From NCBI GenBank assembly GCA_043772355.1, contig JAYVGI010000171.1, positions 1 through 58,934 on the forward strand: a stretch of 58,934 bases of DNA. The letters run 5' to 3'. The notes beneath the pieces were generated by a model, which was not told the DNA's origin, ran no database searches, and saw only the letters and a program-made list of their open reading frames with translations. The DNA is from Polaromonas sp. GTDB lineage: Bacteria > Pseudomonadota > Gammaproteobacteria > Burkholderiales > Burkholderiaceae_C. Below, piece by piece: positions 1-58,934 of this stretch. A program made the translations under genes and the position numbers. Within the stretch, counting starts at the first letter, position 1, and each line of letters starts with the position of its first letter.

Positions 1-386
1 GCAATGGCAGTCACAGACAGTGAGGACGTGTTGGTAGCCAATACGCAAGCAGGTGATACGATGCCTTCCAACTGTTTGAACAAGCCTTGCTTGACTTCCA
101 GTTTTTCTACAATCGCCTCCACTACCAAGTTGCAGCCAGCCAGATCGGTCAACGCCGAGCACGCACGCAGGCGCGCCTTGCAAGCGGCCACATCGGGCAG
201 ACTGAGTTTGCCTTTTTCTGCCTGCTTGTCCCACACGCTGCCAATGGCTGCAATGGCGTTTGCTACCGCCTCAGCTTGGCTGTCAAATAGCAGCACTTGG
301 CTGCCTGCCTGGGCTGCTATTTGCGCGATACCGCGCCCCATGGCCCCACTGCCCACAATGGAGATGGTTGAAAATTCTGGATTCAT
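1..386 (-). CDS. 3-hydroxyacyl-CoA dehydrogenase family protein, N-terminal part (gene continues beyond the window start)
   Basis: Not in the ORF track because no stop lies in the window. The reverse complement from the ATG at 386 reads MNPEFSTISIVGSGAMGRGIAQIAAQAGSQVLLFD..., a GxGxxG Rossmann N-terminus typical of 3-hydroxybutyryl/acyl-CoA dehydrogenases. The listed + ORF 4..393 is its shadow. Confidence 0.75.
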   Translation of the reverse strand, partial: MNPEFSTISIVGSGAMGRGIAQIAAQAGSQVLLFDSQAEAVANAIAAIGSVWDKQAEKGKLSLPDVAACKARLRACSALTDLAGCNLVVEAIVEKLEVKQGLFKQLEGIVSPACVLATNTSSLSVTAI

Positions 387-447
387 GGCATGATTATCAA
401 GTTTTTAGTGTGTCAAAATAGCCAGTAAGTATAAGTAATTGATTGAG

Positions 448-2859
448 ATGAATACGACGATACCTTTTCCACTCCCCCGACTCCTGCGCGTTGGCAGTAT
501 CCAATGGGGCGTTGCTGTAAGTGTGGCCTTGCTGAGCTGGCCGCTGGTGTCGGATGCCATGTCGTTGGGGCGCAGCAGGGGCGCTGCGGTACTGGGCCGG
601 AGTCTGGACATTTCTGTTTTGGTCAGCCTGGAGCCCCAAGAAGAGGTTCCTGAAGCTGGCTGCTTCAATGCCGAGCTGTTTTATGGCGATAACCGGGTCA
701 GCGGCGCGAGCGTCACCCCACTGCGCACCAGTCCCACTGAGCTGACCTTGCGGGTGCGCGCCAGCGCTCCGGTTGACGAACCTTTCGTCACGCTCTATAT
801 GCGGGCCAGCTGTAGCCAAAGCGTCAGCCGCCGGTATGTCTTGCTCTCAGATGCCCCCAGCGAGCCCGCACCGCCAGCAGCACTTCCCGCGCTACCCTTG
901 CTGGGCGCGCCCACGCCCGTTCGTGCGCAGCCTGTGATCACAGAGCTGCGTGGGGAGACTGGCTCTGCAGCGCAAGACCCGGTAGCCTTGGCGGCCGAGC
1001 GCGCCGCCCTACGCGCTGGCGCACGCCAAGAGCGGCTACGCCAAGTGCAGCCGCCCAAGGCGCTAGACCCACAGGCTCAAGAAAAGGCCCAGGCCAGGCG
1101 CCAAGCCAGCCAGGAGGCCAAAGAACTCGCCAAGGCGCAGGCCCGGGCGCGGGTTGTTACACGCGCCGAAGGCAAGCCCGCGCGGTCCGCCATGAGCTCC
1201 ACCTTGGGCTCGGCCACGGCCACCAATACCGGGCGACTCAAAGTAGACCTGCTGGACTTGGTGCCCGGCCGCGACCCGGTATTGCGCGGCAGCGCCGAGC
1301 TGCTGAGCCAGCCTAGCACCGACCCGGCGGCCCGCAGCCGGGCCGCAGCCATGTGGCGCATGATCAATGCATCGCCGCAAGATTTGCTGCGCGACGTGGA
1401 ACGCCTCAGAACACTCGAAACCGAAGTGCGCGCCATGTCTGATTTGACCAAGCGCCAAACCCAGGAACTGTCAGTAGCGAAAACCGAGTTGGCCAGCGCC
1501 CAAAACCAGCGCTATGCCAATCCTTTCACGTACGCGCTGGCGGCATTGTGTGTGGGTGCCTTGGCGTTTGCGGTGTGGATGTGGCGCCTGCGCAAGAACA
1601 TCAACGCGCCTTGGTGGGGCAATGCGCCAAGCCGTGCTGTGCCAGTGGGTATGAGCAAAGCCAAGCAGAGCGCCTATGTGGGCAACCTGGACAATATGAC
1701 CGGCGAGCAGGCCGCAGACAACGAGCGGGAGATGGGTTTTGTAGCGGCTTCAAAATTGGTCACGCCGCCGTCATCCGCCATGCCTTTGGGGGCCAGCGCT
1801 GGCACCAGCGCCAGCGCGCGCCCGGCCTTTGTTTCCAGCAGACGCGTGGGCTTGGACTTTGGCAGCAATTTGACCCGGCGCTCCGGCTCGTCCAGCCGTT
1901 ACACCGAAGCCGGAGTGTCTGACTTTGACCCCAATCCGGCTGGCGGTGCGCGCCCCGTCAATGCCGAAGAGTTGTTTGATATTCAGCAGCAGGCAGACTT
2001 TTTCATGTCCCTGGGCCAGCATGCGCAGGCTATTGACATTTTGCAAAACCACATCAGTGACAACGTAGAAACCAGCGCGCTGGCGTACCTGGATCTGTTT
2101 GATATCTACCACAAGATTGCGGCGCGCGACGAGTTTGAAGAGCTGCGCGAGGAGTTCAACCGCGTCTTCAACGCCCAAGTGCCGGAGTATGAACAATACG
2201 GGCTCAACAGCAAAGGGCTGGAAGATTATTTACCCGCGCTGGAGCGCATCCAGGCGCTATGGCCCAGCGCCAAGGTGTTGGAGGTGATCGAAGAATCCAT
2301 CTTCCGCAAGCCTGACCGTGACAACCAGCCCTTTGATCTATTGGCCTACCGCGAATTGATGTTGCTGTATGCGGTGGCCAAAGACGTGAGCGAAGAAGGT
2401 GAGGCGGGCCTTGACCCGAACGATGCCTCTGACCTGGATTTTGATGTCTCCCAGCCGGGGGACTTGATGAATGTCGCGCTGTCCGGCTTTGCCAGCAAAA
2501 GCGCAGGCAGGAAGTACCCCAGCTTCTCCGGCACCGAGGTGCAACCTCTTTCAGGCGCTGTCGCCGACCCCGCCTACAGCGACAACCTCAGCGCCGCATC
2601 GCTGGACAGTGAATGGGAGGAAGCCTTAAAGAGCCTGCCTCGGGGCGGCGATAACATCGGCGTGGACATCGACATTAGCGTGTTTCCAGATGAGCCTGCG
2701 CCAGTGGCTGCCCCCGTGACCGCCAAGTTCACACCCGATGTACTTCCCCTATTGGGTGGTGCTGAGAAGGCACCCGCCAAAGAAGGTGCCGACAACATTA
2801 TCGAGTTTGATATTGGGTTGGACGATCTTCCCAGCCCGGCTAAAAAACCTAAGTCTTAG
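448..2859 (+). CDS. FimV/HubP-like membrane protein (Ala/Pro/Gln-rich coiled middle, one TM helix, acidic TPR-like C-terminal domain)
   Basis: ORF 439..2859, with the first ATG at 448. TM segment YALAALCVGALAFAVWMW. The C-terminal segment AEELFDIQQQADFFMSLGQHAQAIDILQNHI...LAYLDLFDIYHK resembles the FimV C-terminal motif. The family call is from memory only. Confidence 0.5.
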   Translation: MNTTIPFPLPRLLRVGSIQWGVAVSVALLSWPLVSDAMSLGRSRGAAVLGRSLDISVLVSLEPQEEVPEAGCFNAELFYGDNRVSGASVTPLRTSPTELTLRVRASAPVDEPFVTLYMRASCSQSVSRRYVLLSDAPSEPAPPAALPALPLLGAPTPVRAQPVITELRGETGSAAQDPVALAAERAALRAGARQERLRQVQPPKALDPQAQEKAQARRQASQEAKELAKAQARARVVTRAEGKPARSAMSSTLGSATATNTGRLKVDLLDLVPGRDPVLRGSAELLSQPSTDPAARSRAAAMWRMINASPQDLLRDVERLRTLETEVRAMSDLTKRQTQELSVAKTELASAQNQRYANPFTYALAALCVGALAFAVWMWRLRKNINAPWWGNAPSRAVPVGMSKAKQSAYVGNLDNMTGEQAADNEREMGFVAASKLVTPPSSAMPLGASAGTSASARPAFVSSRRVGLDFGSNLTRRSGSSSRYTEAGVSDFDPNPAGGARPVNAEELFDIQQQADFFMSLGQHAQAIDILQNHISDNVETSALAYLDLFDIYHKIAARDEFEELREEFNRVFNAQVPEYEQYGLNSKGLEDYLPALERIQALWPSAKVLEVIEESIFRKPDRDNQPFDLLAYRELMLLYAVAKDVSEEGEAGLDPNDASDLDFDVSQPGDLMNVALSGFASKSAGRKYPSFSGTEVQPLSGAVADPAYSDNLSAASLDSEWEEALKSLPRGGDNIGVDIDISVFPDEPAPVAAPVTAKFTPDVLPLLGGAEKAPAKEGADNIIEFDIGLDDLPSPAKKPKS

Positions 2860-4039
2860 GGGCTTGCTTTTGCAGTGCAGCGGCCCAGCCGCTGACCGCC
2901 ATGGCCGCCAACAAACCGGCCAATCCAGGCCAATGCAGGTGTGCCATGTGCCCTTGCGCAATCATCGTGCCGCCTATGGCTGAGCCAATCCCCTGGCCCA
3001 TGTACATCGCCGAGGTGTTCAGCGCGATGCTGACGCTGGCCACTGCGGGGGCAATGGCCACGAGGCGCGCTTGCTGCGCCGAGTTGCACGAAAAGCAACC
3101 CAAAGCCCATGGCACGCTGACGAGGCAAATCAGCACCAAGGTGCTACCCAGTGGCCACAGCAACAAACTCAGCGCCATCAGAGCCAAGGCCACCATCACT
3201 GCGCGCGGTGCGCCCCAGCGGTCGATCTGGCGCGACATGGTGACGCTGCCCAGCACGCCGAATACGCCAAACACCGCAAAATACACCGCAATCATTTGCG
3301 GTGTAGCCAGCAGACTGGCTGCCAAAAACGGTGCTTGGTAGGCAAACAATACAAATTGCCCGGCCGATGAAATGGCGGTGACCGCCACTGCGGAGATCAG
3401 CACCTTGGACGACAGGGTGTCGCGCCAAAGTTGGCGGCTCAGTGCGGGTGGGCGAACCCCTTGGGGCAGGGCGCGCCACACCCACACGCTGCTGAGCAGC
3501 GCCAGCGCGGCAAGCACAAAGAAAGCCGTGCGCCAGCCCAGCGTGCCGCCCATCCACGCCCCTAAAGGTGCCCCCATCACCGAGGCAAACGACCAGCCTA
3601 AAAACACCATCGTAATGGCCCGGCCGCGTTGCTCGGGCGGCACCAGCAGACCCGCCACTGCCGCCGCTTGCGGCGTAAAAACAGCGGGCGCGGCCATGGC
3701 CAGCACGCGCAGCGTGAGCACGCTGGCAAAGTCGGGTGCCAGGGCGCATACGGCGTGCAGCAGACCATACCAGACCATCGAGCCTGCCAGCAGCTTGCGC
3801 CGATCCCAGCCGCCCACCATCGCTGCAAACAGCGGCGCGCCGATGCACATCAGCACGGCACCCCAGGTAATCAACTGGCCCGCGCTGGCCACGCTGACGT
3901 TCAACGCGCTGCTGATGTTGTTGAGCGAGCCGGGCACCAGCATCACGCCGGTGCCGATCACAAAATTGCCAAACAGCAGCGCCCACAGCACTTGTTTGCG
4001 GGCATGTTCAGTGAGTTCAGGGCTATTGGGCAAGCGCAA
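2849..4039 (-). CDS. MFS transporter (DHA1-like, 12 TM)
   Basis: 396-aa ORF, hydrophobic throughout, with an MFS-like N-terminus LWALLFGNFVIGTGVMLVPG. The start is uncertain: the TTG at 4039 lies inside a dispersed repeat, and the in-frame GTG encoding V17 (position 3991) is an alternative start. Confidence 0.8.
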   Translation of the reverse strand: MRLPNSPELTEHARKQVLWALLFGNFVIGTGVMLVPGSLNNISSALNVSVASAGQLITWGAVLMCIGAPLFAAMVGGWDRRKLLAGSMVWYGLLHAVCALAPDFASVLTLRVLAMAAPAVFTPQAAAVAGLLVPPEQRGRAITMVFLGWSFASVMGAPLGAWMGGTLGWRTAFFVLAALALLSSVWVWRALPQGVRPPALSRQLWRDTLSSKVLISAVAVTAISSAGQFVLFAYQAPFLAASLLATPQMIAVYFAVFGVFGVLGSVTMSRQIDRWGAPRAVMVALALMALSLLLWPLGSTLVLICLVSVPWALGCFSCNSAQQARLVAIAPAVASVSIALNTSAMYMGQGIGSAIGGTMIAQGHMAHLHWPGLAGLLAAMAVSGWAAALQKQAPKT

Positions 4040-4070
4040 TACTGCGGGGGCAGCTATAAAATAAATAGTG
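4020..4070 (-). repeat. Copy of the ATAGCTGCT-type dispersed repeat
   Basis: The reverse complement reads cactatttattttatagctgcccccgcagtattgcgcttgcccaatagccc, which matches the other copies listed below. Confidence 0.7.
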
Positions 4071-4102
4071 CAGTGGCGCTCAAACTTTTAGCGCAGGAGC
4101 GG

Positions 4103-5110
4103 CTAGCGCCGAACCTGTAGCGCACCGGGGTTCACAATATTGGTCGGCGTACCGCGAATGAAGTTGACCACGTTATCAAACGCCGCGCCAAAGTACAGCT
4201 CGTAGCTGTTTTGCTCCACATAGCCAATATGCGGTGTGCAAATGCAGTTCTCCAGACGCAGCAAAGCATGGCCCTGCAAGATGGGTTCAGATTCAAACAC
4301 GTCCACCGCAGCCAAGCCAGGGCGACCCCGGTTCAGGCCCGCGATCAAGGCATCTTGCTCTATCAATTCGGCGCGGGAGGTGTTGACCAACAGGGCGGTA
4401 GGTTTCATCAGCGACAGCGCATTCAATGTGACGATGCCCCGCGTGTCGTCGTTCAGACGCAGGTGCAGGCTCAGTACATCCGACTCGGCAAAAAACTGCT
4501 CCTGGCTGCTGGCCACCAGGCAGCCATCGGCCAGGGCTCTGGCCGTCGTACTCTCGCGGCCCCACACCATCACCTGCATGCCAAAGGCGCGGCCATAGCC
4601 CGCCACCAGTTGACCAATTTTGCCGTAGCCCCACAGGCCCAGTGTTTTGCCGCGCAGCACCGTTCCCAGGCCAAAATTAGACGGCATGGAGGCGGCCTTC
4701 AGACCAGACTGCTGCCAGGCACCGTGCTTGAGGTGGGACACATACTGCGGTAACCGGCGCTGGGCCGCCATGATCAAGGCCCACGTCAACTCTGCGGGTG
4801 CCACGGGTGAGCCTATGCCCTCGGCCACGGCGATGCCGCGCTCGGTACAGGCGGGCACATCGACATGCGGGCCCACTTTACCGGTTTGTGCGATGAGCTT
4901 GAGGCGTGGCAATTTCTCAATCAACTGGCGCGTCAGCTGGGTGCGCTCACGCACCAGCACGATCACTTCAGCATCTTTGAGCCGTACGCTCAACTGGCCA
5001 ATGCCTTTGACGGTGTTGGTGAAAACCTTGGCGGTGTAGGCCTCTAGTTTGGAGGCGCATTCGAGTTTGCGGACGGCATCTTGATAGTCGTCCAAAATTA
5101 CAATATTCAT
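4103..5110 (-). CDS. D-isomer-specific 2-hydroxyacid dehydrogenase family protein
   Basis: 335 aa. NAD-binding motif GLWGYGKIGQLVA. The catalytic-region pattern ...LVNTSRAELI...D...EP...L..L.N...TPHIGY is typical of the D-2-HADH/PGDH-like family. Confidence 0.85.
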   Translation of the reverse strand: MNIVILDDYQDAVRKLECASKLEAYTAKVFTNTVKGIGQLSVRLKDAEVIVLVRERTQLTRQLIEKLPRLKLIAQTGKVGPHVDVPACTERGIAVAEGIGSPVAPAELTWALIMAAQRRLPQYVSHLKHGAWQQSGLKAASMPSNFGLGTVLRGKTLGLWGYGKIGQLVAGYGRAFGMQVMVWGRESTTARALADGCLVASSQEQFFAESDVLSLHLRLNDDTRGIVTLNALSLMKPTALLVNTSRAELIEQDALIAGLNRGRPGLAAVDVFESEPILQGHALLRLENCICTPHIGYVEQNSYELYFGAAFDNVVNFIRGTPTNIVNPGALQVRR

Positions 5111-5272
5111 AAGGTCGCTATTGTGCCTGTATCTGGGGCCGCCCAGCGGCTTGCGGGGGTGCTAATTGTGCGCAGTGCGCCATCGGCTTGGGTTGACTTG
5201 GTTTGAGGCTTGTCAAGCGACAGTCGGATACCATCAAGCCCTCACACATTTTTAACCCAAGGATTTTTCACC

Positions 5273-5794
5273 ATGACTATTTCCATGTCGTCTGCCAGCC
5301 AGCCAGTTTTTCTGTCGATGCTGGGTAACTTGAGCCATTTTTTAGACAAAGCCCAAGGCTTTGTCGATGCTAAAAAATGCGATCCCACGGCGCTGACGCA
5401 GTTTCGCCTGGCCCCTGACATGCTGCCTTTTACCCGCCAGATCGGCATTGCCTGCGATGCCGCCAAAATGGGTATGGCGCGTCTGGCAGGTGTAGATGCA
5501 CCGAGTTTTCCGGACACTGAGCTGACACTGGCCCAGCTCAAAGAGCGCATTGCCAATACCATCGCGTTCATTGCCAGTGTGCCCGCTGCCAAGCTGGACG
5601 GCACCGAGGACAAAGACATCACCTTCCCAGCCGGTCCCAATGTCACCAAAACCATGAAGGGCGAGGCTTACCTGAAGCATTGGGTTACGCCAAACTTTTA
5701 CTTCCACCTGACGATGGCCTACGCGATTTTGCGCCACAACGGGGTGGAGCTGGGCAAGCTGGAGTACTTGCTGGGTGCCCACACAGCGGCTTGA
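5273..5794 (+). CDS. DUF1993 domain protein
   Basis: ORF 5210..5794. The internal ATG at 5273 is preceded by aagga. Motifs LAPDMLPF, VTPNFYFHLTMAYAILRHNGVELGKLEYLG match my memory of DUF1993. Confidence 0.75.
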   Translation: MTISMSSASQPVFLSMLGNLSHFLDKAQGFVDAKKCDPTALTQFRLAPDMLPFTRQIGIACDAAKMGMARLAGVDAPSFPDTELTLAQLKERIANTIAFIASVPAAKLDGTEDKDITFPAGPNVTKTMKGEAYLKHWVTPNFYFHLTMAYAILRHNGVELGKLEYLLGAHTAA

Positions 5795-5849
5795 TGGTGG
5801 GAGGCACGCCGTACTGGTTGGCGAGCGCTACGGGCCTGCCAGCCAAGCT

Positions 5850-6248
5850 TTAAGCGTGCTGCATTTCCAGGGATGCCAGCTTGTCGAGCTCGGCACAGAC
5901 ATCGGCAAAGCGCCCTGATACCACCATGCGGCCTGCGCGGTCGGCGGGCAGGGATGCGTCTACATTGCGTACCACACGCACGCGGTGCAGGGGCTTGGCG
6001 CTGATGCCGGGCTTTGTGATCGAGGAAGGGCGCGGGTGAGTGTGCCGGTAAGTGGTGCGACCCGCATGTCCCAAACCGCTGCGAGAGGCCTCACTGACGG
6101 AGGGCGCACGGGGTGCGTTGCTGGGCCATGCATTGGCGTGTGCGCGCGCAGGCGTGCGTATACCGGTGGGTTTGATGGTGCTGGCGTGTGGTGCAAAAAA
6201 CAGCACGACGGCTTGCACGGGCGCGACGAGTACGGACAAAAGATTCAT
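5850..6248 (-). CDS. Hypothetical small protein with N-terminal hydrophobic segment, co-oriented directly downstream of lexA
   Basis: 132-aa ORF. GGAGA lies 7 nt upstream of the ATG. Third codon positions are GC-rich. N-terminus MNLLSVLVAPVQAVVLFFAP. No family recognised. Confidence 0.4.
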   Translation of the reverse strand: MNLLSVLVAPVQAVVLFFAPHASTIKPTGIRTPARAHANAWPSNAPRAPSVSEASRSGLGHAGRTTYRHTHPRPSSITKPGISAKPLHRVRVVRNVDASLPADRAGRMVVSGRFADVCAELDKLASLEMQHA

Positions 6249-6323
6249 GCGGTATCTCCGATCTGGCAGCTTTTTTTCGGGATGTTGCGGGATTTTGCGA
6301 GATTCTGTAGTGGCAGCCAGCGT

Positions 6324-7010
6324 TCAATTGAACATGCTGTTGCGGATCAAACCCACGGCCAGGCCTTCGATCTCAAACGGCTCGCCCGGCTCGACGACGA
6401 TGGTTTTGAAGTCGGGGTTTTCGGCGTGCAGCTCAATGATCTGGTGGTTGCGCTGAAAGCGCTTGACCGTGACTTCTTCGCCCAAGCGGGCTACGACGAT
6501 TTGGCCGTTGCGCGCATCTTTGGCGCTTTGCACGGCCAGCAGGTCGCCGTCCATGATGCCAATGTCGCGCATGCTCATGCCGCGCACTTTCAGCAGGTAG
6601 TCGGGTTTGGTTTGGAACAGGCTGCTCTCGACATAGTAGGTTTGCTCCACATGCTCTTGCGCCAGGATGGGTGAGCCTGCGGCCACACGGCCCACCAAGG
6701 GCAGGGCCAACTGGGCCAGGCTTTGCAGGGGCAGCATGAACTGCTTGCCGTAGGTTTCCATGCGTGAGGCGTTGATGCTGCGCATGGCATCGCCCCGCAG
6801 GCGGATGCCGCGTGAGGTGCCGCTGACCAGCTCAATCACGCCTTTGCGCGCCAGCGCTTGCAAATGCTCCTCAGCGGCGTTGGCCGACTTGAAGCCCAGC
6901 TCGCTGGCGATCTCGGCGCGGGTGGGGGGCGCGCCGGTTTTGGCGATAGCGCTTTGCACCAAATCTAAAATTTGCTGCTGGCGGACGGTCAGTTTAGGTT
7001 GCTCAAACAT
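6324..7010 (-). CDS. lexA: LexA repressor
   Basis: 228 aa. The N-terminal wHTH ([16 protein letters not shown]...[32 protein letters not shown]), the Ala-Gly cleavage region (VAAGSP) and the S24 peptidase core (GMSMRDIGI...GDLLAV...IVVARL) are all present. Confidence 0.95.
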
Positions 7011-7130
7011 GTCAAACTCCTAGGTTGCGCGGGATGGTTACGCAATGAACGGCAAAAAATTAAAATGCACACACAGAAAGGTTGGACAAGAAGCCGGCGG
7101 GCGGGGCAACTGCGATGCTGAGACCGCACA

Positions 7131-7182
7131 CTGAGTTCTTGTCCAGTAACTGTATATTAAACCAGCTTTCGATGAATTGCAA
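7131..7182 (-). promoter_or_regulatory. Putative lexA promoter with two SOS-box-like sites
   Basis: On the minus strand: -35 TTGCAA (7177-7182), 17-nt spacer, -10 TAATAT (7154-7159). Box 1 is CTGGTTTAATATACAG (7150-7165), one mismatch to CTGT-N8-ACAG, and overlaps the -10. Box 2 is CTGGACAAGAACTCAG (7131-7146), two mismatches. Confidence 0.6.
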
Positions 7183-7187
7183 GCGGT

Positions 7188-8225
7188 ATGCCACAAATAA
7201 ATAAAAAAATCGTGATCTTGGGCACGGGCGGCACCATTGCTGGCACCGCAGCCAGCCGCGCCGACCATACGGGCTACACCGCCGCACAAATCGGCGTAGC
7301 GCAGCTTTTAGCGGGTATTGCGGGCCTGCCAGAGGCCTTGCAGGGCTGCGAACTGGTAGCCGAGCAAGTACTGCAGATTGACAGCAAAGACATGGACTTT
7401 GCCAGCATGGCGCTGCTGGCCCAGCGCTGCGTCCATTGGCTGGGGCAGGGCGATGTGGCAGGCATCGTCATCACCCACGGCACTGACACTTTGGAGGAGG
7501 CTGCCTGGTTTTTGCAACTGGTTTTACCTGCGGCCTTGCTGGCACGCAAACCCGTAGTGCTGACCTGCGCCATGCGCCCCGCCACCAGCAGCGAGGCGGA
7601 CGGCCCACGTAATGTGTGCGATGCCGTGCGCGTCGCGCTGCACCGCCCACGCCAGCCTCAGGCAAGCGGCGTGCTGTGCGTCTGCGCAGGGGAGGTGCAC
7701 AGCGCGCAGCAGGTGCAAAAAGTGCATACCCACGCGCTGAGCGCCTTCAGCTCGGGGCCGCTGGGGCCAGTGGCAGTGGTGCAGGGCAGGCAGGTGCAGT
7801 TTCAGGCTCTCATGGAGGCCGATTTATCAACTAATACGCCAATAGCCAGCGTAAATGTTGCGCAAGCAGCTAGTAAAAACATAGCGAACAGATTGGCGGC
7901 ACTGCAACACTGGCCGCGCGTAGAGATCGTTCTCAATCACGCTCACGCCAGCGGCAGTGCCGTGCGCGCCCTGCTGGCGGACCCTGGCAACGCATTGGAT
8001 CCGCTGCGCGGCATCGTCGTAGCAGGCACCGGCAACGGCACCCTCAGCACCGGCCTGCAAGCGGCCCTGGTGCAAGCACGCAGCCAAGGCGTGCAAGTGC
8101 TACGCGCCAGCCGCTGCCCCTGGGGCGGCGTCAGCGCCACGGAGCAGGATGTCTTTCCCGGCACCGAGCTGTCCGCAGTCAAGGCGCGGGTGCAGATGGT
8201 GCTGCAGCTGGCGCAGTCGGCTTGA
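7188..8225 (+). CDS. L-asparaginase
   Basis: 345 aa. N-terminal signature KIVILGTGGTIAG and second threonine motif ITHGTDTLEE. C-terminal domain ...GIVVAGTGNGTLS... Carries an in-frame dispersed-repeat copy (see 7838..7886). Confidence 0.9.
   Translation: MPQINKKIVILGTGGTIAGTAASRADHTGYTAAQIGVAQLLAGIAGLPEALQGCELVAEQVLQIDSKDMDFASMALLAQRCVHWLGQGDVAGIVITHGTDTLEEAAWFLQLVLPAALLARKPVVLTCAMRPATSSEADGPRNVCDAVRVALHRPRQPQASGVLCVCAGEVHSAQQVQKVHTHALSAFSSGPLGPVAVVQGRQVQFQALMEADLSTNTPIASVNVAQAASKNIANRLAALQHWPRVEIVLNHAHASGSAVRALLADPGNALDPLRGIVVAGTGNGTLSTGLQAALVQARSQGVQVLRASRCPWGGVSATEQDVFPGTELSAVKARVQMVLQLAQSA
7838..7886 (-). repeat. ATAGCTGCT-type dispersed repeat copy embedded in-frame in the asparaginase CDS
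   Basis: The reverse complement is cgctatgtttttactagctgcttgcgcaacatttacgctggctattggc. The intergenic copy at 10936..10984 is cgctatgcattgcgtagctgctcacgtatatttaatgctggctattggc. Confidence 0.7.
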
Positions 8226-8270
8226 CGGCGGCGACCTGGTTCGGGGTGGTGCATGAGACGATGCGTACTC

Positions 8271-8373
8271 ATTCTATTTCCAGATCAATAAGATGCGTTG
8301 TTGCGTCGCCTTGCCGTGCTACAGCACTCTCGTAGGCTACGCGCCTGGCCTCTTATCGATCTGGAAATAGAAT
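8271..8373. repeat. Large imperfect hairpin between convergent genes
   Basis: Arms are attctatttccagatcaataaga (8271-8293) and tcttatcgatctggaaatagaat (8351-8373), each carrying a single unpaired base. The loop is about 57 nt and contains the small hairpin gtgctacagcac. Confidence 0.6.
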
Positions 8374-8529
8374 CACACAATAGCAGTGCTTCGTATAAGC
8401 CGTTCAGCCGATTTTCAAAGCACCAGCGTCTGCACGGCCGAAAACGGACCGCGAGCGCTCGGTAGAGCGCACTGGGGACACCCCGCTGAAGCAACAGCGG
8501 GCAGGTAGACGCGCTCGCCCGGAACGGGG

Positions 8530-10479
8530 TTAAAACGCCCAGGCACCGAGCTGGTAATAGTCAAAGCCGCTGGTGCGCCCGCCGATGCATTGGGCTAAAA
8601 AGTCTTCGGTTTTGCGGTACATGGCCAGGTTGTTGCTCCACTTCATGTTGCCGTGCCCGTCGCCTTGGAAGGTGACGTAGTCCACCTGTTTGCCGGCTTT
8701 TTGCAGGGCGGCCACCATCAGATCCGATTGCTCCCGCTTCACGCGCGGGTCGTTGATACCTTGCATGATCAAAATGGGTTGGGTGGCAAGGTGCGCTTTG
8801 AACAGGGGCGACTTGGCATCCATGATTTTGCGGTGCTCGGGGTTGGCGGGGTCGCCTACATAGCGGGTCCAAATGGGCAAACCCAGCTCCCAGTAGGCCG
8901 GCACGGTCTCCAGCAGGCGCGCTAGGTGGCTCACGCCCACATAGTCGACGGCGCAGGCAAACACTTCGGGCGTGAAGGTGGCCCCTACCAGGGCTGAATA
9001 GCCGCCATAGCTGGCACCCCAAATAGCCACCTTGGCAGGGTCTACCGTGCCAGACTGCCCGGCCCAGCGCACAGCGTCAACTAAATCGTCGTGCATTTTG
9101 CCCGCAAACTCGCCAATGGCTTTTTCCGTAAATGCCCGACCATAGCCTGTGGAGCCACGGTAATTGACCTGGAGCACGGCGTAGCCCCGGTTGGCTAAAA
9201 ATTGCTTCATGGTGCCTTCGCCCCAGCGGTCACGCGCCCAGGGGCCACCGTGGACCAGGAGCACCATGGGTAGTTTTTCAGGCTTCACGCCGGTGGGCAG
9301 GGTTAAATAGCCGTGGATGGTCAAACCATCGCGGCTGGTGTAGGAGATGGGTTGGGTGGGCGACAGGCTGGCGGACAGGCGCATTAAGGTGCTTTCGCCC
9401 AGCAAGATGGGTTCGTTGGCAGTGCCGGCGTAGAGATAGCTTTGCGTGCCTAGATCGGTCTCTATCGCCACCGTCATGGCGCGCTCTTCATCGTCGGCGC
9501 TGGTGACGTAGATGGCGGCGGGCTTGCCTTTGGAGAGCGCCGCAAAGCGGGCCCGCAGCGCGGGGTCAAATATCTCCTGCTGTGGATAGCCGGGCACGGA
9601 ATGGGCGACCAGAGGTGTACGCGTTTTTCTGCTCAAACGCACATGGTCTACATCCACCTCGGGCGCGCCATACACCACGGTCTCTGCGCCATTGGCGGGG
9701 TCCAGCCTGACCAGTGCCATTTTGTCCCGTCCGCGGTTAGACAGCGCCCAGGCCGTCTGGCCATCTTCTGCAAAATCAAATGGGCGAACCGCTTCAAAGC
9801 GGCTCCATTCGGCATTGGTCTTCCAGGTGCTCAGGTCGGGTGATGTGGGCACTTGCAGCAGGCTGCGCTCACCTTCTAGCAGCACGCGTGCGCGCAGTGT
9901 GCCAGTGCGGTCCACGCCCCACCACGCCACACGGCCAGGGTTGGTGGCCACCAAGCGGTGTTGGCCTGTGGCCATGTCTAGCTGGTACAGGTCAAACACC
10001 TTTTTGTCACGCCGATTGGCCGTGACCATCAAACTCTGCCCACCGTCCACCACCTGCAAGATGTGCGAGGCGGTTTGGGCAAACGGGGTCAAATCCCGCA
10101 ACTGGGTATCGCTACCGTCTACCGTGCCGACATAGATATGGGTGTCTTCATCGCCGCCCGTGTCGGCCACCAGTGCAATGTATTGGCTGTTGGCCGACCA
10201 CCGGTAGTAGCGCGCCTTTAGCGGGAAGGCCTTCTCGTCGTTTTGACCGATGGTTTTGACCCACACCGCAGGCCGCACGCCCGAGGCTCCCATCCACGCC
10301 AGCTTCTTGCCGTCGGGGGATACGGAATAGCCCCCGGTAGCCTGCCGGTCGGCGACAAAGTCACGCACCGGGATCAAACGGGGCAAGCCGTCGCCCGCCA
10401 GCCCCGGGTGCGAGGGCGCGGTGGCGCAGCCCCCTGCGCAGACAAGTGCGGCGATGGATAAAAGCAATGGGATGCGCAT
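8530..10479 (-). CDS. S9 family serine peptidase (prolyl oligopeptidase / dipeptidyl aminopeptidase-like), probable lipoprotein
   Basis: 649 aa. Signal and lipobox LLSIAALVCAGGC. Beta-propeller-like N-terminal half. C-terminal alpha/beta-hydrolase domain with the nucleophile motif GASYGGY and a ...GDGHG... His region. Confidence 0.9.
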   Translation of the reverse strand: MRIPLLLSIAALVCAGGCATAPSHPGLAGDGLPRLIPVRDFVADRQATGGYSVSPDGKKLAWMGASGVRPAVWVKTIGQNDEKAFPLKARYYRWSANSQYIALVADTGGDEDTHIYVGTVDGSDTQLRDLTPFAQTASHILQVVDGGQSLMVTANRRDKKVFDLYQLDMATGQHRLVATNPGRVAWWGVDRTGTLRARVLLEGERSLLQVPTSPDLSTWKTNAEWSRFEAVRPFDFAEDGQTAWALSNRGRDKMALVRLDPANGAETVVYGAPEVDVDHVRLSRKTRTPLVAHSVPGYPQQEIFDPALRARFAALSKGKPAAIYVTSADDEERAMTVAIETDLGTQSYLYAGTANEPILLGESTLMRLSASLSPTQPISYTSRDGLTIHGYLTLPTGVKPEKLPMVLLVHGGPWARDRWGEGTMKQFLANRGYAVLQVNYRGSTGYGRAFTEKAIGEFAGKMHDDLVDAVRWAGQSGTVDPAKVAIWGASYGGYSALVGATFTPEVFACAVDYVGVSHLARLLETVPAYWELGLPIWTRYVGDPANPEHRKIMDAKSPLFKAHLATQPILIMQGINDPRVKREQSDLMVAALQKAGKQVDYVTFQGDGHGNMKWSNNLAMYRKTEDFLAQCIGGRTSGFDYYQLGAWAF

Positions 10480-10762
10480 GAGGTCTCCTGAGGGTGATCG
10501 CCTTCGGCACTATGCATTGAACCGGGGCATTGGATCGGGGCATTGTGCGGGCTAAAAGCGATGCAGGTCAACTTAGGCAGGCTCGTGGGTCGCTATCAGC
10601 GCGTCCCTATCACCCAAAGGCAGGTCTTGCCAGTGGCACCGGTGGGCATTGCGGATAGAAATGTGTGTACAAAATGTGTGTACTTTATGCAAAAAGCCTG
10701 AAAATTCGGCGCTACAGGTGCCAAAACCACGATTTTCACCTGTTTTACCCTTTAAAAAACGT

Positions 10763-10806
10763 ATTAGCCAGCAATATTAAAGGGCTTGTAGCTATTGAAT
10801 ATATAG
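10763..10806 (-). repeat. ATAGCTGCT-type dispersed repeat copy
   Basis: The reverse complement is ctatatattcaatagctacaagccctttaatattgctggctaat. Confidence 0.65.
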
Positions 10807-10935
10807 TGCGTGGGTGCAAGCGCAGGGAACGCTTGGGTTGACGCAAAAACCGCCAGCGGGGGCGCAAGTATCGCCAGCGCTTACGCAAAGATCTGCGGCG
10901 GCGGCGCAATGTGCCGACAACACTGCGAAAGCGCA

Positions 10936-10984
10936 CGCTATGCATTGCGTAGCTGCTCACGTATATTTAATGCTGGCTATTGGC
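10936..10984 (+). repeat. ATAGCTGCT-type dispersed repeat copy
   Basis: cgctatgcattgcgtagctgctcacgtatatttaatgctggctattggc. Inverted relative to the copy at 10763..10806. Confidence 0.7.
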
Positions 10985-11067
10985 TGGTAGATACAAAGAA
11001 CCGGCTTTGTGCGGCTGGTGCAAGGTGGCTGGCGCGCTGGCGTTGGGAGAGTTTGGCTTTTGTAGCG

Positions 11068-11178
11068 CAATCAGGTGGGCGGAGCCACTTCAGCCGCGCG
11101 GCTGTCCCCCGTGCTGGCCTGTAGCCAGCCACTACTCCTTGATGCCGCTAAGCTGAAGTAGCACCGCCCACCTGATTG
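11068..11178 (+). repeat. Structured palindromic element, copy 1 (variable outer stem, conserved core CGCGGCTGTCCCCCG...CTCCTT..ATGCCGCT)
   Basis: Outer stem caatcaggtgggcgg/ccgcccacctgattg, inner hairpin gctggcctgtagccagc. The same architecture occurs at 32201..32305 and, inverted, at 32358..32460. Confidence 0.7.
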
Positions 11179-11211
11179 GGCTGGCTTGCTGGGTCGCTTG
11201 AAAACATCGTT

Positions 11212-11460
11212 ACTCACTAAATAGTAGCACTCCGTCTAAGCAGGCCAGTGGGGTACATGGGTAAAGGTTAAAAATAGGCATCCTGTACGTTGGATAGCCG
11301 CTGTTTGCCGAAAACCTGCCAGACGGGCTGCTTGCAGCGCATTTTGAGCACGGGTGGTACTACTTATTCCATAGCTGCTTCCGCATGATTTTAGAGGGCT
11401 ACAGGCATACGGTGATTTAAAAATGGCAGCGCTCCAAGCAGAAAATTCACAGTTTCTGGC
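11212..11460 (+). repeat. Intergenic element of about 250 nt, paralogous to 44662..44905 (contains an ATAGCTGCT-type unit at 11359-11406)
   Basis: Shared blocks are tagcactccNtctaagcaggccagtggggtacaYgggta, tttgccgNaaacctg, actactNattccatagctgctNccgc and ttcNcagttt...gccgat. The 5' motif recurs inverted at 11525-11552 (ttaccctgtgtaccccactggccagccc). Confidence 0.65.
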
Positions 11461-11549
11461 CGATGCGCAAGTCGCCAGCGACTTCGCAACGCTCCCAACC
11501 GTACCGCGCGACACAATATGGGCGTTACCCTGTGTACCCCACTGGCCAG

Positions 11550-11574
11550 CCCTCTCCCGCAATGCGGGAGAGGG
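11550..11574. repeat. REP-like GC-rich hairpin (ccctctcccgc-aat-gcgggagaggg)
   Basis: Perfect 11-bp stem. The same motif family occurs at 33539..33632 and 37702..37740. Confidence 0.7.
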
Positions 11575-11881
11575 TGCCGGGAATGCACTTCCACCGGCGC
11601 GTGCTACGGGCTCATGCGCAGCGCTGCGCTGGCTCTGTTGGCGCGGACGCAGCACCAAGCTGGCCTGATCCAGTACACAAGCCAAGCCCTTCAGATCCAG
11701 CTGGCTATCCACTAAAAATCACATAGAACCGTTTTTTTCTATCTCCCTTAGCCTTCGCCCAGAGATGATTGCGGTGCGTGTACGCAGGATGGGTTAGATT
11801 GGTATATACTTGATTGATCAAGTAAATATCAAGCACATATCAAATTAACCCATTCAACCATTACGATATAAGGTAAAAACC

Positions 11882-12367
11882 ATGGATAAAGATGCACCCG
11901 TTCTGCCTGTGAGCGCAGCCGCCAGTCCCGCCAGCCCAAGTCTGGAGTTTTGTTTGCGCCTGACCCGTGCCTACGCGGTGCTGACGCGCCGATTGGACAA
12001 TGCGCTGTCCAGTTTGCATGGTTTGAGTTTTGGCGACTTCATGATTCTGTATTACCTGGACCGCGCACCGGCCAGCAGGCTGCGCCGTATTGATCTGGCA
12101 GAGCGCCTTGGGCTAACCGCCTCGGGCGTGACCCGCAGCTTGCTGCCCTTGGAAAAACTGGGTCTGGTCTCGCGCCTTTCAGATCCGCGTGATGCCCGTG
12201 TGGGCTTTGCGGTACTGACGCAGGCGGGGCAACAATTGCTCAAGTATGCGTTGGTGTCCATCGAGCCTGTCAGCCATGAGGCCACGCAGGTGATGCCCAG
12301 TGACCAAAGGGATGCGTTTGCTGCGCTGCTGGGGCAGCTGGCGGGCATCCATCTGGCTAATAATTGA
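11882..12367 (+). CDS. MarR family transcriptional regulator
   Basis: 161 aa. wHTH region LSFGDFMILYYLDRAPASRLRRIDLAERLGLTASGVTRSLLPLEKLGLVSRLSDPRDARV is typical of MarR. Confidence 0.9.
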   Translation: MDKDAPVLPVSAAASPASPSLEFCLRLTRAYAVLTRRLDNALSSLHGLSFGDFMILYYLDRAPASRLRRIDLAERLGLTASGVTRSLLPLEKLGLVSRLSDPRDARVGFAVLTQAGQQLLKYALVSIEPVSHEATQVMPSDQRDAFAALLGQLAGIHLANN

Positions 12368-13564
12368 TTATGCGGTTGCTCGTGGGTGCCGCTTGCCATT
12401 GAGCATGCGCCCAATCCATGTGGATCGCACGCCGTAATGGTAGGTGAGCAGCAACAGGGTGCAACTGGCTGCATTGATGATGAAAAATTTGATCGCCCAA
12501 TGCAGATCTATCAAGATGAGCGAGGTCTGCAGCGCCATCACCAGCGGTAGGTGCATGAGGTACATCCAATAGGACGCGTCGGCGAGGTAGCGGATCAGCA
12601 TGCTCTTTTTGTTCAGGTACTTGATGCCCACACCCACAAAGGCCATCGTCCAGCAGATGAGGGTCATCGCATAGGCTAGCGCGTACAGAAGCTTGTGGTT
12701 TTGAATAACGGCACCGGGTGTTTGTGCGCCCAAGATCGCCATACACACCAGCGCACCCGCCAAGCCCAGAACGAAGTTAAGCAGCCATTGGCGCGCCAGT
12801 GCGTCCAGCAAGTGCCGTTGCCTGTCCAGCAGCCAACCCAAGGCGAATACGTAGGCATAGATCAACAAAGGGATGGCGGGAGGAATGAGGGTGTAGGCCG
12901 GGGTGGGTACGCCCATGGCAGCTACCCAGTGGGGGATGAAAAACAATGCTGCTGCAACGGGCAGCGCCAGAATGAGTGAACCCAATGGGAGAGTGATGGC
13001 GGCGCGAAGCCATTGGTCTACCACCTTAGCGATGACGCCTTTGCGATCCACGACAAGCAGCAGCTCACGCGCAAGGATCACGATGGCATAGAGCCACACC
13101 AGCAGATACAAAAACCACAGATGCATGAAGTTGGGCCCTGCATCCATCATGGCCTTGGGCAACGTCTGCGGCATGACGCCGTGGTTCGCTTTTGCCAGCG
13201 CCCAGAACACCACGCCAATGATCAACGCGAAACACACCACCCATCCGAGTGCCAGCGGTGCCACGATGCGCGCAGCTCTGTTGCGACAAAATGCCTTGAG
13301 TCCCAAGCGCTGAAACAGCGCGCGGGATAGGTAACCCGCAATAAGAAAAAACACCGACATCCGAAAGGTGTGGATGACGAACATGGTGATGCCCAGCGTC
13401 GTACTCTTGTGGATATCGCTGATCGGCCACAGCTGTACCGGGATGCCTGGGACGAAGGACAGGCAGGCGTGCAACACAATTCCCAGCAATAGAGCCGCAG
13501 CACGGATGGCGTCCAGGGCGTACAGCCGTGGAGGTTCTTGTGCAGAGTCAGCCGACGTATTCAT
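12368..13564 (-). CDS. Acyltransferase family 3 (OpgC/OafA-like) integral membrane protein
   Basis: 398 aa with about 10 TM segments. The N-terminal motif LYALDAIRAAALLLGIVLHACLSF is characteristic of acyltransferase_3. Confidence 0.8.
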   Translation of the reverse strand: MNTSADSAQEPPRLYALDAIRAAALLLGIVLHACLSFVPGIPVQLWPISDIHKSTTLGITMFVIHTFRMSVFFLIAGYLSRALFQRLGLKAFCRNRAARIVAPLALGWVVCFALIIGVVFWALAKANHGVMPQTLPKAMMDAGPNFMHLWFLYLLVWLYAIVILARELLLVVDRKGVIAKVVDQWLRAAITLPLGSLILALPVAAALFFIPHWVAAMGVPTPAYTLIPPAIPLLIYAYVFALGWLLDRQRHLLDALARQWLLNFVLGLAGALVCMAILGAQTPGAVIQNHKLLYALAYAMTLICWTMAFVGVGIKYLNKKSMLIRYLADASYWMYLMHLPLVMALQTSLILIDLHWAIKFFIINAASCTLLLLTYHYGVRSTWIGRMLNGKRHPRATA

Positions 13565-13726
13565 GGCTTGTAAATCACTAAAATTAATGGCGAAATAATG
13601 CCAAACAGATCGTAACAGCCAAGATCTCAGGCACCGCCGCCATGGTCATATCCTCAACTTAAATTTTAATTTCTATGAAATTCGTGCAAAATATAGAAAA
13701 ATCTTAAATTCCATTTATATTTCTAT

Positions 13727-15226
13727 ATGAAGCACGCTGTGGGATATGAATTTTTGCGCCAGTTTTGCGGTGAACAAGCGCTGGTACACCAGCCTATCGC
13801 ATGCGTCGGTTCAGTCACGCGAGTCACTTTGGTGGGTGATACGCTTTTGGTGCCAGCTACAGTTGCGCCCCAAGGGGTTGATTTACTGGGGCATTTGCTA
13901 TTTGCCCTCAAGCATGAAGGCACCAACCTGGCTATTTTGGCACAGACACTGCCCCAGGTGGGCGCGCAGCAGTTGCTTGCCGCCCTGGCTGCTGCGCCCA
14001 CCAGCAGCTATTTGCGCGTGCTGTGCTTTTTGTGGGAGTACTTTGCAGGGCAAACCTTGTCCATGGCTGCGGTTGCCAAAAATACGGCGACGGCACTGGT
14101 GTTTGACCCCAAACGCTACATCACCACCGTGCAAGGGCGTGATGCGCGCTGGCACGTGAGCTTTAATGGGCTGGGTACGCTGGCGTATTGCGCCACTGTG
14201 CGCCGCACGGCAGCGATTGAAATCGGTATCGCGCGTGATACCCTGGGGCAAACCCAGGCCTTTGCCGCAGCACTGCCCAAGCCTGCGCTGGATCGGGCCT
14301 TGCAATGGGCCTATTTGCACGAGACCGAGAGCAGCTTTGCCATCGAGAACGAAGCACCCACCCAGCAGCGAGCGCAGGCCTTTGTACACCTGCTCCAGCA
14401 AGCGCATGCGCCGCAAGAGCTGACAGAGCAGCAACTGGTGGCGCTGCAAAACGCCGTCATTAGCAACCCTCACTTGCATGCCGTAGCCTACCGCAGCGAG
14501 CAAAACTGGCTACGCGGCCCTGGGCGGGGTGCTTTAGGCGTGAGCTACGTGCCGCCCGCGCCTGATTTAGCGGCGCAGTTGATGCAGCAACTATTGGTGC
14601 TTGCACGCGACTTGCCACGCAGCATCGACCCGATTGTGGCCGCCAGTATTTGCTCGTTTGGGCTGGTCTACATCCACCCGTTTATGGACGGCAATGGCAG
14701 GCTGTCGCGGTTTTTATTTCACCGTGCGCTGTGCCAGTCTGGGCGGCTTCCCAGCGGGCTGATCCTGCCGGTATCGGTAGCCATGCAGAGGCGCGAGGCA
14801 GAATACTTGGCCTGCTTGCAAGCGTTTTCCAAGCCCGCTCGGGCGTTTTGGCAAGTGACCTGGGTGGACGAAGGGCAGTACCAGTTGGAGTGGCAAGGGC
14901 ATGACAGCCTGTACCGCTACTGGGATGCCACCGCCTGCGCCGAGTTTGGCTTGGCCGTGGCGCAAGAAGCGCTGGAAGTAGAGCTACAGCAAGAATCTGA
15001 GTTCTTGGCGCGCTACGATGCGGTATATTCCGCTGTGAATGCACAGTTTGATCTGCACAACAATGATCTTGCCACTTTGGTGCTGAGCGTGTTGGGTAAC
15101 GACGGCGTGCTGTCCAGCCACCGTCGAAAGCAATTTGCCCACCGCGTGCCAGAGGCCGCTTTCAAGCTGCTGGAGCAAGTGGCCCAAGCACAAAGCGTTC
15201 GTGCCCGTTCATGTTCCGTCGCATGA
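13727..15226 (+). CDS. Fic family protein (class-II-like, N-terminal inhibitory motif present)
   Basis: 499 aa. Fic core IHPFMDGNGRLSR (HPFx[D/E]GNGR). The upstream candidate alpha-inh motif SFAIEN fits [S/T]xxxE[G/N]. The leader 13600-13726 is AT-rich, with TTTCTAT/ATAGAAA repeats and no clear SD. Confidence 0.85.
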   Translation: MKHAVGYEFLRQFCGEQALVHQPIACVGSVTRVTLVGDTLLVPATVAPQGVDLLGHLLFALKHEGTNLAILAQTLPQVGAQQLLAALAAAPTSSYLRVLCFLWEYFAGQTLSMAAVAKNTATALVFDPKRYITTVQGRDARWHVSFNGLGTLAYCATVRRTAAIEIGIARDTLGQTQAFAAALPKPALDRALQWAYLHETESSFAIENEAPTQQRAQAFVHLLQQAHAPQELTEQQLVALQNAVISNPHLHAVAYRSEQNWLRGPGRGALGVSYVPPAPDLAAQLMQQLLVLARDLPRSIDPIVAASICSFGLVYIHPFMDGNGRLSRFLFHRALCQSGRLPSGLILPVSVAMQRREAEYLACLQAFSKPARAFWQVTWVDEGQYQLEWQGHDSLYRYWDATACAEFGLAVAQEALEVELQQESEFLARYDAVYSAVNAQFDLHNNDLATLVLSVLGNDGVLSSHRRKQFAHRVPEAAFKLLEQVAQAQSVRARSCSVA

Positions 15227-15283
15227 AGTGCGTTTGTGCATAGGTCAAAGTGGCGTTGGCCTATGCACGACGGGAATCAATGC

Positions 15284-16840
15284 TCAACTCATGATCCCAA
15301 TCTGCCAAGGCACAAACTCATAGTCGCCCAAGCCCAGCTTTTCACTCTTGGAGGCCTCACCCGATGCCGTGCGCAAAAAGAGTTCAAAGATTTGTTGCCC
15401 CATCTCTTGCACGGACACGGTGCCGTCCAAAATTTCGCCGCAGTTGATGTCCATGTCTTCCTGCAGCTTGTTAAACATGGGGCTGTTGGTGGCCAGTTTG
15501 ATGCAGGGGGCGGGCTTGGAGCCGAACATGGAGCCGCGCCCGGTGGTAAAGGCGATCAGGTTAGCACCGCCAGCAATTTGGCCGGTGGCGGACACCGGGT
15601 CGAAACCGGGGGTGTCCATGAAGACAAAGCCTTTGGTGGTGACGGGCTCGGCGTATTGGTAAACCTCCATCAGTGGGCCGGTACCGCCTTTCATGGACGA
15701 GCCGAGGGACTTTTCAAAGATGTTGGCCAAGCCGCCGATTTGGTTGCCGGGGCTGACTACGCCGTTGATTTGCACGTCGCGGCCTACGGAGTAAACGTCT
15801 TTCCACCAGCGGATGCGCTCGATGAGTTTTTTGCCAATGTCTACCGTGGCCGCGCGGCGGGTGAGGGTGTGTTCTACGCCGTAGATCTCGGGCGTTTCTG
15901 ACAAGATACCGGTGCCGCCGTGGCGTGCCAATATGTCTACCGCTGCGCCCAGCGCCGGGTTGGCGGTGATGGAAGAAAAGCCGTCCGAGCCGCCGCACTG
16001 CAAGCCTACGCTCAGGTGGCTGGCGGACACGGTTTGGCGCTTCACGTTATTGGCCTCAGGCAGCAGGGCCTTGACGGCTTCAATGCCTGCGGCAATCGTC
16101 TGGCGTGTGCCGCCACTCTCTTGCATGATGAAGGTATGCAGGTGCGGGCTGGCGGCCAGCTCTTCCTGCTCTAGCAGGCCCTTCAATTGGTTGCGCTCGC
16201 AGCCCAGGCCGATCACCATCGCGGCGGCCAAATTGGGGTGGCGGATGTAGCCTGCCATGGTGCGGCGCAAGAGCTGCATCGGCTCACCGCTCATCTCCAT
16301 GCCGCAGCCAATCGAGTGGCTAAAGGCCACTACGCCGTCGACATTGGGGTAGGCGGCCAGGCGCTCGGGGGTAAACCATTCGGCAATTTTGTTAACCACG
16401 GTGGCCGAGCAGTTGACGGTGGACAAGATGCCGATGAAGTTGCGCGTGCCTACCTTGCCGTTGGCGCGTACATAACCCTGAAACGTGGCGCGCTCGGCCT
16501 CAGGCAGCAACTGCACGGGCTTGAATTCGCTGGAATAAGCATAGTCGCGGTCAAACTCTTTGAACTCGGTGTTGTGGCTGTGTACCATCGTGCCGGGCTC
16601 GATGTCTACATGCGCAAAACCTACTGTCACGTTGTACTTGAGGATGGGCTGGCCTTTGGGGATTTTTTTAGTCGCAATTTTGTAGCCCGCCGTCACCTGT
16701 GCTTTGCTGGTGACGCGCTCGCCCGCTTCGGTGTCAAACGCCATGCCAATGGGCACGTCTAAGCGCGCTACCACCACGTTGTCGTTGGGGTGCAAGCGGA
16801 TCACGGGGCCCATCATGCGTTTGTTGGAGGTCTCTATCAT
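15284..16840 (-). CDS. UxaA family hydrolyase (altronate / galactarate dehydratase-like)
   Basis: ORF 15284..16882 starts at a TTG inside a hairpin repeat, so the ATG at 16840 (MIETSNK...) is preferred. SAF-like N-terminus IRLHPNDNVVVA. The long C-terminal domain has motifs such as GCGMEMSG and LQCGGSDGFSSITANPALG, typical of UxaA/GarD. Confidence 0.8.
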   Translation of the reverse strand: MIETSNKRMMGPVIRLHPNDNVVVARLDVPIGMAFDTEAGERVTSKAQVTAGYKIATKKIPKGQPILKYNVTVGFAHVDIEPGTMVHSHNTEFKEFDRDYAYSSEFKPVQLLPEAERATFQGYVRANGKVGTRNFIGILSTVNCSATVVNKIAEWFTPERLAAYPNVDGVVAFSHSIGCGMEMSGEPMQLLRRTMAGYIRHPNLAAAMVIGLGCERNQLKGLLEQEELAASPHLHTFIMQESGGTRQTIAAGIEAVKALLPEANNVKRQTVSASHLSVGLQCGGSDGFSSITANPALGAAVDILARHGGTGILSETPEIYGVEHTLTRRAATVDIGKKLIERIRWWKDVYSVGRDVQINGVVSPGNQIGGLANIFEKSLGSSMKGGTGPLMEVYQYAEPVTTKGFVFMDTPGFDPVSATGQIAGGANLIAFTTGRGSMFGSKPAPCIKLATNSPMFNKLQEDMDINCGEILDGTVSVQEMGQQIFELFLRTASGEASKSEKLGLGDYEFVPWQIGIMS

Positions 16841-16873
16841 TCTGCTGCTTTCGGGAATGGGGGTGTTGGGGAG

Positions 16874-16992
16874 GTAACGCAAAAAGCGACAAAAATTAAA
16901 TTACAAAAAACGCAAAAAATATTGAAAAACAATCTGAAGCGATATTGTATTTTTTAGCGGTTTTTGCGAATTTTTTGCGCTTTTCGCGTTAC
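16874..16992. repeat. Hairpin repeat with ACGCAAAA-type arms between the Bug gene and the uxaA-like gene
   Basis: gtaacgcaaaaagcgacaaaaatt ... gcgaattttttgcgcttttcgcgttac, an imperfect inverted repeat of about 25 bp. Confidence 0.6.
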
Positions 16993-17018
16993 ATCAGACT
17001 CGCAATACGTACTAACTT

Positions 17019-18014
17019 TTATTCAGGCTTAACCCCGGATTCTTTCACCAGCGGTGCCCATTTGGTGATCTCACTTTTGATGTAGCTGCCCAGTTGCTCG
17101 GGCGTGCTGGTGCGCACCTCAAAGCCTTGGCCTGCGAGCTTGTCGCGCATCTCTGTGTCTTGCAGTGCCTTGGTGACTTCGGCGTTCAGCTTGGCGACGA
17201 TGTCTTTGGGGGTGCCTGCGGGTGCAACCAAAGCATAGACCAGCTCCACCTCAAAGCCGGGATAGCTCTCGGCAATGGTCGGCACCTCGGGCGCGTTGGC
17301 CGAGCGCTTGAGGCTGGTTACGCCCATGGCATTGAGCTTGCCGGATTTGATGTGCGCCAGCACCGACGGCGTGCCAGCGAGGATGAGCTGGATCTGACCA
17401 CCCAGCACATCGTTCATCGCAGGCGCAGCGCCTTTGTAGGGAACGTGTTGAAAGTCGGTGCCTGCCAGGTTGTTAAACAGCAAGCCGCCCAAGTGCAGCG
17501 GCGTGCCCGCGCCTGCGGTGCCGTAGTTGAACTTGGCGGGGTTGGCTTTGACCAATGTGACCAGTTCTTTGAGGTTCTTCGCAGGCACGCTGGGGTGCGC
17601 AGCCAAGATCAAGGACGACGCTGCGGTGAGCGAAATGGGCGCAAAGTCGCGCACCGTGTTGTAGGCCAGCTTAGGGTACATGGCTTCGTTGATCGCTTGG
17701 GTGCCTACCATCATTAAGAGGAGGGTGTAGCCATCGGCTGGGGATTTGGCGACGAACTCTGCCGCCAGGTTCGTGCCTGCGCCGGGCTTGTTGTCGGCAA
17801 TGACGGGCTGACCTAAAGCGACGTTGAGCTTTTGCGCAATCGCGCGGCCCAGCACGTCAGACGGGCCACCGGGTGCGAAGGGGATAACGATTTTGATCGG
17901 TTTGTCAGGGTAGACGGCGTGGGCCACATTGCCCAATGGGGCAAGGGTGCTTAATCCGAGAACAGCCATAGCCATTGCAACAGCCACTGGTTTTATTTTT
18001 TGAAACGCTATCAT
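17019..18014 (-). CDS. Bug family (TctC-like) tripartite tricarboxylate transporter substrate-binding protein
   Basis: ORF 17019..18050, with the internal ATG at 18014 giving signal peptide MIAFQKIKPVAVAMAMAVLGL...AHA. The following YPDKPIKIVIPFAPGGPSD and GYTLLL motifs are typical of Bug proteins. Confidence 0.9.
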   Translation of the reverse strand: MIAFQKIKPVAVAMAMAVLGLSTLAPLGNVAHAVYPDKPIKIVIPFAPGGPSDVLGRAIAQKLNVALGQPVIADNKPGAGTNLAAEFVAKSPADGYTLLLMMVGTQAINEAMYPKLAYNTVRDFAPISLTAASSLILAAHPSVPAKNLKELVTLVKANPAKFNYGTAGAGTPLHLGGLLFNNLAGTDFQHVPYKGAAPAMNDVLGGQIQLILAGTPSVLAHIKSGKLNAMGVTSLKRSANAPEVPTIAESYPGFEVELVYALVAPAGTPKDIVAKLNAEVTKALQDTEMRDKLAGQGFEVRTSTPEQLGSYIKSEITKWAPLVKESGVKPE

Positions 18015-18048
18015 CCTAGACTCCTGTGAACTAAAAAAATGAAACACC

Positions 18049-19191
18049 ATGTTGATTACCTGCGCACAACTCTACCCGCTTGAAGTGCCCATGTCCCGCC
18101 CCATCAAGATGGCGGGCGAGACCGTGACGCACGCCCACACTTTGCTGGTGCGCTTGACGGACGACCTGGGCCGCGAAGGCTGGGGCGAGGCCAGTGCCGC
18201 GCCGCTGATGACGGGCGAAACGCTGGGCAGCATTGCCGCGAGCACCGAGTATTTGTTGTCCAAGCTGGTGGGCATGGAAGTGGCAGAACCCTCGGCTATC
18301 GCGGCGATGCAAGAGCGTGTTTTGTATGGTAACGCCTCGGCCAAAGCCTGTCACGAGACCGCGCTGATGGATTTGTTTGCGCAGCACAGGGGTATTGCCT
18401 TGTACCAACTGTTGGCGGGAGATGCCGTGGTCAATAGCACGGCCAAACTGGAGATGCTGCACATGCTGGCCTCGGGCGATTTGGAAGGCGAGCTGGAAGA
18501 GGCCCGCACCCTGCGCCAAGACGGCTACCGCCAATGGAAAATCAAGGTCGGCACGGGCGATGCCATCAACGACGCGCGCCGAGTACGCGCGATCTGCGCC
18601 GAGTTGCAAGGCGATGTGGTGTCGGCCGATGCCAACCAAGGATTGTCTGTCGCCGATGCGGCCGCCATTGCCGCTGCGGGCGTGGCCAGTGGCCTGAGCT
18701 TTTTGGAGCAACCCTTTCGCACCGACATGATGGATGCCATGGTGGCCTTGCATAAGAGTACGGGCTTGGCTCTGTGCGCCGACGAGTCGATCCAGGACGT
18801 CAGCGATATTGCTGCGCACGGTGATGCCCAAGCCGCCCAGGGCGTGAGTCTCAAACTGATCAAACTGGGTGGCACGCAGGCCTTGCTGGCCGCAGGCAGG
18901 CTGTGCCTGGCGCGTGGCATGCGTGTCAACCTGGCTTGCAAGGTGGCCGAGACCACCATCTCGGCTGCGGCCACGGCGCATGCCGGTTTTGCACTGGGCG
19001 ATGTGGCTTGGGGCTTTAGCATGTCGAACCGCTATTTGGCACAAGACGTGTGCGCACAGCCGCTCGCACCCATTCACGGGGTGGTAACTGCCAGTCAAAT
19101 GAACCGCCCGGGACTGGGCTTTGCACCAGATGCGGCGCGCCTGCGCGAATTCGCCAGCCGCACGCGGCCCATGCGCGAGTTTCGCGTTTGA
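18049..19191 (+). CDS. Mandelate racemase/muconate lactonizing enzyme (enolase superfamily) protein
   Basis: 380 aa. Capping-domain N-terminus ...LYPLEVPMSRPIKMAGETV. KxK-like WKIKVG. Metal-ligand pattern DANQGL...LEQP...ADES. The minus ORF 18031..19218 is a shadow. Confidence 0.85.
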   Translation: MLITCAQLYPLEVPMSRPIKMAGETVTHAHTLLVRLTDDLGREGWGEASAAPLMTGETLGSIAASTEYLLSKLVGMEVAEPSAIAAMQERVLYGNASAKACHETALMDLFAQHRGIALYQLLAGDAVVNSTAKLEMLHMLASGDLEGELEEARTLRQDGYRQWKIKVGTGDAINDARRVRAICAELQGDVVSADANQGLSVADAAAIAAAGVASGLSFLEQPFRTDMMDAMVALHKSTGLALCADESIQDVSDIAAHGDAQAAQGVSLKLIKLGGTQALLAAGRLCLARGMRVNLACKVAETTISAAATAHAGFALGDVAWGFSMSNRYLAQDVCAQPLAPIHGVVTASQMNRPGLGFAPDAARLREFASRTRPMREFRV

Positions 19192-19267
19192 TGGGGCAAG
19201 CGGGTTAGTTCGAATCATTGCAGGGATTTATTTGAGTGACATTGAGGAGGGGGGCGGGGGCGGGGGC

Positions 19268-19494
19268 AGGACGCAGAGGACGCAAAAGTTACGCAAAGGA
19301 CGCAAAAGAAAGCCAAAAGAAAACCAAAAACAAATCAAAAGAAAGCAAAGAGAGAGAGAAATTCTTAAAAATTTTGCATTTGCATTTGCATTTGCATTTG
19401 CATTTGCATTTGCATTTGCATTTGCATTTGCATTTTTTGCATTTTTTTGCGTCCTTTGCGTATCTTTGCGTCCTCTGCGTCCGGTCAAGTCCGC
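19268..19494. repeat. MITE/REP-like element with 40-bp terminal inverted repeats (GGACGCAGAGGACGCAAAAGTTACGCAAAGGACGCAAAAG) enclosing a hexanucleotide microsatellite
   Basis: Left arm 19268-19308; right arm 19446-19494 (cttttgcgtcctttgcgtatctttgcgtcctctgcgtcc + ggtcaagtccgc). The same arms occur at 22346..22475, and the left arm alone at 30107..30146. Confidence 0.8.
19376..19435. repeat. (GCATTT)10 perfect hexanucleotide microsatellite
   Basis: Read directly from the sequence. It produces the artefactual FAFAFA / NANANA / HLHLHL ORFs in the track. Confidence 0.95.
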
Positions 19495-19510
19495 TTTCTC
19501 TCCCGTTTTG

Positions 19511-20422
19511 TTAGCCGTTCAAAACATTAAACGCCGCTTTCAGTCGCACCTCATACGCGGCGCGCTCTTTAGCTGGTAGGTCAGCAGGCCACTGCATAAA
19601 ACCTTCGCCCGCTTTCATACCCGTCTTGCCTGCTGCAATGATGCCGCCTAGGCACTCAGACAGCACATGGGTATTCGATAGGGAAGGGTAGATCTCCGCC
19701 GCCGCACGCGCCATGCTGTCCCAGCCGGAGATTTCTTTTTGCAGCACCGGGCCCGCAGCGGCGTAGCGAAAACCAAAGCTGTAGCGCACGGCGGTGTCTA
19801 CGTCTTGCGGAGTGGCGATGCCGCTGTCGATCAAGGCCATGGCTTCGCGCATGAGGGCGTGCTGGATGCGGTTGGCCAAAAAGCCGGGGATGTCTTTGCG
19901 CACCAGCACGGGCTTTTTGCCCGCACGGCGGTATAGCGCGCACACCGCTTCGCCCAGTTCGGGGTCAGAATCTTCGCCGAGCGCCACCTCCACAAGGGGC
20001 ACCAAGTGCGCGGGCATAAAGTAATGGGCGTTGAACATGCGGCTGCGTGTGGCCAAGCCTGCTGCAATGCGCGTGATGGGAAAGCCCGAGCTGTTGCTGC
20101 CAATCGGCACGCCTGCGGGTACGCGCGCGTCGAGCGATGTGAACAACTGGCGCTTGAGTTCAAAATCTTCGGCGACGGTCTCGATCACCCACACCACGCC
20201 TTGCCAGTCGTTCCAAGTGTCGATGAGGCCCACAGAGCCAGGAAGCTGCAGGCGCTCCATGTCGGAGTTCAAAGCAGCGGCTATTTTGTGGGCATCGGTC
20301 AAAGACTTGCTGGCTTTGTCCACACTGCGGCCCAAGAAAACCACATCCAATCCCGCGTTGATAAAACCCGCACCAATGCCAGCGGCCATCGTGCCGGTGC
20401 CAATCACCACTATTTTTGCCAT
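19511..20422 (-). CDS. 3-hydroxyacyl-CoA dehydrogenase family (NAD-binding) protein
   Basis: 303 aa. N-terminus MAKIVVIGTGTMAAGIGAGFINAGLDVVFLGRS (GxGxxG). Central motif ...SNSSG...NAHYFMPAHLVPLVEV. C-terminal 3HCDH dimerisation-like segment. Confidence 0.8.
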   Translation of the reverse strand: MAKIVVIGTGTMAAGIGAGFINAGLDVVFLGRSVDKASKSLTDAHKIAAALNSDMERLQLPGSVGLIDTWNDWQGVVWVIETVAEDFELKRQLFTSLDARVPAGVPIGSNSSGFPITRIAAGLATRSRMFNAHYFMPAHLVPLVEVALGEDSDPELGEAVCALYRRAGKKPVLVRKDIPGFLANRIQHALMREAMALIDSGIATPQDVDTAVRYSFGFRYAAAGPVLQKEISGWDSMARAAAEIYPSLSNTHVLSECLGGIIAAGKTGMKAGEGFMQWPADLPAKERAAYEVRLKAAFNVLNG

Positions 20423-20616
20423 ACACTTTCCTTGGATTGTCTAAGCTTGTTCGTACAAGATGTATTTGCTGATTCACCTTGTGGATTACCGGTTTTTATC
20501 TTACACTCAAAACGTTATGGCAACCATCCGTACCTCACGCTGGTGTGAGTGATCTATGTAGATGTCCGTACAAGTTTTCAGTTATTTTTTCATCAAATTT
20601 CAGGAGTGAGTGGTGT

Positions 20617-21543
20617 ATGTTTAATCCGTTTCAAAAACTAGAGCTGATCAAAGCCGAAGTGTTCATGTCCATGCCCGCCAAGTTTCGCAAGAAGCAGCGC
20701 TCGGCCTGGTCTGACCCTAACCGTCAGGGTGCTGAGGTGGAATGCTTTCTGGAAGGCCCCTCGTTTGACCGCGATGGCAACCTCTGGTTTGTGGATATTC
20801 CGTTTGGCCGCATCTTCCGCATCTCGCCCAAGGGCGAGTGGGAGCTGATCACCCAGTACGACGGTTGGCCCAATGGCCTGAAGTTCCATAAAGACGGCCG
20901 CGCTTTCATCACCTGCTACAAGCAAGGCTTGTTGTCGCTGGACACCAAGACCGGCAAGATCGAAAACGTACTGGGCTCGATGTACAGTGAGAGCTTTAAA
21001 GGCCTGAACGATTTGCACTTTGCCAGCAATGGTGATTTGTACTTTACTGACCAAGGTCAGACGGGTATTGTCGACCCGACCGGGCGCGTGTTCCGTCTGC
21101 GTGCAAGTGGCCAGCTTGACCGCCTCGCACTTAACGTGCCTAGCCCCAACGGCATCACGCTCAATACGCAAGAAAAGCATTGCTTTGTGGCAGTCACACG
21201 CTCGCAGCAAATCTGGCGCTTGCCGCTAATGGCTGATGGCTCGGTGTCCAAGACGGGTGTAGCTATCCAGTTGTCAGGCGGCGCTGCGGGGCCGGACGGT
21301 ATTGAGATGGATGCAGACAACGGCTTGTTGGTCTGCCACTTGGGTGTAGGTATTTGGCGTTTTGATAACAACATGCTGCCCACCCACTTGGTGTACTCCG
21401 AGAACAAGCACCACCACCATTTGGCCAACTTGTGCTTCGGCGGGTCGGACAATAAAACCATCTACATCACCGAGTCACTCTCAGGCGATATTTTGACGGC
21501 GCAGATGCCGGTGGCTGGCAAAAAGATGTATGGCCTCTCGTGA
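20617..21543 (+). CDS. SMP-30/gluconolactonase/LRE family protein
   Basis: ORF 20479..21543. The ATG at 20617 is preceded by caggag (20601-20606). Motifs EGPSFDRDGNLWFVDI, NGLKFHKDG, LYFTDQG, PNGITL, GPDGIEMD are typical of the six-bladed lactonase fold. Confidence 0.85.
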   Translation: MFNPFQKLELIKAEVFMSMPAKFRKKQRSAWSDPNRQGAEVECFLEGPSFDRDGNLWFVDIPFGRIFRISPKGEWELITQYDGWPNGLKFHKDGRAFITCYKQGLLSLDTKTGKIENVLGSMYSESFKGLNDLHFASNGDLYFTDQGQTGIVDPTGRVFRLRASGQLDRLALNVPSPNGITLNTQEKHCFVAVTRSQQIWRLPLMADGSVSKTGVAIQLSGGAAGPDGIEMDADNGLLVCHLGVGIWRFDNNMLPTHLVYSENKHHHHLANLCFGGSDNKTIYITESLSGDILTAQMPVAGKKMYGLS

Positions 21544-22300
21544 GGAAGCCCAGGTGGCCACGCAGCCTAGAACGCTGCATGGCCGCTTGACAGAAGAGCT
21601 CATCGGGCGCATTCGCTCGGGGGCTTGGCCTGTGGGCACCACCTTGCCCTCCGAAAAAGCGCTGTGCGATGAAACCAAAGTCAGCCGCCACACCTTGCGG
21701 CACACGCTGAAAACTTTGCAAGAACGTGGCTTGATCGAATGTCACCAAGGGGCAGCGTCCAAAGTCATCTCCTGCACCCAGCCGCGCGTCTACAGCCAAG
21801 ACTTCAACACCCTGCGCGACATCTTGCGCTATCCCGGCAACACCTACCGCGAGAACAAAATAGAGCGCTATGTGGAGTGCGATGCAGCGCTGCAAAGCAC
21901 GCTCAAAGCACCGTTGGGCTCATCGTGGTACCAGATCAGCGCAGTGCGGCGCGATGAGCAGTCCAAGCTGGCATTGGCTTGGACCGACATCTACATTTTG
22001 AACAAATTTGCCCGCGTGACCAAGCTGAAGAACCACGCCCGCGAAATGGTGTTTGAGCAGATCGAGCGCCACTTTGGCGTGGGCATGGACAGGGCCGAGA
22101 TTGAGGTGACTTCGTCCACCCTGTCGCGCGAGCATGCCAAGGCGCTGGATGCCACATCAGGCTCATCTTGCCTGGTGATAGTGCGCCGCTACTTTGACAG
22201 CCATGGTGACCCGTATGAGGTGACCATTACGAGACACCCTGAAAATCGCTTTACTTTTAATATGGAACTCAAGAGTATTTCCCGCAGTTCCGTGCATTAA
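21530..22300 (+). CDS. GntR family transcriptional regulator (HutC/UTRA type)
   Basis: 256 aa. wHTH LPSEKALCDETKVSRHTLRHTLKTLQERGLIE plus a UTRA-like C-terminal half. Overlaps the lactonase gene by 14 nt. Confidence 0.9.
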   Translation: MASREEAQVATQPRTLHGRLTEELIGRIRSGAWPVGTTLPSEKALCDETKVSRHTLRHTLKTLQERGLIECHQGAASKVISCTQPRVYSQDFNTLRDILRYPGNTYRENKIERYVECDAALQSTLKAPLGSSWYQISAVRRDEQSKLALAWTDIYILNKFARVTKLKNHAREMVFEQIERHFGVGMDRAEIEVTSSTLSREHAKALDATSGSSCLVIVRRYFDSHGDPYEVTITRHPENRFTFNMELKSISRSSVH

Positions 22301-22345
22301 CTTTGCGTTACATAATCAAAAATACAACGATGACAGGAATAAGTC

Positions 22346-22475
22346 AGGACGCAGAGGACGCAAAAGTTACGCAAAGGACGCAAAAGGAAACCAAAAAAGA
22401 TTTATTTTTTATTTTCTTTTGTCTTCTTTTGCGTCCTTTGCGTATCTTTGCGCCCTCTGCGTCCGGTCAAGTCCG
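22346..22475. repeat. MITE/REP-like element, second full copy of the GGACGCAGAGGACGCAAAAG family
   Basis: Left arm 22346-22386, right arm 22426-22475, A/T-rich loop of about 40 nt. Lies 22 nt upstream of the Bug gene start. Confidence 0.8.
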
Positions 22476-22496
22476 ATTTCGTCCTTAGGAATTAAT

Positions 22497-23483
22497 ATGC
22501 CATCTATTTCTCGCGTATCCCGCCGCCTGGCGCTCTCAGTAGCCACCGCTGCCCTGTGTGCTTTCACGGGTTTGTCCAGCGCCGCCGCCTACCCCGACAA
22601 GGCCGTCAAGATGGTTATCGGCTACGGCCCGGGCAGCTCTACCGACATCGTGGGCCGTATCATCGCCCAAGGCTTGGCAGATTTGTGGAAGCAGCCGGTG
22701 GTGGTAGATAACAAGGCGGGGGCTGCGGGTAATATTGCTGCGGACATGGTGGCTAAAAGCCCGGTAGACGGCTACACCATTTTGTTTGCGCAAAACGGCC
22801 TGGCGATCAGCGTGGCGGCCAATGACAAGCTGCCCTTCAACGGGCAAAAAGATTTGCTGCCCACGGTGGGCGTGGCTGCCACACCGCACATTTTGGTGGT
22901 GCACCCCAACTCACCTTACAAGAGTGTGGCCGAGCTGATAGCAGGCGCGAAAGAAAAGCCGGGCAAACTCAATTTTGCGTCATCGGGCATTGGCAACTCT
23001 GACCACATGGCCGGCGAGCTGTTCAAGGTGCTGGCGGGTGTGCAAGCTGTGCACATTCCGTACAAAAGTGGTTCCCTGGCTGCGACCGATGTGATTGGTG
23101 GGCAGATTGACTTTTACTTTGCGGGTATGCCCGTGGGTTTGCCGCAGTACAAGGGCGGTCGTTTGCGTGCCCTGGCCGTCACCAGCAGTGCTCGCTACCC
23201 GGGCGCGGTCGAGTTGTTCACCATGCAAGAGGCGGCCCTGAAAGACTATGAGATGACGTTGTGGCAGGGCGTGTTTTTGCCCGCTGGCACGCCTGCGGAC
23301 GTGACGGAATTTGTCGCCAACAGCGTACTCAAGCTGCTGGACGACCCCGCTATGCGCGAGCGCCTGACCAAGGCGGGCGCGCAGCTTGCACCGCTGACTT
23401 CGCCCAAATTTACCGAGATGTATTTGAAAGACATCGCCCGCTGGAAGCGCATTATTCCGGCGGCCGGTATCAAGCTGGACTGA
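22497..23483 (+). CDS. Bug family (TctC-like) substrate-binding protein
   Basis: ORF 22419..23483. The ATG at 22497 gives signal peptide MPSISRVSRRLALSVATAALCAFTGLSSAAA, followed by YPDKAVKMVIGYGPGSSTD. Confidence 0.9.
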   Translation: MPSISRVSRRLALSVATAALCAFTGLSSAAAYPDKAVKMVIGYGPGSSTDIVGRIIAQGLADLWKQPVVVDNKAGAAGNIAADMVAKSPVDGYTILFAQNGLAISVAANDKLPFNGQKDLLPTVGVAATPHILVVHPNSPYKSVAELIAGAKEKPGKLNFASSGIGNSDHMAGELFKVLAGVQAVHIPYKSGSLAATDVIGGQIDFYFAGMPVGLPQYKGGRLRALAVTSSARYPGAVELFTMQEAALKDYEMTLWQGVFLPAGTPADVTEFVANSVLKLLDDPAMRERLTKAGAQLAPLTSPKFTEMYLKDIARWKRIIPAAGIKLD

Positions 23484-23563
23484 AGCAAAGCGTTGTCCGT
23501 GAAGCCTGATGCATCCCAGACGTGAAGCGTGCCGACGATAAACCCATAACAGGAGACAAAACC

Positions 23564-24688
23564 ATGATTGATTCAACCCGTAGAAACCTGCTGCAGCGTG
23601 GCGCAGGCATCGTGACCGGCATTGCCCTCACAGGCTGCAACGCGCTCGATGGCGCGCGCGCCAAAGCGCCATCCGATCCCATCACGGCACCCGAGACGCG
23701 CTCCTCGCGTGGCCCGATGGTGATTGACGGCAGGCGCGTTAAAACCATTGACGTGCATTCGCATTGCTATGTGCAAGAGGCGCTGTCCTTGCTCACCGCT
23801 GCCGATGTCAAATCCATCATGCCGCCCGTCAAAGGCGTGCCCGAGCATTTCATTGTTGTCGAAGAGCGCCTGCGCGCCATGGATGCCATGCGTGTGGACA
23901 TGGAAATTCTCAGTATCAACCCCTTCTGGTACCGCCGCGAGCAGGCCATCACCGAGCGCATTGTGCGCATCCAAAACGAAAAACTCTCCGAGCTGTGCGC
24001 CGTCAATCCCCAGCGCCTGGGTGCCTTTGCCTGCCTACCGCTCCAGTTCCCCGAGCTGGCCGTGCGCGAACTGGAATACGCTATCACCAAGCTCGGCCTC
24101 AAGGGCGCGGCCATTGGCGGCAGTGTGGACGGCACAGACTTCTCCGATGCCCGCTTTCACCCCGTCTGGGCCAAGGCCGAGGAGCTGGGGGCTACGCTCT
24201 TCATCCACCCGCAAAGTACGCCCGAGCTGACCAAGCGCTTCAAAGGCAACGGCTGGCTGTCCAACACCATCGGCAACCCGCTGGACACCACCATCGCGCT
24301 GCAACATTTGATTTTTGAAGGCACGCTGGACAAGTTCCCCAAGCTCAAAATCGTCGCCGCCCATGGTGGTGGCTACTTCCCGTCCTATGCCCCACGCTCA
24401 GACCACAGCTGCTTCGTGTCGCCGCAAAACTGCGACCCGAGCATCGTGCTGAAGAAAAAGCCCACCGAATACCTCAACCAAATCTTCTTTGACGCCTTGG
24501 TTTTCACCCCCGAGGCTCTGCGCCATTTGGTAGCGCAAGTAGGTGCCAGCCAGGTAGTGATAGGCACTGACCACCCCATCCCGTGGGAGCAGCACCCGGT
24601 AGACCATATTTTGAATACGCCGAGTTTGACCAATGCAGAGCGGGCTGCGATTTTGGGTGACAACGCACGCAGGCTGTTGAATTTGTAG
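23564..24688 (+). CDS. Amidohydrolase_2 (ACMSD/LigW-like metal-dependent hydrolase/decarboxylase) with Tat signal and lipobox
   Basis: ORF 23522..24688. The ATG at 23564 follows aggaga. N-terminus MIDSTRRNLLQRGAGIVTGIALTGC has a twin-arginine motif plus an LTGC lipobox. Core motifs IDVHSH, ...FIHP..., AHGGG, GTDHP. Confidence 0.75.
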   Translation: MIDSTRRNLLQRGAGIVTGIALTGCNALDGARAKAPSDPITAPETRSSRGPMVIDGRRVKTIDVHSHCYVQEALSLLTAADVKSIMPPVKGVPEHFIVVEERLRAMDAMRVDMEILSINPFWYRREQAITERIVRIQNEKLSELCAVNPQRLGAFACLPLQFPELAVRELEYAITKLGLKGAAIGGSVDGTDFSDARFHPVWAKAEELGATLFIHPQSTPELTKRFKGNGWLSNTIGNPLDTTIALQHLIFEGTLDKFPKLKIVAAHGGGYFPSYAPRSDHSCFVSPQNCDPSIVLKKKPTEYLNQIFFDALVFTPEALRHLVAQVGASQVVIGTDHPIPWEQHPVDHILNTPSLTNAERAAILGDNARRLLNL

Positions 24689-24771
24689 GCGCTACGTGGC
24701 TTGCAGCCGGTTCCAAAAGCCCCAAAATGCACATCAAATATCTTTTTTGAGCGTTTTTAAGATGCTAATGA

Positions 24772-24818
24772 GGCTGTAGGCCAATAGAATATCTCGGGAG
24801 CAGCTATAAAAATAGTAG
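24772..24818 (-). repeat. ATAGCTGCT-type dispersed repeat copy
   Basis: The reverse complement is ctactatttttatagctgctcccgagatattctattggcctacagcc. Confidence 0.7.
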
Positions 24819-24838
24819 TGATCTCGCGTGGTTGAAGC

Positions 24839-25144
24839 CTATGTGCGTGCAGGCTTGGCTCCGGTGCGCCGCGCCTCACGCAGCATGTAGAGGTATAAGC
24901 CTTCTACTTTCTCACGCGCCCAAGGCGTTTTACGCAGAAATTTCAGGCTGGATGCGGTACTCGGGTCCTGTGTAAAACAGCGAACCGGTATGCGTTGGCC
25001 TAGCTCGTCCCAGCCATAGTGCTCAGCCAGCGCGTTGACAATGGCCTCCAGCGTCATGCCGTGCAGCGGATTGCGCGGTTGCGAGGGCGGCTCTGCAGGT
25101 GGGGGCGCAGGTGGCGTGGAGGGTTCTGGGGGGAGGGATTGCAT
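24839..25144 (-). CDS. VF530-like (DUF2132) small protein
   Basis: ORF 24839..25294, with the internal ATG at 25144 preferred because it avoids overlap with the LysR gene. The conserved block [63 protein letters not shown] matches my memory of DUF2132. Confidence 0.65.
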
Positions 25145-25203
25145 AGCGTGATTTTGGCAGAAACCGTGGGCTGCACAAAGCCCATCGCAAACGCGGCGGG
25201 CTG

Positions 25204-26091
25204 TTAAAAGTACTGCTGGATCAACTCGCCAATCAGCTCTTGCATGGCGCGCTGGGTCAGGGTGGCGGGGCGTTGGGCGCTGGCGGCCAGGCACAGGCGG
25301 CTGCGCAGGCTGCTAATCGGGCGCATGCAGTAACGCTCTGGGTGCGCGCTGGTGCGCACCGCGTTGGCAGGCAAGATGGCCGAGCCTGCGTTGTCTGCCA
25401 CCAGGTCGAGGATGGCGGCCACGCCGTCGATCTCTAGCGCGATGCTGGGGCGTTTGCCCACCGCGCCCATCTCGGTTTCTACCAGCGTGCGCAGCGCGTT
25501 GGGGCGGGTGGCGATCACCAAGGGTACGGCAGCCAACTCTCGCAGGGTGATGGTCGTGCCCTCTTTGCTGCGGTGGGCCTCATTTTGCACCAGCACCATG
25601 TCTTCTTGCAGCAGTTCCGTCAACTCTAGTTCGGGGGCGGGCAGGGGGTTGTACAGGAGGGCGATGTCCAGGCGACCCATGACCAGAGCGTCGCTCATGG
25701 CGACCGAAAGGCCTTCGCTGATCGACAAAGTGGCCTCAGGCATGCGCTGCTTGAAGGCGCGAATCAGCGGCACGGTGAGCACCTTGGCCACGCTGGTGGG
25801 CATGCCTACGGCTACGCGGCCTGCCAGCCCACCACGCACCCGGCCCAGGTCTTCGCGCGCGCGCTCTACTTGGTGCAGTATGCCCCGGCCGTGCTCCAGC
25901 AGCATTTTTCCCGCCTCGGTAGGCGTAGCACCTCGGCCGTTACGCACCAGCAATGTTTGCCGCAGCTCAACTTCGAGCAGGCGCACTTGGCGCGACAAAG
26001 CCGGCTGCGCAATATTGAGCATGACCGAGGCGCGGGTAAAGCTGCCTAGCTCGGCTACGCGTACAAAATACTCGATTTGCTTGAGATCCAT
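25204..26091 (-). CDS. LysR family transcriptional regulator (divergent from the protocatechuate 4,5-cleavage genes)
   Basis: 295 aa. N-terminal [43 protein letters not shown] plus an LysR substrate-binding domain. Confidence 0.9.
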
Positions 26092-26222
26092 AACCTTAGT
26101 TTATTCACATAGCTGCTGTTTGGCTATAAGTATTTGTTCTAGCAGCTAGGGGGCTTTGGGTTTTGTCTACGCACTGTAGGGCAGACAATAGACCATGATG
26201 ATTTTGGCCTGTTGATCGACTT

Positions 26223-26930
26223 ATGCAAACCACCTCTTCGCCGCTGCGCGGCCTCTCGTCCATGGCTACCAAGGCCTTGCTGGCCAAGCTGTGTGCTGCG
26301 TATGCGCAGTGTTCGTCGCAAACCGTAGAGATTGAGTCCGCGGGTGGGGTAGACGCTGCCAAGCGCGTGCAAGCAGGCGAAGCGCTGGACGTGGTGCTGC
26401 TGGCCAGTGATGCCATAGAGCGCTTGATCGCCTCGGGGCATGTGCAGGCCGGCAGCCGGGTGGACTGGGTGCAATCGCCTGTTGCCGTGGCGGTGCCTGT
26501 TGGTTCCAACGCGCCTGACATCAGCTCGCCTGCCGCCCTTAAGCAAGCCTTGCTTGCTGCGCCCAGCATCAGCTATTCAACCGGGCCTAGTGGCAACTAT
26601 TTGGCTAAATTGTTTGAACAATGGGGCATTGCCGAGCTGATGAAAACCAAGCTCATCGTGCCGCCGCCGGGCCAGCCTGTAGGCAGTTTAGTGGCCAGCG
26701 GAAAGGCGGCGATGGGCTTTCAGCAGCTCAGCGAGATGCTGGGTGTGCCGGGCATTACCGTGGTGGGCAACTTGCCCGAAGGCGCGGCGTTTATCACCAC
26801 GTTTTCGGCGGGTATCCCTGTGGCCGTAGCGCCAGAGCGCGTCAAGCTGGTGCAGGCGTATCTAAACTTTTTGAGCGCGCCTGAAACGGCAGAGATGAAG
26901 CTGGCGCAGGGCATGACCCCGCTGGCTTAA
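26223..26930 (+). CDS. ModA-like (PBP2-fold) substrate-binding domain protein without an obvious signal peptide
   Basis: 235 aa. The pattern ...VEIESAGGVDAAKRVQAGEALDVVLLASDAIERL... resembles molybdate/tungstate-type binding proteins. Family call from memory. Confidence 0.55.
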   Translation: MQTTSSPLRGLSSMATKALLAKLCAAYAQCSSQTVEIESAGGVDAAKRVQAGEALDVVLLASDAIERLIASGHVQAGSRVDWVQSPVAVAVPVGSNAPDISSPAALKQALLAAPSISYSTGPSGNYLAKLFEQWGIAELMKTKLIVPPPGQPVGSLVASGKAAMGFQQLSEMLGVPGITVVGNLPEGAAFITTFSAGIPVAVAPERVKLVQAYLNFLSAPETAEMKLAQGMTPLA

Positions 26931-26987
26931 GTCCTCTCTTACTGCAACCTCCCCACCGTCTTAAACCATTCTCTTTACGCAAATTCT

Positions 26988-28034
26988 ATGAGCCAAACCA
27001 AACCCCTCATCATCGACTGCCACGGCCACTACACCACAGCCCCCAAGGCGCTGGAAACCTGGCGCAATGCGCAAATCGCAGGCATCAAAGATCCCGCGAT
27101 GATGCCCAAAGTGGCCGACCTCAAAATCAGCGACGACGAGCTGCGCGAATCCATCGAACTGAACCAACTGCGATTGATGAAAGAGCGCGGCAGCGACTTG
27201 ACCATCTTCTCGCCCCGTGCCTCCTTTATGGCGCACCATATTGGCGACTTCAATGTGTCGTCCACGTGGGCGGCGATTTGCAACGAGCTGTGCTACCGCG
27301 TCAGCCAGCTCTTCCCCGACAGCTTCGTGCCCGTGGCCATGCTGCCCCAGTCCCCCGGTGTAGACCCAAAAACCTGCATCCCCGAGCTGGTGAAATGCGT
27401 AGAGCAATACGGCAACGTCGGCATTAACCTGAACCCCGATCCATCGGGCGGCCACTGGACATCGCCGCCCCTGTCGGACAAGCACTGGTACCCGATCTAC
27501 GAGAAGATGGTGGAGTACGATATCCCCGCCATGATTCATGTGTCAACGAGTTGCAACGCCTGCTTTCACACCACCGGCGCGCACTACTTGAACGCCGACA
27601 CCACGGCATTTATGCAGTGCCTTACCAGCGATTTATTCAAAGAATTCCCTACGCTGAAATTCCTCATTCCGCACGGCGGCGGCGCAGTACCCTACCACTG
27701 GGGGCGCTTCCGTGGCCTCGCACAAGAGCTGAAAAAACCCTTGCTCAAAGACCATTTGCTGAACAACATTTTCTTCGACACCTGCGTCTACCACCAGCCC
27801 GGTATCGACCTGCTGACCAAGGTTATCCCGGTCGATAACATTTTGTTTGCCAGCGAAATGATCGGCGCCGTGCGCGGCATTGACCCAGAAACCGGCCACT
27901 ATTACGACGACACCAAGCGCTACATCGAAGGGGCGACCCAACTGAGCGCGCAGCAAAAATACCAGATCTACGAAGGCAACACGCGCCGCGTGTTCCCGCG
28001 TTTGGATAAAGCGCTTATGGCGAAGGGCAAGTGA
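26988..28034 (+). CDS. ligJ: 4-oxalomesaconate hydratase (LigJ/PmdE-like amidohydrolase)
   Basis: 348 aa. The N-terminus IIDCHGHYT and the blocks LNPDPSGG...PPLSDKHWYPIYEKMVEYDIPAMIH and IPHGGGAVPY closely follow my recollection of Sphingobium LigJ. The context with ligK, ligI and ligABC supports the call. Confidence 0.8.
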   Translation: MSQTKPLIIDCHGHYTTAPKALETWRNAQIAGIKDPAMMPKVADLKISDDELRESIELNQLRLMKERGSDLTIFSPRASFMAHHIGDFNVSSTWAAICNELCYRVSQLFPDSFVPVAMLPQSPGVDPKTCIPELVKCVEQYGNVGINLNPDPSGGHWTSPPLSDKHWYPIYEKMVEYDIPAMIHVSTSCNACFHTTGAHYLNADTTAFMQCLTSDLFKEFPTLKFLIPHGGGAVPYHWGRFRGLAQELKKPLLKDHLLNNIFFDTCVYHQPGIDLLTKVIPVDNILFASEMIGAVRGIDPETGHYYDDTKRYIEGATQLSAQQKYQIYEGNTRRVFPRLDKALMAKGK

Positions 28035-28059
28035 TTTTTTGATGCAATGTCAATAGCGT

Positions 28060-29385
28060 ATGCGCTCTCTCACTCGTCCACCTGCCACCTACAAAGCCAT
28101 CCACCATGGCATTGCCGATGTGCTGCAAGCTGCGCGAGCGCAGGCGGCGCGTAGCGTCAATGCGTTGATGACGGCAAGCTATTGGGAAACGGGGCGGCGC
28201 ATTGTAGAGGCCGAGCAGCAAGGCAAGAGGCGCGCTGGGTACGGAGAGCAGTTGATTGAGCGCTTGTCGCTGGATTTAACAGCGCAGTTTGGTCGAGGTT
28301 TCGGTGTCGTGAATTTGAGCCAAATGCGCAAGTTCTACGAGCTGTGGCCAATTCTTCAGACGGCGTCTGAAAATTCCACATCGACGGCCCCGCAGATTTT
28401 TCAGACAGCGTCTGAAAAATCTAACACCAAGTCTTTGCGCACTCTGCCAGTCGTGCATCGCACAGTCAGCAACCAACGCACGCTGGCCAACATCAGCAAC
28501 GCATTTCCCTTGCCGTGGTCGGCCTATGTGCGTTTGCTCTCAGTTAAAGACGCGATGGCACGCAGCTTCTACGAAACCGAGGCGTTACGCGGCGGCTGGA
28601 GCATGCGCCAGCTCGACCGTCAAATCGGTAGCCAGTTTTACCAACGCACTGCACTGTCACGCAATAAAATGGCCATGCTTTCCAAAGGCGCTATGGCTTT
28701 GTCTACCGATGCAATGCTGCCCGATGAAGCGGTAAAAGACCCCTTCTTTCTGGAATTTTTAAATCTCAAAGACGAATATTCAGAAACCGATTTGGAGTCG
28801 GCGCTCATCCACAAGTTGGAAGATTTTTTACTCGAACTGGGTAGCGACTTTACCTTTGTGGGGCGCCAGCGCAGGCTGCGTATAGACCACACCTGGTTTC
28901 GCATAGATTTGTTGTTCTACCACCGCCGCCTGCGCTGCTTGGTTATCATTGATTTAAAGCTGACCGACCTCACGCATGCAGATGTGGGACAAATGCACCT
29001 GTACTGTAATTTCGCCAAGGCTAACTGGATGCTGCCCGGTGAGAATCCGCCAGTGGGACTGATTCTGTGTGCGCACAAAGGTGCATCGCTGGCACGCTAC
29101 GCGTTAGACGGATTGCCCAATAAAATCATGGCAGGCGAATACAAAACACTGCTGCCGCAGGCCGCTGTGATAGAGGCCGAACTGGACAAAGCGCGGCGCG
29201 AGCTAGAGGGCATATTGCCTAGGCCTGTTGCAAAGTCTACGGAAGTAAAGAAAACAGGCGCAAAGAAAATAGTTTTGAAGAAAACTGCTCCAAAAACAAA
29301 GGCCTCAAGCAAAGTAGCAGCTAAGAAAATCAATAAACCCATTTCCAAAGTTCTAACTAAACCCATCAAGAAAAGAACACCATGA
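28060..29385 (+). CDS. DUF1016/YhcG-family PDDEXK nuclease-like protein with Lys-rich C-terminal tail
   Basis: 441 aa. YhcG_N-like duplicated QTASExS segment. C-terminal PD-(D/E)xK-like core ...[56 protein letters not shown]... The last 55 aa or so are [45 protein letters not shown]. The stop overlaps the ligK ATG (ATGA at 29382-29385). Confidence 0.75.
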
Positions 29386-30065
29386 CCACCCTCGGAATCG
29401 TTAAACGCAACATCACCCGCGCTGATAAAGCTGCCGTTGAAAAACTCAGCAAGTTCGGCGTCGCCACCATCCACGAAGCGCAAGGCCGCGTGGGCCTGAT
29501 GAAACCCTATATGCGCCCCATCTTCACTGGCGCGCGCACCTGCGGCACGGCAGTGACGGTGCTCACCCACCCGGGCGACAATTGGATGCTGCACGTAGTG
29601 GCCGAGCAGATCCAACCTGGCGATGTTGTGGTACTGGCCTGCACCTCTGAGAACAATGACGGCATGTTTGGCGACCTGCTGGCTACGTCCTTCATCGCAC
29701 GCGGCTGCGCAGGCTTGGTGAGCGACACGGGTGTGCGCGACATCAAAGACCTGACCGCCATGAACTTCCCGGTGTTCTCCCGCGCCATCCATGCCAAGGG
29801 CACCATCAAGTCCACCTTGGGCTCGGTCAATATCCCCGTGGTGTGCGCAGGGGTGAATGTGAACCCCGGTGACGTGATCATTGCCGATGACGACGGCGTA
29901 GTGGTGGTACCCGCAGCCGACGCCCAAAAAGTGGTTGATGCCGCCGAAGCGCGCGAGGCGCTGGAAGCTGATAAGCGCGCCAAGCTGGCTGCTGGTGTAT
30001 TGGGCCTGGATATGTACAACATGCGCGAACCGCTGGCCAAGGCGGGGTTGAAATATATTGATTGA
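29382..30065 (+). CDS. ligK: 4-carboxy-4-hydroxy-2-oxoadipate aldolase / oxaloacetate decarboxylase (RraA-fold, LigK/PmdF-like)
   Basis: 227 aa RraA-family sequence ([11 protein letters not shown]...PGDNWMLH...GD...GDLL...RG..G.V.D.G.RD). Context within the lig cluster supports the call. Confidence 0.8.
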
Positions 30066-30106
30066 TGAGCTCGGAAACGGCGAAGAAAAAAACAAAGAAG
30101 TAATAC

Positions 30107-30146
30107 CGGACGCAGAGGACGCAAAAGTTACGCAAAGGACGCAAAA
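30107..30146. repeat. Solo left arm of the GGACGCAGAGGACGCAAAAG repeat family
   Basis: cggacgcagaggacgcaaaagttacgcaaaggacgcaaaag. No matching right arm follows. Confidence 0.75.
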
Positions 30147-30208
30147 GAAAACCAAAAATGAAAGCCCCTTTGAGCCCTTTTTTCTTTGCATTCCTGTTTA
30201 CTTGAACT

Positions 30209-31009
30209 ATGAATTTCTCTAAACGCCTTCTCCTTCACGTTGCATTGGCCTTATCGGTGGTGCTGGCAGGTTGCGCCAGCACCGTACCCGCGCTCGATCC
30301 ACAGGCACGCGCCGCTTTGGCACCCACGGGCACACTGCGCGTGGGGGTGTACCCCGGCAGCCCCACATCGCTGGTGCGTGATGCCAAAGGCGAGAAGGCG
30401 GGGGTGGCGCTGGACTTGGGCAACGCATTGGGCAAACAGCTGGGCGTGCCGGTGCAAGTCGTTGAGTTTGCCCGCCTGGCCTTGGTGCTGGACGCGCTCA
30501 AGGCAGGGCAGATCGACTTTACCTTTACCAATGCCACGCCCGTGCGTGCGAAGGATGTGGACTTTACGCCCGCTTTGGTGCAGCTGGAGCTGGGGTATCT
30601 CGTGCCCACGGGCTCGGCAATTGTGAAGCCCGAAGATGTGGACAAGAGCGGCGTGCGTGTCGGCGTGAGCCAAGGCAGCTCGTCGCAGGGCGTGCTGTCG
30701 CAGGCCTACAAGAGCGCGACCATCGTTCCCGCTGCGTCTATCAGCCAAGCGCAAGAGATGCTGCTGGCGCGCAAGGTGGAAGCCTTTGCCACCAACAAAG
30801 GCATCTTGTTTGAAATGCTCGATGGCCTGCCCAACCACCGGATCCTTGACGGTCGCTGGGGCCTGGAGAATCTGGCCATCGCCGTGCCGCAAGGCCGCAG
30901 TGTGGCCATGCCGTATCTACAGCAGTTTGCCCAGCAGGTGCGCGGCAATGGCGCGTTGCAGGCGGCAGTCAGTCGGGCGGGTTTGCGCGGTACGGCGCAG
31001 GCGCAGTAA
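30209..31009 (+). CDS. Family-3 (polar amino acid-type) ABC transporter substrate-binding lipoprotein
   Basis: 266 aa. Signal and lipobox LALSVVLAGCAS. SBP_bac_3-like pattern LRVGVYPGSP..., DFTFTNATP... Confidence 0.75.
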   Translation: MNFSKRLLLHVALALSVVLAGCASTVPALDPQARAALAPTGTLRVGVYPGSPTSLVRDAKGEKAGVALDLGNALGKQLGVPVQVVEFARLALVLDALKAGQIDFTFTNATPVRAKDVDFTPALVQLELGYLVPTGSAIVKPEDVDKSGVRVGVSQGSSSQGVLSQAYKSATIVPAASISQAQEMLLARKVEAFATNKGILFEMLDGLPNHRILDGRWGLENLAIAVPQGRSVAMPYLQQFAQQVRGNGALQAAVSRAGLRGTAQAQ

Positions 31010-31043
31010 CCGCAAATTTTCAATTTCCCAAAGGTACTCTGTG

Positions 31044-32105
31044 ATGAATATTAATAAACTACTAACCCAGTTTGCCCTGCGCTTGGTCTGTCCTGAGCTG
31101 CTCGCGGGGGCGAAGGATGCAATTAGATTGTTTGGCAGCCGCGGCTGGGTGACAGCGATATCCGTAGCACTTAGTGCCGCAACGTTGGCATTGCCCGTGG
31201 CCGCGCAGACGTACCCCAGCAAGCCCGTCAAAATCGTCGTCGGCTACGCAGCCGGTGGTGCAGTAGACATCGTAGCGCGCACGGTCGGCCAAAGCCTGGC
31301 CACCAGCCTGGGCCAGCCCTTCATCGTCGAAAACAAACCCGGCGCAGGCACCAATATCGCGGTGAAAGCCGTGATCGATGCCGCGCCCGATGGCTACACC
31401 CTCATGTTGGCCGCCAATGCTTTAGCCGCCAACATGGCGCTGTACCAGCCCGCCCCCTTTGATGCTGAGCGCGACCTGGTGCCTATCGCCTTGGTAGGCC
31501 GTGTGCCTGTCGTCATCGCAGCCAACCCCAGCGTGCCCTATGCCACAGTTGCCAAGCTGATTGAAGCGGCCAAGGCCAAACCCGGTGGCATTGCCTTTGC
31601 CAGCCCCGGCAATGGCTCTACCCCTCACATGGCTATCGAGCTATTCGCCCATTCAGCAGGCATGAGCTTGCAGCACATTCCGTACCGTGGCGGCTCCCAA
31701 GCCATTACCGATGTGATCGGTGGTCAGGTGCCTTTGGTCGCAGTCAACGCGCTGGAAGCGCTGCCGCACTTCAAAAGCGGCAAACTCAAAGTACTGGCCG
31801 TGCTCAGCCCCAACCGCTCCAGCATCTTCCCCGATGTGCCTACGATTGCCGAGTCGGGCTACGCAGGCTTTGAGGCCTCGGTGTGGTATGGCTTTGTGGC
31901 CCCCGCAGCCACGCCCAAACCTATCGTGACCCGCCTGCACGCTGAGGTACAAAAAGCCCTGCAAACCCCCGAGGTGCGCGAGCGCATGACGGCGGTGGGA
32001 GGCGAAGTGGTGCCCGGTAGCAGCGAGCAGTTTGGTGCACTCCTGCGCTCAGAGCGCCTACGCTATGAAAAACTGGTGCGTGATGCGAATATCAAGCCTG
32101 ACTGA
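31044..32105 (+). CDS. Bug family (TctC-like) substrate-binding protein
   Basis: ORF 30786..32105. Its 5' part overlaps the previous gene in another frame. The ATG at 31044 (MNINKLL...) is followed by the signal-like AISVALSAATLALPVAAQ and then YPSKPVKIVVGYAAGGAVD. A later non-ATG start is possible. Confidence 0.85.
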   Translation: MNINKLLTQFALRLVCPELLAGAKDAIRLFGSRGWVTAISVALSAATLALPVAAQTYPSKPVKIVVGYAAGGAVDIVARTVGQSLATSLGQPFIVENKPGAGTNIAVKAVIDAAPDGYTLMLAANALAANMALYQPAPFDAERDLVPIALVGRVPVVIAANPSVPYATVAKLIEAAKAKPGGIAFASPGNGSTPHMAIELFAHSAGMSLQHIPYRGGSQAITDVIGGQVPLVAVNALEALPHFKSGKLKVLAVLSPNRSSIFPDVPTIAESGYAGFEASVWYGFVAPAATPKPIVTRLHAEVQKALQTPEVRERMTAVGGEVVPGSSEQFGALLRSERLRYEKLVRDANIKPD

Positions 32106-32200
32106 TGAACTACTACGCCAGTTGCACTGTATTGACGTTTCCCCAAATGACTCGCTGTGTCCCGTTCATGCTTCGCGTGGCTTGTCTTGGTCTTGTACGG

Positions 32201-32305
32201 GATCAGGCCGACGGCGCACTTAGCTCCGCGGCTGTCCCCCGTGCTGGCCTAGGGCCAGCGACTCCTCCTTTATGCCGCTGCGCTAAGTGCACCGTCGACC
32301 TGATC
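32201..32305 (+). repeat. Structured palindromic element, copy 2
   Basis: Outer stem gatcaggccgacggcgcacttagc/gctaagtgcaccgtcgacctgatc. Core tccgcggctgtcccccgtgctggcctagggccagcgactcctcctttatgccgctgc. Confidence 0.7.
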
Positions 32306-32357
32306 TCGCGAAGTTGTAGGCGATCCACCGTTGTAGCGTCAACCATCCCACTACGCA

Positions 32358-32460
32358 GCTCTGGCGCTTGGCGTGGACGGCGCAGCGGCATACAAGGAGG
32401 CGGCGGCCATAAGCCGCCCCGGGGGACAGCCGCGGAGCCGTCCACGCCAAGTGCCAGAGC
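32358..32460 (-). repeat. Structured palindromic element, copy 3 (inverted orientation)
   Basis: The reverse complement has outer stem gctctggcacttggcgtggacgg/ccgtccacgccaagcgccagagc. Core ctccgcggctgtcccccggggcggcttatggccgccgcctccttgtatgccgctgcg. Confidence 0.7.
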
Positions 32461-32554
32461 GGGCACAGCCTTGGAGCCCGTTTCCTAGCAACTGAAAACA
32501 AACACAATCGCAGACAGACTTATTTCCCACCAGACCATCAAGAAAACGAAAATC

Positions 32555-33460
32555 ATGCAATTCACCAAAACCCCTGGCTGGCTAGACTGGTACACCGGCC
32601 CCAGCAAACCCAGCTTCAAACTCCCCGCAGGTGCAGTGGACGCGCACTGCCATGTATTTGGCCCCAGCGACAAATTTCCCTACGCCCCCGAGCGCAAATA
32701 CACGCCCTGCGATGCCAGCAAAGAACAGCTCTTTGCCCTGCGCGACCACCTGGGCTTTGATAAAAACGTCATCGTGCAAGCCACCTGCCACGGCAGCGAC
32801 AACCGCGCCTTGGTCGATGCCCTGAACGCATCCCACAACAAAGCACGCGGCGTTGCCACCGTCAGCCGCGACGTGACTGATACCGAGCTGCACGCTTTGC
32901 ACGCAGCCGGTGTGCGCGGCACGCGTTTTAACTTTGTCAAGCGCCTGGCCGACTTCACCCCGCGCGAGGTACTGCTGGAGATCGCCAACCGCATCGCCCC
33001 GCTGGGCTGGCATGTGGTGATTTATTTTGAAGCGGTGGATTTGCCCGAGCTGTACGACTTTTTTACCGCCTTGCCCACCACCGTGGTGGTCGATCACATG
33101 GGCCGCCCCGATGCGACCAAGCCCGTAGATGGCCCAGAGTTTGCGCTGTTCCTCAAGATGATGCGGGAGCACACCAACATCTGGAGCAAAGTCACCTGCC
33201 CCGAACGCCTCAGCACCACAGGCCCTGCCGCATTGAACGGCGAGCAGCGCGCCTACCAGGACGTGATCCCGTTCGCCAAAAAGCTGGTTGAATCCTTCCC
33301 TGACCGCGTGCTCTGGGGCACCGACTGGCCGCACCCGAACCTGAAAAACCATATGCCCGATGATGGCTTGCTGGTAGACTTTATTCCGCAAATTGCCACT
33401 ACCAAAGAATTGCAACAAAAGCTGTTGGTGGACAACCCCACTCGTCTGTATTGGTCATAA
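32555..33460 (+). CDS. ligI: 2-pyrone-4,6-dicarboxylate hydrolase (LigI/PmdD-like amidohydrolase)
   Basis: 301 aa. Motifs GAVDAHCHVFGP...KFPY, ...VIVQATCHG.DN, VVVDHMGRPD and WGTDWPHPN are typical of LigI-type lactonases. Context supports the call. Confidence 0.8.
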   Translation: MQFTKTPGWLDWYTGPSKPSFKLPAGAVDAHCHVFGPSDKFPYAPERKYTPCDASKEQLFALRDHLGFDKNVIVQATCHGSDNRALVDALNASHNKARGVATVSRDVTDTELHALHAAGVRGTRFNFVKRLADFTPREVLLEIANRIAPLGWHVVIYFEAVDLPELYDFFTALPTTVVVDHMGRPDATKPVDGPEFALFLKMMREHTNIWSKVTCPERLSTTGPAALNGEQRAYQDVIPFAKKLVESFPDRVLWGTDWPHPNLKNHMPDDGLLVDFIPQIATTKELQQKLLVDNPTRLYWS

Positions 33461-33538
33461 TCTTTGATCAGCCAGACGCAGGTATTTAGGACGGTTCAAC
33501 AACAGGCCTGACTATGTAGATGCCTCGGACAGCAATTG

Positions 33539-33632
33539 CCCTCACCCCAACCCTCTCCCAGAGGGAGAGGGAGTCAAGTCAGGGCATTCCTGGCTCCCTC
33601 GCCCGCACTGCGGGAGAGGGCTGGGGTGAGGG
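33539..33632. repeat. REP-like GC-rich palindromic element (ccctcaccccaaccctctccc ... gggagagggctggggtgaggg)
   Basis: The outer inverted repeat of 21 nt has one mismatch. Internal small hairpins ccctctccc-aga-gggagaggg and cccgcactgcggg. Confidence 0.75.
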
Positions 33633-33673
33633 TGTCTGAGGCACGTACATAATCAGGACAACAGGAGACAACG

Positions 33674-35395
33674 ATGGTTCGTACACTTTCAACGGGTTTA
33701 AGTTGCACTACATTGGCTGCTGCGGCGTTGCTGGCAGCGTGCGGGACTACGATGCAGTCCGCTGCGCCCAGCGCGGCCCCTGTGTCCATCAGCCTGGGCA
33801 GCAACCCAGCGCAGGCCTGCGCCGCGCTGACTGCGCCCGTTCCTGCCAGCGAGATCGGTCTGCCCAGCGGCATTGCCAGCATTGACTCTGCCACGCTGGT
33901 AGCCGCAAGCCCGCTGGCCGTGGCCGAGCGCGGCCCCACGCCTGCTGCACGCATCACGCCGGATACGCCCGCGCATTGCAAAGTGCTGGGCCGCATCGCG
34001 CCGCTCGACCCCAAGGCTCCTCCGATCATGTTTCAGGTCAATTTGCCCTTGCAATGGAATGGCCGCACCGTGCAGTACGGTGGCGGTGGCTTTAACGGCG
34101 TGTTGATCAGCGGCCTGTCTTTGATCCCCGCTGGGCGCTTTGATCAGCCCATTCCGTTGGCGCAGGGCTACGTCACCTATGGCACCGATTCGGGCCACCA
34201 AAATGCGCCGGGCGTGCCACCCCAGGCCTTTGCACTGAACGACGAAGCCATGCTCAACTTTGCCCATGCCTCGTATAAAAAAGTGCGTGATGTGGCGGTG
34301 GCCTTGGTGCGCCGTGGCTATGGCCGTGCGCCAGAAAAACTGTATTTTGTCGGCAGCTCCGAGGGCGGCCGTGAGGGCCTGACCATGGCGCAGCGCTACC
34401 CCAACGACTTTGACGGTATTTTCAGCCGCGTACCCGTCATCAACTGGACGGGCTTGCAGCACGCAGGCACCCGCGCAGGCGTGGCCAGCATGGGCGAGGG
34501 CTGGATACGCCCCGCACAAGTCAAGCTGGTACACGACGCGGTGCTGGCCGCCTGCGATGCAGCCGACGGCCTGCAAGATGGCCTGGTATCTGACCCGGTA
34601 GGTTGCAAGCGCCGTTTTGACCCCGCCACGCTGCTATGCAAACCGGGCGCAGCAGCAGACAGCTGCCTGAGCGTAGCCCAGTTGACTGCGCTGCAAACCT
34701 TGCATGCCCCCTACCGCTTCTCGTTCCCCTTGGCCAATGGCATTACCGAGTACCCCGGCTGGGGCGTGTCGGGTGAGAACACGCCACCCTTCGCAGCCAC
34801 CGGAGGCTGGAAAGCCTGGTGGCTAGGCAGCGCAGCGCCTACGCTGCCCTCGCAACCTGCTAACGGCATCGCCTGGGTGTACGGTAGTGGCGCCATTCAG
34901 TACCTGTACGCCCGCGATGCCAATTTTGACGTGCGCCAATACCGTCCAGAAAATTTTGCAGACCGTGTGCGCGAAGTGTCCGCATTGATGGACTCCACCA
35001 ACCCCGATTTAAGCGCCTTTCACGCACGCGGCGGCAAGCTGATGATGCTGGAGAACATGGCCGACTACGCGCAAAGCCCGTATGCAGGCATTGGCTACTA
35101 CGAGTCGGTGGTGGCGCGCATGGGGCTGGGCACGACGGACAAGTTTCTTAAACTCTACACGGCACCCGGTGTAGACCACGTAGGCAGCGGCGCACCCGCC
35201 AACGTGGATATTTTGACTGCGCTGACCCAATGGGTAGAGCGCGGCGCAGTACCGTCGGGCCTGCAACTGGTAGACCAAGAATTCAAAGCCCCGTTTGCCG
35301 TCACCCGCGCCCGCCCCCTGTGCGAGTGGCCGCGCTGGACGCGCTATATGGGTGGCGATGCGAACCAAGCCGCCAGTTTTATCTGTGAAAAATGA
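33674..35395 (+). CDS. Tannase/feruloyl-esterase family alpha/beta hydrolase, probable lipoprotein
   Basis: 573 aa. RBS aggaga at 33663. Signal and lipobox AAAALLAACGT. Nucleophile region YFVGSSEGGREG (family pattern FxGCSxGGRxG). His region APGVDHVGSGAP (family pattern PGxxHCxGGxG). Confidence 0.75.
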   Translation: MVRTLSTGLSCTTLAAAALLAACGTTMQSAAPSAAPVSISLGSNPAQACAALTAPVPASEIGLPSGIASIDSATLVAASPLAVAERGPTPAARITPDTPAHCKVLGRIAPLDPKAPPIMFQVNLPLQWNGRTVQYGGGGFNGVLISGLSLIPAGRFDQPIPLAQGYVTYGTDSGHQNAPGVPPQAFALNDEAMLNFAHASYKKVRDVAVALVRRGYGRAPEKLYFVGSSEGGREGLTMAQRYPNDFDGIFSRVPVINWTGLQHAGTRAGVASMGEGWIRPAQVKLVHDAVLAACDAADGLQDGLVSDPVGCKRRFDPATLLCKPGAAADSCLSVAQLTALQTLHAPYRFSFPLANGITEYPGWGVSGENTPPFAATGGWKAWWLGSAAPTLPSQPANGIAWVYGSGAIQYLYARDANFDVRQYRPENFADRVREVSALMDSTNPDLSAFHARGGKLMMLENMADYAQSPYAGIGYYESVVARMGLGTTDKFLKLYTAPGVDHVGSGAPANVDILTALTQWVERGAVPSGLQLVDQEFKAPFAVTRARPLCEWPRWTRYMGGDANQAASFICEK

Positions 35396-35414
35396 TATCG
35401 AAGGAGAACCCCTG

Positions 35415-37661
<2,247 letters not shown>

Positions 37662-37701
37662 TTTTTTTGTCGCTGGTCGGTCAACAGGTATCGACCTCTT
37701 G

Positions 37702-37740
37702 CCCCCTCTCCCGCTTGCGGGAGAGGGCGGGGGTGAGGGC
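37702..37740. repeat. REP-like GC-rich hairpin (ccctctcccgc-ttg-cgggagaggg + cgggggtgagggc)
   Basis: Same family as 11550..11574 and 33539..33632. Lies between ligC and soxX. Confidence 0.7.
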
Positions 37741-37749
37741 CACAGAGCA

Positions 37750-38190
37750 ATGCCATACCAGGCGGGGCAGCACATCGCAAGACTCGTCGCGCTCGTGGTC
37801 GCACCCATACTGTTGGCTGCGTGTGCCAACAGCCCTCTTCAAAGCCCAGTCCCTACTGCGCCGCCCATTCATGCTGTTGCATCCAACGACATCGCCCCGC
37901 CATCCACCGCATCCCTCCAACAAGGCTGGCGCATCCTTTTCGACCAACGCCTGGGCAACTGCGCAGCCTGCCATTCCATTCCCAATGAGCATGGCAAAAA
38001 AGTCGGCATCCAAAGCACCTTCGCCCCCGCGCTGGACGGCGTGGCTGCGCGCTACAACGCCGCGCAACTACGCCAGTGGGTGGTAGATGCACGCAAGATC
38101 AACCCCAACACCATGATGCCGCCGTTTGGCCCCATGCTCAGCCCACAACAAGTTACCGATGTGCTTGCTGCCCTGCAAACTCTGCGCTAA
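37750..38190 (+). CDS. soxX: SoxX-like monohaem c-type cytochrome, probable lipoprotein
   Basis: ORF 37576..38190, with the internal ATG at 37750. Signal and lipobox VVAPILLAACAN. Haem motif CAACH. C-terminal ...NPNTMMPPFG... Confidence 0.7.
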   Translation: MPYQAGQHIARLVALVVAPILLAACANSPLQSPVPTAPPIHAVASNDIAPPSTASLQQGWRILFDQRLGNCAACHSIPNEHGKKVGIQSTFAPALDGVAARYNAAQLRQWVVDARKINPNTMMPPFGPMLSPQQVTDVLAALQTLR

Positions 38191-38236
38191 CATTCGTAAT
38201 CCATCTCGACCAATTAACCATCAAGCCCACCCCCCC

Positions 38237-38581
38237 ATGGACACCGCAGCCCTGCAACAACTCAAGCTACGCCCCGGCGGCGCCAAGCTGGAACTGGAGC
38301 CTTTGTCTGAGACGGGCAACGCCATCCCCATCGGCGTTCGGCTGCAAGCGCCAGCGGGGTTAACCATTGAATCCTTCGAGGTATTTGCGCCAGATAACCC
38401 GCAGCCCCAGGTCATCAAAATCAAGCTGGGAACGCCGCAGGCCAGCTACCGGTTTGACACACGCATGCGCTTAGGGATAAGCCAAGACATCTGGTTGGTG
38501 GCCAAGCTGTCTGACGGCAGCCTGATAGGCGACCATGCGCCGACGGTGCTGACCTCGTCGGCGTGTTTTGACGCGAGTTGA
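38237..38581 (+). CDS. SoxY-related carrier-like protein with non-canonical C-terminus (…SSACFDAS instead of GGCGG)
   Basis: ORF 38126..38581, with the ATG at 38237. The SoxY-like Ig-fold block is LELEPLSETGNAIPIGVRL...IESFEVFAPDNPQPQV. A single Cys lies 5 residues from the end. No Tat or Sec signal is seen with either start. Confidence 0.6.
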   Translation: MDTAALQQLKLRPGGAKLELEPLSETGNAIPIGVRLQAPAGLTIESFEVFAPDNPQPQVIKIKLGTPQASYRFDTRMRLGISQDIWLVAKLSDGSLIGDHAPTVLTSSACFDAS

Positions 38582-38592
38582 ATCCCGACACT

Positions 38593-38940
38593 ATGGACAC
38601 ACCTAATATCCCCATGCGGCTGAACGTCACCGGCACGGTGAGGGCGGGCAACACCCTGGCCGCTGTACTTTTGATAGGGCATCCAATGGAATCGGGCTAC
38701 CGCACGCTGGATTCTGGCGAGCGCATCGCCAAAAACGTCATTACGTCCATCCGCGTGCAATTGAGCGGACAAGCGCTGTTTGACGCCGAAACCGGCATTG
38801 GTGTTTCAGCCCATCCCTACCTGGCCTTTCCTGTGCCTTTGCCCGCTACTTTGCCGCCAAACGATTTGGTATTAAGTGTGGCTTGGGTAGACGACAAAGG
38901 GCAGCGCGGTGAGATCAAGCGCGAACTCAAACCAAGCTAA
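38593..38940 (+). CDS. soxZ: SoxZ-like protein
   Basis: ORF 38578..38940 (TTG start). An ATG at 38593 is the alternative. Motifs RLNVTGTVRAGNTLAAVLLIGHPMESGYR...ITSIRVQLSGQALF are typical of SoxZ. Confidence 0.7.
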   Translation: MDTPNIPMRLNVTGTVRAGNTLAAVLLIGHPMESGYRTLDSGERIAKNVITSIRVQLSGQALFDAETGIGVSAHPYLAFPVPLPATLPPNDLVLSVAWVDDKGQRGEIKRELKPS

Positions 38941-38943
38941 GCC

Positions 38944-39777
38944 ATGAAAGCACTGGCGCTCTGGGTGTGCATGGGATGGGTGCAACTGGTATGTGCAGCC
39001 GAGACACTTGCCGACACACGCACCAGCGGCAGTGTCTACTTGTCGCCCCAACTCCAAGCACTGCAAAAAGACAGCAACGCCAACCCGGTTGCGCTGTGGA
39101 TAGACCGTGGCACCAGCCTGTGGCAAAGCCAATGCCAAAGCTGCCACGCGGGTATGGACTCACTTAAACGCAGCGCAGCCAGCTTTCCGCGCTTGGCACC
39201 GGATGGTAAAAGCCTGCGCAATCTTGAAGACCAAATTGCCGTTTGCGAGCAGCGCAGTGGCAGTGCGGCAAAGTCTCCCATTCCTGCCAACGCCAGTGCC
39301 ACCAGCAACACCGCCAGTGCGGACAACTTGACTAAACCCACATTTTCTTTACCCAACGACCATGAAGATGTGCTGGCCTTGAGCGCCGCCTTGCAGCAGG
39401 CCGCCCAAGGCGAGCGCATCAGCGTAGCCGCCAGCAGTGGCCAAGATGCCCTGTGGCAGGCAAGACTACAAAGCGGTCAGCAGCTGTACCAAACGCGCAT
39501 GGGCCGCATCAATCTGGCCTGTATGCACTGCCACGACCAAAAAGTAGGCGCGCAAATGCGCGCCGATGTGATTACCCAGGGCCACCCTACGGGTTTCCCC
39601 ATCTACCGGATGAGCTGGCAAACCCTGGGCTCCACAGAGCGCCGCCTGCGCGCCTGCTACTCTGGCGTGCAAGCGCCATTGCCTGCGCCAGGCAGCTCTG
39701 ACCTGCGAGATCTAGAGCTGTTTATGAAAGTGCGCGCCAACGGCATGGTGCTGGATGGGCCGTCGATTCGGCGTTGA
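38944..39777 (+). CDS. soxA: SoxA-like dihaem c-type cytochrome
   Basis: 277 aa. Signal peptide MKALALWVCMGWVQLVCA. Two CxxCH motifs (CQSCH, CMHCH). Conserved ...ERRLRACYSGV... carries the candidate haem-ligating Cys. Confidence 0.8.
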   Translation: MKALALWVCMGWVQLVCAAETLADTRTSGSVYLSPQLQALQKDSNANPVALWIDRGTSLWQSQCQSCHAGMDSLKRSAASFPRLAPDGKSLRNLEDQIAVCEQRSGSAAKSPIPANASATSNTASADNLTKPTFSLPNDHEDVLALSAALQQAAQGERISVAASSGQDALWQARLQSGQQLYQTRMGRINLACMHCHDQKVGAQMRADVITQGHPTGFPIYRMSWQTLGSTERRLRACYSGVQAPLPAPGSSDLRDLELFMKVRANGMVLDGPSIRR

Positions 39778-39783
39778 TAGCGC

Positions 39784-39813
39784 AAAAAAATCGCCTTGAC
39801 GGCGATTTTTTTT
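39784..39813. terminator. Bidirectional intrinsic terminator between convergent soxA and the Mo-oxidoreductase gene
   Basis: aaaaaaatcgcc-ttgac-ggcgattttttt: a perfect stem flanked by an A-tract and a T-tract. Confidence 0.8.
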
Positions 39814-39834
39814 GCAGTCATATCAGATCGCTGC

Positions 39835-42078
39835 TCAAGCAAACGTAAACCCATGGTTCTTCAGCGGCAGGTTGCGCACCGGCTTGCCTGTGGCTGCAAA
39901 GATGGCGTTCAGCACCGCTGGGGCCACCACGCAAATGGTCGGCTCGCCTACGCCGCCCCAGAAGTCGTAAGTGGGGACGATGACGGTTTCGACCTTGGGC
40001 ATTTCTTTGATCTTCAAAATGCGGTAAGTGTCAAAGTTAAGCTCTTTCACGCGTCCAGCGTCGATGGTGTTTTCACCAAACAGGGTGGCCGACAGGCCGT
40101 AGGCTACGCCGCCTTCTACCTGGGCTGCAATCTGGTCGGGGTTCACCGCGTGGCCGCAGTTGGTGGCTAGCACCATGCGGTGGATTTTTAATTCTCCGCC
40201 TGCGGTGACGGAGACTTCAGCCGTAGCAGCAGAGTAGCTGCCGTAGCCCATGAACTGGGCAATGCCACGGAAGACGCCAGCCGGCAGCGGTTTGCCCCAG
40301 TCGCCTTTTTCGGCAGCGGCGTTGAGCACCGCCAAATGCTTGGGGTGATTTTTCAGCAGGGCGCGGCGAAATTCGAGCGAGTCTTTGCCAGCGGCTTTGA
40401 CAATCTCTTCCATAAAACATTCGGCGTACACGGCGTTTTGGTTGGTGTTGACACCGCGCCACGGGCCCACGGGCACATGGGTGTTGCGCATGACGTATTC
40501 GGTCAGCAGGTTGGGCACGGTGTAGCCAAACTGCGCGTCGCCTTCTTCCTTCCAAAAGCCTTGCAACTGGCGCTCGTCTTTGCCTTCTTTGATGGCCAGG
40601 GGGTTGAGCAGGGCGTTGATGGACTGGCCCGACACGCGCATGTGCAGACCTACCAAGTTTCCGTCTGCGTCCAGGCCAGCCGTCATTTTGGCTTGTGAGA
40701 TGGGGCGGTAAAAGTCGTGTGCCTGGTCTTCTTCGCGGCTCCACAGCAGCTTGATGGGCGTGCCCATAAATTGCTTGGCAATCGCGGTGGCTTGTTGCAC
40801 ATAGTCTTGCGTGCCGCCACGTCGGCCAAAGCCGCCGCCCAGGTCCATTTTGTAGATCTCGCACTGCGCCAGCGGTATGCCTGCGGCCTCGGCCAGCGCG
40901 GCGTGGGAGGCCTCGCCGTTTTGCGTGGGCACCCAGCACTCGGCGCGCTCGATCTTGCCGTCGGCCCCTGCAGTGAGCTTGACGGTGGCATTCATCGGCT
41001 CCATGGGGGCATGGGCCAGGAAGGGGCTGCTGTAAGTAGCCTCGATCTTTTTAGCGGCCTTGGCGATAGCGCCTAATGCGTCGCCTTCGTTACGGCCTGC
41101 TACGCTGCCCAGCGGCACCGTGGAGGCCAAGCCCTCGGCCAAATGCGCAGCAATGCTGGTGCTGTTGACTTTGGCGTTGACGCCTTCGTCCCAGACGATG
41201 GGCAACTTCTCTAGCGCGTTCTTGGCGCGCCACCAAGTGTCGGCCACCACGGCTACGGTGCTGGCATTCACGCGCACCACCTTCTTTACGCCACGCAGAT
41301 TTTTAACGGCGTTTTCGTCAAAGCTTACCAGTTTGCCGCCAAACACGGGGCAGTCTTTGATGGCGGCGCACAGCATGCCGGGCAGGGCAATGTCGGCACC
41401 GTACATCAGGCTGCCGTTGAGTTTTTCAGCGGTGTCGATACGCGCCATCGGTTTGCCAGCCAGCGTCCAGTCTTTGGGATTTTTCAGATGGATGGCTTTC
41501 AGGTCCGGTGCTTCAAGCTTGGCGGCTGCACCGGCTACTTGGCCATAGGTCAGTTTGCGGTTGCTGGCGGCGTGGGTGATCACGCCCTGGGCGGTTTTCA
41601 GCTCGGCGACGGGCACATTCAGTTGGTTGGCCGCAGCCTGCACCAGCATCATGCGGGCGGCTGCGCCGCCCCGGCGCACATAGTCTTGCGAGATGCGGAT
41701 GCCCCGGCTGCCGCCGGTGGACATCTCGCCCCAGGCGCGTTTGCGGGCTACGCTTTGGCCAGGGGTAGGCATCTCGGTGGTGACTTTTTTCCAGTCGCAT
41801 TCGAGTTCTTCGGCGACCAACTGCGCCAAGCCGGTGCGGGTACCTTGGCCCATCTCGGAGCGGGCAATGCGGATCACGCAGGTGTTGTCGGGCTTGACCA
41901 CCACCCAGACGTTGACTTCAGCAGCCTCGCCATGGGTTTGAGCGGTAGCGTCTTGCATGAATGCGGGCAGGCCCAGGGCCAAGCCGCCAGCGGCGACAGC
42001 GCCCGTGCTGACGATGAAGCTGCGGCGGGAAACCTTGGGCGTGAGGGTAGGGAGCAATGGAGTGACAGGGGTGTTCAT
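39835..42078 (-). CDS. Molybdopterin-binding large subunit of an IorB/aldehyde-oxidase-type oxidoreductase (xanthine dehydrogenase family)
   Basis: 747 aa. Tat signal SRRSFIVSTGAVAAGGLALGLPAF. Typical blocks ...SEMGQGTRT..., GGGFGRR..., ...NPDQIAAQVEGG... Confidence 0.9.
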   Translation of the reverse strand: MNTPVTPLLPTLTPKVSRRSFIVSTGAVAAGGLALGLPAFMQDATAQTHGEAAEVNVWVVVKPDNTCVIRIARSEMGQGTRTGLAQLVAEELECDWKKVTTEMPTPGQSVARKRAWGEMSTGGSRGIRISQDYVRRGGAAARMMLVQAAANQLNVPVAELKTAQGVITHAASNRKLTYGQVAGAAAKLEAPDLKAIHLKNPKDWTLAGKPMARIDTAEKLNGSLMYGADIALPGMLCAAIKDCPVFGGKLVSFDENAVKNLRGVKKVVRVNASTVAVVADTWWRAKNALEKLPIVWDEGVNAKVNSTSIAAHLAEGLASTVPLGSVAGRNEGDALGAIAKAAKKIEATYSSPFLAHAPMEPMNATVKLTAGADGKIERAECWVPTQNGEASHAALAEAAGIPLAQCEIYKMDLGGGFGRRGGTQDYVQQATAIAKQFMGTPIKLLWSREEDQAHDFYRPISQAKMTAGLDADGNLVGLHMRVSGQSINALLNPLAIKEGKDERQLQGFWKEEGDAQFGYTVPNLLTEYVMRNTHVPVGPWRGVNTNQNAVYAECFMEEIVKAAGKDSLEFRRALLKNHPKHLAVLNAAAEKGDWGKPLPAGVFRGIAQFMGYGSYSAATAEVSVTAGGELKIHRMVLATNCGHAVNPDQIAAQVEGGVAYGLSATLFGENTIDAGRVKELNFDTYRILKIKEMPKVETVIVPTYDFWGGVGEPTICVVAPAVLNAIFAATGKPVRNLPLKNHGFTFA

Positions 42079-42096
42079 GGTGGTGTTGCTTCCGTA

Positions 42097-42699
42097 TCAA
42101 GCGGTATGGTGGTGGTCGCAAGCGGTGGCAACCGGGGTGCCGGGGGTCGCAGGTAAGTTGGCTGCCAGCACCTCAAAGGCCTTTGCGCCTGAGTGCTCAG
42201 CCGCATACAGACCGGTAAATTCGCCCGTATAGCCATTGGCCGCAGCCATCTTTTTATTGCCCGCTGCCAAATGGATGGCAGCGCGGATGCGCTGGTAGGT
42301 ACCGCAGCGGCAGATATTGGTCATCGCGTCGTCAATGTCTTTGTCGGTTGGCTTAGGGTTGTTCTTGAGCAACGACACCGCTGCCATGATCTGGCCCGAC
42401 TGGCAGTAGCCGCACTGCGGTACATCTACGGCAGCCCAGGCTTTTTGCACGGGGTGGCTGCTGTCTTTGGACAGGCCTTCAATGGTGGTGATGGGCACGC
42501 CCGCCAAAGCAGAAGCGGGGATGGAGCAAGAGCGCACTGGCGAGCCGTTCAAATGCACGGTGCAGGCACCGCACTGCGCAATGCCGCAGCCGTATTTGGT
42601 GCCCGTCATGCCCAGCACCTCGCGCAGCGCCCACAGCAGGGGCATGTCGGGTTCTACATCCACAGAGTGGTTTTTACCGTTAACGTTAAGGGTGATCAT
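42097..42699 (-). CDS. (2Fe-2S)-binding small subunit (IorA-like) with a C-terminal extension of about 50 aa
   Basis: 200 aa. Fer2 motif [12 protein letters not shown] and second cluster motif QCGYCQSG...CRCGTY. Confidence 0.9.
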
Positions 42700-42798
42700 G
42701 GGGGCATCCTAGGGTTATAAAAATGGGTTGATCAGGTGCTAAATAAGCGACAATCGTTTATACCGCAACTGCGCACCACCAGCTATAGTTTCTACCCT

Positions 42799-43821
42799 AT
42801 GAACCCCGCAAAAAACTCACCCGCCACCTCCAGAAAAATCGCGCACTTCCATGTGCAGCCTGTCGGCCTGGGCTGCATGAATCTAGACCACGCTTATGGC
42901 CCCAGCGTCAGCCCAGAGCAGGGCGAGCGTGTGCTGCTAGGCGCGCTGGACGCAGGCTACAACTTTTTTGACACCGCCACCCTGTATGGATTTGGCAAAA
43001 ACGAAGACCGCTTGGGCCAGGTGCTGGCCAAGCACCGCAGCCAATTTGTACTGGCCAGCAAATGCGGCATGGGTGGCGTCACTGCCGACGGGGTCACCCG
43101 ACGCGTGATCGATGGCCGCCCCGCCACCATCAAACAGCAGTGTGAAGACAGCCTGCGCCGCCTGAAAACCGAGGTGATTGACCTGTACTACCTGCACCGC
43201 TGGGACAAAAAAGTACCCATCGAAGAAAGTGTAGGTGCGCTGGGTGATTTGGTGCGCCAAGGCAAGGTCCAAGCAGTCGGTTTAAGCGAGGTCAGCGCCA
43301 CGACCTTGCGCAAAGCGCACGCCGAGCACCCTATCGCCGCCGTGCAAACCGAGTACTCACTGTGGACGCGCGATGCCGAGGTGGCCGTGCTGCACGCCTG
43401 CCAAGAGCTGGGCACCGCCTTTGTCGCCTTCAGCCCGGTAGCGCGCGGCTACCTGTGCGGCCTGCGTGACCTGAGCGGCCTGGATGCCAAAGACATCCGC
43501 CGTGGCATGCCGCGCTTTAACGCATACAACTATGCGGCCAACCTCACACTGGCCGTTGCATACGAGACCATTGCCAAAGAGCACGGCTGCACACCAGCCC
43601 AACTGGCGCTGGCTTGGCTGCTGCACAAAGCGCAGCACATCATTCCCATTCCCGGTACTACCAATGCAGACCATATGCGTGACAACATCGCGGCCCGCGA
43701 AATCAGTTTGTCTGACGTGACGATGCAGCAGCTCGATGCGCTGATCAACCAGCGCACGGTAGTGGGCGCGCGGTACGACCTGCAGTCGCAGTCTGAGGTA
43801 GATACTGAAATTTTTGAGTAA
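42799..43821 (+). CDS. Aldo/keto reductase
   Basis: ORF 42736..43821, with the ATG at 42799. AKR motifs LGCMNL, FFDTATLYG, ...DLYYLHRWD..., ...IPIPGT... Confidence 0.9.
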   Translation: MNPAKNSPATSRKIAHFHVQPVGLGCMNLDHAYGPSVSPEQGERVLLGALDAGYNFFDTATLYGFGKNEDRLGQVLAKHRSQFVLASKCGMGGVTADGVTRRVIDGRPATIKQQCEDSLRRLKTEVIDLYYLHRWDKKVPIEESVGALGDLVRQGKVQAVGLSEVSATTLRKAHAEHPIAAVQTEYSLWTRDAEVAVLHACQELGTAFVAFSPVARGYLCGLRDLSGLDAKDIRRGMPRFNAYNYAANLTLAVAYETIAKEHGCTPAQLALAWLLHKAQHIIPIPGTTNADHMRDNIAAREISLSDVTMQQLDALINQRTVVGARYDLQSQSEVDTEIFE

Positions 43822-43849
43822 GAGACAGATGCCATACAAAGCGGCAAAC

Positions 43850-43990
43850 TCAAGCTGCTCGCCACCTGGGGCGTGCAGCGCACAGCGCAGTTCAAAGACC
43901 CCCCACGCTGAAAGAGCAGGGCTTTAACGTGGTGGTAGATGCAGCCAACGGCATTGGCGCACCTGTAGAGCGGCTCAAGCGGAAAGAATT
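43850..43990 (+). pseudogene. Fragment of a Bug-family binding-protein gene (C-terminal part, frameshifted)
   Basis: Reads GKLKLLATWGVQRTAQFKDPP(frameshift)TLKEQGFNVVVDAANGIGAP, resembling the ...GKL+.LAV....R....PDVPTL.E.G... block of Bug proteins. No start codon. Confidence 0.4.
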
Positions 43991-44004
43991 GATCCAAAAA
44001 GGCT

Positions 44005-44354
44005 GAGCCAGTTTGTGCACCACAAGGGCTCTCGGTCAACAGGGCTAGCAGCCATGGCGCGCGGACTGTTCAACACCAACGACAGCATGGACAGGCCTTG
44101 CTCGGTATGAGCGTTTCAAGCAAGGCTCCTGCACGTGTGGTGATACCGGGTGTAATCGGCAGCAGCTGCGCATGGCGCTGGGTCAGCATCTTCTTGAGCG
44201 CCAGTAGTTCGGTTTTGTTGTGCATACCTTGCACTAGTTCAAAGTAGCTCACCTAAGAAAGAATCAAGGCAGGCAGTTGGTTCAGCCGCTGGGTTGCTTG
44301 AGGGTAGCCTCGCAGATGCCAGATCAGTACATCGGTACCAACGAGTACGTTCAT
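44005..44354 (-). pseudogene. Decayed PIN-domain (VapC-like) toxin gene
   Basis: The reverse complement from the ATG at 44354 reads MNVLVGTDVLIWHLRGYPQATQRLNQLPALILS*VSYFELVQGMHNKTELLALKKMLTQRHAQLLPITPGITTRAGALLET... It has an in-frame TAG, and the C-terminal part is out of frame. Confidence 0.55.
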
Positions 44355-44533
44355 GGAATATTTCGTGCACCATCACGCCCATAGCGCGGCTCTCTCAGTT
44401 TGCGCACATAAGCTGGTACATCCGCCATGTCTTGTCTATCGCGCCAGATACCAAAAGCGGGATCACTGGTCTCAAAAGGCACTTCTTGCACGACCTCTTC
44501 TTCAATGCGCACGCGCACTTGGGCAGACCCCAC
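44351..44533 (-). pseudogene. Remnant of the cognate antitoxin (stop overlaps the vapC-like ATG, ATGA)
   Basis: C-terminal ...DPAFGIWRDRQDMADVPAYVRKLREPRYG resembles the tails of some VapB-type antitoxins. No convincing N-terminus or start. Confidence 0.4.
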
Positions 44534-44661
44534 CAGCTGCAGCTTTTTGCGCCAAAAGCGAATGCCACGTGGCTCGTGCGCCCGCCGCGCAGGTCTTATG
44601 ATCTCGACCGCGCACCCCAGTCTGCGCGGCGTGCTGTGGTGGTGTGCACTTCAACACCCCA

Positions 44662-44905
44662 CTTACTCTATAAATCATAGCACTCCATCTAAGCAGGCCA
44701 GTGGGGTACACGGGGTAGCGGCATTAAATGGATGCGCCGCAGGAAACTGGGTCACTATTTGCCGTAAACCTGGCTGTAGACCACTGCAGTCGAACTAGTC
44801 ACTACTCATTCCATAGCTGCTCCCGCTTTATTCTAGGAGGCTACAGCGCGATAAGTATCTCAAAAGCGGCGCCAAAACCGGTGAATTTCCAGTTTACAGC
44901 CGATT
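44662..44905 (+). repeat. Second copy of the intergenic element of about 250 nt (paralogue of 11212..11460)
   Basis: See 11212..11460. Contains an ATAGCTGCT-type unit at 44800-44847. Confidence 0.65.
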
Positions 44906-44944
44906 TTCAGGCCCTCGGAAGGTTCGTCGTTCTTCTAACTGCGT

Positions 44945-45184
44945 TTAATGGCGCGGGCCACGCGCAGCGCGCGCCGCCTTGACTTCGGCATTGATCTCTT
45001 GCATCGACATCGGCGCAATATCCGCCGCCGCCACGCGCCCGGCAATGGACAACAACGAATCCGCCGCCGCACGCCTGCGCAGTGCCTGCGTGAGCAGTCT
45101 GTCCAGGGCTTGGGGGGTTAACAAACCAGCCGCACGCGCAGCCAGGGCGGTGGTGTCGGGCAATTCAATTTGCAGTGTAGTCAC
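44945..45184 (-). CDS. Orphan antitoxin-like protein (no toxin gene downstream)
   Basis: 79 aa. MTTLQIELPDTTALAARAAGLLTPQALDRLLTQALRRR...MSMQEINAEVKAARAARG resembles antitoxins that normally precede PIN toxins. Repeats occupy the position where the toxin would be. Confidence 0.5.
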   Translation of the reverse strand: MTTLQIELPDTTALAARAAGLLTPQALDRLLTQALRRRAAADSLLSIAGRVAAADIAPMSMQEINAEVKAARAARGPRH

Positions 45185-45241
45185 AAGTGTATTCCTCTAC
45201 TGAAAAGTCACCAATCTGCGTCCATTGTATGAGCCAATGCA

Positions 45242-47906
45242 TTGCGCCGCCAAACGTGGTCACTATTCGGTGACGCACGCAAGGGCTTCGAAGGCCACAA
45301 AGTGACCTATGATCGAAACGGCAACCGTACCAGGGACACCACCTACGGCAACCAAGTCAGCCGAGGCGCCGATATCTATCTTGGCACCAACACCGCAGGC
45401 AACTTAGTCGCCTACACCTTGGAGAACTACGAGTCCAGCCGGTACAACAACCACTACACCATGGCCCTGGAGCGGAGCCGACTTTAACTTTGGCTACCAG
45501 CCGATCAACGGCAACTACCCCAGCGCCAGCGTCGGCAGCTACCAGGTAGCCACCGGCGACACCCTGCAAAGCATCGCCCAAGGGGCCTACGGCGACAGCA
45601 GCCTGTGGTACCGCATAGCGGATGCCAACGGATTAGCCAGCAACGCTGACCTGCGTGTGGGCCAAACCCTGAGCATCCCCAACCGGGTAGGCACCGTGCA
45701 CAACTACGGGGCCAACAGCGCCGCCGGGGGTGCCAGCGGTACCGGCAGCTTCAAACCCTATGACCCGAGCAAGGTGCAGGGGGACAGCACGCCCAACTTG
45801 CCCGCACCGCAGGCTGAAGACGGTGGCTGTGGCGGTTTGGGGCAGATACTGATCATCATTGTGGCGATTGTGGTTACGGTGGTGACCTATGGGGCAGCAG
45901 CCCAAGCCGGTGCCAGCCTCATCGTAGCCGGTGCAGTAGGCGGCGCAGCCGGTGCCATCGCCAGCCAAGCGGTGGCTATCGCCATCGGCCTGCAAGACGA
46001 CTTTAACTGGAAAGGCGTGGCCCTGGCCGCCATTGGTGGGGCCATCGGCGGCGGGCTGTCCACATATGCTCCACTAGGTGGGGCCGTCAACAGCACCGCC
46101 AACGTCATCGTGCGCGCTGCCGTAGGCAATGCAATGACCCAGGGCGTCGCCGTGGCCACCGGCTTGCAAGCCAAGTTTGACTGGAAGGGCGTGGCCATCG
46201 CCGCCGTAGGCGCAGGCTTAGGCAGCGCTGTGTCCGAGGGCTTGGGCGACAGCGTCATGCGCGACGACGACGGCAACGCCTTCCTGGATGCCAAAGGCAA
46301 CTTTGAGCGCTGGAAGGGCAGTGGCGTGATGGCCGAGCTGGGGCGCAGCGGCGACATCATCCGCAGCAGCCTGTCAGGCGCGGCGGCTGGCATTACCGCA
46401 GCCAGCATGCGCGGCGGGCGGGTTGACATCACACGCATCGCCTCGGACGCCTTCGGCAACGCCCTGGGCAATAGCTGGGGTGAGCAGATCAATGCCAGTG
46501 TGCAGGAGGGGAAACTGCGCGAGGTGAGTGCTGGGCAGCAGGGCACGGGGCCTTATTCGGCAAACGATTACCGCAATGGCATGGACATGGATAGTGATAA
46601 CTACAACCCAAGCCAAGCTTGGGGTACCAGTCAATCGATTGATCGAAGCGGTTTTTCTAGAACAAATGCACTCATGGCAGACAGTTCAAATCCATCGTTT
46701 GTGATGGATCTTCCACCCAGCGATGAGGAGCTCAATGCAAACGGTGAACGCCCCGGCCTTGTTGCTGGACCAGGCGTAGCCAAATCAGGGCCAGGTATCC
46801 GCGCCCGTAGCCAGGCTTTGATGACGCAATACTTGGATGCAGCTTATCTACCCGAAGGTCAAGAACGCCTGCGCGCACAACACGAAAGTTTATTGGGTAT
46901 TCGGCAACTGCTGGGTGAATATGACAGTAACCCCAAATACTTGCAAGACGAGCTGGCCAATATGCAGCAGATGGCCTCGGGAGGAAAGGGCTTAGTCGGG
47001 CAGCGTTTTGGTGGCACTTCTGCCGATCAGCCTTACAGCATGATTGAAGTGGCGGCTGGTTCGGTTCTGAATCAAAACGCTCTGGGTCTTGGCTCAATCA
47101 TGATGCCCTTGACCAGCAATGAATTCTCTTTCCGCCGCAATGGTGATGCCATGGGTGGATTCATGGCATTGCTGTCCATGGCGGATCGCGATGGTGTGAT
47201 TGATGGCTTACGCGACATTGGTAATCAAGAGGTCAATGCCTTTGGGCGTCCGATGAATGCCTTACAGTTTGCCGGCACTCGGGAATCGGCCGGTAGTGTG
47301 ATGATGATGCTTGGCACGAGCCCTGCGCTAGCTGCTGGGCAGTTTGCACGAGGTGTTGCCACCAGTAAAGCGATGGCAGCAGAGGCTTGGGTTCAGGGTG
47401 CTGCTAACAGGTATTTGTCGCAGGTGGACGTGCGGGGGAGTTCGTTCTTGGCGGATCAGGCGTTGTCCGTTGGTAGTTCAGTACGAGTTCTCCCGAAGAA
47501 CTGGCAGGGACCTTCTGCGGGTACGGGGCGTTTTGTTGGTGAAAAAGGCAACTCTGAATTTGTTCTTAGCAGCAGCGCAGCAAAAGAGTTGAATCTTCCA
47601 CAAGGTACGACCGTTCGATTTGTGAATGGTACACCTGACTTCGGACCACAAACTATCAAGACACCAGCGGGAACTTCCGGTAGCTTCAGCGTAGAAGAAT
47701 TAACGTATAGTCGTGGTAACGACGCTACAGCCACAGTTAGGCACTTAGCCAATGAGTCAAACATGACACCAAGTCAGGTGAGAGCGTGGTTGAGGGAGCA
47801 AGACGTTCGCATGCACCACTTCCAGGGCAACGTAATGCAACTGGTACCAACGCGGTTGCATCAAGTTGTGCACCATACGGGCTCGGTTGGAATGAGTGGA
47901 AAGTAA
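45242..47906 (+). pseudogene. Orphan polymorphic-toxin module 1: YD-repeat fragment joined by deletion and frameshift to LysM, TM/Gly-zipper region and an HNH/EndoVII-fold (WHH/GH-E-like) nuclease C-terminus
   Basis: 45242-45476 (frame 2) reads ...YDRNGNR...AGNLVAYTLENYESSRYNNHYTMAL. From about 45474 (frame 0, open from 45408, no ATG) it reads GADFNFGYQPINGNYP..LysM..GCGGLGQILIIIVAIVVTV..., near-identical at nucleotide level to 53520-54330. About 350 nt (equivalent to 53585-53935) are missing at the junction. The C-terminus is ...RMHHFQGNVMQLVPTRLHQVVHHTG. Confidence 0.75.
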
Positions 47907-47909
47907 AAA

Positions 47910-48359
47910 ATGTCGATCAACAGCATACTTATCAAAAAGATTCAGCCTATTTATTCGCAGTATGAGCCTGCCAGCGAACTTGAAGTGGTAGAGGCCGAAC
48001 GCGTTATAGGCGCGAGATTCCCTGAAGTGTTACGTGATCTCCAGCTTCACTACGGCCGTCTAGGGTTTGCTGGTGATACACGTATCTGGTGCGATGAGTT
48101 GAGCGACCAATTGTCTCCATTTACAGTTTTTGGATGCAAAGGTGACAAAGGTAATTTGGTAATGGATTACACCGACCATCCTGATTTGCAAGCTCGAAAA
48201 CTAGTTCCATTTGCGGATGATTTGTTAAACAATAGGTTTGTATTTGACGTAACAAGTGAAGCCATCTATTTTGTAGACTACTGTCGAACTCGTGCAATTT
48301 ACCCGTTAGCAAGTTCGCTGAGCGAATTCTTTGATCGAATCGAACTCATCCCCGAGTAG
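47910..48359 (+). CDS. SMI1/KNR4 (SUKH-1) family immunity protein
   Basis: 149 aa, starting 4 nt after the toxin stop. The N-terminal pattern ...SELEVVEAERVIGARFPEVLRDLQLHYG... and the overall size fit SUKH immunity proteins. Markedly lower GC than its surroundings. Confidence 0.75.
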   Translation: MSINSILIKKIQPIYSQYEPASELEVVEAERVIGARFPEVLRDLQLHYGRLGFAGDTRIWCDELSDQLSPFTVFGCKGDKGNLVMDYTDHPDLQARKLVPFADDLLNNRFVFDVTSEAIYFVDYCRTRAIYPLASSLSEFFDRIELIPE

Positions 48360-49783
48360 TAATGCCTTTGGCAATGCGTTGGGGAGCAGCTGGGGTGAGC
48401 AGATCAATGCCAGTGTGCAAGAGGGGAAACTGGCGCAGGTGAATGCGGAGAACCAGCGGGAGGCCAACCGGTTTGCTTCGGGGGCGCAGGCGAATGCGGC
48501 GTATGCCAGCAGCAATCGCTTTGCCGCGATAGATGCGATGGCCGCAGGCGCTTCGGGTTATGAGTTCACGCCTGATATGAGCCCAGAAAACGCCAGGGCG
48601 CTGCGCCAGACCATGGGATTGAATGTCAATGATCTGAATGAGCCGGTGTTGGTGGCGGGGGGCGAGGGTTTTGTCGTTAGGGAGCGGTAAATTGCATGTG
48701 TTGCCGGTTGGTCGAACAACCTTTTTGGACGATACCGGCGACTCTTCCACCCTTGATCAGCTCAAAAAGCTTCAATCAGAAATAGGCGCACTGAAAAACG
48801 CACAACGACTGCGTAACGAAAAAGCCAATACAGAGCTGGGCTTGAAACTTGACCGTCTATCGCCGATTACGAAGGGCAGCTACGGCGATGAAATGCCCTT
48901 TGACGTAGGCTATGTAGACAACACCACGCCGCAGCCCGGTGCCTCCAGCGGCACGGGCCTGAGCCTGAGCTCGCGCACAGGCTTTAACCTGCAAAGCAGC
49001 GGCCAAGGTCTGTATACCAACGGTGGGCCACTGGACAACTTTGGCAGAGGCTTTAGCGGTAGCAATAGCTGGAGCGTGCTGGAGGGCGATCAACCCATCT
49101 CCTACACCATAGGCAGCGGCCTGCGCTCTGGGCTGGGCCTGTTCGTCGGCGAAGAAGACTTCCACCAAGCAGGCCAAGCCTGGCAACGCGGCGAGTATGG
49201 CTCGGCATCAATGTACGCGCTGCGAGGCGCTGGCGCGGCTGGATTGACAGTGGCGACAGCGGGGCAGTTTGCACTGGCTAAGGCTGGGATGTCGGGGGTG
49301 GTGGGCGGGACGGGGTTGCGGGCTAGTGCAGCTTCCGGAGGTGTGGCCCATCCGCTTGCAGGCATGGCTCCAACGGACGTTATCAATTCGGTGCAGCAAT
49401 TAGGCCTTCAAACGGGGCGCGACGAATTGCTCTTATGGTCGGGCTTAGGCCGAGGCCGTGAAGGCATCATTCGCTCTCAGGAGTACGCAGCACAGAATGG
49501 TGGCCGTACATTAGAGATGACACCAGGAGGCAAATGGCTAGACAGTATGGATCTATATGGCGCGCATTCGCCCTTTACTCGTTCTGAAGCGGATCATATA
49601 TGGGGCTCAGTGTCTAAATCGTTAGTCGAACAAGCTAGCGGCCAAGTGCGCGCGTTGCAAGGCCAAGTAAGGCCAACTAGCGTATTTCGCCAGATAGAAT
49701 TACCCGCGCTGCAAGCAAACCCTAACATCTTGGGATTAGACCCTGTACGACTTAAACCTGCTTATCAATTTGGAAGAAACTAA
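48360..49783 (+). pseudogene. Orphan polymorphic-toxin module 2 (junction motif + linker + ADP-ribosyl-cyclase/CD38-like C-terminal domain), frameshifted
   Basis: Begins directly after the immunity stop with (D)AFGNALGSSWGEQINASVQEGKL; there are 32 identical nt to 46473-46504. The frame-1 stop is at 48688-48690, and reading continues in frame 2 (ORF 48638..49783). A G6 run lies at 48657-48662. The C-terminus is LLLWSG...RTLEMTPGG...HIWGSVSKSLVEQASGQV...SVFRQIELP. Confidence 0.7.
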
Positions 49784-49784
49784 T

Positions 49785-50084
49785 ATGTTTACTTGGCTCA
49801 ATAAACAAGGTGTGCGCAGTGAACGCGGATTCGAAGTTCAATTTACTGGGCGTTTCGATGCCGAGTATCGGGAAGAAAGAAAATGCGTTTCTTTCCAAGT
49901 TGAGGCTGGTTTGAGTGGTGGGCTGCAATGCATCATTGTTGACCCTCACATTTTCGAGCACTGGGATGGCGGCGCCGTAGTTGAAAATATCTCGCCACTT
50001 CAACAATCTCAGATGTTTCAAAATCTGCGAGAAGCTATGGAATTTCAAGGATTAAAGTTAGTGGTGGAAAAAGCCGAGAGCTGA
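49785..50084 (+). CDS. Putative immunity protein for module 2
   Basis: The ATG lies 2 nt after the toxin stop. 99 aa, low GC: MFTWLNKQGVRSERGFEVQFTGRFDAEYREERKCVSFQVE... Assignment is by position only. Confidence 0.5.
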   Translation: MFTWLNKQGVRSERGFEVQFTGRFDAEYREERKCVSFQVEAGLSGGLQCIIVDPHIFEHWDGGAVVENISPLQQSQMFQNLREAMEFQGLKLVVEKAES

Positions 50085-50090
50085 AAACGC

Positions 50091-50119
50091 TCGCAATCGC
50101 AATCGCAATCGCAATCGCA
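50091..50119. repeat. (TCGCAA)4-5 hexanucleotide microsatellite
   Basis: tcgcaatcgcaatcgcaatcgcaatcgca, read directly from the sequence. Confidence 0.9.
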
Positions 50120-50180
50120 CACAAGGATCACTCATTTCCCATTTTGATGCGCTCCAGCAAGGGGTCGCAAGCACAAGCAA

Positions 50181-50336
50181 GGACCACGAGGGTCACAAGG
50201 ACCACGAGGGTCAAGTCTCCCATTTCCCATTTTGATGCAGTCAACTCGCTATCAGCATAAGCGCTGCAAATCATTTCCTACACCGACTACGCTATTTATT
50301 ACGTAGCTTCTCCCACAATATTTTAAATGGCTACAA
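50181..50336 (+). repeat. Island composite repeat, type A (gaccacgagggtc tandem + gtcaagtctcccatttcccattt + ...gcataagcgctgcaa... + ATAGCTGCT-type unit)
   Basis: 50205-50336 aligns with 57266-57400 along its whole length. Confidence 0.75.
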
Positions 50337-50499
50337 GACCACCAGCATAAAAAAATCGGCTCGATAATCGGCGAATTTGTGCGCTTTTACGCCGCCGCCA
50401 ATAGCCTGCAGCCCAATAGATAATTGCGCAAGCATCTACTGAATATGTAGTGAGTGAGTGAGTCGCACTGTGCGACCACCTCAGCGCGTACAGTTTGCG

Positions 50500-50943
50500 C
50501 TACTTGGTGTGGGAAGGCTTGACAGCTGTGGTCTTCTTTGCTGCACTCAGCACTTTGGCCTTGGGTTTGACCACCTCTTTGGGATGCACAAAGCCAATCG
50601 GCCTTTTATGCGCCACAGGCGCGGCCAGCAACTGGCGCATGGAATCGATCAACTCCGCAATCGCCTGGTCATGTTTGCTTACTTTGCGCTCCAGCAAATG
50701 CAGCTTGTTGGACAGCTCCCGGTTCGTTGCCAGCATGCTGCGCAGTTGCACAAACGCCTGCACTACGTAGATGCTCAACTCTGTGGCACGCGGTGAATTG
50801 AGCACCATCGATGCCATGATCGCGCCATGCTCTGTGAACGCCATAGGTGCATAACGGCGACCACCCCGGCCATCGGGCTGGCGGCAGATAAAGCCTGCAA
50901 AAACGGTACAGCTCAGGCATTTATTGCTCAGTAAACTATGCAT
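50500..50943 (-). pseudogene. 5'-truncated ORF6N-domain (KilA-N-related) protein gene
   Basis: From ...GGRRYAPMAFTEHGAIMASMVLNSPRATELSIYVVQAFVQLRSML onward it matches the C-terminal two thirds of ORF6N proteins. The N-terminal DNA-binding part is absent and the first 25 codons or so look unrelated. Confidence 0.55.
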
Positions 50944-50953
50944 CGCTTCGCAA

Positions 50954-51352
50954 CTAAGCTGGCCAAATACTGTGCACCTGCAGGTCTGTCACTCGCTTGA
51001 AATCATCGACATTACCCGTCAATAAGCCAATACCTTGCACAATGGCGGACGCGGCAATGACTGCGTCGGGCAGCTTCAAGCCAAACTGCTTGCGTATGCG
51101 TATGGTGTCTTGCACCACTGCCTCAGTCAATGGTATCTCGTGCAACTTGCTCAGCAACTGGCCCATTTGCTGCAACGTGATGTCGCTGTAGCCCTTCCAG
51201 CCCAGCACCTCAATGCGCGTGATCACGCTGATGTAGGCATTTTTGGCATCCATCGCTTGTCGCACAGATGCCTTCACCTGGGCAGACAGGGTGCCCTGTA
51301 AGTTGTAAATCAAAACATTGGTGTCTAGCAGCAAAGGCATAGAGTGAGCCAT
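50954..51352 (-). CDS. vapC: PIN-domain toxin (VapC-like)
   Basis: ORF 50954..51376. The ATG at 51352 overlaps the antitoxin stop (TAATG). MAHSMPLLLDTNVLIY... and ...DAVIAASAIVQGIGLLTGNVDDF show a typical PIN acidic-residue pattern. Confidence 0.85.
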   Translation of the reverse strand: MAHSMPLLLDTNVLIYNLQGTLSAQVKASVRQAMDAKNAYISVITRIEVLGWKGYSDITLQQMGQLLSKLHEIPLTEAVVQDTIRIRKQFGLKLPDAVIAASAIVQGIGLLTGNVDDFKRVTDLQVHSIWPA

Positions 51353-51609
51353 TACACACCCAGGGGTCGATCCCATTCAGCACGCATAGCGGCTAGCTGG
51401 GCATCAATATCTGCGCGGCTGGCGTGGCCTAAAGCACCGCTTAGCTGTTCAAACAGGCTGTAGGCATCGGACGGTGCATTTTGTGCCGGTGTAGTTAGCG
51501 CATTAGTGTCTACCACCACGATGACTTCATGGCGTTCTGGCAGGGCAGGCGGCTGTCCTAGCCAAATAAGCTGTGATCCTTCAAGCTGTGCTTTGTAAGT
51601 CTGCAACAT
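51352..51609 (-). CDS. Cognate antitoxin (DUF104-like N-terminus)
   Basis: 85 aa. MLQTYKAQLEGSQLIWLGQPPALPERHEVIVVV... Translationally coupled to the PIN gene. Confidence 0.6.
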   Translation of the reverse strand: MLQTYKAQLEGSQLIWLGQPPALPERHEVIVVVDTNALTTPAQNAPSDAYSLFEQLSGALGHASRADIDAQLAAMRAEWDRPLGV

Positions 51610-51740
51610 GATGCACTCCGTGGTTTATCAAAACATTCAATATCTATCTATTGTAGGCATGCAGTGCAGTTTAGGAGCATTTAGTGTGTCGGCACAGACT
51701 ATTTGCCCAACAAAACAGCCGATAGTCTTGGTATTGACAC

Positions 51741-52018
51741 ACAAGGGTCAGGTCTTGAAATGCAACATCGCAGGACCACGAGGGTCGGACCACGAGAGTC
51801 AAGTCTCCCGTTTCCCATTTCTACGTAATCAGTTTTCGACTGATGCGCAAGCATCTGGTCAATCCATCTTGACTGAGAGCAGTCAAAAATCGAGGTTAGA
51901 TGAAGTTAAACCTGATACCCAACGCATCTTCGTTGGCATGTAATAGTGCAGCTAAAGACGATACCGTATTTGCTACTAACTCCATAGCTTTTCCCGCTAT
52001 ATTCTATTGGGCTACAGC
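51741..52018 (+). repeat. Island composite repeat, type B (full-length reference copy)
   Basis: acaagggtcaggtcttgaaatgcaacatcg + gaccacgag tandem + gtcaagtctcccgtttcccatttctacgtaatcag... + aaaaatcgaggttagatgaagttaaacctgatacc... + ATAGCTGCT-type unit (51967-52018). Its halves recur separately at 57140-57260 and 56866-56994. Confidence 0.75.
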
Positions 52019-52139
52019 CCGATGTATCTCTAAAAATAATCAAAAAATAGATAGATGGGCAACCAAAACCCAATTTCCAGACCGCCAGAGCATCAGCCCA
52101 TGGAATCGCATTTCCAGGCCCCACAGAAATCCCAAACGT

Positions 52140-52562
52140 CTAGTGGTGAGCAGGCTCTTGCAGCAACAGCGCTGTGAACCCCGCTTGGCTAAAGTGGTGG
52201 TCAGCGGCCAAAGCGTGTGTGATGCCTCGCTCGCGCATCAGCTCAAAACTGGCGCAGTCGCACAGGCTCCAGTCTTTGTCATGGTGCTGCGCAAACAAGG
52301 CAATGGCTTTGTCCCGCAGGGTCGCGGTGATGGGTGCGGTTTCAATCGACAGGTCGTGCAGTAAGGTGTGGATGATGGCGCTGCCCACAGCGCGGTTAGC
52401 CGCTTTAGAAAACGCCGCGCCCACCTCAAACACCACTGCCTCGGTGGTCAATAGCGGGCAACGCTCACGCTGTATCTGGCTTTGCAGCGCAGCCGCTTGC
52501 GCATGGTAGGTGTCTTTCGGCGAGAACAGGGCAATCAAAAACCCTGTATCTAAAAACCACAT
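52140..52562 (-). CDS. vapC: PIN-domain toxin (VapC-like)
   Basis: 140 aa. MWFLDTGFLIALFSPKD... The start overlaps the antitoxin stop by 1 nt. Confidence 0.85.
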   Translation of the reverse strand: MWFLDTGFLIALFSPKDTYHAQAAALQSQIQRERCPLLTTEAVVFEVGAAFSKAANRAVGSAIIHTLLHDLSIETAPITATLRDKAIALFAQHHDKDWSLCDCASFELMRERGITHALAADHHFSQAGFTALLLQEPAHH

Positions 52563-52777
52563 CAGCGCAGCACCTGTTCAAAGTTGACCGAGTAGTCGGC
52601 AGGCGCATCAATGCGCATGGTGGAGGCCAGCTCCCACAGGCTAGGCACGGTGGTGTTGGCAGCCTGCGCGGGCCGCACAATCACCTCAACCTCTTCGCCA
52701 GGCACCAAGCGCGCGTCTACAAGATGCACGGCATGGTGTGCATCGACCCGGATTCGTTCGCTAATCACAGCATTCAT
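52562..52777 (-). CDS. Cognate antitoxin (DUF104-like)
   Basis: 71 aa. MNAVISERIRVDAHHAVHLVDARLVPGEEVEVIVRP... Coupled to the PIN gene. Confidence 0.6.
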   Translation of the reverse strand: MNAVISERIRVDAHHAVHLVDARLVPGEEVEVIVRPAQAANTTVPSLWELASTMRIDAPADYSVNFEQVLR

Positions 52778-52884
52778 GGCATTCCTTTGCAGCGCGGTGC
52801 GCCAGTAAACGCCATTGTAGGTGCAGCGTGTAGTGGGTGCAGGTTGGATGGGTTGCTTTGCCTGTTTACCCTATGATGCTAGTC

Positions 52885-52932
52885 GCTATTTATTCAGTAG
52901 CTGCTACCGCACAATTTTATTGGTCTGCAGCC
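52885..52932 (+). repeat. ATAGCTGCT-type dispersed repeat copy
   Basis: gctatttattcagtagctgctaccgcacaattttattggtctgcagcc. Confidence 0.7.
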
Positions 52933-53057
52933 CCATAGACACCTTAAAAACAGCTCCCGCACGGTCGTATTAGCAGTTCAAAACCGATTTTCGAGTCTCC
53001 TGCGCCCTCGGAAGCCTCAAAATTGACCATTTTCAGCCCTTTTCAAGATGCAAATCC

Positions 53058-53104
53058 GCCTGTAGTCCAATGGAATATTGCGAGAGCAGCTACGCAATAC
53101 ATAG
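53058..53104 (-). repeat. ATAGCTGCT-type dispersed repeat copy
   Basis: The reverse complement is ctatgtattgcgtagctgctctcgcaatattccattggactacaggc. Confidence 0.7.
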
Positions 53105-53120
53105 CATTTATTTTCAATGA

Positions 53121-56100
53121 GGAGGCTACTATAGTAGCACCACCGAGTCCAGCCAGCCCCTCTACGGCCCCAGCTACAGCGCCACCCAAGGCCAGGCCAC
53201 CGAGACCTACAGCTACGACGCGCTGAACCGCCTGAGCACCGTCACCCGCGACGGCACCTTGGTAGACACCCGCGTCTACGACGGCGCAGACCGCGTGGTG
53301 CAGACCGGCCCGGCTGGAACACTGAGCCAAGCCTACGTCAACGCCCTGTACGGCACCAACGCCGCAGGCAGCGCCAACCCCGGCAACGGCTCAGAGACCC
53401 GCGTCAACCGCTTTGACGACAACGGCCGCTTGCTCACCCAAGTCGTCTACAGCGCAGACAACACCCTGAGAAACGTCATCAACTATCAAGGCGGCTACGA
53501 CGGCGCAGGCAACCTGACTGCCTACACCCTGGAGAACTACGAGTCCAGCCGCTACAACAACCACTACACCATGGCCCTGCAGCGGGCAGGCACCTACCAA
53601 CAAGCCTCCACCAGCGGCACCAGCACCCTGTTCACCCCCGGCACCAGCCGCAGCCACTACGACGTCAACGGCAACCTCACCGCCATCACCGACGACACCA
53701 AAGGCGAGAACAACCGCAGCTTTGTCAACGACATCAGCGGCAAAGCCCTGCAGGTCAGCCAAAGCGGCAATGTGCAGCGCCAACTGGTGGTGGGCGGCGA
53801 AGTATTGGCCCGCTACGGCGTGGGCATTGACGAAGTCAACCCCCGCGACTCCAGCGGCAACCCCAACTTCGCCCCCATCGGCACCAGCAGCGGGGGCAGC
53901 GTCATCGGCGCCATCCCCGGCCAGGTGAGAAACGGGGCCGACTTTAACTTTGGCTACCAGCCCATCAACGGCAACTACCCCAACGCCAGCGCAGGCAGCT
54001 ACCAGGTAGCCACTGGCGACACCCTGCAGACGATTGCCCAAGGGGCCTACGGCGACAGCAGCCTGTGGTACCGCATAGCGGATGCCAACGGCCTGAGCGG
54101 CAACAGCGACCTGCGCGTGGGCCAAACCCTGAGCATCCCCAACCGGGTAGGCACTCTGCACAACTACGGGGCCAACAGCGCCGTGGGGGGTGCAGGCAGT
54201 ACCGGCAGCTTCAAGCCCTATGACCCGAGCAAGGTGCAAGGCGACAGCACGCCGAACCTGCCTGGGGCCAGTGGCGGGGAGGATGATGGCTGTGGCGGGA
54301 TGGGGCAGATCTTGGTGATCATTGTGGCGATTGTGGTCACGGTGTATACGGCGGGTGCGTTTGCGGCAGCCAGTGGTGGCCTTACGGGTGCGGCGGCAGG
54401 GGCCACCGCTGCTGCCGCAGGTGGTGGAGCCGCAGGCACCTTTGCTGCTGGTGCAGCCGCATTGGGCGGCACCTATGGCGCAGGCGTTGCAGTGGCGGCA
54501 GGTGTGATCGGCGGCATCGCAGGCTCGGTGGTCAGCCAAGGCGTAGGCATCGCCATCGGCGTACAAACCGAGTTCAGCTGGAAAGGCGTAGCCCTGGCCG
54601 CCATTGGCGGTGCCGTCTCGGGTGGGCTAGCAGGAAGTGGCGCATTTGCCGGTGCGGGCCTGGGCAGCGTCATCACCCGCGCAGCGGTAGGCAACGCCCT
54701 GACTCAGGGCATAGCCGTTGTCACCGGCTTGCAAGACAAATTCAGCTGGAAAGGCGTGGCCGCCGCAGCCGTAGGCGCAGGCGTGAGCTTTGGGGTGAGC
54801 GAAGCCCTGAGCGCAGCCAACAACGGTGCGGGTGCCTTTAGCAGCTTGGGCGAGGTTGGCGGCAAGCTGGCCCGCGCCAGTCTGACAGGCTTTGCCGCAG
54901 GCCTGGCCACCGCAGCCGCACGCGGCGGCAGGGTCAGCATCACGCAGGTGGCCACCGATGCCTTCGGCCAGGCGCTGGGCGAGAGCTTTAAGGACGGGCT
55001 GGTGAGTGCGGGGCAGCAGGAGATGGCGCTACGGGATGCGCACAGTGAGAACCAGCGGCAGGCGAACCGCTTTGCTTCGGGGGCGGCTACAAACTTGGCC
55101 AATTCACCTGGCGCTGCAAGCCAAGCGACTGCGCTGGCGCAGGATGAGTTGTTGGGTGGGGGCAATATACGAGCCAGAGGACTCACGGCAGCGGACTTCG
55201 CCAGCGGCACCCAGTTTGACGACGGTGCAGGTGCAATGAACCAAGACTGGGAAGACAGAATGGCTGTGAACTACGGTTCAAAGCCGCAAAACGCACTTTA
55301 TCGTCCTGGTGAGGAAGATGCGGCTCTTATCCAAGTCGCTGATAAATCCAATGGTAAATCGATACCCTTAGACACTGAGAGCGCGAAATTTGGAATTGTG
55401 CGGGATAAACCAGGCGAATACGTCAAGCAAGTGAAAGACCTCCTGAAATCTGCTCCAGATAGTGCCTCCACAGCTGTAACAGAGGAGTTGGTCGAGAAAT
55501 ACGGAAAAGACCTTAAGGGACTCGTGAAGCAGGGAGTTGGAAGTTCGATGACTGGTTCGTCAAAGGCCGACGGGTTTGCTAACAATAGCTACGACATTCG
55601 ACCATACCCTGAAGAAGCGTTGAACAATACAAGCAATTTAACGTACCATAAGTATGGGCTCATAACTTATCTTGGCCCGGTTGATCAAGAGCTGGGTATC
55701 GATAAAGAATTTGTGCGTAAAGAGGTACTTGAAAAGCGCTACGGTTTTCCCGGCAAGAACCTTGAGCCTGCGCCTGCAAACATCGGTGGAAATTCAGTAG
55801 TATTTGCAGTTCCTGTAGGCAACGTGATTCCTTCTTCTAAACTAGATAATCCAAATAACTATACCTACCCAATAGGCGTAATTACTCAGGAGCGCGTGCC
55901 CGACGGCATTGTTAATATTACGACTGAAAAACATGATGTGTATCCTGGTACGATTAGGCGCACAGTTGTTGAGGTCGACGGCCATTTATTTATGTATACG
56001 AGTGGTGCTGGCGAGAACCGTTATAACAACGAAGGACTCAACGTTCGGCAACCAGCAGAGGGCCTTGCTGGGCAGGGTTTTGCACAACTGGTGACCCGAT

Positions 56101-56201
56101 ACGCAGCGGCTGCCGGTAACGATAACTATGGGCCGCTGGCTTTCAGAGCGCTGGATCGACAAGCGGTTGGGTATCTGAACACGATAAGGGCTAAACGTTG
56201 A
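53121..56201 (+). CDS. Polymorphic toxin, longest copy (YD repeats - LysM - Cys/TM helix - Gly/Ala-rich FxWKGVA repeats - DAFGQALG junction - unassigned C-terminal domain); 5'-truncated, no ATG/RBS
   Basis: The frame is open from 53121 (stop TGA at 53118-53120). Homologous YD sequence (YSYDALNRLSTVTRDGTLVDTRVYDGADRVVQT) begins about 53200, directly after dispersed repeats. The ORF track starts at a TTG at 53259. LysM: YQVATGDTLQTIAQGAYGDSSLWYRIADANGLSGNSDLRVGQTLSIP. Whether it is expressed is uncertain. Confidence 0.75.
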   Translation, partial: GGYYSSTTESSQPLYGPSYSATQGQATETYSYDALNRLSTVTRDGTLVDTRVYDGADRVVQTGPAGTLSQAYVNALYGTNAAGSANPGNGSETRVNRFDDNGRLLTQVVYSADNTLRNVINYQGGYDGAGNLTAYTLENYESSRYNNHYTMALQRAGTYQQASTSGTSTLFTPGTSRSHYDVNGNLTAITDDTKGENNRSFVNDISGKALQVSQSGNVQRQLVVGGEVLARYGVGIDEVNPRDSSGNPNFAPIGTSSGGSVIGAIPGQVRNGADFNFGYQPINGNYPNASAGSYQVATGDTLQTIAQGAYGDSSLWYRIADANGLSGNSDLRVGQTLSIPNRVGTLHNYGANSAVGGAGSTGSFKPYDPSKVQGDSTPNLPGASGGEDDGCGGMGQILVIIVAIVVTVYTAGAFAAASGGLTGAAAGATAAAAGGGAAGTFAAGAAALGGTYGAGVAVAAGVIGGIAGSVVSQGVGIAIGVQTEFSWKGVALAAIGGAVSGGLAGSGAFAGAGLGSVITRAAVGNALTQGIAVVTGLQDKFSWKGVAAAAVGAGVSFGVSEALSAANNGAGAFSSLGEVGGKLARASLTGFAAGLATAAARGGRVSITQVATDAFGQALGESFKDGLVSAGQQEMALRDAHSENQRQANRFASGAATNLANSPGAASQATALAQDELLGGGNIRARGLTAADFASGTQFDDGAGAMNQDWEDRMAVNYGSKPQNALYRPGEEDAALIQVADKSNGKSIPLDTESAKFGIVRDKPGEYVKQVKDLLKSAPDSASTAVTEELVEKYGKDLKGLVKQGVGSSMTGSSKADGFANNSYDIRPYPEEALNNTSNLTYHKYGLITYLGPVDQELGIDKEFVRKEVLEKRYGFPGKNLEPAPANIGGNSVVFAVPVGNVIPSSKLDNPNNYTYPIGVITQERVPDGIVNITTEKHDVYPGTIRRTVVEVDGHLFMYTSGAGENRYNNEGLNVRQPAEGLAGQGFAQLVTRYAAAAGNDNYGPLAFRALDRQAVGYLNTIRAKR

Positions 56202-56224
56202 TGAGAGCTAAACAAGGAAATATT

Positions 56225-56800
56225 ATGATGCCTCTCGACAAAAAAACTGTCACGGTATTGGTTTGTCTTTTTTCGTTTATTTGGACTGGATGTATGGCAC
56301 TTGAACAAAAGTCAACTGATTCGGCGATCAAGCTCGTCAAACGCATGAAAATTGAGGAGATGATTATTTTTGGTTTTAAAAGACCATTTCTAGTTGGCCT
56401 TCAAGCGGTAACAAAAGAAAATTTAGATGCGCAACGTTATATGGCATGCCTCGACAGTGTAGATCGCACCACGATGAGAGCTGGTATTGCGGAGAGAATT
56501 GTTGAAAAGTTTACTGCTTCAGAGCTTTTAGATGCTCTGCAGTTTTACGACAGTGAGGCAGGTGAGAAATTTGTTTTGCGTACAAACGCGCTAGTTCTGA
56601 GGGAGATGGGTATTTCTCAAACTCCGAATCTACCTGTGGAAGAGTTAGATGACATTGCGAGGAGTCGAGTTGAGAGTTTTAAGCGTAGTCCTGTAGGAAA
56701 AAAAATTGAGGCCGAAGGATTTTTCAGTTCCTCAGAATACCTCCTACCAGGGCTTCAAATCATGCAAAAAAGAATTGAGTGGTGCCAATCGCAACCATAA
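56225..56800 (+). CDS. DUF2059-like lipoprotein, putative periplasmic immunity protein for the 53121..56201 toxin
   Basis: ORF 56198..56800. The ATG at 56225 follows aaggaaa. Signal and lipobox MMPLDKKTVTVLVCLFSFIWTGC. The segment EKFTASELLDALQFYDSEAGEKF resembles the DUF2059 signature (f.T.eEL..l..FY.Sp.G.K). Low GC. Confidence 0.55.
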   Translation: MMPLDKKTVTVLVCLFSFIWTGCMALEQKSTDSAIKLVKRMKIEEMIIFGFKRPFLVGLQAVTKENLDAQRYMACLDSVDRTTMRAGIAERIVEKFTASELLDALQFYDSEAGEKFVLRTNALVLREMGISQTPNLPVEELDDIARSRVESFKRSPVGKKIEAEGFFSSSEYLLPGLQIMQKRIEWCQSQP

Positions 56801-56865
56801 TAAGAGCCTGACGCAAGCACTCAGAGCGATCAGTTTGGTATATGCGACGGTAGACTAAGGAGGCG

Positions 56866-56994
56866 TAAGTGGGGTCGGATCAAATAAAAACTGATACCTA
56901 GCGTGTGTTCGCTGACATGCAAGAACGCGGTAAAAGGGTTGTAACCGCTACTAACTAAATAGCTGCTACCGCAATAGTTCATTGGGCTAGAGGC
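56866..56994 (+). repeat. Island composite repeat type B, 3' half only (with ATAGCTGCT-type unit 56947-56994)
   Basis: ggggtcggatcaaataaaaactgatacctagcg...gctactaactaaatagctgctaccgc aligns with 51893-52018. Confidence 0.7.
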
Positions 56995-57028
56995 ATATAT
57001 TGTCGGTAAATTCAGCCTCCCGTCCGGT

Positions 57029-57137
57029 GCAGCACCAGCAGCAACGGCGTAGTCACCGGCACCATCCCCGGCCAAACGCGCAACGGGGCCGACTTCAACT
57101 TTGGCTACCAGCCCATCAACGGCAACTACCCCAGCAG
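57029..57137 (+). pseudogene. Toxin-gene fragment of about 110 nt (…GTIPGQTRNGADFNFGYQPINGNYPSS)
   Basis: Aligns with 53880-53990 of the long copy. It is bounded on both sides by island repeats. Confidence 0.7.
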
Positions 57138-57139
57138 CC

Positions 57140-57400
57140 GCGAGGGTCAAGTCTCCCGTTTCCCATTTCTACGTAATCAGTTTCGACTAATGCGCAAGCA
57201 TCTGCCAATCCATCTTCACTGAACGCAGTCAAAAATCGGGGTCAAATGAAATTAAACCGGCCAGGAGAGTCAAGTCTCCCATTTCCCATTTCCCATTTTC
57301 ATGCAGTCAACTCGTTATCAGCATAAGCGCTGCAAGTCATTTTTCACACCGAAAACGCTATTTATTACGTAGCTGCTCTCGCTGTATTTCAAAGGTAAGC
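57140..57400 (+). repeat. Island composite repeats: type B 5' half (57140-57260) followed by type A (57263-57400)
   Basis: gagggtcaagtctcccgtttcccatttctacgtaatcag...aaaaatcggggtcaaatgaaattaaaccgg, then ccaggagagtcaagtctcccatttcccatttcccatttt...ctatttattacgtagctgctctcgc. Confidence 0.75.
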
Positions 57401-57610
57401 GTCCGGTAAACCCATCTTGCACTCAAGCGCCCAAGCACGCACAAGCGCAAGGGTCAGGTCTTGAAATGCAACATCGTAAGCCTTTGGAACACCTGTCTTG
57501 AAGACGGTTTTGACCGTGGTAACGCATCCAAGGTTACGGGGCTCTCCCAGCGCCTTGCGCTCGCACTAAAGCGGCAGTCTTGAGCGGCTTCAAGGCGTCT
57601 ATCCTCCGTC

Positions 57611-57652
57611 GGCCTATGAGAAATATGCGCAAGCAGCTACGCAATGCAGAGC
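57611..57652 (-). repeat. ATAGCTGCT-type dispersed repeat copy
   Basis: The reverse complement is gctctgcattgcgtagctgcttgcgcatatttctcataggcc. Confidence 0.65.
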
Positions 57653-57700
57653 ATCTATTTTCTCAATTGCGTGCTTTTTTCATAGCCTTTGCTCAATCCC

Positions 57701-57901
57701 TTACCCCATCGCCTCCACCAGCTCAATCTCGCGTTGGAGCAAATCATTGACCAAGGCCGACAAGTCAATGCCCTTGGCCTGCGCTTTGGCAGCCAGGTAG
57801 CCTTGCACCCGCTCGTCCAGATACACGGGGAGTTGAAATACCGCGTTAGCTTGGTAGAACTTGCCGCGTTGGCCTTTTGAAAAGTCGTAATGTTCGTTCA
57901 T
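57701..57901 (-). CDS. brnA: BrnA-type antitoxin (RHH/CopG-like)
   Basis: 66 aa. MNEHYDFSKGQRGKFYQ...VYLDERVQGYLAAKAQAKGIDLSALVNDLL, downstream of brnT in the toxin-first order typical of BrnTA. Confidence 0.8.
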   Translation of the reverse strand: MNEHYDFSKGQRGKFYQANAVFQLPVYLDERVQGYLAAKAQAKGIDLSALVNDLLQREIELVEAMG

Positions 57902-57946
57902 GCTATCACCTTAAAAGTGGGTACTTTGACAACCGTTTTAGCTACC

Positions 57947-58273
57947 TTATCGCGGGGCCTGCTCATAGTCTTGTCGCTCTTGCTTATCCGCCTTGCGGGC
58001 GGAGATTAGCCGCACCTCAATGTGCTGGGCATCTAGCTGCACAAAGGTGTGTACCACCACCAATGTTTGGCCATTTTCAGCCTGCCCCATGCTCACCCAG
58101 CGCTCTTCCTGGTCGCTATGCTCATCATCGTAAATCGTTAGGGCCAAGGGGTCATGCAGGACAGTGCTAGCCAACTGAAATGTCACCCCATCGTGCTTTT
58201 GCACGTTGGTGCGCTCCTTGTTGGAATCCCATTCAAAACGGTACAGCGGCCTGGGTGTCATGCTCGCCATCAT
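57947..58273 (-). CDS. brnT: BrnT-family (DUF497) toxin
   Basis: 108 aa. ...YRFEWDSNKERTNVQKHDGVTFQLASTVLHDPLALTIYDDEHSDQEERWVSMG...LVVVHTF...IRLISARKADKQERQDY is the typical BrnT pattern. Confidence 0.85.
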   Translation of the reverse strand: MMASMTPRPLYRFEWDSNKERTNVQKHDGVTFQLASTVLHDPLALTIYDDEHSDQEERWVSMGQAENGQTLVVVHTFVQLDAQHIEVRLISARKADKQERQDYEQAPR

Positions 58274-58335
58274 ACCCGCCTAAGAATTCGATTTCAAAAC
58301 CGATCTGCTGGATCAGCCCGAAGAAATAGACCCTC

Positions 58336-58859
58336 AGCACCAGCCGCAGCCGGTACGATGTCAACGGCAACCTGACAGCCGTCACCGACGACAACCAGCC
58401 AGCCAACAACCGCAGCCTCATCAACGACCTGAGCGGCAAAGCCCTGCAGGTCAGCCAGCAAGGCAACGTGCAGCGCCAACTGGTCGCGGGCGGCGAGGCA
58501 CTGGCCCGCTACGGTGTGGGCATTGACGAAGTCAACCCCCGGGACAGCAGCGGCAACCCCAACTTCGCCCCCATCGGCACCAGCAGCGGGGGCAGCGTCA
58601 TTGGGGCCATCCCCGGCCAAACGCGAAACGGCGCTGACTTTAACTTTGGCTACCAGCCCCTAAACTCAAATCATCACGGCAACTACCCCAGCGCCAGCGC
58701 ACGCCCAACCTGCTGCCAGCGCCTTGTGACGGCGGGGGCGGGGGTTGTGGAGCGATGGGGCAGATCTTGGTGCTAATTGTGGCCATTGTGGTTACGGTGC
58801 TGACTTATGGGGCAGCCACGGCCGCGCTTGGTACAAGCTTAGGGCCTGTTAACAAATAA
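58336..58859 (+). pseudogene. Toxin-gene fragment 3 (YD/pre-LysM segment fused by deletion to the Cys/TM helix; LysM missing; frameshifted; premature stop)
   Basis: Reads ...SRYDVNGNLTAVTDDNQPANNRSLINDLSGKALQVSQQGNVQRQLVAGGEALARYGVGIDEVNPRDSSGNPNFAPIG...GADFNFGYQPLNSNHHGNYPSASA. In another frame it then reads ...CGAMGQILVLIVAIVVTVLTYGAATAALGTSLGPVNK*, with the stop at 58857-58859. Confidence 0.7.
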
Positions 58860-58934
58860 CATAAGCAATATCAACCCGATAGAATTTGATAATTCCAATC
58901 ACCATGGAACTCATGTCGCACGAGCTTGATAGCC

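Follow-up and report, generated by a model that had tools for sequence, protein, structure and literature searches.

The cluster of toxin-gene fragments in the window (the whole 58,934-nt stretch of DNA analysed here) is best explained as a headless, orphan toxin/immunity array, which probably serves both as an immunity repertoire and as a recombination reservoir. The source is a metagenome assembly (MAG) of an uncultured member of the Burkholderiaceae, and the region is rich in repeats. The five cassettes, M1 to M5, are 5'-truncated members of a YD-repeat/LysM polymorphic-toxin family that is widespread in Burkholderiales. Three of them end in predicted toxin/immunity pairs: a WHH-like nuclease is paired with a SUKH protein, an ADP-ribosyl cyclase with a protein of 99 aa, and a toxin of unknown fold with a lipoprotein-like protein of the DUF2059 type. 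The immunity genes would be the expressed (as we assume) and selected part of the array, giving protection from neighbours that use the same toxins, while the toxin parts would be mostly silent, because they could not be exported with the front end of the protein missing. The retained scaffold and linker could act as homology arms for segment swaps with other cassettes, with incoming DNA or, hypothetically, with a complete gene elsewhere in the genome. The array probably originated as older toxin/immunity pairs were displaced one after another, the head gene later being lost or relocated; M4 and M5, like the deletions within M1 and M2, would be decay products. The arrangement is a known one, of which the locus clearly provides a new case; what sets this case apart is mainly that no complete toxin gene adjoins it.

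The parent family and its truncated copies

The five plus-strand segments described as paralogues in the initial annotation are real, with similarities far above chance (blastn E 1e-136 to 1e-15). Nucleotides 45473–45881 (M1) match 53933–54344 (M3) at 88% over 415 nt (blastn E 1e-136), and 45394–45475 match 53504–53585 at 92%. In the same way, 53634–53963 match 58330–58659 at 87% (blastn E 1e-105), and 53881–53995 (M3) match 57032–57145 (M4) at 84% (tblastn E 1e-12). The homology of M5, which had been drawn to 58859, ends at 58846. The rest of the window holds no further paralogue. The copies keep from ~30 to ~650 residues of scaffold, the N-terminus and most of the YD repeats being gone, and G+C content steps down from 64–66% in the scaffold to 47–56% in the toxins and 42–45% in the immunity genes.

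Complete members of the family are 1,174 to about 3,600 aa long. They have a conserved N-terminus (MVAIVSGNSLGL…), followed by YD repeats, LysM, one strong TM helix, Gly/Ala-rich FxWKGVA repeats, a DAFGNALG junction, a variable toxin and then the immunity gene. This N-terminus is common to complete genes of 3013 codons (L008) and 3608 codons (L039) and is kept by P0017, a natural, solitary mini form of 1174 aa; no gene in the window carries it. Among the matches listed, the M3 scaffold is 35–56% identical to at least 120 YD/LysM proteins bearing many different C-terminal toxin Pfams, and 525 relatives occur in species-representative genomes. A search of 5.8 billion proteins yielded no full-length relative that is close: every protein of the collection exceeding 55% identity to the M3 scaffold is itself a truncated cassette, and the M1 scaffold search retrieved nothing both long and close. 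Orphan copies are usual in this family. Copies of this kind are found 3' of long genes in L013, L018, L023, L039, L043, L062, L063, L073 and L080. Achromobacter pulmonis has a headless array adjoining an IS, and truncated forms of about 1000–1100 aa recur in Achromobacter and Acidovorax.

Cassettes, immunity genes and interleaved elements

M1, M2 and M3 part into unrelated C-termini at a shared junction motif, as first described, the form of which is [D/N]AFG[N/Q]ALG. Each toxin is directly followed by the small, low-G+C ORF reported earlier (gaps of 3, 1 and 26 nt; 42–45% G+C), and the ORFs of the three toxins and of their three immunity proteins are all intact. The SUKH and DUF2059 names first given to two of these neighbours agree with their Pfam matches (5e-9 and 2e-7).

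M1 (45242–47906, plus strand) runs from a YD stub (45242–45487) to the toxin CT1. At ~45475 it shows a 347-nt deletion coupled to a frame change, one of the rearrangement scars already recognized, the M3 equivalent of the lost part being 53586–53932; further deletions are also present. LysM (45540–45683), a TM helix (45840–45902), two F[N/D]WKGVA repeats and the junction DAFGNALG (46446–46469) precede CT1 (46531–47906), at the end of which lies a WHH/HNH-like motif (47787–47903) that scores below the Pfam cut-offs for both WHH (E 0.0017) and Colicin-DNase (E 0.047). The longest ORF of M1 comprises 749 aa, from a GTG at 45657. Immunity gene 1 (47910–48359, plus strand, 44% G+C) begins 3 nt past the M1 stop and belongs to the SUKH/SMI1_KNR4 family (PF09346, 5e-9; PF14568, 7e-7). 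Divergent from M1 is a 79-aa ORF (44945–45184, minus strand), the start of which is 57 nt from the M1 5' end. It has no Pfam match, and we infer its antitoxin-like label from sequence style alone; all population contigs extending that far have it at the same place.

M2 is a mosaic of M1 and M3 sequence, as had been proposed. Its scaffold remnant and linker (48331–48690, plus strand; junction NAFGNALG at 48361–48384) are M1-like at 48364–48446 (87% to 46449–46531) and M3-like at 48448–48486 (92% to 55047–55085). The segment first given as 48360–49783 is not, however, a single frame, as the linker has a breakpoint at 48673, after LVAGGEGF, and stops 5 codons on, and the toxin CT2 (48692–49783, plus strand) is in the +1 frame relative to it. 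This disjunction is found in all population contigs. In L084 and L085 the same linker, 95–96% identical, stays in frame with the toxin that follows, which is a different one. CT2 has an ADP-ribosyl-cyclase (ARC) toxin domain at ~49172–49780, and its profile matches PDB entry 9ro8_A, an 'ADP-ribosylcyclase toxin' (E 1e-20), and the Aplysia cyclase (6e-4). The domain forms the extreme C-terminus in all 780 homologues, the longest of these proteins having 2986 aa, and in Pandoraea communis a toxin of this type ends a same-family gene of at least 2886 aa. Immunity gene 2 (49785–50084, plus strand, 99 aa, 45% G+C) starts 1 nt past the CT2 stop and has no Pfam match; a homologue (63%) is found directly 3' of a CT2-type toxin in P. 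communis (L018, 8664–8951).

M3 (53121–56201, plus strand) is an open frame of 1026 codons which, as first observed, opens directly after a stop (53118–53120). What had been called repeat DNA at its 5' end is a MITE/REP-like element (52885–53105, no strand) with 71-nt inverted arms, the right arm ending 13 nt 5' of that stop; arm and junction are kept 5' of M3-type cassettes in L006 and L085 (84–86%). The motif GCTACGYAATRMATAGC has six copies in the window, where 0.1 would be expected. A YD stub (53121 to ~53990; Pfam RHS_repeat, 3.4e-6) is followed by LysM (54000–54143; Pfam 1.3e-7), a TM helix predicted by hydropathy (54303–54365), FSWKGVA repeats (54573–54593 and 54741–54761), the junction DAFGQALG (54957–54980), a linker, and toxin CT3 (core ~55341–56198). 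The alignment of M3 to family member P0029 (1646 aa) begins only at residue ~732 of the latter. The structure model of CT3 has a pLDDT of 85, and no significant structural or sequence neighbour of it was found. Immunity gene 3 (56228–56800, plus strand, 42% G+C) starts 26 nt past the M3 stop, is DUF2059-like (PF09832, 2.3e-7), and has a signal or lipoprotein-like N-terminus (…VLVCLFSFIWTGC) with a lipobox called by eye. It looks exported, which would fit CT3 acting in the periplasm rather than in an intracellular toxin-antitoxin pair.

The remaining copies are remnants. M4 (57032–57145, plus strand) is 38 codons (114 nt) from the piece just 5' of LysM. M5 (58336–58846, plus strand) passes from a YD stub to a TM helix (58758–58844), the LysM (54000–54143 in M3) being deleted, as the initial annotation had noted, and the frame shifted. 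A foreign sequence of 37.5% G+C cuts M5 at 58846 and continues to the window end, and it is here that the window departs from its sister contigs; in L001 and L006 the M5 remnant is ~320 nt longer and abuts a hybrid histidine-kinase gene.

The array is indeed interleaved with toxin-antitoxin modules, as previously described, among them additional remnants. An opposite-strand block (50500–52777, minus strand) holds a truncated ORF6N-like gene (50500–50943; weak Pfam match, 0.003), at the position of which L084 has a 210-aa ORF6N gene, together with VapBC-1 (PIN 50954–51376, antitoxin 51352–51609) and VapBC-2 (PIN 52140–52562, antitoxin 52562–52777), with PIN domain matches of 1.4e-11 and 1.3e-9 (Pfam). 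The BrnTA module (57701–58273, minus strand) consists of BrnT (57947–58273; BrnT_toxin, Pfam 1.9e-22), starting 62 nt from the M5 5' end, and an antitoxin-like ORF (57701–57901) with weak matches to CcdA and CopG antitoxins.

The earlier claim that the cassettes have no start signals held in part: an N-terminal domain is absent from the window, but the CT2 ORF has a plausible TTG start with GGGAG 7 nt 5' of it. In M3 the first ATG/GTG/TTG is a TTG at 53259, and just past the junction are a GTG (55002) and an ATG (55023), each with an SD-like sequence. These candidate starts would suit a reading in which some cassettes are not silent. Either the M3-type protein of ~1000 aa (or the product of the M1 ORF that spans LysM to toxin) would be a short, LysM/TM-anchored toxin, or the toxins would be made from internal starts and remain in the cell, toxin-antitoxin-like, with their immunity proteins, as in Salmonella orphan rhs. 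The recurrent truncated forms in Achromobacter and Acidovorax, the purifying selection from LysM to the junction (see below) and the bona fide toxin-antitoxin modules around the array are all in keeping with this. We nonetheless consider autonomous expression distinctly unlikely. M3-type 5' ends (window, L006, L084, L085) have no conserved start codon or SD, and the promoter scan gave no signal upstream of them; over the region it returned 9 sites against 8.4 expected, which is not above chance, the top site (58297–58269, minus strand) lying beside BrnTA. Furthermore, solitary P0017 has the family N-terminus that the window copies lack, gene-caller starts at LysM are heterogeneous in database relatives, and the exported look of the CT3 immunity protein would fit a periplasmic toxin.

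Exchange among strains and possible decay

In contigs of many metagenome samples the locus spans from an aldo-keto reductase gene to the histidine-kinase gene. An identical reductase occurs on 17 contigs, and all eight listed places reaching past it show the order reductase, 79-aa ORF, M1. No complete toxin gene lies between the reductase and the histidine-kinase gene in the population contigs, which bears out the initial observation that no full-length gene is visible at the locus. A metagenome source, a repeat-rich region and the breaking of contigs at 58846 could raise the suspicion of a chimeric contig, mis-joined from repeats of different genomes. This is extremely improbable, as several samples, each assembled independently, gave the same gene order (L003, L004, L005, L086, L087; contigs as long as 80.6 kb), and the paralogues, at 84–92% identity, are too diverged to confuse a 141-mer assembler.

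Sister strains display clear cassette mosaics. From 54878 on, the allele of L006 has 99.6% identity to M3; upstream of there the identity is 70–90%, and over one 100-column window the allele matches M1 at 95%. L084 combines the M3 scaffold (94–100%) with the M1-type deletion, the M2 linker (96–97%) and a new toxin, and in L085 the M3-type scaffold is joined to a third toxin. The occurrence of different toxins on near-identical scaffolds indicates continuing exchange. What these mosaics prove is that cassettes exchange sequence with one another and across strains; the proof does not extend to exchange with a gene for an exported toxin.

The main alternative is that the locus is the wreck of a toxin locus from which the head gene was deleted, its cassettes and immunity genes having no present function and its intact frames reflecting only recent acquisition or recent gene conversion. 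Deletions or frame breaks in four of the five copies (M1, M2, M4, M5) also fit partial decay, against a tidy store. The M1 deletions, the displaced frame of CT2 across the population, the scrap M4 and the LysM-less M5 all lend themselves to this view, as do the startless 5' end of M3, the dN/dS of its first 200 codons (YD stub; about 0.8–1.0), the lack of a close full-length relative in the protein collection, the insertion into M5 and, in L090, the interruption of M1 within LysM. Pure decay is nevertheless rather unlikely given the mosaics, and the outcome set out beforehand as favouring it, decay with no recombination signal, is not what the sister strains show. Four diverged alleles of ~1000 codons (dS 0.2–0.5) have no internal stop or frameshift, dN/dS from LysM to the junction is 0.17–0.4 (purifying), and the toxin and immunity ORFs are whole. 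An orphan array that supplies immunity and recombining segments, with some of its copies decaying, remains the preferred explanation.

Comparison with known systems

Rhs/YD-shell toxins (T6SS PAAR-Rhs, the Tc toxin TcC, WapA) likewise have YD/RHS repeats, a polymorphic C-terminal toxin and a downstream immunity gene. Unlike these, the window family is without the core motif PxxxxDPxGL preceding the encapsulated toxin, and its YD part is separated from the toxin by LysM, a TM helix and Gly/Ala-rich repeats; no PAAR, VgrG, TcB or signal-peptide domains were found by Pfam in its complete members.

In Neisseria maf islands, alternative mafB-CT/mafI cassettes, some with an initiation codon and some 'silent', are inferred by genome comparison to recombine with the full gene (Jamet et al. 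2015, PMC4287609). As at the present locus, one family of toxin genes is represented by several alternative CT/immunity cassettes, but the maf toxins have a scaffold of MafB N-terminal domain and signal peptide, and their cassettes lie downstream of full-length mafB.

The Salmonella orphan Rhs toxin lacks its delivery part but can still be expressed through internal signals, and its immunity protein neutralises it, so that the toxin acts as a type II toxin-antitoxin module (Starsta et al. 2020, PMC7043789); recombinational activation of orphan rhs is among the earlier work cited in that paper. The plausible internal start of the M2 toxin is comparable. In contrast, no internal promoter was identified in the window array, and one immunity protein appears exported.

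A close likeness is to orphan cdiA-CT/cdiI and rhs modules, as the initial annotation suggested. These lie directly downstream of a complete cdiBAI or rhs, such a gene being absent from the window locus, and their junction is VENN or PxxxxDPxGL rather than [D/N]AFG[N/Q]ALG. In addition, two window cassettes keep a very long scaffold, of 330–650 residues, in which LysM and a TM helix are present, and the window array is interleaved with toxin-antitoxin modules and MITE-like repeats. Both consist of tandem 5'-truncated copies in which a short conserved piece leads to a junction, an unrelated C-terminal toxin and a small adjacent immunity gene. The orphan cdiA-CT/cdiI and rhs modules, mostly without initiation signals, are functional, and it has been proposed that they keep a repertoire of immunity and act as a reservoir for diversity among toxins (Poole et al. 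2011, PMC3150448).

Paralogous cassettes and their junctions

Comparison of nt 45000–58934 with the whole window at the nucleotide level revealed five plus-strand segments that match one another strongly, as the initial annotation had proposed: M1 (nt 45242–47906), M2 (nt 48331–49783), M3 (nt 53121–56201), M4 (nt 57032–57145) and M5 (nt 58336–58846). In the same comparison no paralogue of these segments was detected below position 45000. M1 and M3 match over 45473–45881 and 53933–54344 (88%, E 1e-136) and again over 45394–45475 and 53504–53585 (92%), M3 matches M5 over 53634–53963 and 58330–58659 (87%, E 1e-105), and the M4 remnant corresponds to nt 53881–53995 of M3 (57032–57145; 84%). M2 is the mosaic it was suspected to be, an M1-like piece (46449–46531 vs 48364–48446, 87%) being joined to an M3-like piece (48448–48486 vs 55047–55085, 92%).

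The order of elements in the scaffold is YD repeats, LysM, transmembrane (TM) helix, FxWKGVA repeats and junction. M3 carries all of these, M1 has every element except most of the YD part, M5 consists of a YD stub and the TM helix, and M2 retains the junction only. The described lack of a LysM segment in M5 was confirmed by the self-comparison, as was the deletion in M1, where 347 nt (53586–53932 of M3) are missing; the reading frame changes because the missing piece is of this length. When aligned with P0029, a 1646-aa protein of the same family used as reference, M3 begins at about residue 732 and M1 at about residue 686 (with internal deletions), while M5 covers residues ~903–995 plus the TM helix. 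A structural model of the M3 scaffold reached a mean pLDDT of only 52, with reasonable YD hairpins and LysM and a poorly predicted TM/repeat part. Pfam matches within the array were to SUKH/SMI1_KNR4 (5e-9), DUF2059 (2e-7), LysM (1.3e-7) and, in M3, the RHS repeat PF05593 (3.4e-6).

A shared junction, [D/N]AFG[N/Q]ALG, is present in M1 (DAFGNALG, nt 46446–46469), M2 (NAFGNALG, nt 48361–48384) and M3 (DAFGQALG, nt 54957–54980), and the sequences downstream of it are unrelated, in line with the divergent C-termini first reported. The G+C content falls from 64–66% in the scaffold to 47–56% in the C-termini and 42–45% in the small ORFs that follow.

Some details required revision. M2 had been read as one segment in one frame; it comprises two, a linker ORF (nt 48331–48690) with a stop five codons past the breakpoint at 48673, and a toxin ORF (nt 48692–49783) in the +1 frame. 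M5 had been extended to nt 58859, and its homology stops at 58846. The last 88 nt of the window (58847–58934) are foreign (37.5% G+C) and replace sequence present in two population contigs (L001, L006). They are probably the end of a repeat or IS element inserted in M5, as is suggested by the contigs of the window's own strain (L003–L005), which break within ~130 nt of 58847.

The proposal that the cassettes lack both an N-terminal domain and initiation signals holds in its first part and only partly in its second. The N-terminal domain and ~700 or more YD residues are absent, and comparison of the window with sister alleles found no conserved start codon at the cassette 5' ends, but at the M2 toxin ORF there is a TTG preceded, at a distance of 7 nt, by GGGAG. 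This start signal, together with a precedent from Salmonella (PMC7043789), favors an autonomous or internal expression of the cassettes, which is nevertheless considered improbable. The M3 frame opens directly after a stop that 13 nt separate from the right arm of a MITE-like element on its upstream side (nt 52885–53105, 71-nt arms), and this arm and its junction with M3 are conserved in the sister-strain contigs L006 and L085. A Shine-Dalgarno-like GAGGAGG (nt 53110–53116) was rejected as a start signal for M3 as no in-frame start codon follows it. At its extreme 5' end (53121 region), the M3 of the window is without 57 nt (19 codons, in frame) that are found in sister alleles (L006, 3495–3560; L085, 3066–3130).

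The scaffold family, its C-terminal toxins and adjacent immunity-type genes

Using the 1026-codon frame of M3 as query, 160 proteins were found, most of them named 'LysM peptidoglycan-binding domain-containing protein' or 'YD repeat-containing protein', in Variovorax, Ramlibacter, Pandoraea, Cupriavidus, Roseateles, Achromobacter, Acidovorax, Herminiimonas and other hosts. They have a common scaffold and varied terminal toxin Pfams, WHH, AHH, HNH-type, colicin DNase and bacterial RNase A among them. Since many different toxin ends on a common scaffold characterise polymorphic toxin families, the cassettes of the array belong to a YD-repeat/LysM polymorphic toxin family of Burkholderiales. A scan of one genome per species returned 525 relatives. 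Complete family genes are giant, e.g. 3013 codons (locus L008, nt 3947–12985) and 3608 codons (locus L039, nt 1982–12805), and the only Pfam domains in complete relatives are RHS_repeat and LysM (PF05593, 8e-130 in the L039 gene). Their N-terminus is conserved (MVAIVSGNSLGL…GR.G…YVNVA.GNLV.Q…RTYNS) and occurs in nine complete loci as well as in P0017 (locus L096, nt 10001–13525), a natural mini form of 1174 aa in which it is joined directly to the last YD segment. No Pfam trafficking domain matched this N-terminus. Members range in size from 1174 aa to more than 3600 aa (P0017, L008, L039, L095), and some carry RTX (HemolysinCabind) repeats. Beyond LysM, family members carry a single strong TM helix, followed by FxWKGVA repeats rich in Gly/Ala and then by the junction. 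The junction motif was found in 93 of 120 family proteins; the median length of the sequence after it is 430 residues. A literature search for a polymorphic toxin family combining LysM and YD repeats (also under XadM) found no describing paper, which is not proof of absence, and the YD/LysM/TM family appears to be experimentally unstudied.

As first noted, each of the three toxins of the array is directly followed by a small, low-G+C ORF. These start 3, 1 and 26 nt past the toxin stops of M1, M2 and M3, respectively; Pfam identifies the first as SUKH and the third as DUF2059. The second (nt 49785–50084) encodes 99 aa, and a homologue (63% identical) lies immediately after a CT2-type toxin in Pandoraea communis (L018). 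All three adjacent ORFs are of immunity type and are candidate cognate immunity genes; the 99-aa ORF, which has no family assignment and recurs beside the same toxin, is a candidate for a new immunity family.

The M1 toxin, CT1, ends with a WHH/HNH-like motif (sub-threshold in Pfam) and has the SUKH gene next to it; SUKH proteins are known partners of WHH/HNH-type nucleases. A WHH-type end is also carried by another family member, P0015. For the M2 toxin domain, CT2 (nt 49172–49780), 780 homologues were found among 1.84 billion representatives; the domain invariably forms the very C-terminal end of its protein, which can be up to 2986 aa long. A profile of CT2 matched an 'ADP-ribosylcyclase toxin' (9ro8, E 1e-20) and the Aplysia ADP-ribosyl cyclase (6e-4) in the PDB, and these matches identify it as an ADP-ribosyl-cyclase (ARC)-type toxin. 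In P. communis, a domain with 59% identity to CT2 ends a gene of this family that encodes at least 2886 aa, and the domain together with the homologue of the 99-aa ORF spans nt 8231–8951 of L018. The M3 toxin domain, CT3 (nt 55341–56198), has only 17 homologues, all of 191–390 aa. AlphaFold gave a confident model of it (pLDDT 85). Searches by sequence or profile against Pfam, NCBIfam and PDB returned nothing, and Foldseek gave only non-significant START/helix-grip-like matches (PDB best E 4e-3, TM ~0.2–0.46; viral library best E 0.06). CT3 is an uncharacterised, predicted toxin domain paired with a DUF2059 lipoprotein-like putative immunity protein, and the signal/lipobox-like N-terminus of this partner suggests that the target of CT3 may be periplasmic. 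The ADP-ribosyl-cyclase toxin with the 99-aa putative immunity protein, and the CT3 domain with its DUF2059 partner, are candidates for experimental study.

The locus in the natural population

The array comes from an uncultured Burkholderiaceae bacterium that turns up in many metagenome samples, and an identical aldo-keto reductase was found on 17 contigs. This reductase and toxin-antitoxin (TA) remnants are the left neighbors of the array on every population contig reaching that far, and the left boundary (reductase, 79-aa ORF, M1) is the same in all 8 shown places that extend past the reductase. At the right boundary, the M5 remnant of L001 and L006 extends ~320 nt more and ends at a hybrid histidine-kinase gene. 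An assembly artefact was excluded, as several samples independently assembled the same gene order.

No full-length gene had been visible initially, and none is present at the locus; the family N-terminal domain (MVAIVSGNSLGL) is absent from the window, the whole of which gave no tblastn match to residues 1–685 of P0029. Among 5.8 billion proteins there was no close full-length relative of the M3 scaffold, the only proteins of >55% identity being three other truncated cassettes. A search with the M1 scaffold found no long close match either, which is weak evidence as this protein search gave only short proteins. The scan of species-representative genomes reached a best identity of only 51%, which means that they include neither the source genome nor a close relative of it, and the contigs of two ENA family members (P0031, P0017), inspected for a complete paralogue, came from unrelated samples. 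A complete gene elsewhere in the genome, perhaps as short as ~1200 aa, is possible.

TA genes on the opposite strand precede every cassette block: TA remnants and the 79-aa ORF before M1 (57 nt from the ORF start to M1), an ORF6N fragment and two VapBC pairs before M3, and BrnTA before M5 (62 nt from the BrnT start to M5). The interleaving with TA modules described earlier is borne out by Pfam, which recognises two PIN genes and BrnT, each beside a small ORF; none of the interleaved antitoxins had a significant Pfam match. L006 and L085 have a ParE module where the window has VapBC. Two short minus-strand ORFs at nt 44070–44533 resemble, by eye, the C-terminus of a VapB-type antitoxin (nt 44351–44533) and a PIN-domain fragment (nt 44070–44252), neither with a Pfam match, and given this resemblance the TA-rich island may begin just after the reductase gene. 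Two repeat families were also observed. The MITE/REP-like family, to which the element adjoining the 5' end of M3 belongs, has inverted arms with GCTACGYAATRMATAGC, a motif found six times in the window (0.1 expected), with related copies at nt 57357–57652 and, outside the array, near 10937 (10937–10953). The second, GAGRGTCAAGTCTCCCRTTTCCCATTT, lies inside intergenic repeats of ~130–190 nt and has four plus-strand copies, all within the array (nt 50206–50232, 51794–51820, 57142–57168 and 57265–57291). Promoter and terminator scans gave counts not above shuffled expectation, with no enrichment of promoter-like sites, and searches for RNA elements found no Rfam match above noise and no tRNA genes that could serve as integration sites. 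A 499-aa ORF (nt 13727–15226), unrelated to the array, clusters with proteins that one source names as Fic/DOC family.

The sister contigs carry mosaic alleles. L006 shares the right flank; from nt 54878 on, its allele and the window are 99.6% identical, while upstream the allele is only 70–90% identical to M3, and in one stretch of 100 alignment columns it shows 95% identity to M1 versus 74% to M3. L084 combines an M3 scaffold (94–100%) with the M1-type deletion, switches at ~55073 to the M2 linker (96–97%), and continues with a new toxin and a 265-aa ORF. In L085, which shares its sample of origin with the window-type contig L003, the M2 linker continues in frame into another toxin; in addition to its ParE module, this contig holds an M3-type cassette with a third toxin. 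These mosaics show exchange from cassette to cassette and between strains only. As a separate structural polymorphism, in L090 (nt 7653–8808) M1 is cut within LysM, and the next gene, on the opposite strand, is NYN/LabA-like by eye.

The initial annotation had linked pure decay of the locus to an absence of recombination in population data, and a recombination signal was found, between cassettes as well as strains. Four alleles of ~1000 codons have no internal stop and show a dN/dS of 0.17–0.4 from LysM to the junction, which argues against a simple neutral decay of the whole cassette; in their first 200 codons (the YD stub) dN/dS is ~0.8–1.0, arguing against a functional YD part. Pure decay, which is favored by the many scars across the cassettes, retains a low but appreciable probability. 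The best-supported reading is of a headless orphan toxin/immunity array: the cassettes are truncated, their toxins are distinct, and there is no head gene (i.e. complete family gene) at the locus. The original structural interpretation of truncated cassettes, distinct C-termini and immunity genes is supported, and the suggested function as a silent store is plausible. On the headless-array reading the immunity genes would be expressed and selected, the toxins would be mostly silent, and the retained scaffold would provide homology arms; the array itself probably arose through serial displacement, the head gene being lost afterwards.

An improbable alternative is that the headless array, instead of being a leftover, is a self-standing, TA-stabilised and repeat-punctuated cassette system, in which blocks move or are exchanged as units and short products act without the giant YD front end. 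Each unit would then combine a divergent TA module with a MITE-like repeat, a truncated LysM/TM toxin and an immunity gene, and M3-type products of ~1000 aa, or toxins from internal starts, would be expressed. If true, this would define a short class of LysM-anchored polymorphic toxins that is delivery-independent or differently delivered.

Comparison with known toxin systems

M3 and the complete family gene of L039 share RHS/YD repeats with canonical Rhs proteins, but the Rhs core motif PxxxxDPxGL is absent from M1, M3 and the relatives L008, L039, P0025 and P0029, and no link to export (PAAR, VgrG, TcB, signal peptide) was found by Pfam in complete relatives. At two loci inspected by eye, the upstream neighbors of complete genes are not secretion genes. 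CdiA proteins have a VENN/ELYN junction and filamentous haemagglutinin repeats, whereas this family shows no VENN-type motif and no haemagglutinin Pfam match. Membership of canonical Rhs or CdiA was rejected because these defining motifs are absent, and the family is YD-repeat-bearing without being canonical Rhs.

In the YD/LysM family, long genes are commonly followed by truncated copies, whose 5' ends correspond to P0029 residues ~480 to 1035, many of them near 690–760. A headless arrangement is found in Achromobacter pulmonis, where IS3, a short junction-plus-toxin orphan and a truncated cassette of 1091 codons lie in this order. By this comparison, the array of the window is typical of the family except that it has no head gene and is interleaved with TA modules.

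In orphan CT/immunity arrays each copy has the 3' end of the scaffold, the junction and an unrelated C-terminus, as in M1–M3, and the same C-termini occur on complete toxins elsewhere, as seen here for CT2 and for the WHH-type end on P0015. Such arrays adjoin a complete gene, downstream of which they lie, while at this locus there is no complete family gene. The orphan-cassette principle of rhs, cdiA and mafB reaches a large Burkholderiales YD/LysM/TM family without the canonical Rhs core, and arrays can persist and stay recombinationally active in a natural population without an adjacent complete gene, which bears on why orphan toxins are kept, whether for immunity, to serve as a reservoir or because they work like TA modules. 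Described arrangements that the array matches are orphan cdiA-CT/cdiI and rhs modules (Poole et al. 2011, PMC3150448), standalone cassettes (Zhang et al. 2012, PMC3482391) and mafB-CT cassettes (PMC4287609).

Follow-up and report, generated by a model that had tools for sequence, protein, structure and literature searches.

The segment of module M3 that runs from its LysM domain to the DAFGxALG motif was shown, by sequence comparison, to be a conserved pre-toxin module of a distinct and widespread family of giant YD-repeat polymorphic toxins. M3 (53137-56201) lies in the window, i.e., the whole 58,934-nt stretch of Polaromonas sp. DNA that was analysed, and the full-length relatives are YD-repeat proteins of 3,000-8,200 aa. 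Polymorphic toxin systems are a main currency of bacterial competition, and the known delivery scaffolds (Rhs/T6SS, CdiA/T5SS, LXG/T7SS, MafB and WapA) each have a pre-toxin architecture and a secretion route. It is considered rather probable that the segment is a delivery module of a novel pre-toxin type, belonging to a novel polymorphic toxin class that is probably exported by a flagellar-type type III secretion system (T3SS).

Architecture and predicted structure of M3

An earlier note on this DNA had described YD repeats, then LysM, a Cys/TM helix, a duplicated FxWKGVA Gly/Ala-rich region and a DAFGxALG demarcation. This order was confirmed and was conserved among 71 aligned homologues. 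The features of M3 are as follows.

53259-56201, + strand: open reading frame of M3, 980 aa, TTG start
53137-53930, + strand: 5'-truncated YD-repeat remnant, ~265 aa; the homology onset abuts in-frame stops
54000-54140, + strand: LysM domain, aa 248-294 (Pfam PF01476, E=1.3e-7; AF2 pLDDT ~95)
54141-54290, + strand: conserved Pro-rich linker, aa 295-344, consensus FKPYDPSKxxGDTxPNLP, predicted disordered (pLDDT <50)
54291-54368, + strand: near-invariant Cys345 within GGCGG, followed by TM1, a strongly hydrophobic helix at aa 347-370 (conservation, hydropathy, AF2 helix)
54369-54479, + strand: Gly/Ala-rich spacer, aa 371-407, with low column conservation and low pLDDT
54480-54635, + strand: repeat A, a helix, QTEFSWK turn, helix hairpin, aa 408-459 (FSWKGVA at 54573-54593)
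54660-54821, + strand: repeat B, a helix, QDKFSWK turn, helix hairpin, aa 468-521 (FSWKGVA at 54741-54761)
54840-54956, + strand: conserved amphipathic helix, aa 528-566, GxAAGxxxAxxRGGRVxxQQVAT, running up to the junction (conservation; AF2)
54957-54980, + strand: DAFGQALG demarcation motif, aa 567-574, the final conserved element ahead of the variable toxin
54981-56201, + strand: variable C-terminal region, presumed toxin from the position of toxin domains in homologues
56228-56800, + strand: presumed M3 immunity gene, DUF2059 protein of 190 aa (Pfam; downstream position)

M3 had been called the long copy. Its motif order stood, but the copy is itself a 5'-truncated fragment. Two in-frame stop codons (TAG TAG) occupy 53131-53136, and the homology begins directly after them at ~53137, with no ATG or GTG start at the onset and neither a sigma-70-like nor a sigma-28-like promoter found upstream. 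The remaining YD-type repeats include YDGADRVVQT (aa 7-16), FDDNGRLLTQ (aa 52-61) and YDVNGNLTAI (aa 134-143). The Pfam RHS_repeat profile scored 20.2 bits on M3, slightly below the cut-off, and the remnant aligned with the last YD repeats of full-length relatives. M3 is evidently an incomplete gene: it lacks its 5' part, is silent and amounts to a spare copy of the end portion of a giant toxin gene. Its C-terminal region gave no Pfam, NCBIfam or PDB sequence match.

The LysM fold and the helices of the block were confidently predicted by AF2. The LysM model had the E-H-H-E order, and its best Foldseek matches in the PDB were LysM proteins, covered only ~50 residues and were weak (best E 1.6e-2); the PF01476 profile and this predicted fold together identify the segment as a LysM domain. 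Several of the closest, weak matches were proteins from the baseplates of phages and contractile injection systems, so the role of the LysM domain could also be structural. The helical block had no structural match in the same search (nothing below E ~2). The Pro-rich linker contained near-invariant P, Y and P residues in the family alignment.

The segment DDGCGGMGQILVIIVAIVVTVYTAGA (aa 342-367, including Cys345) was the only one with a Kyte-Doolittle hydropathy above 2 (maximum 2.62). According to hydropathy, only aa 347-370 and 408-433 were clearly of TM grade, and the remaining helices were marginal. The two hairpins were centred on QxxFSWKxVA, with FSWKGVA at aa 439-445 and repeated at aa 495-501, and hhalign of the family sub-alignments identified the two halves as a true duplication (probability 98.8%, E=8e-17). 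The helices of the block had pLDDT values of 72-91; their packing in the model is unreliable because the pTM was 0.34. One strong TM helix and two hairpins would amount to an odd crossing number, with both QxxFSWK turns predicted on the same side, and a K/R-rich sequence follows the last helix. Two other roles for Cys345 were rejected. It cannot be a lipobox cysteine, as it lies before the hydrophobic helix and not after it, and it is not the first residue of a HINT domain, as no HINT profile matched. A separate HINT protein is encoded downstream in Undibacterium only.

Conservation of the block and variability beyond the junction

Conservation in the 71-homologue alignment collapsed directly past DAFGNALGxS. 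DAFGNALG occurred in 54 of 76 homologues; the D, F and G of DAFG were invariant, and the invariant positions overall included Q, G, F, W, V, D and F. In alignment A3, C121 (= Cys345) was conserved in at least 90%, and F271, W273 and V276 of repeat B were invariant. The 230 aa before DAFGxALG placed 165 of 167 proteins in one cluster, whereas the sequence after it formed 119 clusters, and module M2 of the window begins exactly at this point; the motif therefore does mark the demarcation that had been proposed. WHH, Colicin-DNase, Tox-SHH, EndoU, LHH and similar toxin domains were found at the C-terminal position in homologues. Polymorphic toxins are defined by a conserved trunk whose variable C-terminal domain starts at a fixed boundary, by an immunity gene directly downstream and by orphan cassettes of toxin and immunity genes (Zhang et al., 2012; PMC3482391). 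Here, a conserved trunk was followed by a variable C-terminus at a fixed boundary (one cluster against 119), presumed immunity genes lie downstream of M1-M3, and apparent orphan cassettes were found in the window and in Massilia.

The LysM-to-junction block (aa 329-594 of M3 and its equivalent in M1) had no Pfam match even at E<=10, and no NCBIfam model matched the block or junction at E<=0.1. The known pre-toxin Pfam families PT-TG, PT-HINT, PT-VENN and DUF637 did not match the pre-toxin segment of M3 or M1 (nor, at E<=0.1, the whole ORFs), and the hydrophobic block and junction were thus not traced to a known pre-toxin family. The profile search returned 2,292 representative clusters (50% identity) at E<=1e-30. 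With more than 2,000 clusters in beta-, gamma- and alpha-proteobacteria, the block defines a further large toxin class. Family members carry only the database label 'LysM peptidoglycan-binding domain-containing protein'; neither the family nor its junction motif, nor the cluster discussed below, was found described in the open-access literature, which was also uninformative on XadM as a named relative. A family size of ~1,000 aa was rejected. The proteins of <=1,037 aa, which came from a word-indexed homologue search, are orphans or partial calls of the 3,000-8,200 aa giants, and the set was corrected by the loci and an exhaustive representative search.

A mere low-complexity flexible linker with no specific function, which the earlier note had raised against its own reading, is scarcely credible. 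The region from aa 340 to 570 contains 25.5% Ala and 22.9% Gly, i.e., 48% Gly plus Ala, and the spacer at aa 371-407 shows little conservation and low prediction confidence. This explanation is contradicted by the conservation of the block, by its invariant residues, its duplication and its confidently predicted helices, and by the size of the family found at E<=1e-30.

Orphan cassettes in the window

The window contains at least four degenerate orphan toxin/immunity cassettes (M1-M4) at 45.3-58.9 kb. Besides M3, the following features were located.

45290-47906, + strand: orphan M1; YD remnant internally deleted and frameshifted, different C-terminus with a weak WHH nuclease match
~45540-45680, + strand: LysM of M1
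~45834-45905, + strand: TM1 of M1, followed by two hairpins
46446-46469, + strand: DAFGNALG of M1
47910-48359, + strand: presumed M1 immunity gene, SMI1/KNR4, SUKH family (Pfam PF09346, E=5e-9)
48364-49783, + strand: orphan M2; onset at the junction motif NAFGNALG, third C-terminus over two ORFs (repeat family D10)
49770-50084, + strand: presumed M2 immunity gene, 104 aa, no family match
57032-57147, + strand: small stray piece of the pre-LysM region (repeat family D3)
58330-58934, + strand: orphan M4; YD remnant, LysM deleted, continues past the window end (repeat families D2 and D4)

M1 and M3 were 91% identical in DNA over 45473-45772. The claim that M1 has the same order as M3 held from the LysM to the junction (45474-46469) and failed for the YD remnant, which is frameshifted by a deletion of 347 nt relative to 53586-53932. 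In M4, a frameshift leads into the CG(A/G)MGQILV TM1 segment. A PDB sequence search with the M1 C-terminus returned nothing. M1-M4 were shown to be apparently promoter-less orphan cassettes, each with its own presumed variable C-terminal toxin, and a presumed immunity gene lies downstream of M1, M2 and M3. The orphan status follows from the abrupt onset after stops with no start or promoter, from the deletions and frameshifts in the four modules and from their interleaving with immunity genes. The same layout exists in Massilia, where a main gene of >4,900 aa is followed by orphan arrays. The shared YD/LysM/helix/DAFGxALG homology would let a cassette recombine onto an expressed full-length gene and swap its toxin. 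No full-length giant gene or flagellar-type cluster is present in the window; hence, the M1-M4 cassettes may be dead remnants. No tRNA was found in the window, so an island boundary could not be drawn from that.

The composition of the cassettes also bears on whether the Gly/Ala-zipper block acts in its own right as a toxic pore-former common to the family, with the variable C-terminus as an accessory second toxin. Glycine-zipper helices form channels in several toxins, and the block holds 15 GxxxG and 54 small-xxx-small-xxx-small motifs within 230 aa and greatly exceeds the C-terminus in conservation. However, no conserved immunity gene for the invariant block was seen beside the giants; instead, the cassettes pair each variable C-terminus with its own presumed immunity gene, and orphans such as M2 consist of just the junction and the C-terminus. 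A pore-forming role is therefore quite improbable.

Full-length giant proteins

The giants, which include some of the largest bacterial proteins, share the conserved N-terminus MVAIVxGNGLGL...VYVNAATGNLVxQ. This motif was present in 32 of 51 giants chosen by their C-terminal module, and eight loci chosen by the N-terminus had the LysM module within 10 kb; hence, the two ends belong to one family. The N-terminus locus search used a three-sequence alignment, as the broader alignment A1 was too diverse.

An ordinary Rhs/T6SS-type (or WapA/Tc-type) toxin, merely decorated in this lineage with the LysM and the hydrophobic stretch and delivered through T6SS or Sec, is a very improbable identity for this family. 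The likeness to Rhs/YD toxins (T6SS Rhs effectors, WapA and Tc-toxin TcC) is considerable in that YD repeats are plentiful: the R. solanacearum giant has 31 RHS_repeat stretches (E=1.7e-227), TEN_YD-shell matches were also obtained, and aa 40-117 of the giants match DUF6531, a domain common at the start of Rhs shells. Both groups also have polymorphic C-terminal toxins followed by immunity genes, and downstream 5'-truncated orphan arrays with a shared pre-toxin part. However, no Rhs-associated core model or PT-VENN matched (NF041261 reached 305 bits against a cut-off of 2000, on the repeats only), and no Sec signal, PAAR, VgrG, TPS, FHA or TcB/SpvB domain was found in the full-length proteins. 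The Rhs PxxxxDPxGL core end (the autoprotease motif) was absent from the window copies and from three full-length relatives, and VENN/LYN-type motifs were absent from the window copies and from the pre-toxin region of these relatives; the earlier note had already reported the core end and VENN missing. The motif search returned a lone LYVN at residue 121 of the Eleftheria giant, outside the pre-toxin region. The giants are, moreover, three to six times longer than Rhs/YD toxins, insert a LysM and a hydrophobic helical block between repeats and toxin, and have a different N-terminal motif, a sigma-28-type promoter and a flagellar-type gene neighbourhood. T6SS genes were found in none of the annotated neighbourhoods read. 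The view that the architecture matches no textbook scheme was upheld, in that YD repeats occur without the Rhs-associated core or autoproteolysis motif and without VENN, TPS or FHA.

Flagellum-like secretion cluster and sigma-28-type promoter

In R. solanacearum and B. ubonensis, the giant gene was found directly downstream of a complete flagellum-like type III secretion cluster. The cluster encodes an export gate, ATPase, rod, L/P rings, hook, FliA-like sigma factor and TPR proteins. Among ~76-83 loci, TPR proteins were found upstream of the giant in 22, FliP and the sigma factor in 15 each and FlgE in 13; the cluster-adjacent loci cover beta-, gamma- and alpha-proteobacteria, and an independent sample chosen by the C-terminal module repeated this linkage pattern (L092). 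A family member lay on the same plasmid in seven of nine plasmids with the cluster-type FlhA, directly adjacent where read. The cluster FlhA was 54-76% identical across genera, compared with 42-44% to the canonical Ralstonia FlhA and ~33% to SctV. The cluster adjoins only ~20% of giant genes (about 15 of 76) and is not near most paralogues; giants with no adjacent cluster include those of Eleftheria, Undibacterium KW1 and several others. A PDB search with the profile of the TPR protein (190 aa) returned generic or designed TPR proteins only, so identity with a class II T3SS chaperone is not claimed.

The promoter motif CTAAAC-N17-GA(T/A/C), which fits the FliA consensus TAAA-N15-GCCGATAA, gave 67 matches in 3.03 Mb. 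Forty-eight lay in coding orientation no more than 300 nt upstream of a giant gene (48 of 82 loci), and 19 lay elsewhere; the motif was absent from the window. About ten more matches faced divergently toward the upstream gene, which was a TPR gene in several loci. The sigma factor of the cluster had FliA/WhiG as its best match. The candidate promoter shows co-regulation with flagellar-type late genes and is not proof of T3SS export. Many promoter-bearing giant loci are not adjacent to a flagellar-type cluster.

The homologue neighbourhoods point to a flagellar-type T3SS under sigma-28-type control as the likely secretion route, and to none of T5SS, T6SS and T7SS. The earlier note had missed this route, along with the orphan status of the window copies and their 3,000-8,200 aa parents.

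Proposed mechanism

The more specific proposal, that the giants are dedicated late substrates of a non-motility flagellar T3SS lineage that delivers toxins to neighbours, with the block docking and translocating, is given somewhat less than an even chance. This lineage would possess a basal body, L/P rings and a hook, together with a FliA-like sigma factor and TPR chaperones of its own, and neither filament nor stators. In the probable mechanism, the giant would leave as a late substrate of the flagellar-type T3SS, N-terminus first, and the TPR proteins would shield its hydrophobic block inside the producer. The LysM would then bind peptidoglycan in the target-cell periplasm, and TM1 and the two duplicated Gly/Ala-zipper hairpins (five crossings) would insert in the target inner membrane. 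Five crossings would leave the C-terminal toxin on the cytoplasmic side. The LysM and the five-helix Gly/Ala-zipper block could thus form a self-contained device for peptidoglycan docking and toxin transfer across the target inner membrane; we infer this membrane-translocation role of the block. To our knowledge, there is no precedent for a flagellar gate exporting a substrate of 4,000-8,000 aa with TM segments.

The LysM and helix block may instead anchor the protein in the envelope of the producer, for surface retention, secretion arrest or adhesion, rather than serve translocation in the target cell. Many envelope-anchored proteins are likewise built with a LysM beside one strong TM helix, and just one helix of the block is strongly hydrophobic. 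In addition, the module always stands directly before the toxin, like the FHA-2/pre-toxin region in the C-terminal half of CdiA, which is retained. However, with no Sec signal and the giant N-terminal part upstream, TM1 insertion in the producer would put the LysM in the cytoplasm. The T3SS route would bypass the producer periplasm, and a simple anchor would not need the degree of conservation seen in the duplicated hairpins. Anchoring in the producer is accordingly rated as fairly unlikely.

If export through the flagellar-type T3SS holds, polymorphic toxins would have a further secretion route beyond T5SS, T6SS and T7SS. Confirmation would add the flagellar T3SS family to the systems of contact-dependent antagonism and explain the secondary flagellar clusters found here to have neither filament nor motor genes. 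Features open to direct testing are the N-terminal motif, the sigma-28 box and the TPR genes as well as Cys345, the FxWK hairpins and the DAFGxALG junction.

Comparison with other delivery systems

CdiA (T5SS) resembles the giants as a giant modular protein with a membrane-interacting region directly upstream of the toxin and a short motif at the switch from conserved to variable sequence; M2 begins at DAFGNALG, as cdiA-CT orphans begin at VENN. Unlike CdiA, the giants have no TPS domain, FHA repeats or CdiB partner, their demarcation is DAFG(N/Q)ALG rather than VENN or (Q/E)LYN, and the upstream region consists of a LysM and alpha-helical Gly/Ala zippers rather than FHA-2 beta structure. The T6SS prePAAR effectors (Tse6, Rhs1 class) likewise carry their own hydrophobic helices, which are thought to aid crossing of the target inner membrane, and have an adjacent small chaperone gene, the putative counterpart here being the co-regulated TPR protein. 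Their helices are N-terminal beside PAAR, whereas those of the giants stand directly before the toxin; their chaperones are Eag/DUF1795 rather than TPR proteins, and the likely secretion system differs.

The hydrophobic T3SS translocators (SctE/SctB, e.g., IpaB and YopB) share with the giants a T3SS-family machinery (here the candidate exporter), TM hairpins and an adjacent TPR protein of ~190 aa. The candidate machinery here is, by contrast, flagellar-type (FlgE hook, FlgH/I rings and an FlhA that resembles flagellar FlhA more than SctV), its proposed substrate is a toxin-bearing giant YD protein, and the TPR protein differs from the class II chaperones of translocators in matching generic TPR structures only. 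The flagellar class III genes (flagellin, FliA/sigma-28) are alike in the FliA-type promoter with equal spacing, in the FliA-like sigma gene beside them and in the position downstream of hook and export genes. Unlike the flagellar class III systems, the full Ralstonia cluster has no flagellin, hook-associated (FlgK/L, FliD) or stator (MotA/B) genes, and the product is a YD-repeat toxin of 3,000-8,200 aa rather than an axial filament protein.

M3 and the Orphan Cassette Array

Every element that the earlier note had named for window positions 53121-55010 (YD repeats, a LysM, a Cys/TM helix, a duplicated FxWKGVA region and a DAFGxALG demarcation) was found in one open reading frame (ORF), that of cassette M3:

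53259-56201, + strand: M3 ORF, 980 aa, TTG start
aa 1-145: the YD-type repeats (n=3, all in this segment)
aa 248-294: LysM domain (Pfam E=1.3e-7)
aa 342-367: DDGCGGMGQILVIIVAIVVTVYTAGA, from the Cys/TM helix region
aa 439-445 and aa 495-501: two copies of FSWKGVA
aa 567-574: DAFGQALG, the junction

Gly and Ala made up 48% of the stretch ending at about aa 560. YD-type sequence (ETYSYDALNRLSTVTRDG) extended in frame 5' of the ORF up to 53137, where it was ended by two in-frame TAG codons. No ATG or GTG start was met on reading upstream in frame, no sigma-70-like site was found for M3, and the window had no site of the family's usual sigma-28-type promoter. Hence, M3 is an incomplete gene.

At least four related modules were revealed in the window by repeat analysis. 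Besides M3, the following were located:

~45290-47906: M1, with a 347-nt deletion and a frameshift, LysM-to-junction block intact
48364-49783: M2, its first residues exactly NAFGNALG
57032-57147: stray fragment of the pre-LysM region
58330-58934: M4, frameshifted, continuing past the window end

M1 kept the LysM-to-junction order that had been claimed for it, and the LysM of M4 was lost by deletion between YPSASA and the CGAMGQILV helix. A small ORF came after each of M1, M2 and M3: it coded for a SUKH/SMI1 protein at M1, was 104 aa long at M2 and coded for a DUF2059 protein at M3. VapBC-type and BrnT-type toxin-antitoxin genes sat between the modules. The layout is that of an orphan toxin/immunity array, and the window has silent cassettes only. 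The first approximately 50 aa after the junction were mosaic: M2 (48364-48456) had NSWGEQINASVQEGKL in common with M1 (46449-46541), and then ENQR(Q/E)ANRFASGA in common with M3 (aa 595-612, ~55041-55094), which suggests from the sequences that recombination also occurred just 3' of DAFGxALG.

From 43.8 kb to its end, the window has the look of an accessory island, with an aldo-keto reductase gene beside it. The GC content was down to 0.49-0.51 in two stretches, 50-52 kb and 56-58 kb. Toxin genes lay among the cassettes at 50954-51609, 52140-52777 and 57700-58273, two of the PIN (VapC-like) kind, both with a small partner upstream, and one of BrnT type. An intergenic repeat of about 110 nt, perhaps a terminator, a recombination site or a REP-like element, occurred between the cassettes in four copies (50202-50327, 51790-51912, 57138-57258 and 57261-57393); it opened with the palindromic GACCACGAGGGTC, present once or twice, and went on with AAGTCTCCC(A/G)TTTCCCATTT.

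Conservation and Structure of the Pre-toxin Block

The conservation of the block, from the LysM to the junction, was profiled in an alignment of 71 homologues. The conserved parts were as follows:

LysM, then linker: FKPYDPSKxxGDTxPNLP
Cys/TM1 helix: GGCGGxGxI..VVAVVVTVxTAGA
First FxWK unit: AGAxGGAAGSIASQxVGxAIGxQDxFSWKxVALxAIGGGV
Second FxWK unit: RAAxxNAxTQGIxVxTGLQxxFxWxxVAASAVGAGVG
Last conserved stretch: GxAAGxxxAxxRGGRVxxQQVATDAFGNALGxS

Conservation fell off sharply beyond the last stretch. One FxWK unit is a duplicate of the other (hhalign probability 98.8%, E=8e-17). The 230 aa ahead of the junction fell into one cluster for 165 of the 167 retrieved proteins, and the sequences after it into 119 clusters. 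The homologue C-termini carried the toxin domains WHH, Colicin-DNase, Tox-SHH, EndoU, LHH, RNase-A-like and others, and an exhaustive profile search returned 2,292 representative clusters (E<=1e-30). Both the duplication and the role of DAFGxALG as a demarcation were thus borne out: the LysM-to-junction block is a genuine module, conserved and sharply bounded at the junction, and a plain linker is scarcely credible.

No Pfam model matched M3 aa 329-594, even at E<=10, and NCBIfam gave nothing besides LysM on the window copies. The giants (full-length YD-repeat relatives) gave matches to YD-repeat models and none to an Rhs-associated core model. The Rhs PxxxxDPxGL core end and the CdiA VENN motif, which had been reported missing, were likewise not found by motif search in the window copies and three giants. 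On these searches, the block is no catalogued pre-toxin domain, and an ordinary Rhs/T6SS toxin, with which the YD repeats are shared, is very improbable. LysM was described merely as a generic adhesion domain of some toxins (Zhang et al., 2012; PMC3482391), and full-text searches of open-access literature found no description of the block family, its motifs or the secretion cluster. A polymorphic toxin with orphans is a known kind of system; this variant of it is new in its pre-toxin module, its giant scaffold and its probable route through flagellar-type machinery.

In the AF2 model of M3, the LysM was confident (pLDDT about 95) and the linker disordered. Helices spanned aa 347-377, 408-433, 441-459, 468-488, 497-521, 528-554 and 561-613, the later ones with pLDDT 72-91. 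The pTM was low (0.34), and Foldseek matched the LysM part only. Clearly TM-grade hydropathy was confined to aa 347-370 and aa 408-433. That the hydrophobic helices are a pore-forming element has a slim chance.

Giant Parent Proteins

A family size of about 1,000 aa, indicated by a word-indexed search that returned nothing longer, was ruled out, since those proteins were orphans and partial calls. The giants included the following:

R. solanacearum: 4,442 aa
B. ubonensis: 4,897 aa
Eleftheria terrae: 5,105 aa and 5,026 aa
Undibacterium KW1: 8,221 aa
Massilia: >4,900 aa, with many DUF4214 repeats

In the profile search, many representatives had 3,000-7,181 aa with the module close to the C-terminus. 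All full-length members shared the N-terminus MVAIVxGNGLGLxxxSxxxLGxxG..GRxGExVYVNAATGNLVxQ..DE.L...LRTYN, with a DUF6531-like segment after it; the giants had neither a signal peptide nor a PAAR or TPS domain. The N-terminal motif was present in 32 of the 51 giants picked by the C-terminal module, the remainder beginning within YD repeats, and eight loci picked by the N-terminus had the LysM module within 10 kb. Hence, the two ends go together.

The centre of the main gene of Massilia sp. GER05 contained many DUF4214 repeats and not YD repeats alone, which shows that the family varies in its trunk; an in-frame stop lay within the LysM of this gene (GDERL*YLIADANG; L001 ~6220-6260). In short members, just ~400-800 aa separated the N-terminal motif from the LysM module (L061 10001-13249; L084 969-3080), so the two ends can be linked without thousands of YD-repeat residues. 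YcaO plus nitroreductase-domain genes and DUF2846 genes recurred near giants on unrelated metagenomic contigs (L089 1748-3970; L092 28203-30563; L091 15604-16062; L092 27123-27578).

Sigma-28-Type Promoter

An unbiased k-mer count picked out CTAAAC in the 250 nt upstream of giants. At the fixed positions +23 to +25 from it, G, A and T occurred in 42, 40 and 30 of 44 sequences, giving the motif TAAA-N15-(c/g)(c/t)(G/c)GAT(A)(a/t). The FliA consensus is TAAA-N15-GCCGATAA, and the putative promoter motif of the giants matches it with identical spacing. CTAAAC-N17-GA(T/A/C) had 67 matches in 3.03 Mb. Of these, 48 preceded a giant by no more than 300 nt on its coding strand, which puts such a box at 48 of 82 loci, and a good number of these loci had no adjoining cluster. 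About 10 of the other 19 matches were divergent toward the upstream gene, 99-220 nt off. A second box of this type, in the intergenic stretch ahead of the giant, faced the other way in L005 (~9236, - strand), L014, L017, L036, L047, L065, L085, L089 and L090. The gene that it faced was the TPR gene in L005, L014, L017, L036 and L090. Because the second box faces it, the giant and the TPR gene appear to be a divergent, co-regulated pair.

Flagellar-Type Secretion Cluster and Proposed Mechanism

In R. solanacearum, a complete second flagellar-type cluster directly preceded the giant gene. It comprised FliQ, FliR, FlhB, FlhA, FlgF, FlgG, FlgA, FlgH, FlgI, FlgB, FlgC, FliE, FliF, a short FliG-like protein, FliH, FliI, a coiled-coil FliJ-like protein, FlgD, FlgE, a FliM-like protein, FliN, FliO and FliP; after these came a sigma factor (best family match FliA/WhiG, E=2.5e-28, under the curated cut-off) and a pair of TPR proteins of 382 and 194 aa. 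Flagellin, FlgK/L, FliD and MotA/B were not found in this cluster. A matching cluster end lay beside the giant of B. ubonensis. An N-terminus scan of GTDB species genomes yielded 75 loci (beta-, gamma- and alpha-proteobacteria); within 10 kb upstream, FliP and the sigma factor were present in 15 each, FlgE in 13, TPR proteins in 22 and a family-less protein of 110-170 aa (132 aa in R. solanacearum) in 16. Among loci picked independently by the C-terminal module, L092 had the full cluster pattern and L090 the TPR gene alone.

The cluster FlhA was 54-76% identical between genera; its identity was 42-44% with canonical Ralstonia FlhA and about 33% with SctV. A family member was on the same plasmid in seven of nine plasmids with this FlhA, adjoining the cluster where read; the other two held one truncated cluster and one cluster without a giant nearby. 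In R. solanacearum YC45 (CP011998.1; L095 1147-16876), the cluster stopped after a FliK-like gene, and the hook genes, sigma factor, TPR genes and giant gene were all absent beyond it, which suggests that they were lost together.

Orphan cassettes and giant parents share the conserved, sharply bounded module, and the giants have flagellar-type regulation and frequent synteny with the cluster. The giant is probably exported as a late substrate of the flagellar-type T3SS, and its hydrophobic block would be masked by the TPR proteins. The LysM would bind the peptidoglycan of the target, and TM1 plus the two hairpins would make five crossings, so that the toxin ends up in the cytoplasm. According to the AF2 model and hydropathy, both QxxFSWK turns would be periplasmic and the K/R-rich segment beyond the last helix inside. 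The same membrane-grade helices might instead anchor the protein on the producer side, an unlikely reading; insertion into the target is preferred.

A 1,671-aa 'FliJ family protein' was encoded on both Undibacterium plasmids, KW1, which has a giant, and YM2, which has the cluster (L011 38107-40228 / L013 820-5835; L094 1-2793); the flagellar-type system may have in it a further large component or substrate.

Follow-up and report, generated by a model that had tools for sequence, protein, structure and literature searches.

The window analysed here, a stretch of 58,934 nucleotides from Polaromonas sp., contains an open reading frame (ORF) for a polymorphic-toxin-like protein followed by a small gene. 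This locus raises two questions: whether it encodes a complete weapon, and in which compartment of the target cell the C-terminal toxin domain, or toxin tip, would act. The features on which the answers rest are collected in Table 1.

Table 1. Coordinates of the cassette, its parts and its paralogues in the window
Feature	Positions	Strand	Basis
Orphan (5'-truncated) polymorphic-toxin cassette	53190..56201	+	Listed ORF 53259-56201; YD homology from ~53190, past in-frame stop near 53118
YD/RHS-repeat remnant (aa 1-245)	53259..53990	+	Pfam RHS_repeat and YDxxGN motifs
LysM peptidoglycan-binding domain (aa 248-294)	54000..54140	+	Pfam PF01476, E=1.3e-7, 31.9 bits, cut-off 20.9
Hydrophobic transmembrane segment and glycine-zipper repeats (aa ~345-560)	54291..54940	+	Conserved between modules
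Linker (aa ~611-711), start of variable low-GC part, predicted disordered	55090..55391	+	End of module similarity, GC, pLDDT
C-terminal toxin domain (aa 712-980)	55392..56198	+	Alignments A1/A3, conservation over 67 sequences, AlphaFold model, residue mapping
Shine-Dalgarno AAGGAA of the immunity gene	56214..56219	+	5 nt ahead of ATG; read from sequence
Immunity gene, exported 191-aa DUF2059-like protein	56225..56800	+	Pfam DUF2059, profile matches, alignment A2
Paralogous modules	45242-47906; 48331-49783; 58330-end		Similarity to 53190-56201 cassette

Organisation of the cassette

The toxin ORF (53259-56201) encodes 980 amino acids and is preceded by an in-frame stop at about 53118. Its first ATG, GTG or TTG is a TTG within a YD repeat, and a reading of the upstream sequence found neither an obvious Shine-Dalgarno sequence nor an ATG or GTG ahead of that TTG; this lack of a proper start had not been mentioned in the first-pass annotation. 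The ORF aligns solely to residues 4547-5408 of a full-length relative, P0032 (5411 aa), which carries RHS repeats over its first 1500 residues, and a further YD ORF of at least 1306 aa (L022) bears the same toxin tip. The RHS_repeat match of the window ORF (E=7.8e-4, 20.2 bits) falls slightly below the 22-bit Pfam cut-off; YDxxGN motifs lie at aa 80 and 134, and RHS_repeat is present in homologues. Behind the LysM domain, the mean Kyte-Doolittle hydropathy exceeds 1.6 in windows starting at aa 342-355 and 407-417. Across this transmembrane/glycine-zipper region, which also occurs in P0032, P0022 and P0136, overall identity with module 1 is 42%. Similarity between modules stops near aa 600-610, and the linker that follows is modelled with a pLDDT below 50 (residues 1-62 of model 1). 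Full-length proteins of this kind are giants in which YD repeats precede LysM, the transmembrane/glycine-zipper region, the linker and an exchangeable toxin tip, in that order. Base composition follows this division: GC content is 0.66 over 53190-55100, 0.48 over 55250-56201 and 0.42 in the immunity gene, against a window mean of 0.58, which agrees with the drop from about 55.25 kb that had been noticed at first reading.

Four paralogous truncated modules are present in the window, each with a distinct tip and a small downstream gene, and recombination tracts between them are 86-91% identical. Module 1, which has suffered an internal deletion and a frameshift at ~45490-45560, also contains LysM and ends in a WHH/HNH-like tip accompanied by a SUKH immunity protein. 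In related contigs the array is bordered by housekeeping genes. No full-length parent gene was found in the window, nor a main gene beside the array in related contigs. The window ORFs that were scanned include none recognised as a T6SS gene, and even P0032, at 5411 aa, shows no recognisable PAAR, VgrG or other delivery or secretion domain. Compared with the strain variant P0018, the window protein is ~99% identical over aa 561-980 and ~60% identical over aa 1-140, a mosaic pattern that indicates cassette recombination. The region 53190-56800 is therefore best explained as a spare (orphan) cassette of toxin and immunity gene from a polymorphic toxin family and not as a complete weapon; being a truncated orphan, the window copy of the toxin is probably not deployed as such.

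Orphan toxin-immunity cassettes of Rhs systems are known in Enterobacteria. The class to which they are compared here, the Rhs/YD-repeat polymorphic toxins, was defined by Zhang et al. 2012 (PMC3482391), and the window cassette shares with it the order of upstream YD repeats, variable low-GC tip and immunity gene, the array of 5'-truncated spare modules with their recombination tracts, and the mosaicism between strains; in other organisms, the same toxin tip is found behind canonical Rhs cores. Unlike that class, the window protein carries LysM, a transmembrane segment and glycine-zipper repeats ahead of the tip in place of an Rhs core and DPxGL autoproteolysis motif; a recognisable PAAR, VgrG or other delivery domain is missing even from the full-length relative, and no main gene adjoins the array.

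The 980-aa ORF might alternatively be expressed as a self-sufficient short form, composed of a YD stub, LysM, a membrane anchor and the toxin, that resides in the producer envelope and reaches its target through an unknown delivery route. In several strains the ORF is intact at 974-980 aa, and intact ORFs of 957-980 aa that share its N-terminal boundary turn up across several genera and strains (P0018, P0022, L016-L019), which favours such a form, as do the lack of an adjacent full-length gene and of a recognisable secretion domain in the 5411-aa relative. We nevertheless consider it unlikely, given that ATG/GTG and an obvious Shine-Dalgarno sequence are absent, that the ORF begins partway through repeats that extend over ~4500 aa in P0032, and that the sister modules are visibly decayed. 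Under the preferred reading of an orphan cassette, the toxin ORF would probably remain silent until recombination into a full-length gene, because it has neither start codon context nor N-terminal delivery parts, while the immunity gene, with its own Shine-Dalgarno sequence and ATG, would probably protect against toxin-deploying neighbours.

The C-terminal toxin domain

Three helices form an N-terminal subdomain of the toxin domain (aa ~712-760), and a core that is widely shared follows (aa ~775-980). The first-pass annotation had left this part of the protein unassigned, and profile searches place the tip in no Pfam or NCBIfam family: for residues 661-980, the best Pfam match is no better than E=0.22, NCBIfam gives no match and a PDB sequence search gives none at E<=10, while none of 39 diverse family members matches any Pfam model. 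The HNH/HxH, HExxH, GxSxG, HxKxxxxD, colicin-M, Rhs DPxGL and VENN motifs are absent from residues 611-980 by regular-expression search, and Pfam, Foldseek and regular expressions reveal neither a motif nor a fold of a nuclease, deaminase, ART or NADase in the tip. The sole cysteine of the 980-aa protein, C345, lies outside the tip. The absence of cysteine and of any recognisable toxin motif from the tip, noted from the start, holds as well.

Seventeen close homologues were found, and the family as a whole amounts to 112 representative clusters at 50% identity. Over 67 sequences, H797, P831, Q877, N886, T888, H892, G897, G916, G918, N954, D955, G958 and F962 are invariant, and Y799, R901, T914, N920 and D966 nearly so. 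The tip occupies the C-terminus of LysM/YD proteins, of canonical Rhs cores and of a TcB/TcC pair; it is also found in stand-alone homologues of 295-390 aa, T6SS cargo whose genes lie between ClpV/TssF and VgrG. Some members are Sec-exported proteins or lipoproteins with their own Sec signal or lipobox, and some of those bearing signal peptides have conserved cysteine pairs. Lipoprotein homologues such as P0008 possess the full set of conserved residues without a DUF2059 gene alongside, an arrangement that is hard to square with an intrinsically lethal periplasmic enzyme. Judged from these sequence comparisons, the toxin tip is an undescribed, rare toxin-domain family.

The AlphaFold model of the domain (pLDDT 92.5, pTM 0.90) predicts a soluble alpha/beta fold with an antiparallel sheet packed on a 40-residue C-terminal helix. 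Conserved residues alternate in an i/i+2 pattern on the strands and occupy one face of the C-terminal helix, and in the model His797, His892, Arg901, Gln877, Asn886, Asn954-Asp955 and Asp966 face the pocket between sheet and helix. Foldseek found no significant homologue in the PDB (best E=9e-3, TM<=0.42, rmsd 7-13 A); the top matches, below significance, are overwhelmingly START, Bet v 1, PYR/PYL, AHSA1 and aromatase/cyclase proteins. The tip resembles the START/Bet v 1/SRPBCC proteins in its predicted beta-alpha-(beta)-alpha-beta4 order, after which a long C-terminal helix packs against the sheet, and in the orientation of its conserved residues towards the sheet-helix pocket. It differs from them in the extra three-helix N-terminal subdomain, in a pocket lined with invariant polar residues and in the lack of any sequence-level relationship, the structural scores being E>=9e-3 and TM<=0.42. 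The term helix-grip can thus be applied to the model as a topology label, not as an established relationship. The helix-grip tips of PMC12419801 are found behind a lipobox and a cystatin-like domain, an arrangement that the window toxin lacks.

The downstream DUF2059-like gene

The toxin stop codon (TGA, 56199-56201) is followed after a gap of 23 nt by the ATG of the immunity gene (56225), 24 nt beyond the final base of the stop codon, as first read. Gene callers place the start in the same region in five metagenome contigs, with a 190-aa product. The similarity to DUF2059 that had been suspected is confirmed by Pfam (31.2 bits, cut-off 23.6, E=2.3e-7), the match covering ~56474-56617. The export signal noted at first reading is present as well: the protein begins with MMPLDKKTVTVLVCLFSFIWTGC, and its signal peptide, with a lipobox-like IWTG-C23, spans 56225-56293. 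Its description as a lipoprotein is uncertain, as Trp occupies lipobox position -3 and most relatives carry ordinary signal peptides. Within alignment A2, hydrophobic, signal-peptide-like N-termini are found in all but the two shortest entries as called, and two cysteines, Cys75 and Cys187 in the window protein, are invariant.

The window protein scores above the Pfam threshold of DUF2059 (PF09832), and the profile of the immunity family retrieves all three solved DUF2059 structures (2x3o of PA0856; 3oao; 6f03 of BPSL2520) at E~0.01. The immunity clade is divergent, with several members below the Pfam threshold, and differs from the solved structures in its greater length and conserved cysteine pair. 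A literature search found neither a function for DUF2059 nor a link between it and immunity; the DUF2059 protein RgsH is localised at the growth pole of Sinorhizobium meliloti and described as periplasmic (bioRxiv 10.1101/2020.02.13.948760).

A DUF2059-like ORF lies directly downstream of the toxin tip in ten independent lineages, two of which are T6SS clusters, at distances from -4 nt (overlap) to 303 nt, and one T6SS locus carries four tandem DUF2059-like immunity paralogues. At three other loci this partner is replaced by a small polytopic membrane protein, two of the three being mutually homologous (E=1e-22). No conserved cytoplasmic small ORF adjoins the tip. Because homologues, domain matches and conserved synteny were found, a chance origin of the pattern of tip and partner can be dismissed.

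Site of action and candidate substrates

We assign a probability of roughly 0.7 to the overall explanation that the locus is an orphan cassette whose toxin tip acts outside the cytoplasm and is neutralised by the exported DUF2059-like protein. The tip would most likely attack the envelope of rival bacteria, its site of action being the periplasm of the target cell or the outer face of its inner membrane, and would be an enzyme, not a pore former; the DUF2059-like protein, exported and disulfide-bonded, would neutralise it there, most likely by direct binding. That an exported immunity protein implies a periplasmic or envelope target had been proposed from the outset, and the genomic comparisons support it: the tip holds the toxin position, its DUF2059-like partner recurs in ten lineages, and the polytopic membrane proteins found in place of that partner at other loci likewise point to the envelope. 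The two are best read as an undescribed pair of toxin and immunity protein that acts in the periplasm or at the membrane and whose substrate may be lipid-linked.

Tae-Tai, Tge-Tgi and Tle-Tli are periplasm-acting T6SS pairs whose immunity proteins are periplasmic or lipoproteins. This arrangement is matched by the tip homologues whose genes lie between ClpV/TssF and VgrG, each ahead of one to four genes for exported immunity proteins, and in both cases the exported immunity protein marks periplasmic action. The tip has no relation in sequence, motif or fold to amidase, muramidase, lipase or L,D-transpeptidase-like effectors, its immunity protein belongs to DUF2059, and the window ORFs scanned include no recognised T6SS gene. 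Colicin M and the TelC/lipocone toxins cleave lipid-linked cell-wall precursors, act exclusively outside the cytoplasm and are countered by exported or membrane-anchored immunity proteins (PMC12419801). Such precursor cleavers are our guess at the most likely functional class, although the tip has neither the colicin M motif nor a structural match to colicin M or TelC. As to the substrate, a membrane lipid or lipid-linked envelope precursor (lipid II, undecaprenyl-pyrophosphate-linked intermediates or phospholipid) is likewise a guess, to which we give slightly less than even odds.

Peptidoglycan is the second choice of substrate, at clearly longer odds. The tip would then be a peptidoglycan hydrolase or modifier of the Tae/Tge/Tlde functional class rather than a lipid-acting toxin, with the DUF2059 protein as a classical periplasmic inhibitor. 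Many cell-wall hydrolases are lipoproteins, and the lipoprotein homologues that have no immunity gene resemble such housekeeping enzymes; the periplasmic immunity protein, the LysM domain upstream in the same polypeptide and the growth-pole location of RgsH point in the same direction. LysM is, however, part of the scaffold and not of the tip, and accompanies the nuclease-like tip of module 1 as well. The high-confidence model (pLDDT 92) shows no likeness to an amidase, muramidase, LAS/M23, NlpC/P60 or YkuD fold or motif, the tip has no cysteine, and polytopic membrane partners would better suit a membrane-associated target, all of which makes this a doubtful alternative.

It is considerably less probable that the tip is a START-like ligand- or lipid-binding module without enzymatic activity, serving adhesion, sensing or sequestration, with the DUF2059 protein as a functional partner rather than an immunity protein. 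Helix-grip ligand-binding proteins are indeed its only structural likeness, and lipoprotein and Sec-exported forms occur without a DUF2059 neighbour; but the domain holds the exchangeable tip position of polymorphic toxins and that of VgrG-adjacent T6SS cargo, has a cassette-like low GC content, is accompanied by tandem partner genes typical of immunity genes, and has invariant residues that are polar or charged (His, Arg, Asp, Asn, Gln) instead of a hydrophobic cavity lining. Least credible of all is action inside the cytoplasm of the target, where nucleic acids or nucleotides might be the substrate, with a DUF2059 gene unrelated to immunity: the WHH/HNH-like end and SUKH protein of module 1 show that other tips of the array look cytoplasmic, and the glycine-zipper region could serve membrane translocation, but the nuclease, deaminase, ART and NADase searches and that for a cytoplasmic neighbour came back empty, the same exported partner follows immediately in ten lineages, and some family members bear their own signal peptides and conserved cysteine pairs.

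A rare family of predicted C-terminal toxin domains

The C-terminal domain (hereafter, the tip; residues ~712-980) of the 980-aa ORF at 53259-56201 belongs to a real, rare and undescribed toxin family. Only 17 relatives, of 191-390 aa and with 39-80% identity, turned up when 5.8 billion proteins were searched by word index; 112 of 1.84 billion cluster representatives matched in a full HMM search (30 of them below 1e-30), and a scan of one genome from each of 185,579 species found three tip loci, in Variovorax and Rhodoferax; a tblastn search of plasmids gave no match. None of the family members tested matched a Pfam model, and neither the single tip sequence nor the profiles found a family in Pfam, NCBIfam or the PDB sequences, in agreement with the first-pass annotation, which had recognised no toxin motif in the last ~320 aa. 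Its further observations, that HNH and other toxin motifs are missing and that the tail has no cysteine, hold as well: none of the regular expressions for HNH, HExxH, GxSxG, PLD, M23, colicin M, VENN or the Rhs core found a match in the tip, and the sole cysteine of the ORF is C345. The features of known periplasmic toxin enzymes, namely Tae/NlpC-P60, Tlde1/YkuD, Tle lipases/PLD, M23/LAS and colicin M, are also absent from the tip, as judged by the signatures catalytic Cys-His, GxSxG or HxKxxxxD, HxxxD/HxH and DxYDx5HR, and by the lack of matches in Pfam or among known folds.

From the perspective of their scaffolds, the homologous proteins present the tip in several forms. These include the C-terminus of LysM/YD proteins (P0018, P0022, P0025 and P0032), the position behind canonical Rhs cores (P0040, P0041 and P0047, one of which is the TcC-like partner of a SpvB/TcdB/RHS gene), stand-alone proteins of 295-390 aa encoded between VgrG and either ClpV or TssF in T6SS clusters (P0004 and P0012), lipoproteins (P0008, P0011, P0013, P0029 and P0033), and ~550-aa proteins that combine a Sec signal with an FG-GAP-like region and paired cysteines. 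A core formed by the last ~200 aa is widely shared within the family, and the closer subfamily has a three-helix N-terminal piece in addition. Across 39-67 diverse sequences, H797, P831, Q877, N886, T888, H892, G897, G916, G918, N954, D955, G958 and F962 are invariant, and Y799, R901, T914, N920 and D966 nearly so.

A truncated cassette in a recombining array

Judging by its sequence, the window ORF is a truncated spare cassette. Ahead of the TTG at 53259 the reading frame stays open as YD-repeat sequence (ETYSYDALNRLSTVTRDG), the preceding stop lying near 53118, and the upstream sequence inspected contains no ATG or GTG and no visible ribosome-binding site. The full-length relative P0032 (5411 aa), found in a representative-library search, aligns through its residues 4547-5408 with the window ORF (aa 125-979), and has the same C-terminal order of LysM, transmembrane segment, glycine zipper and tip. 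Its RHS-repeat signal is strong (E=2.6e-104, compared with the 20.2 bits of the window ORF), and its first 1500 aa hold RHS repeats only, with no recognisable secretion or trafficking domain. Additionally, the metagenome contig L022 carries a YD ORF (L022:3-3920) that spans 1306 aa or more and ends in this tip. These two cases indicate that the full-length form is a giant YD-repeat protein, of which the window ORF is the last 18%. Unlike the homologues P0040, P0041 and P0047, in which the tip follows a canonical Rhs core, the window ORF has LysM and glycine-zipper regions where the Rhs core would precede the tip, and the DPxG(L/W) autoproteolysis motif of that core is absent throughout its 980 aa; nor does a canonical Rhs core occur before the tip in the inspected part of the giant carriers, P0032 and L022:3-3920. 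The coordinates of all these features are collected in the table.

Features of the cassette array and of other elements in the window (aa numbers refer to the 980-aa ORF)
Feature	Position	Strand	Remarks
RHS repeat	aa 52-91	+	Below threshold; Pfam 20.2 bits, cut-off 22
LysM domain	aa 248-294	+	Pfam E=1.3e-7
Transmembrane segment	from about aa 345	+	Strong by hydropathy
Glycine-zipper repeats	after the transmembrane segment, to about aa 560	+	
GC content 0.66	53190-55100		
GC content 0.48	55250-56201		
GC content 0.42	56225-56800		Partner gene
Toxin ORF stop codon	56199-56201	+	
Shine-Dalgarno of putative immunity gene	56214-56219	+	AAGGAA
Putative immunity gene	56225-56800	+	191-aa ORF, ATG at 56225; product begins MMPLDKKTVTVLVCLFSFIWTGC
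Module 1	45242-47906		5' YD part broken by internal deletion and frameshift near 45490-45560
Module 1 ORF, 749 aa	45657-47906		Last 30 aa weakly like WHH/HNH nuclease (E=0.003)
SUKH/SMI1_KNR4 immunity gene of module 1	47910-48359		
Module 2	48331-49783		Starts with very short shared tract AFGNALGSSWGEQINASVQEGKL
Module 2 tip, ~380 aa	48638-49783		No Pfam or NCBIfam match
Module 2 small ORF, 104 aa	49770-50084		Overlaps tip ORF; no Pfam or NCBIfam match
Paralogous fragment, 110 nt	57032-57142		
Further paralogous module	58330 to window end		
Two PIN (VapC-like) genes	50954-51609; 52140-52777	-	With small upstream partners
BrnT toxin	57947-58273	-	
BrnT partner, 66 aa	57701-57901	-	
Repeated non-coding element	50202-50327; 51790-51912; 57138-57393		Core CCACGAGGGTCAAGTCTCCCGTTTCCCATTT, up to ~250 nt
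ORF of 806 aa	439-2859		At window start; no Pfam match
Fic-domain protein	13727-15226		
YhcG/DUF1016 PD-(D/E)xK nuclease	28060-29385		

The ORF lies in an array of four modules (45242-58934), each with a different tip, which are alike over aa ~287-600 and divergent beyond; the tracts common to the copies share 86-91% DNA identity. The module 2 tip and its overlapping 104-aa ORF are candidates for a further toxin-immunity pair. The drop in GC content that the first-pass annotation placed near 55.25 kb is evident in the values of the table. Comparison with the strain variant P0018 (974 aa) gives ~99% identity over aa 561-980 and ~60% over aa 1-140, with a stretch around aa 281-350 nearly identical to module 1 of the window, a pattern that clearly reflects a recombination mosaic. 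At the P0018 locus (L016), the tip and immunity gene are likewise ~99% identical to those of the window and the scaffold N-terminus ~60%, and the upstream module differs (a 630-aa ORF, a 203-aa ORF and ParE), strain differences that show active cassette shuffling at the locus. In related contigs carrying the same cassette, housekeeping genes close the array on its downstream side and no parent gene was found beside it; a search through homologues of the N-terminal part yielded further truncated copies only.

Of the features of polymorphic toxins (Zhang et al. 2012), a shared scaffold with a hypervariable tip, a putative immunity gene downstream and an orphan-cassette array are present, and an N-terminal secretion or trafficking domain is absent from the 5'-truncated window ORF. 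A place within or beside T6SS structural genes, VgrG or PAAR, as in T6SS effector-immunity pairs, is seen for the homologues P0004 and P0012; none of the window ORFs scanned is a T6SS gene. The window copy of the toxin is presumably silent, while the immunity gene, with its own Shine-Dalgarno sequence, would be expressed.

The DUF2059 partner

The gene that the first-pass annotation had noted close behind the toxin stop begins after a 23-nt gap, and its product passes the Pfam threshold for DUF2059 (PF09832; 31.2 against 23.6 bits, E=2.3e-7). The profile of the partner family weakly matches the solved DUF2059 structures PA0856 (2x3o), 3oao and BPSL2520 (6f03), with E~0.01. When all fetched loci were scanned with two HMMs, one for the tip and one for the partner, ten independent lineages proved to have a DUF2059-like ORF immediately after the tip: the window group, L021, L006, L022, L024, L027, Variovorax OK212 (L001/L009), Rhodoferax (L010), and the T6SS clusters of L002/L023 (with four tandem paralogues) and L003-L005. 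The putative cognate role of the partner is based on synteny, namely the short gap and this conserved pairing.

Most members of the partner alignment begin with a signal peptide, and two cysteines, C75 and C187 in the window protein, are invariant throughout it, a combination that marks an exported protein with a disulfide bond. The earlier designation of the window protein as a lipoprotein is uncertain. Its signal ends in ...FSFIW-T-G-C23, which fits the lipobox rule applied ([LVI][ASTVI][GAS]C) at positions -1 and -2 and has an atypical Trp at -3; relatives mostly have AxA-type sites. A looser PROSITE-type rule permits Trp at -3. In the literature searched, none of the nine papers that mention DUF2059 links it to immunity. 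The pairing suggests DUF2059 as an immunity family, which is a new assignment.

Loci with other partners or none

In L025 (1144-1746) and L028 (598-1182), the gene after the tip encodes a membrane protein of ~200 aa with about six transmembrane segments, the two being homologous (36% identity, E=1e-22). In L029, the locus of the distant Sec-exported member P0043, the gene after the tip (4569-4973) codes for a membrane protein of 134 aa that has about four such segments. These small polytopic proteins, none of which matches Pfam, probably represent a second kind of immunity protein against these toxins.

The lipoprotein homologue P0008, at L007/L008, keeps all conserved tip residues, and neither a DUF2059 nor a membrane-protein gene adjoins it; its neighbour is a convergent GMC oxidoreductase, and the ORF upstream of it in L007 is not DUF2059-like. 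This form may represent an ancestral version of the domain or one with a housekeeping role. A 108-aa tip remnant lies between housekeeping genes in L011.

Predicted fold of the tip

The AlphaFold model of aa 702-980, built from a 39-sequence alignment, has a pLDDT of 92.5 and a pTM of 0.90, and consists of a three-helix bundle, an antiparallel sheet with two short helices, and a 40-residue C-terminal helix. Foldseek searches of the PDB with two models gave no significant match (best E=9e-3, TM <=0.42), and a search of the BFVD viral structures gave none. In both PDB runs the top, sub-significant matches were almost all START, Bet v 1, PYR/PYL, AHSA1 or aromatase/cyclase structures. No START/Bet v 1 (SRPBCC) relationship was found by sequence or profile, and a literature search found no link of SRPBCC proteins to T6SS effectors; "helix-grip-like" describes the topology of the model, not family membership.

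The conserved residues alternate in an i/i+2 pattern on the strands (H797/Y799, N886/T888, G897/I899/R901 and T914/G916/G918/N920) and share one face of the C-terminal helix (N954-D955, G958, F962 and D966). In the model they appear to lie along the pocket that separates sheet and helix, the site of the ligand in helix-grip proteins, and their polar and charged character favours a catalytic role over the simple binding of a lipid. Two specific assignments seem unlikely. A metal site of the 2-His-1-carboxylate type, as in the helix-grip domains of Rieske oxygenases, does not fit the spacing, the two histidines being 95 residues apart, and reading TYHKYG as part of an ADP-ribosyltransferase H-Y-E motif finds no ART structure among the Foldseek matches and no conserved Glu after it.

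Site of action and substrate

The tip would be toxic, with a periplasmic or membrane site of action, a location outside the cytoplasm being suggested by partners that are exported or membrane-embedded and by tips that carry their own export signals. The DUF2059 protein would neutralise it by binding. As to the substrate, a lipid or lipid-linked precursor is our guess, prompted by the helix-grip-like pocket, by the membrane-protein immunity alternatives and by the precedent of START-like toxin tips, which accompany lipid-head-group toxins in another architecture (PMC12419801). The main alternative is peptidoglycan.

The most far-reaching reading is unlikely, and roughly one chance in seven may be given to it. 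The tip would open a new class of enzymes: with a START-like helix-grip pocket and a His/His/Arg/Asp-Asn active site, it would destroy a lipid-linked envelope intermediate or a membrane lipid from the periplasmic side; DUF2059 proteins in general would be periplasmic inhibitors or regulators of such enzymes; and the giant YD-LysM-glycine-zipper carriers would stand for a delivery route not yet characterised, which attaches to peptidoglycan and passes the tip through the outer membrane. If so, a first function would be at hand for DUF2059 proteins, among them PA0856 and RgsH, an essential factor in polar growth, and the immunity-less lipoprotein homologues would be explained as housekeeping relatives.

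The logic of the system is already known, both from polymorphic toxins with orphan cassettes and from T6SS pairs with periplasmic immunity. What is new is the tip domain family, which is undescribed and has no significant match among solved structures, and a carrier that has LysM and glycine-zipper regions and no Rhs core; the giant YD, LysM and glycine-zipper architecture is unusual in itself. As leads towards drug targets, interbacterial toxins have often exposed new enzyme chemistries and weak points of the envelope, as with Tae, Tle, TelC and colicin M, and the tip is a workable candidate for an activity against the envelope that would be new, given its confident predicted fold, its compact invariant polar set and its presumed extracytoplasmic neutralisation. 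For the widespread DUF2059 domain, the pairing offers a first testable role, as immunity protein or inhibitor. Should the activity of the tip prove ordinary, this would be one more effector family.

Other elements in the window

An Rfam search of 44000-58934 gave no match, the repeated non-coding element included. This element sits at cassette junctions, adjoins a truncated LysM-region fragment at 57138, and could be the scar of a recombination event or a mobile element of small size. Apart from the 806-aa ORF, the Fic-domain protein and the YhcG/DUF1016 nuclease, which lie elsewhere in the window, the cassettes are interspersed with type II toxin-antitoxin genes (50500-52777 and 57701-58273), and in Rhodoferax, too, the cassette (L010) is followed by a VapBC-like pair.
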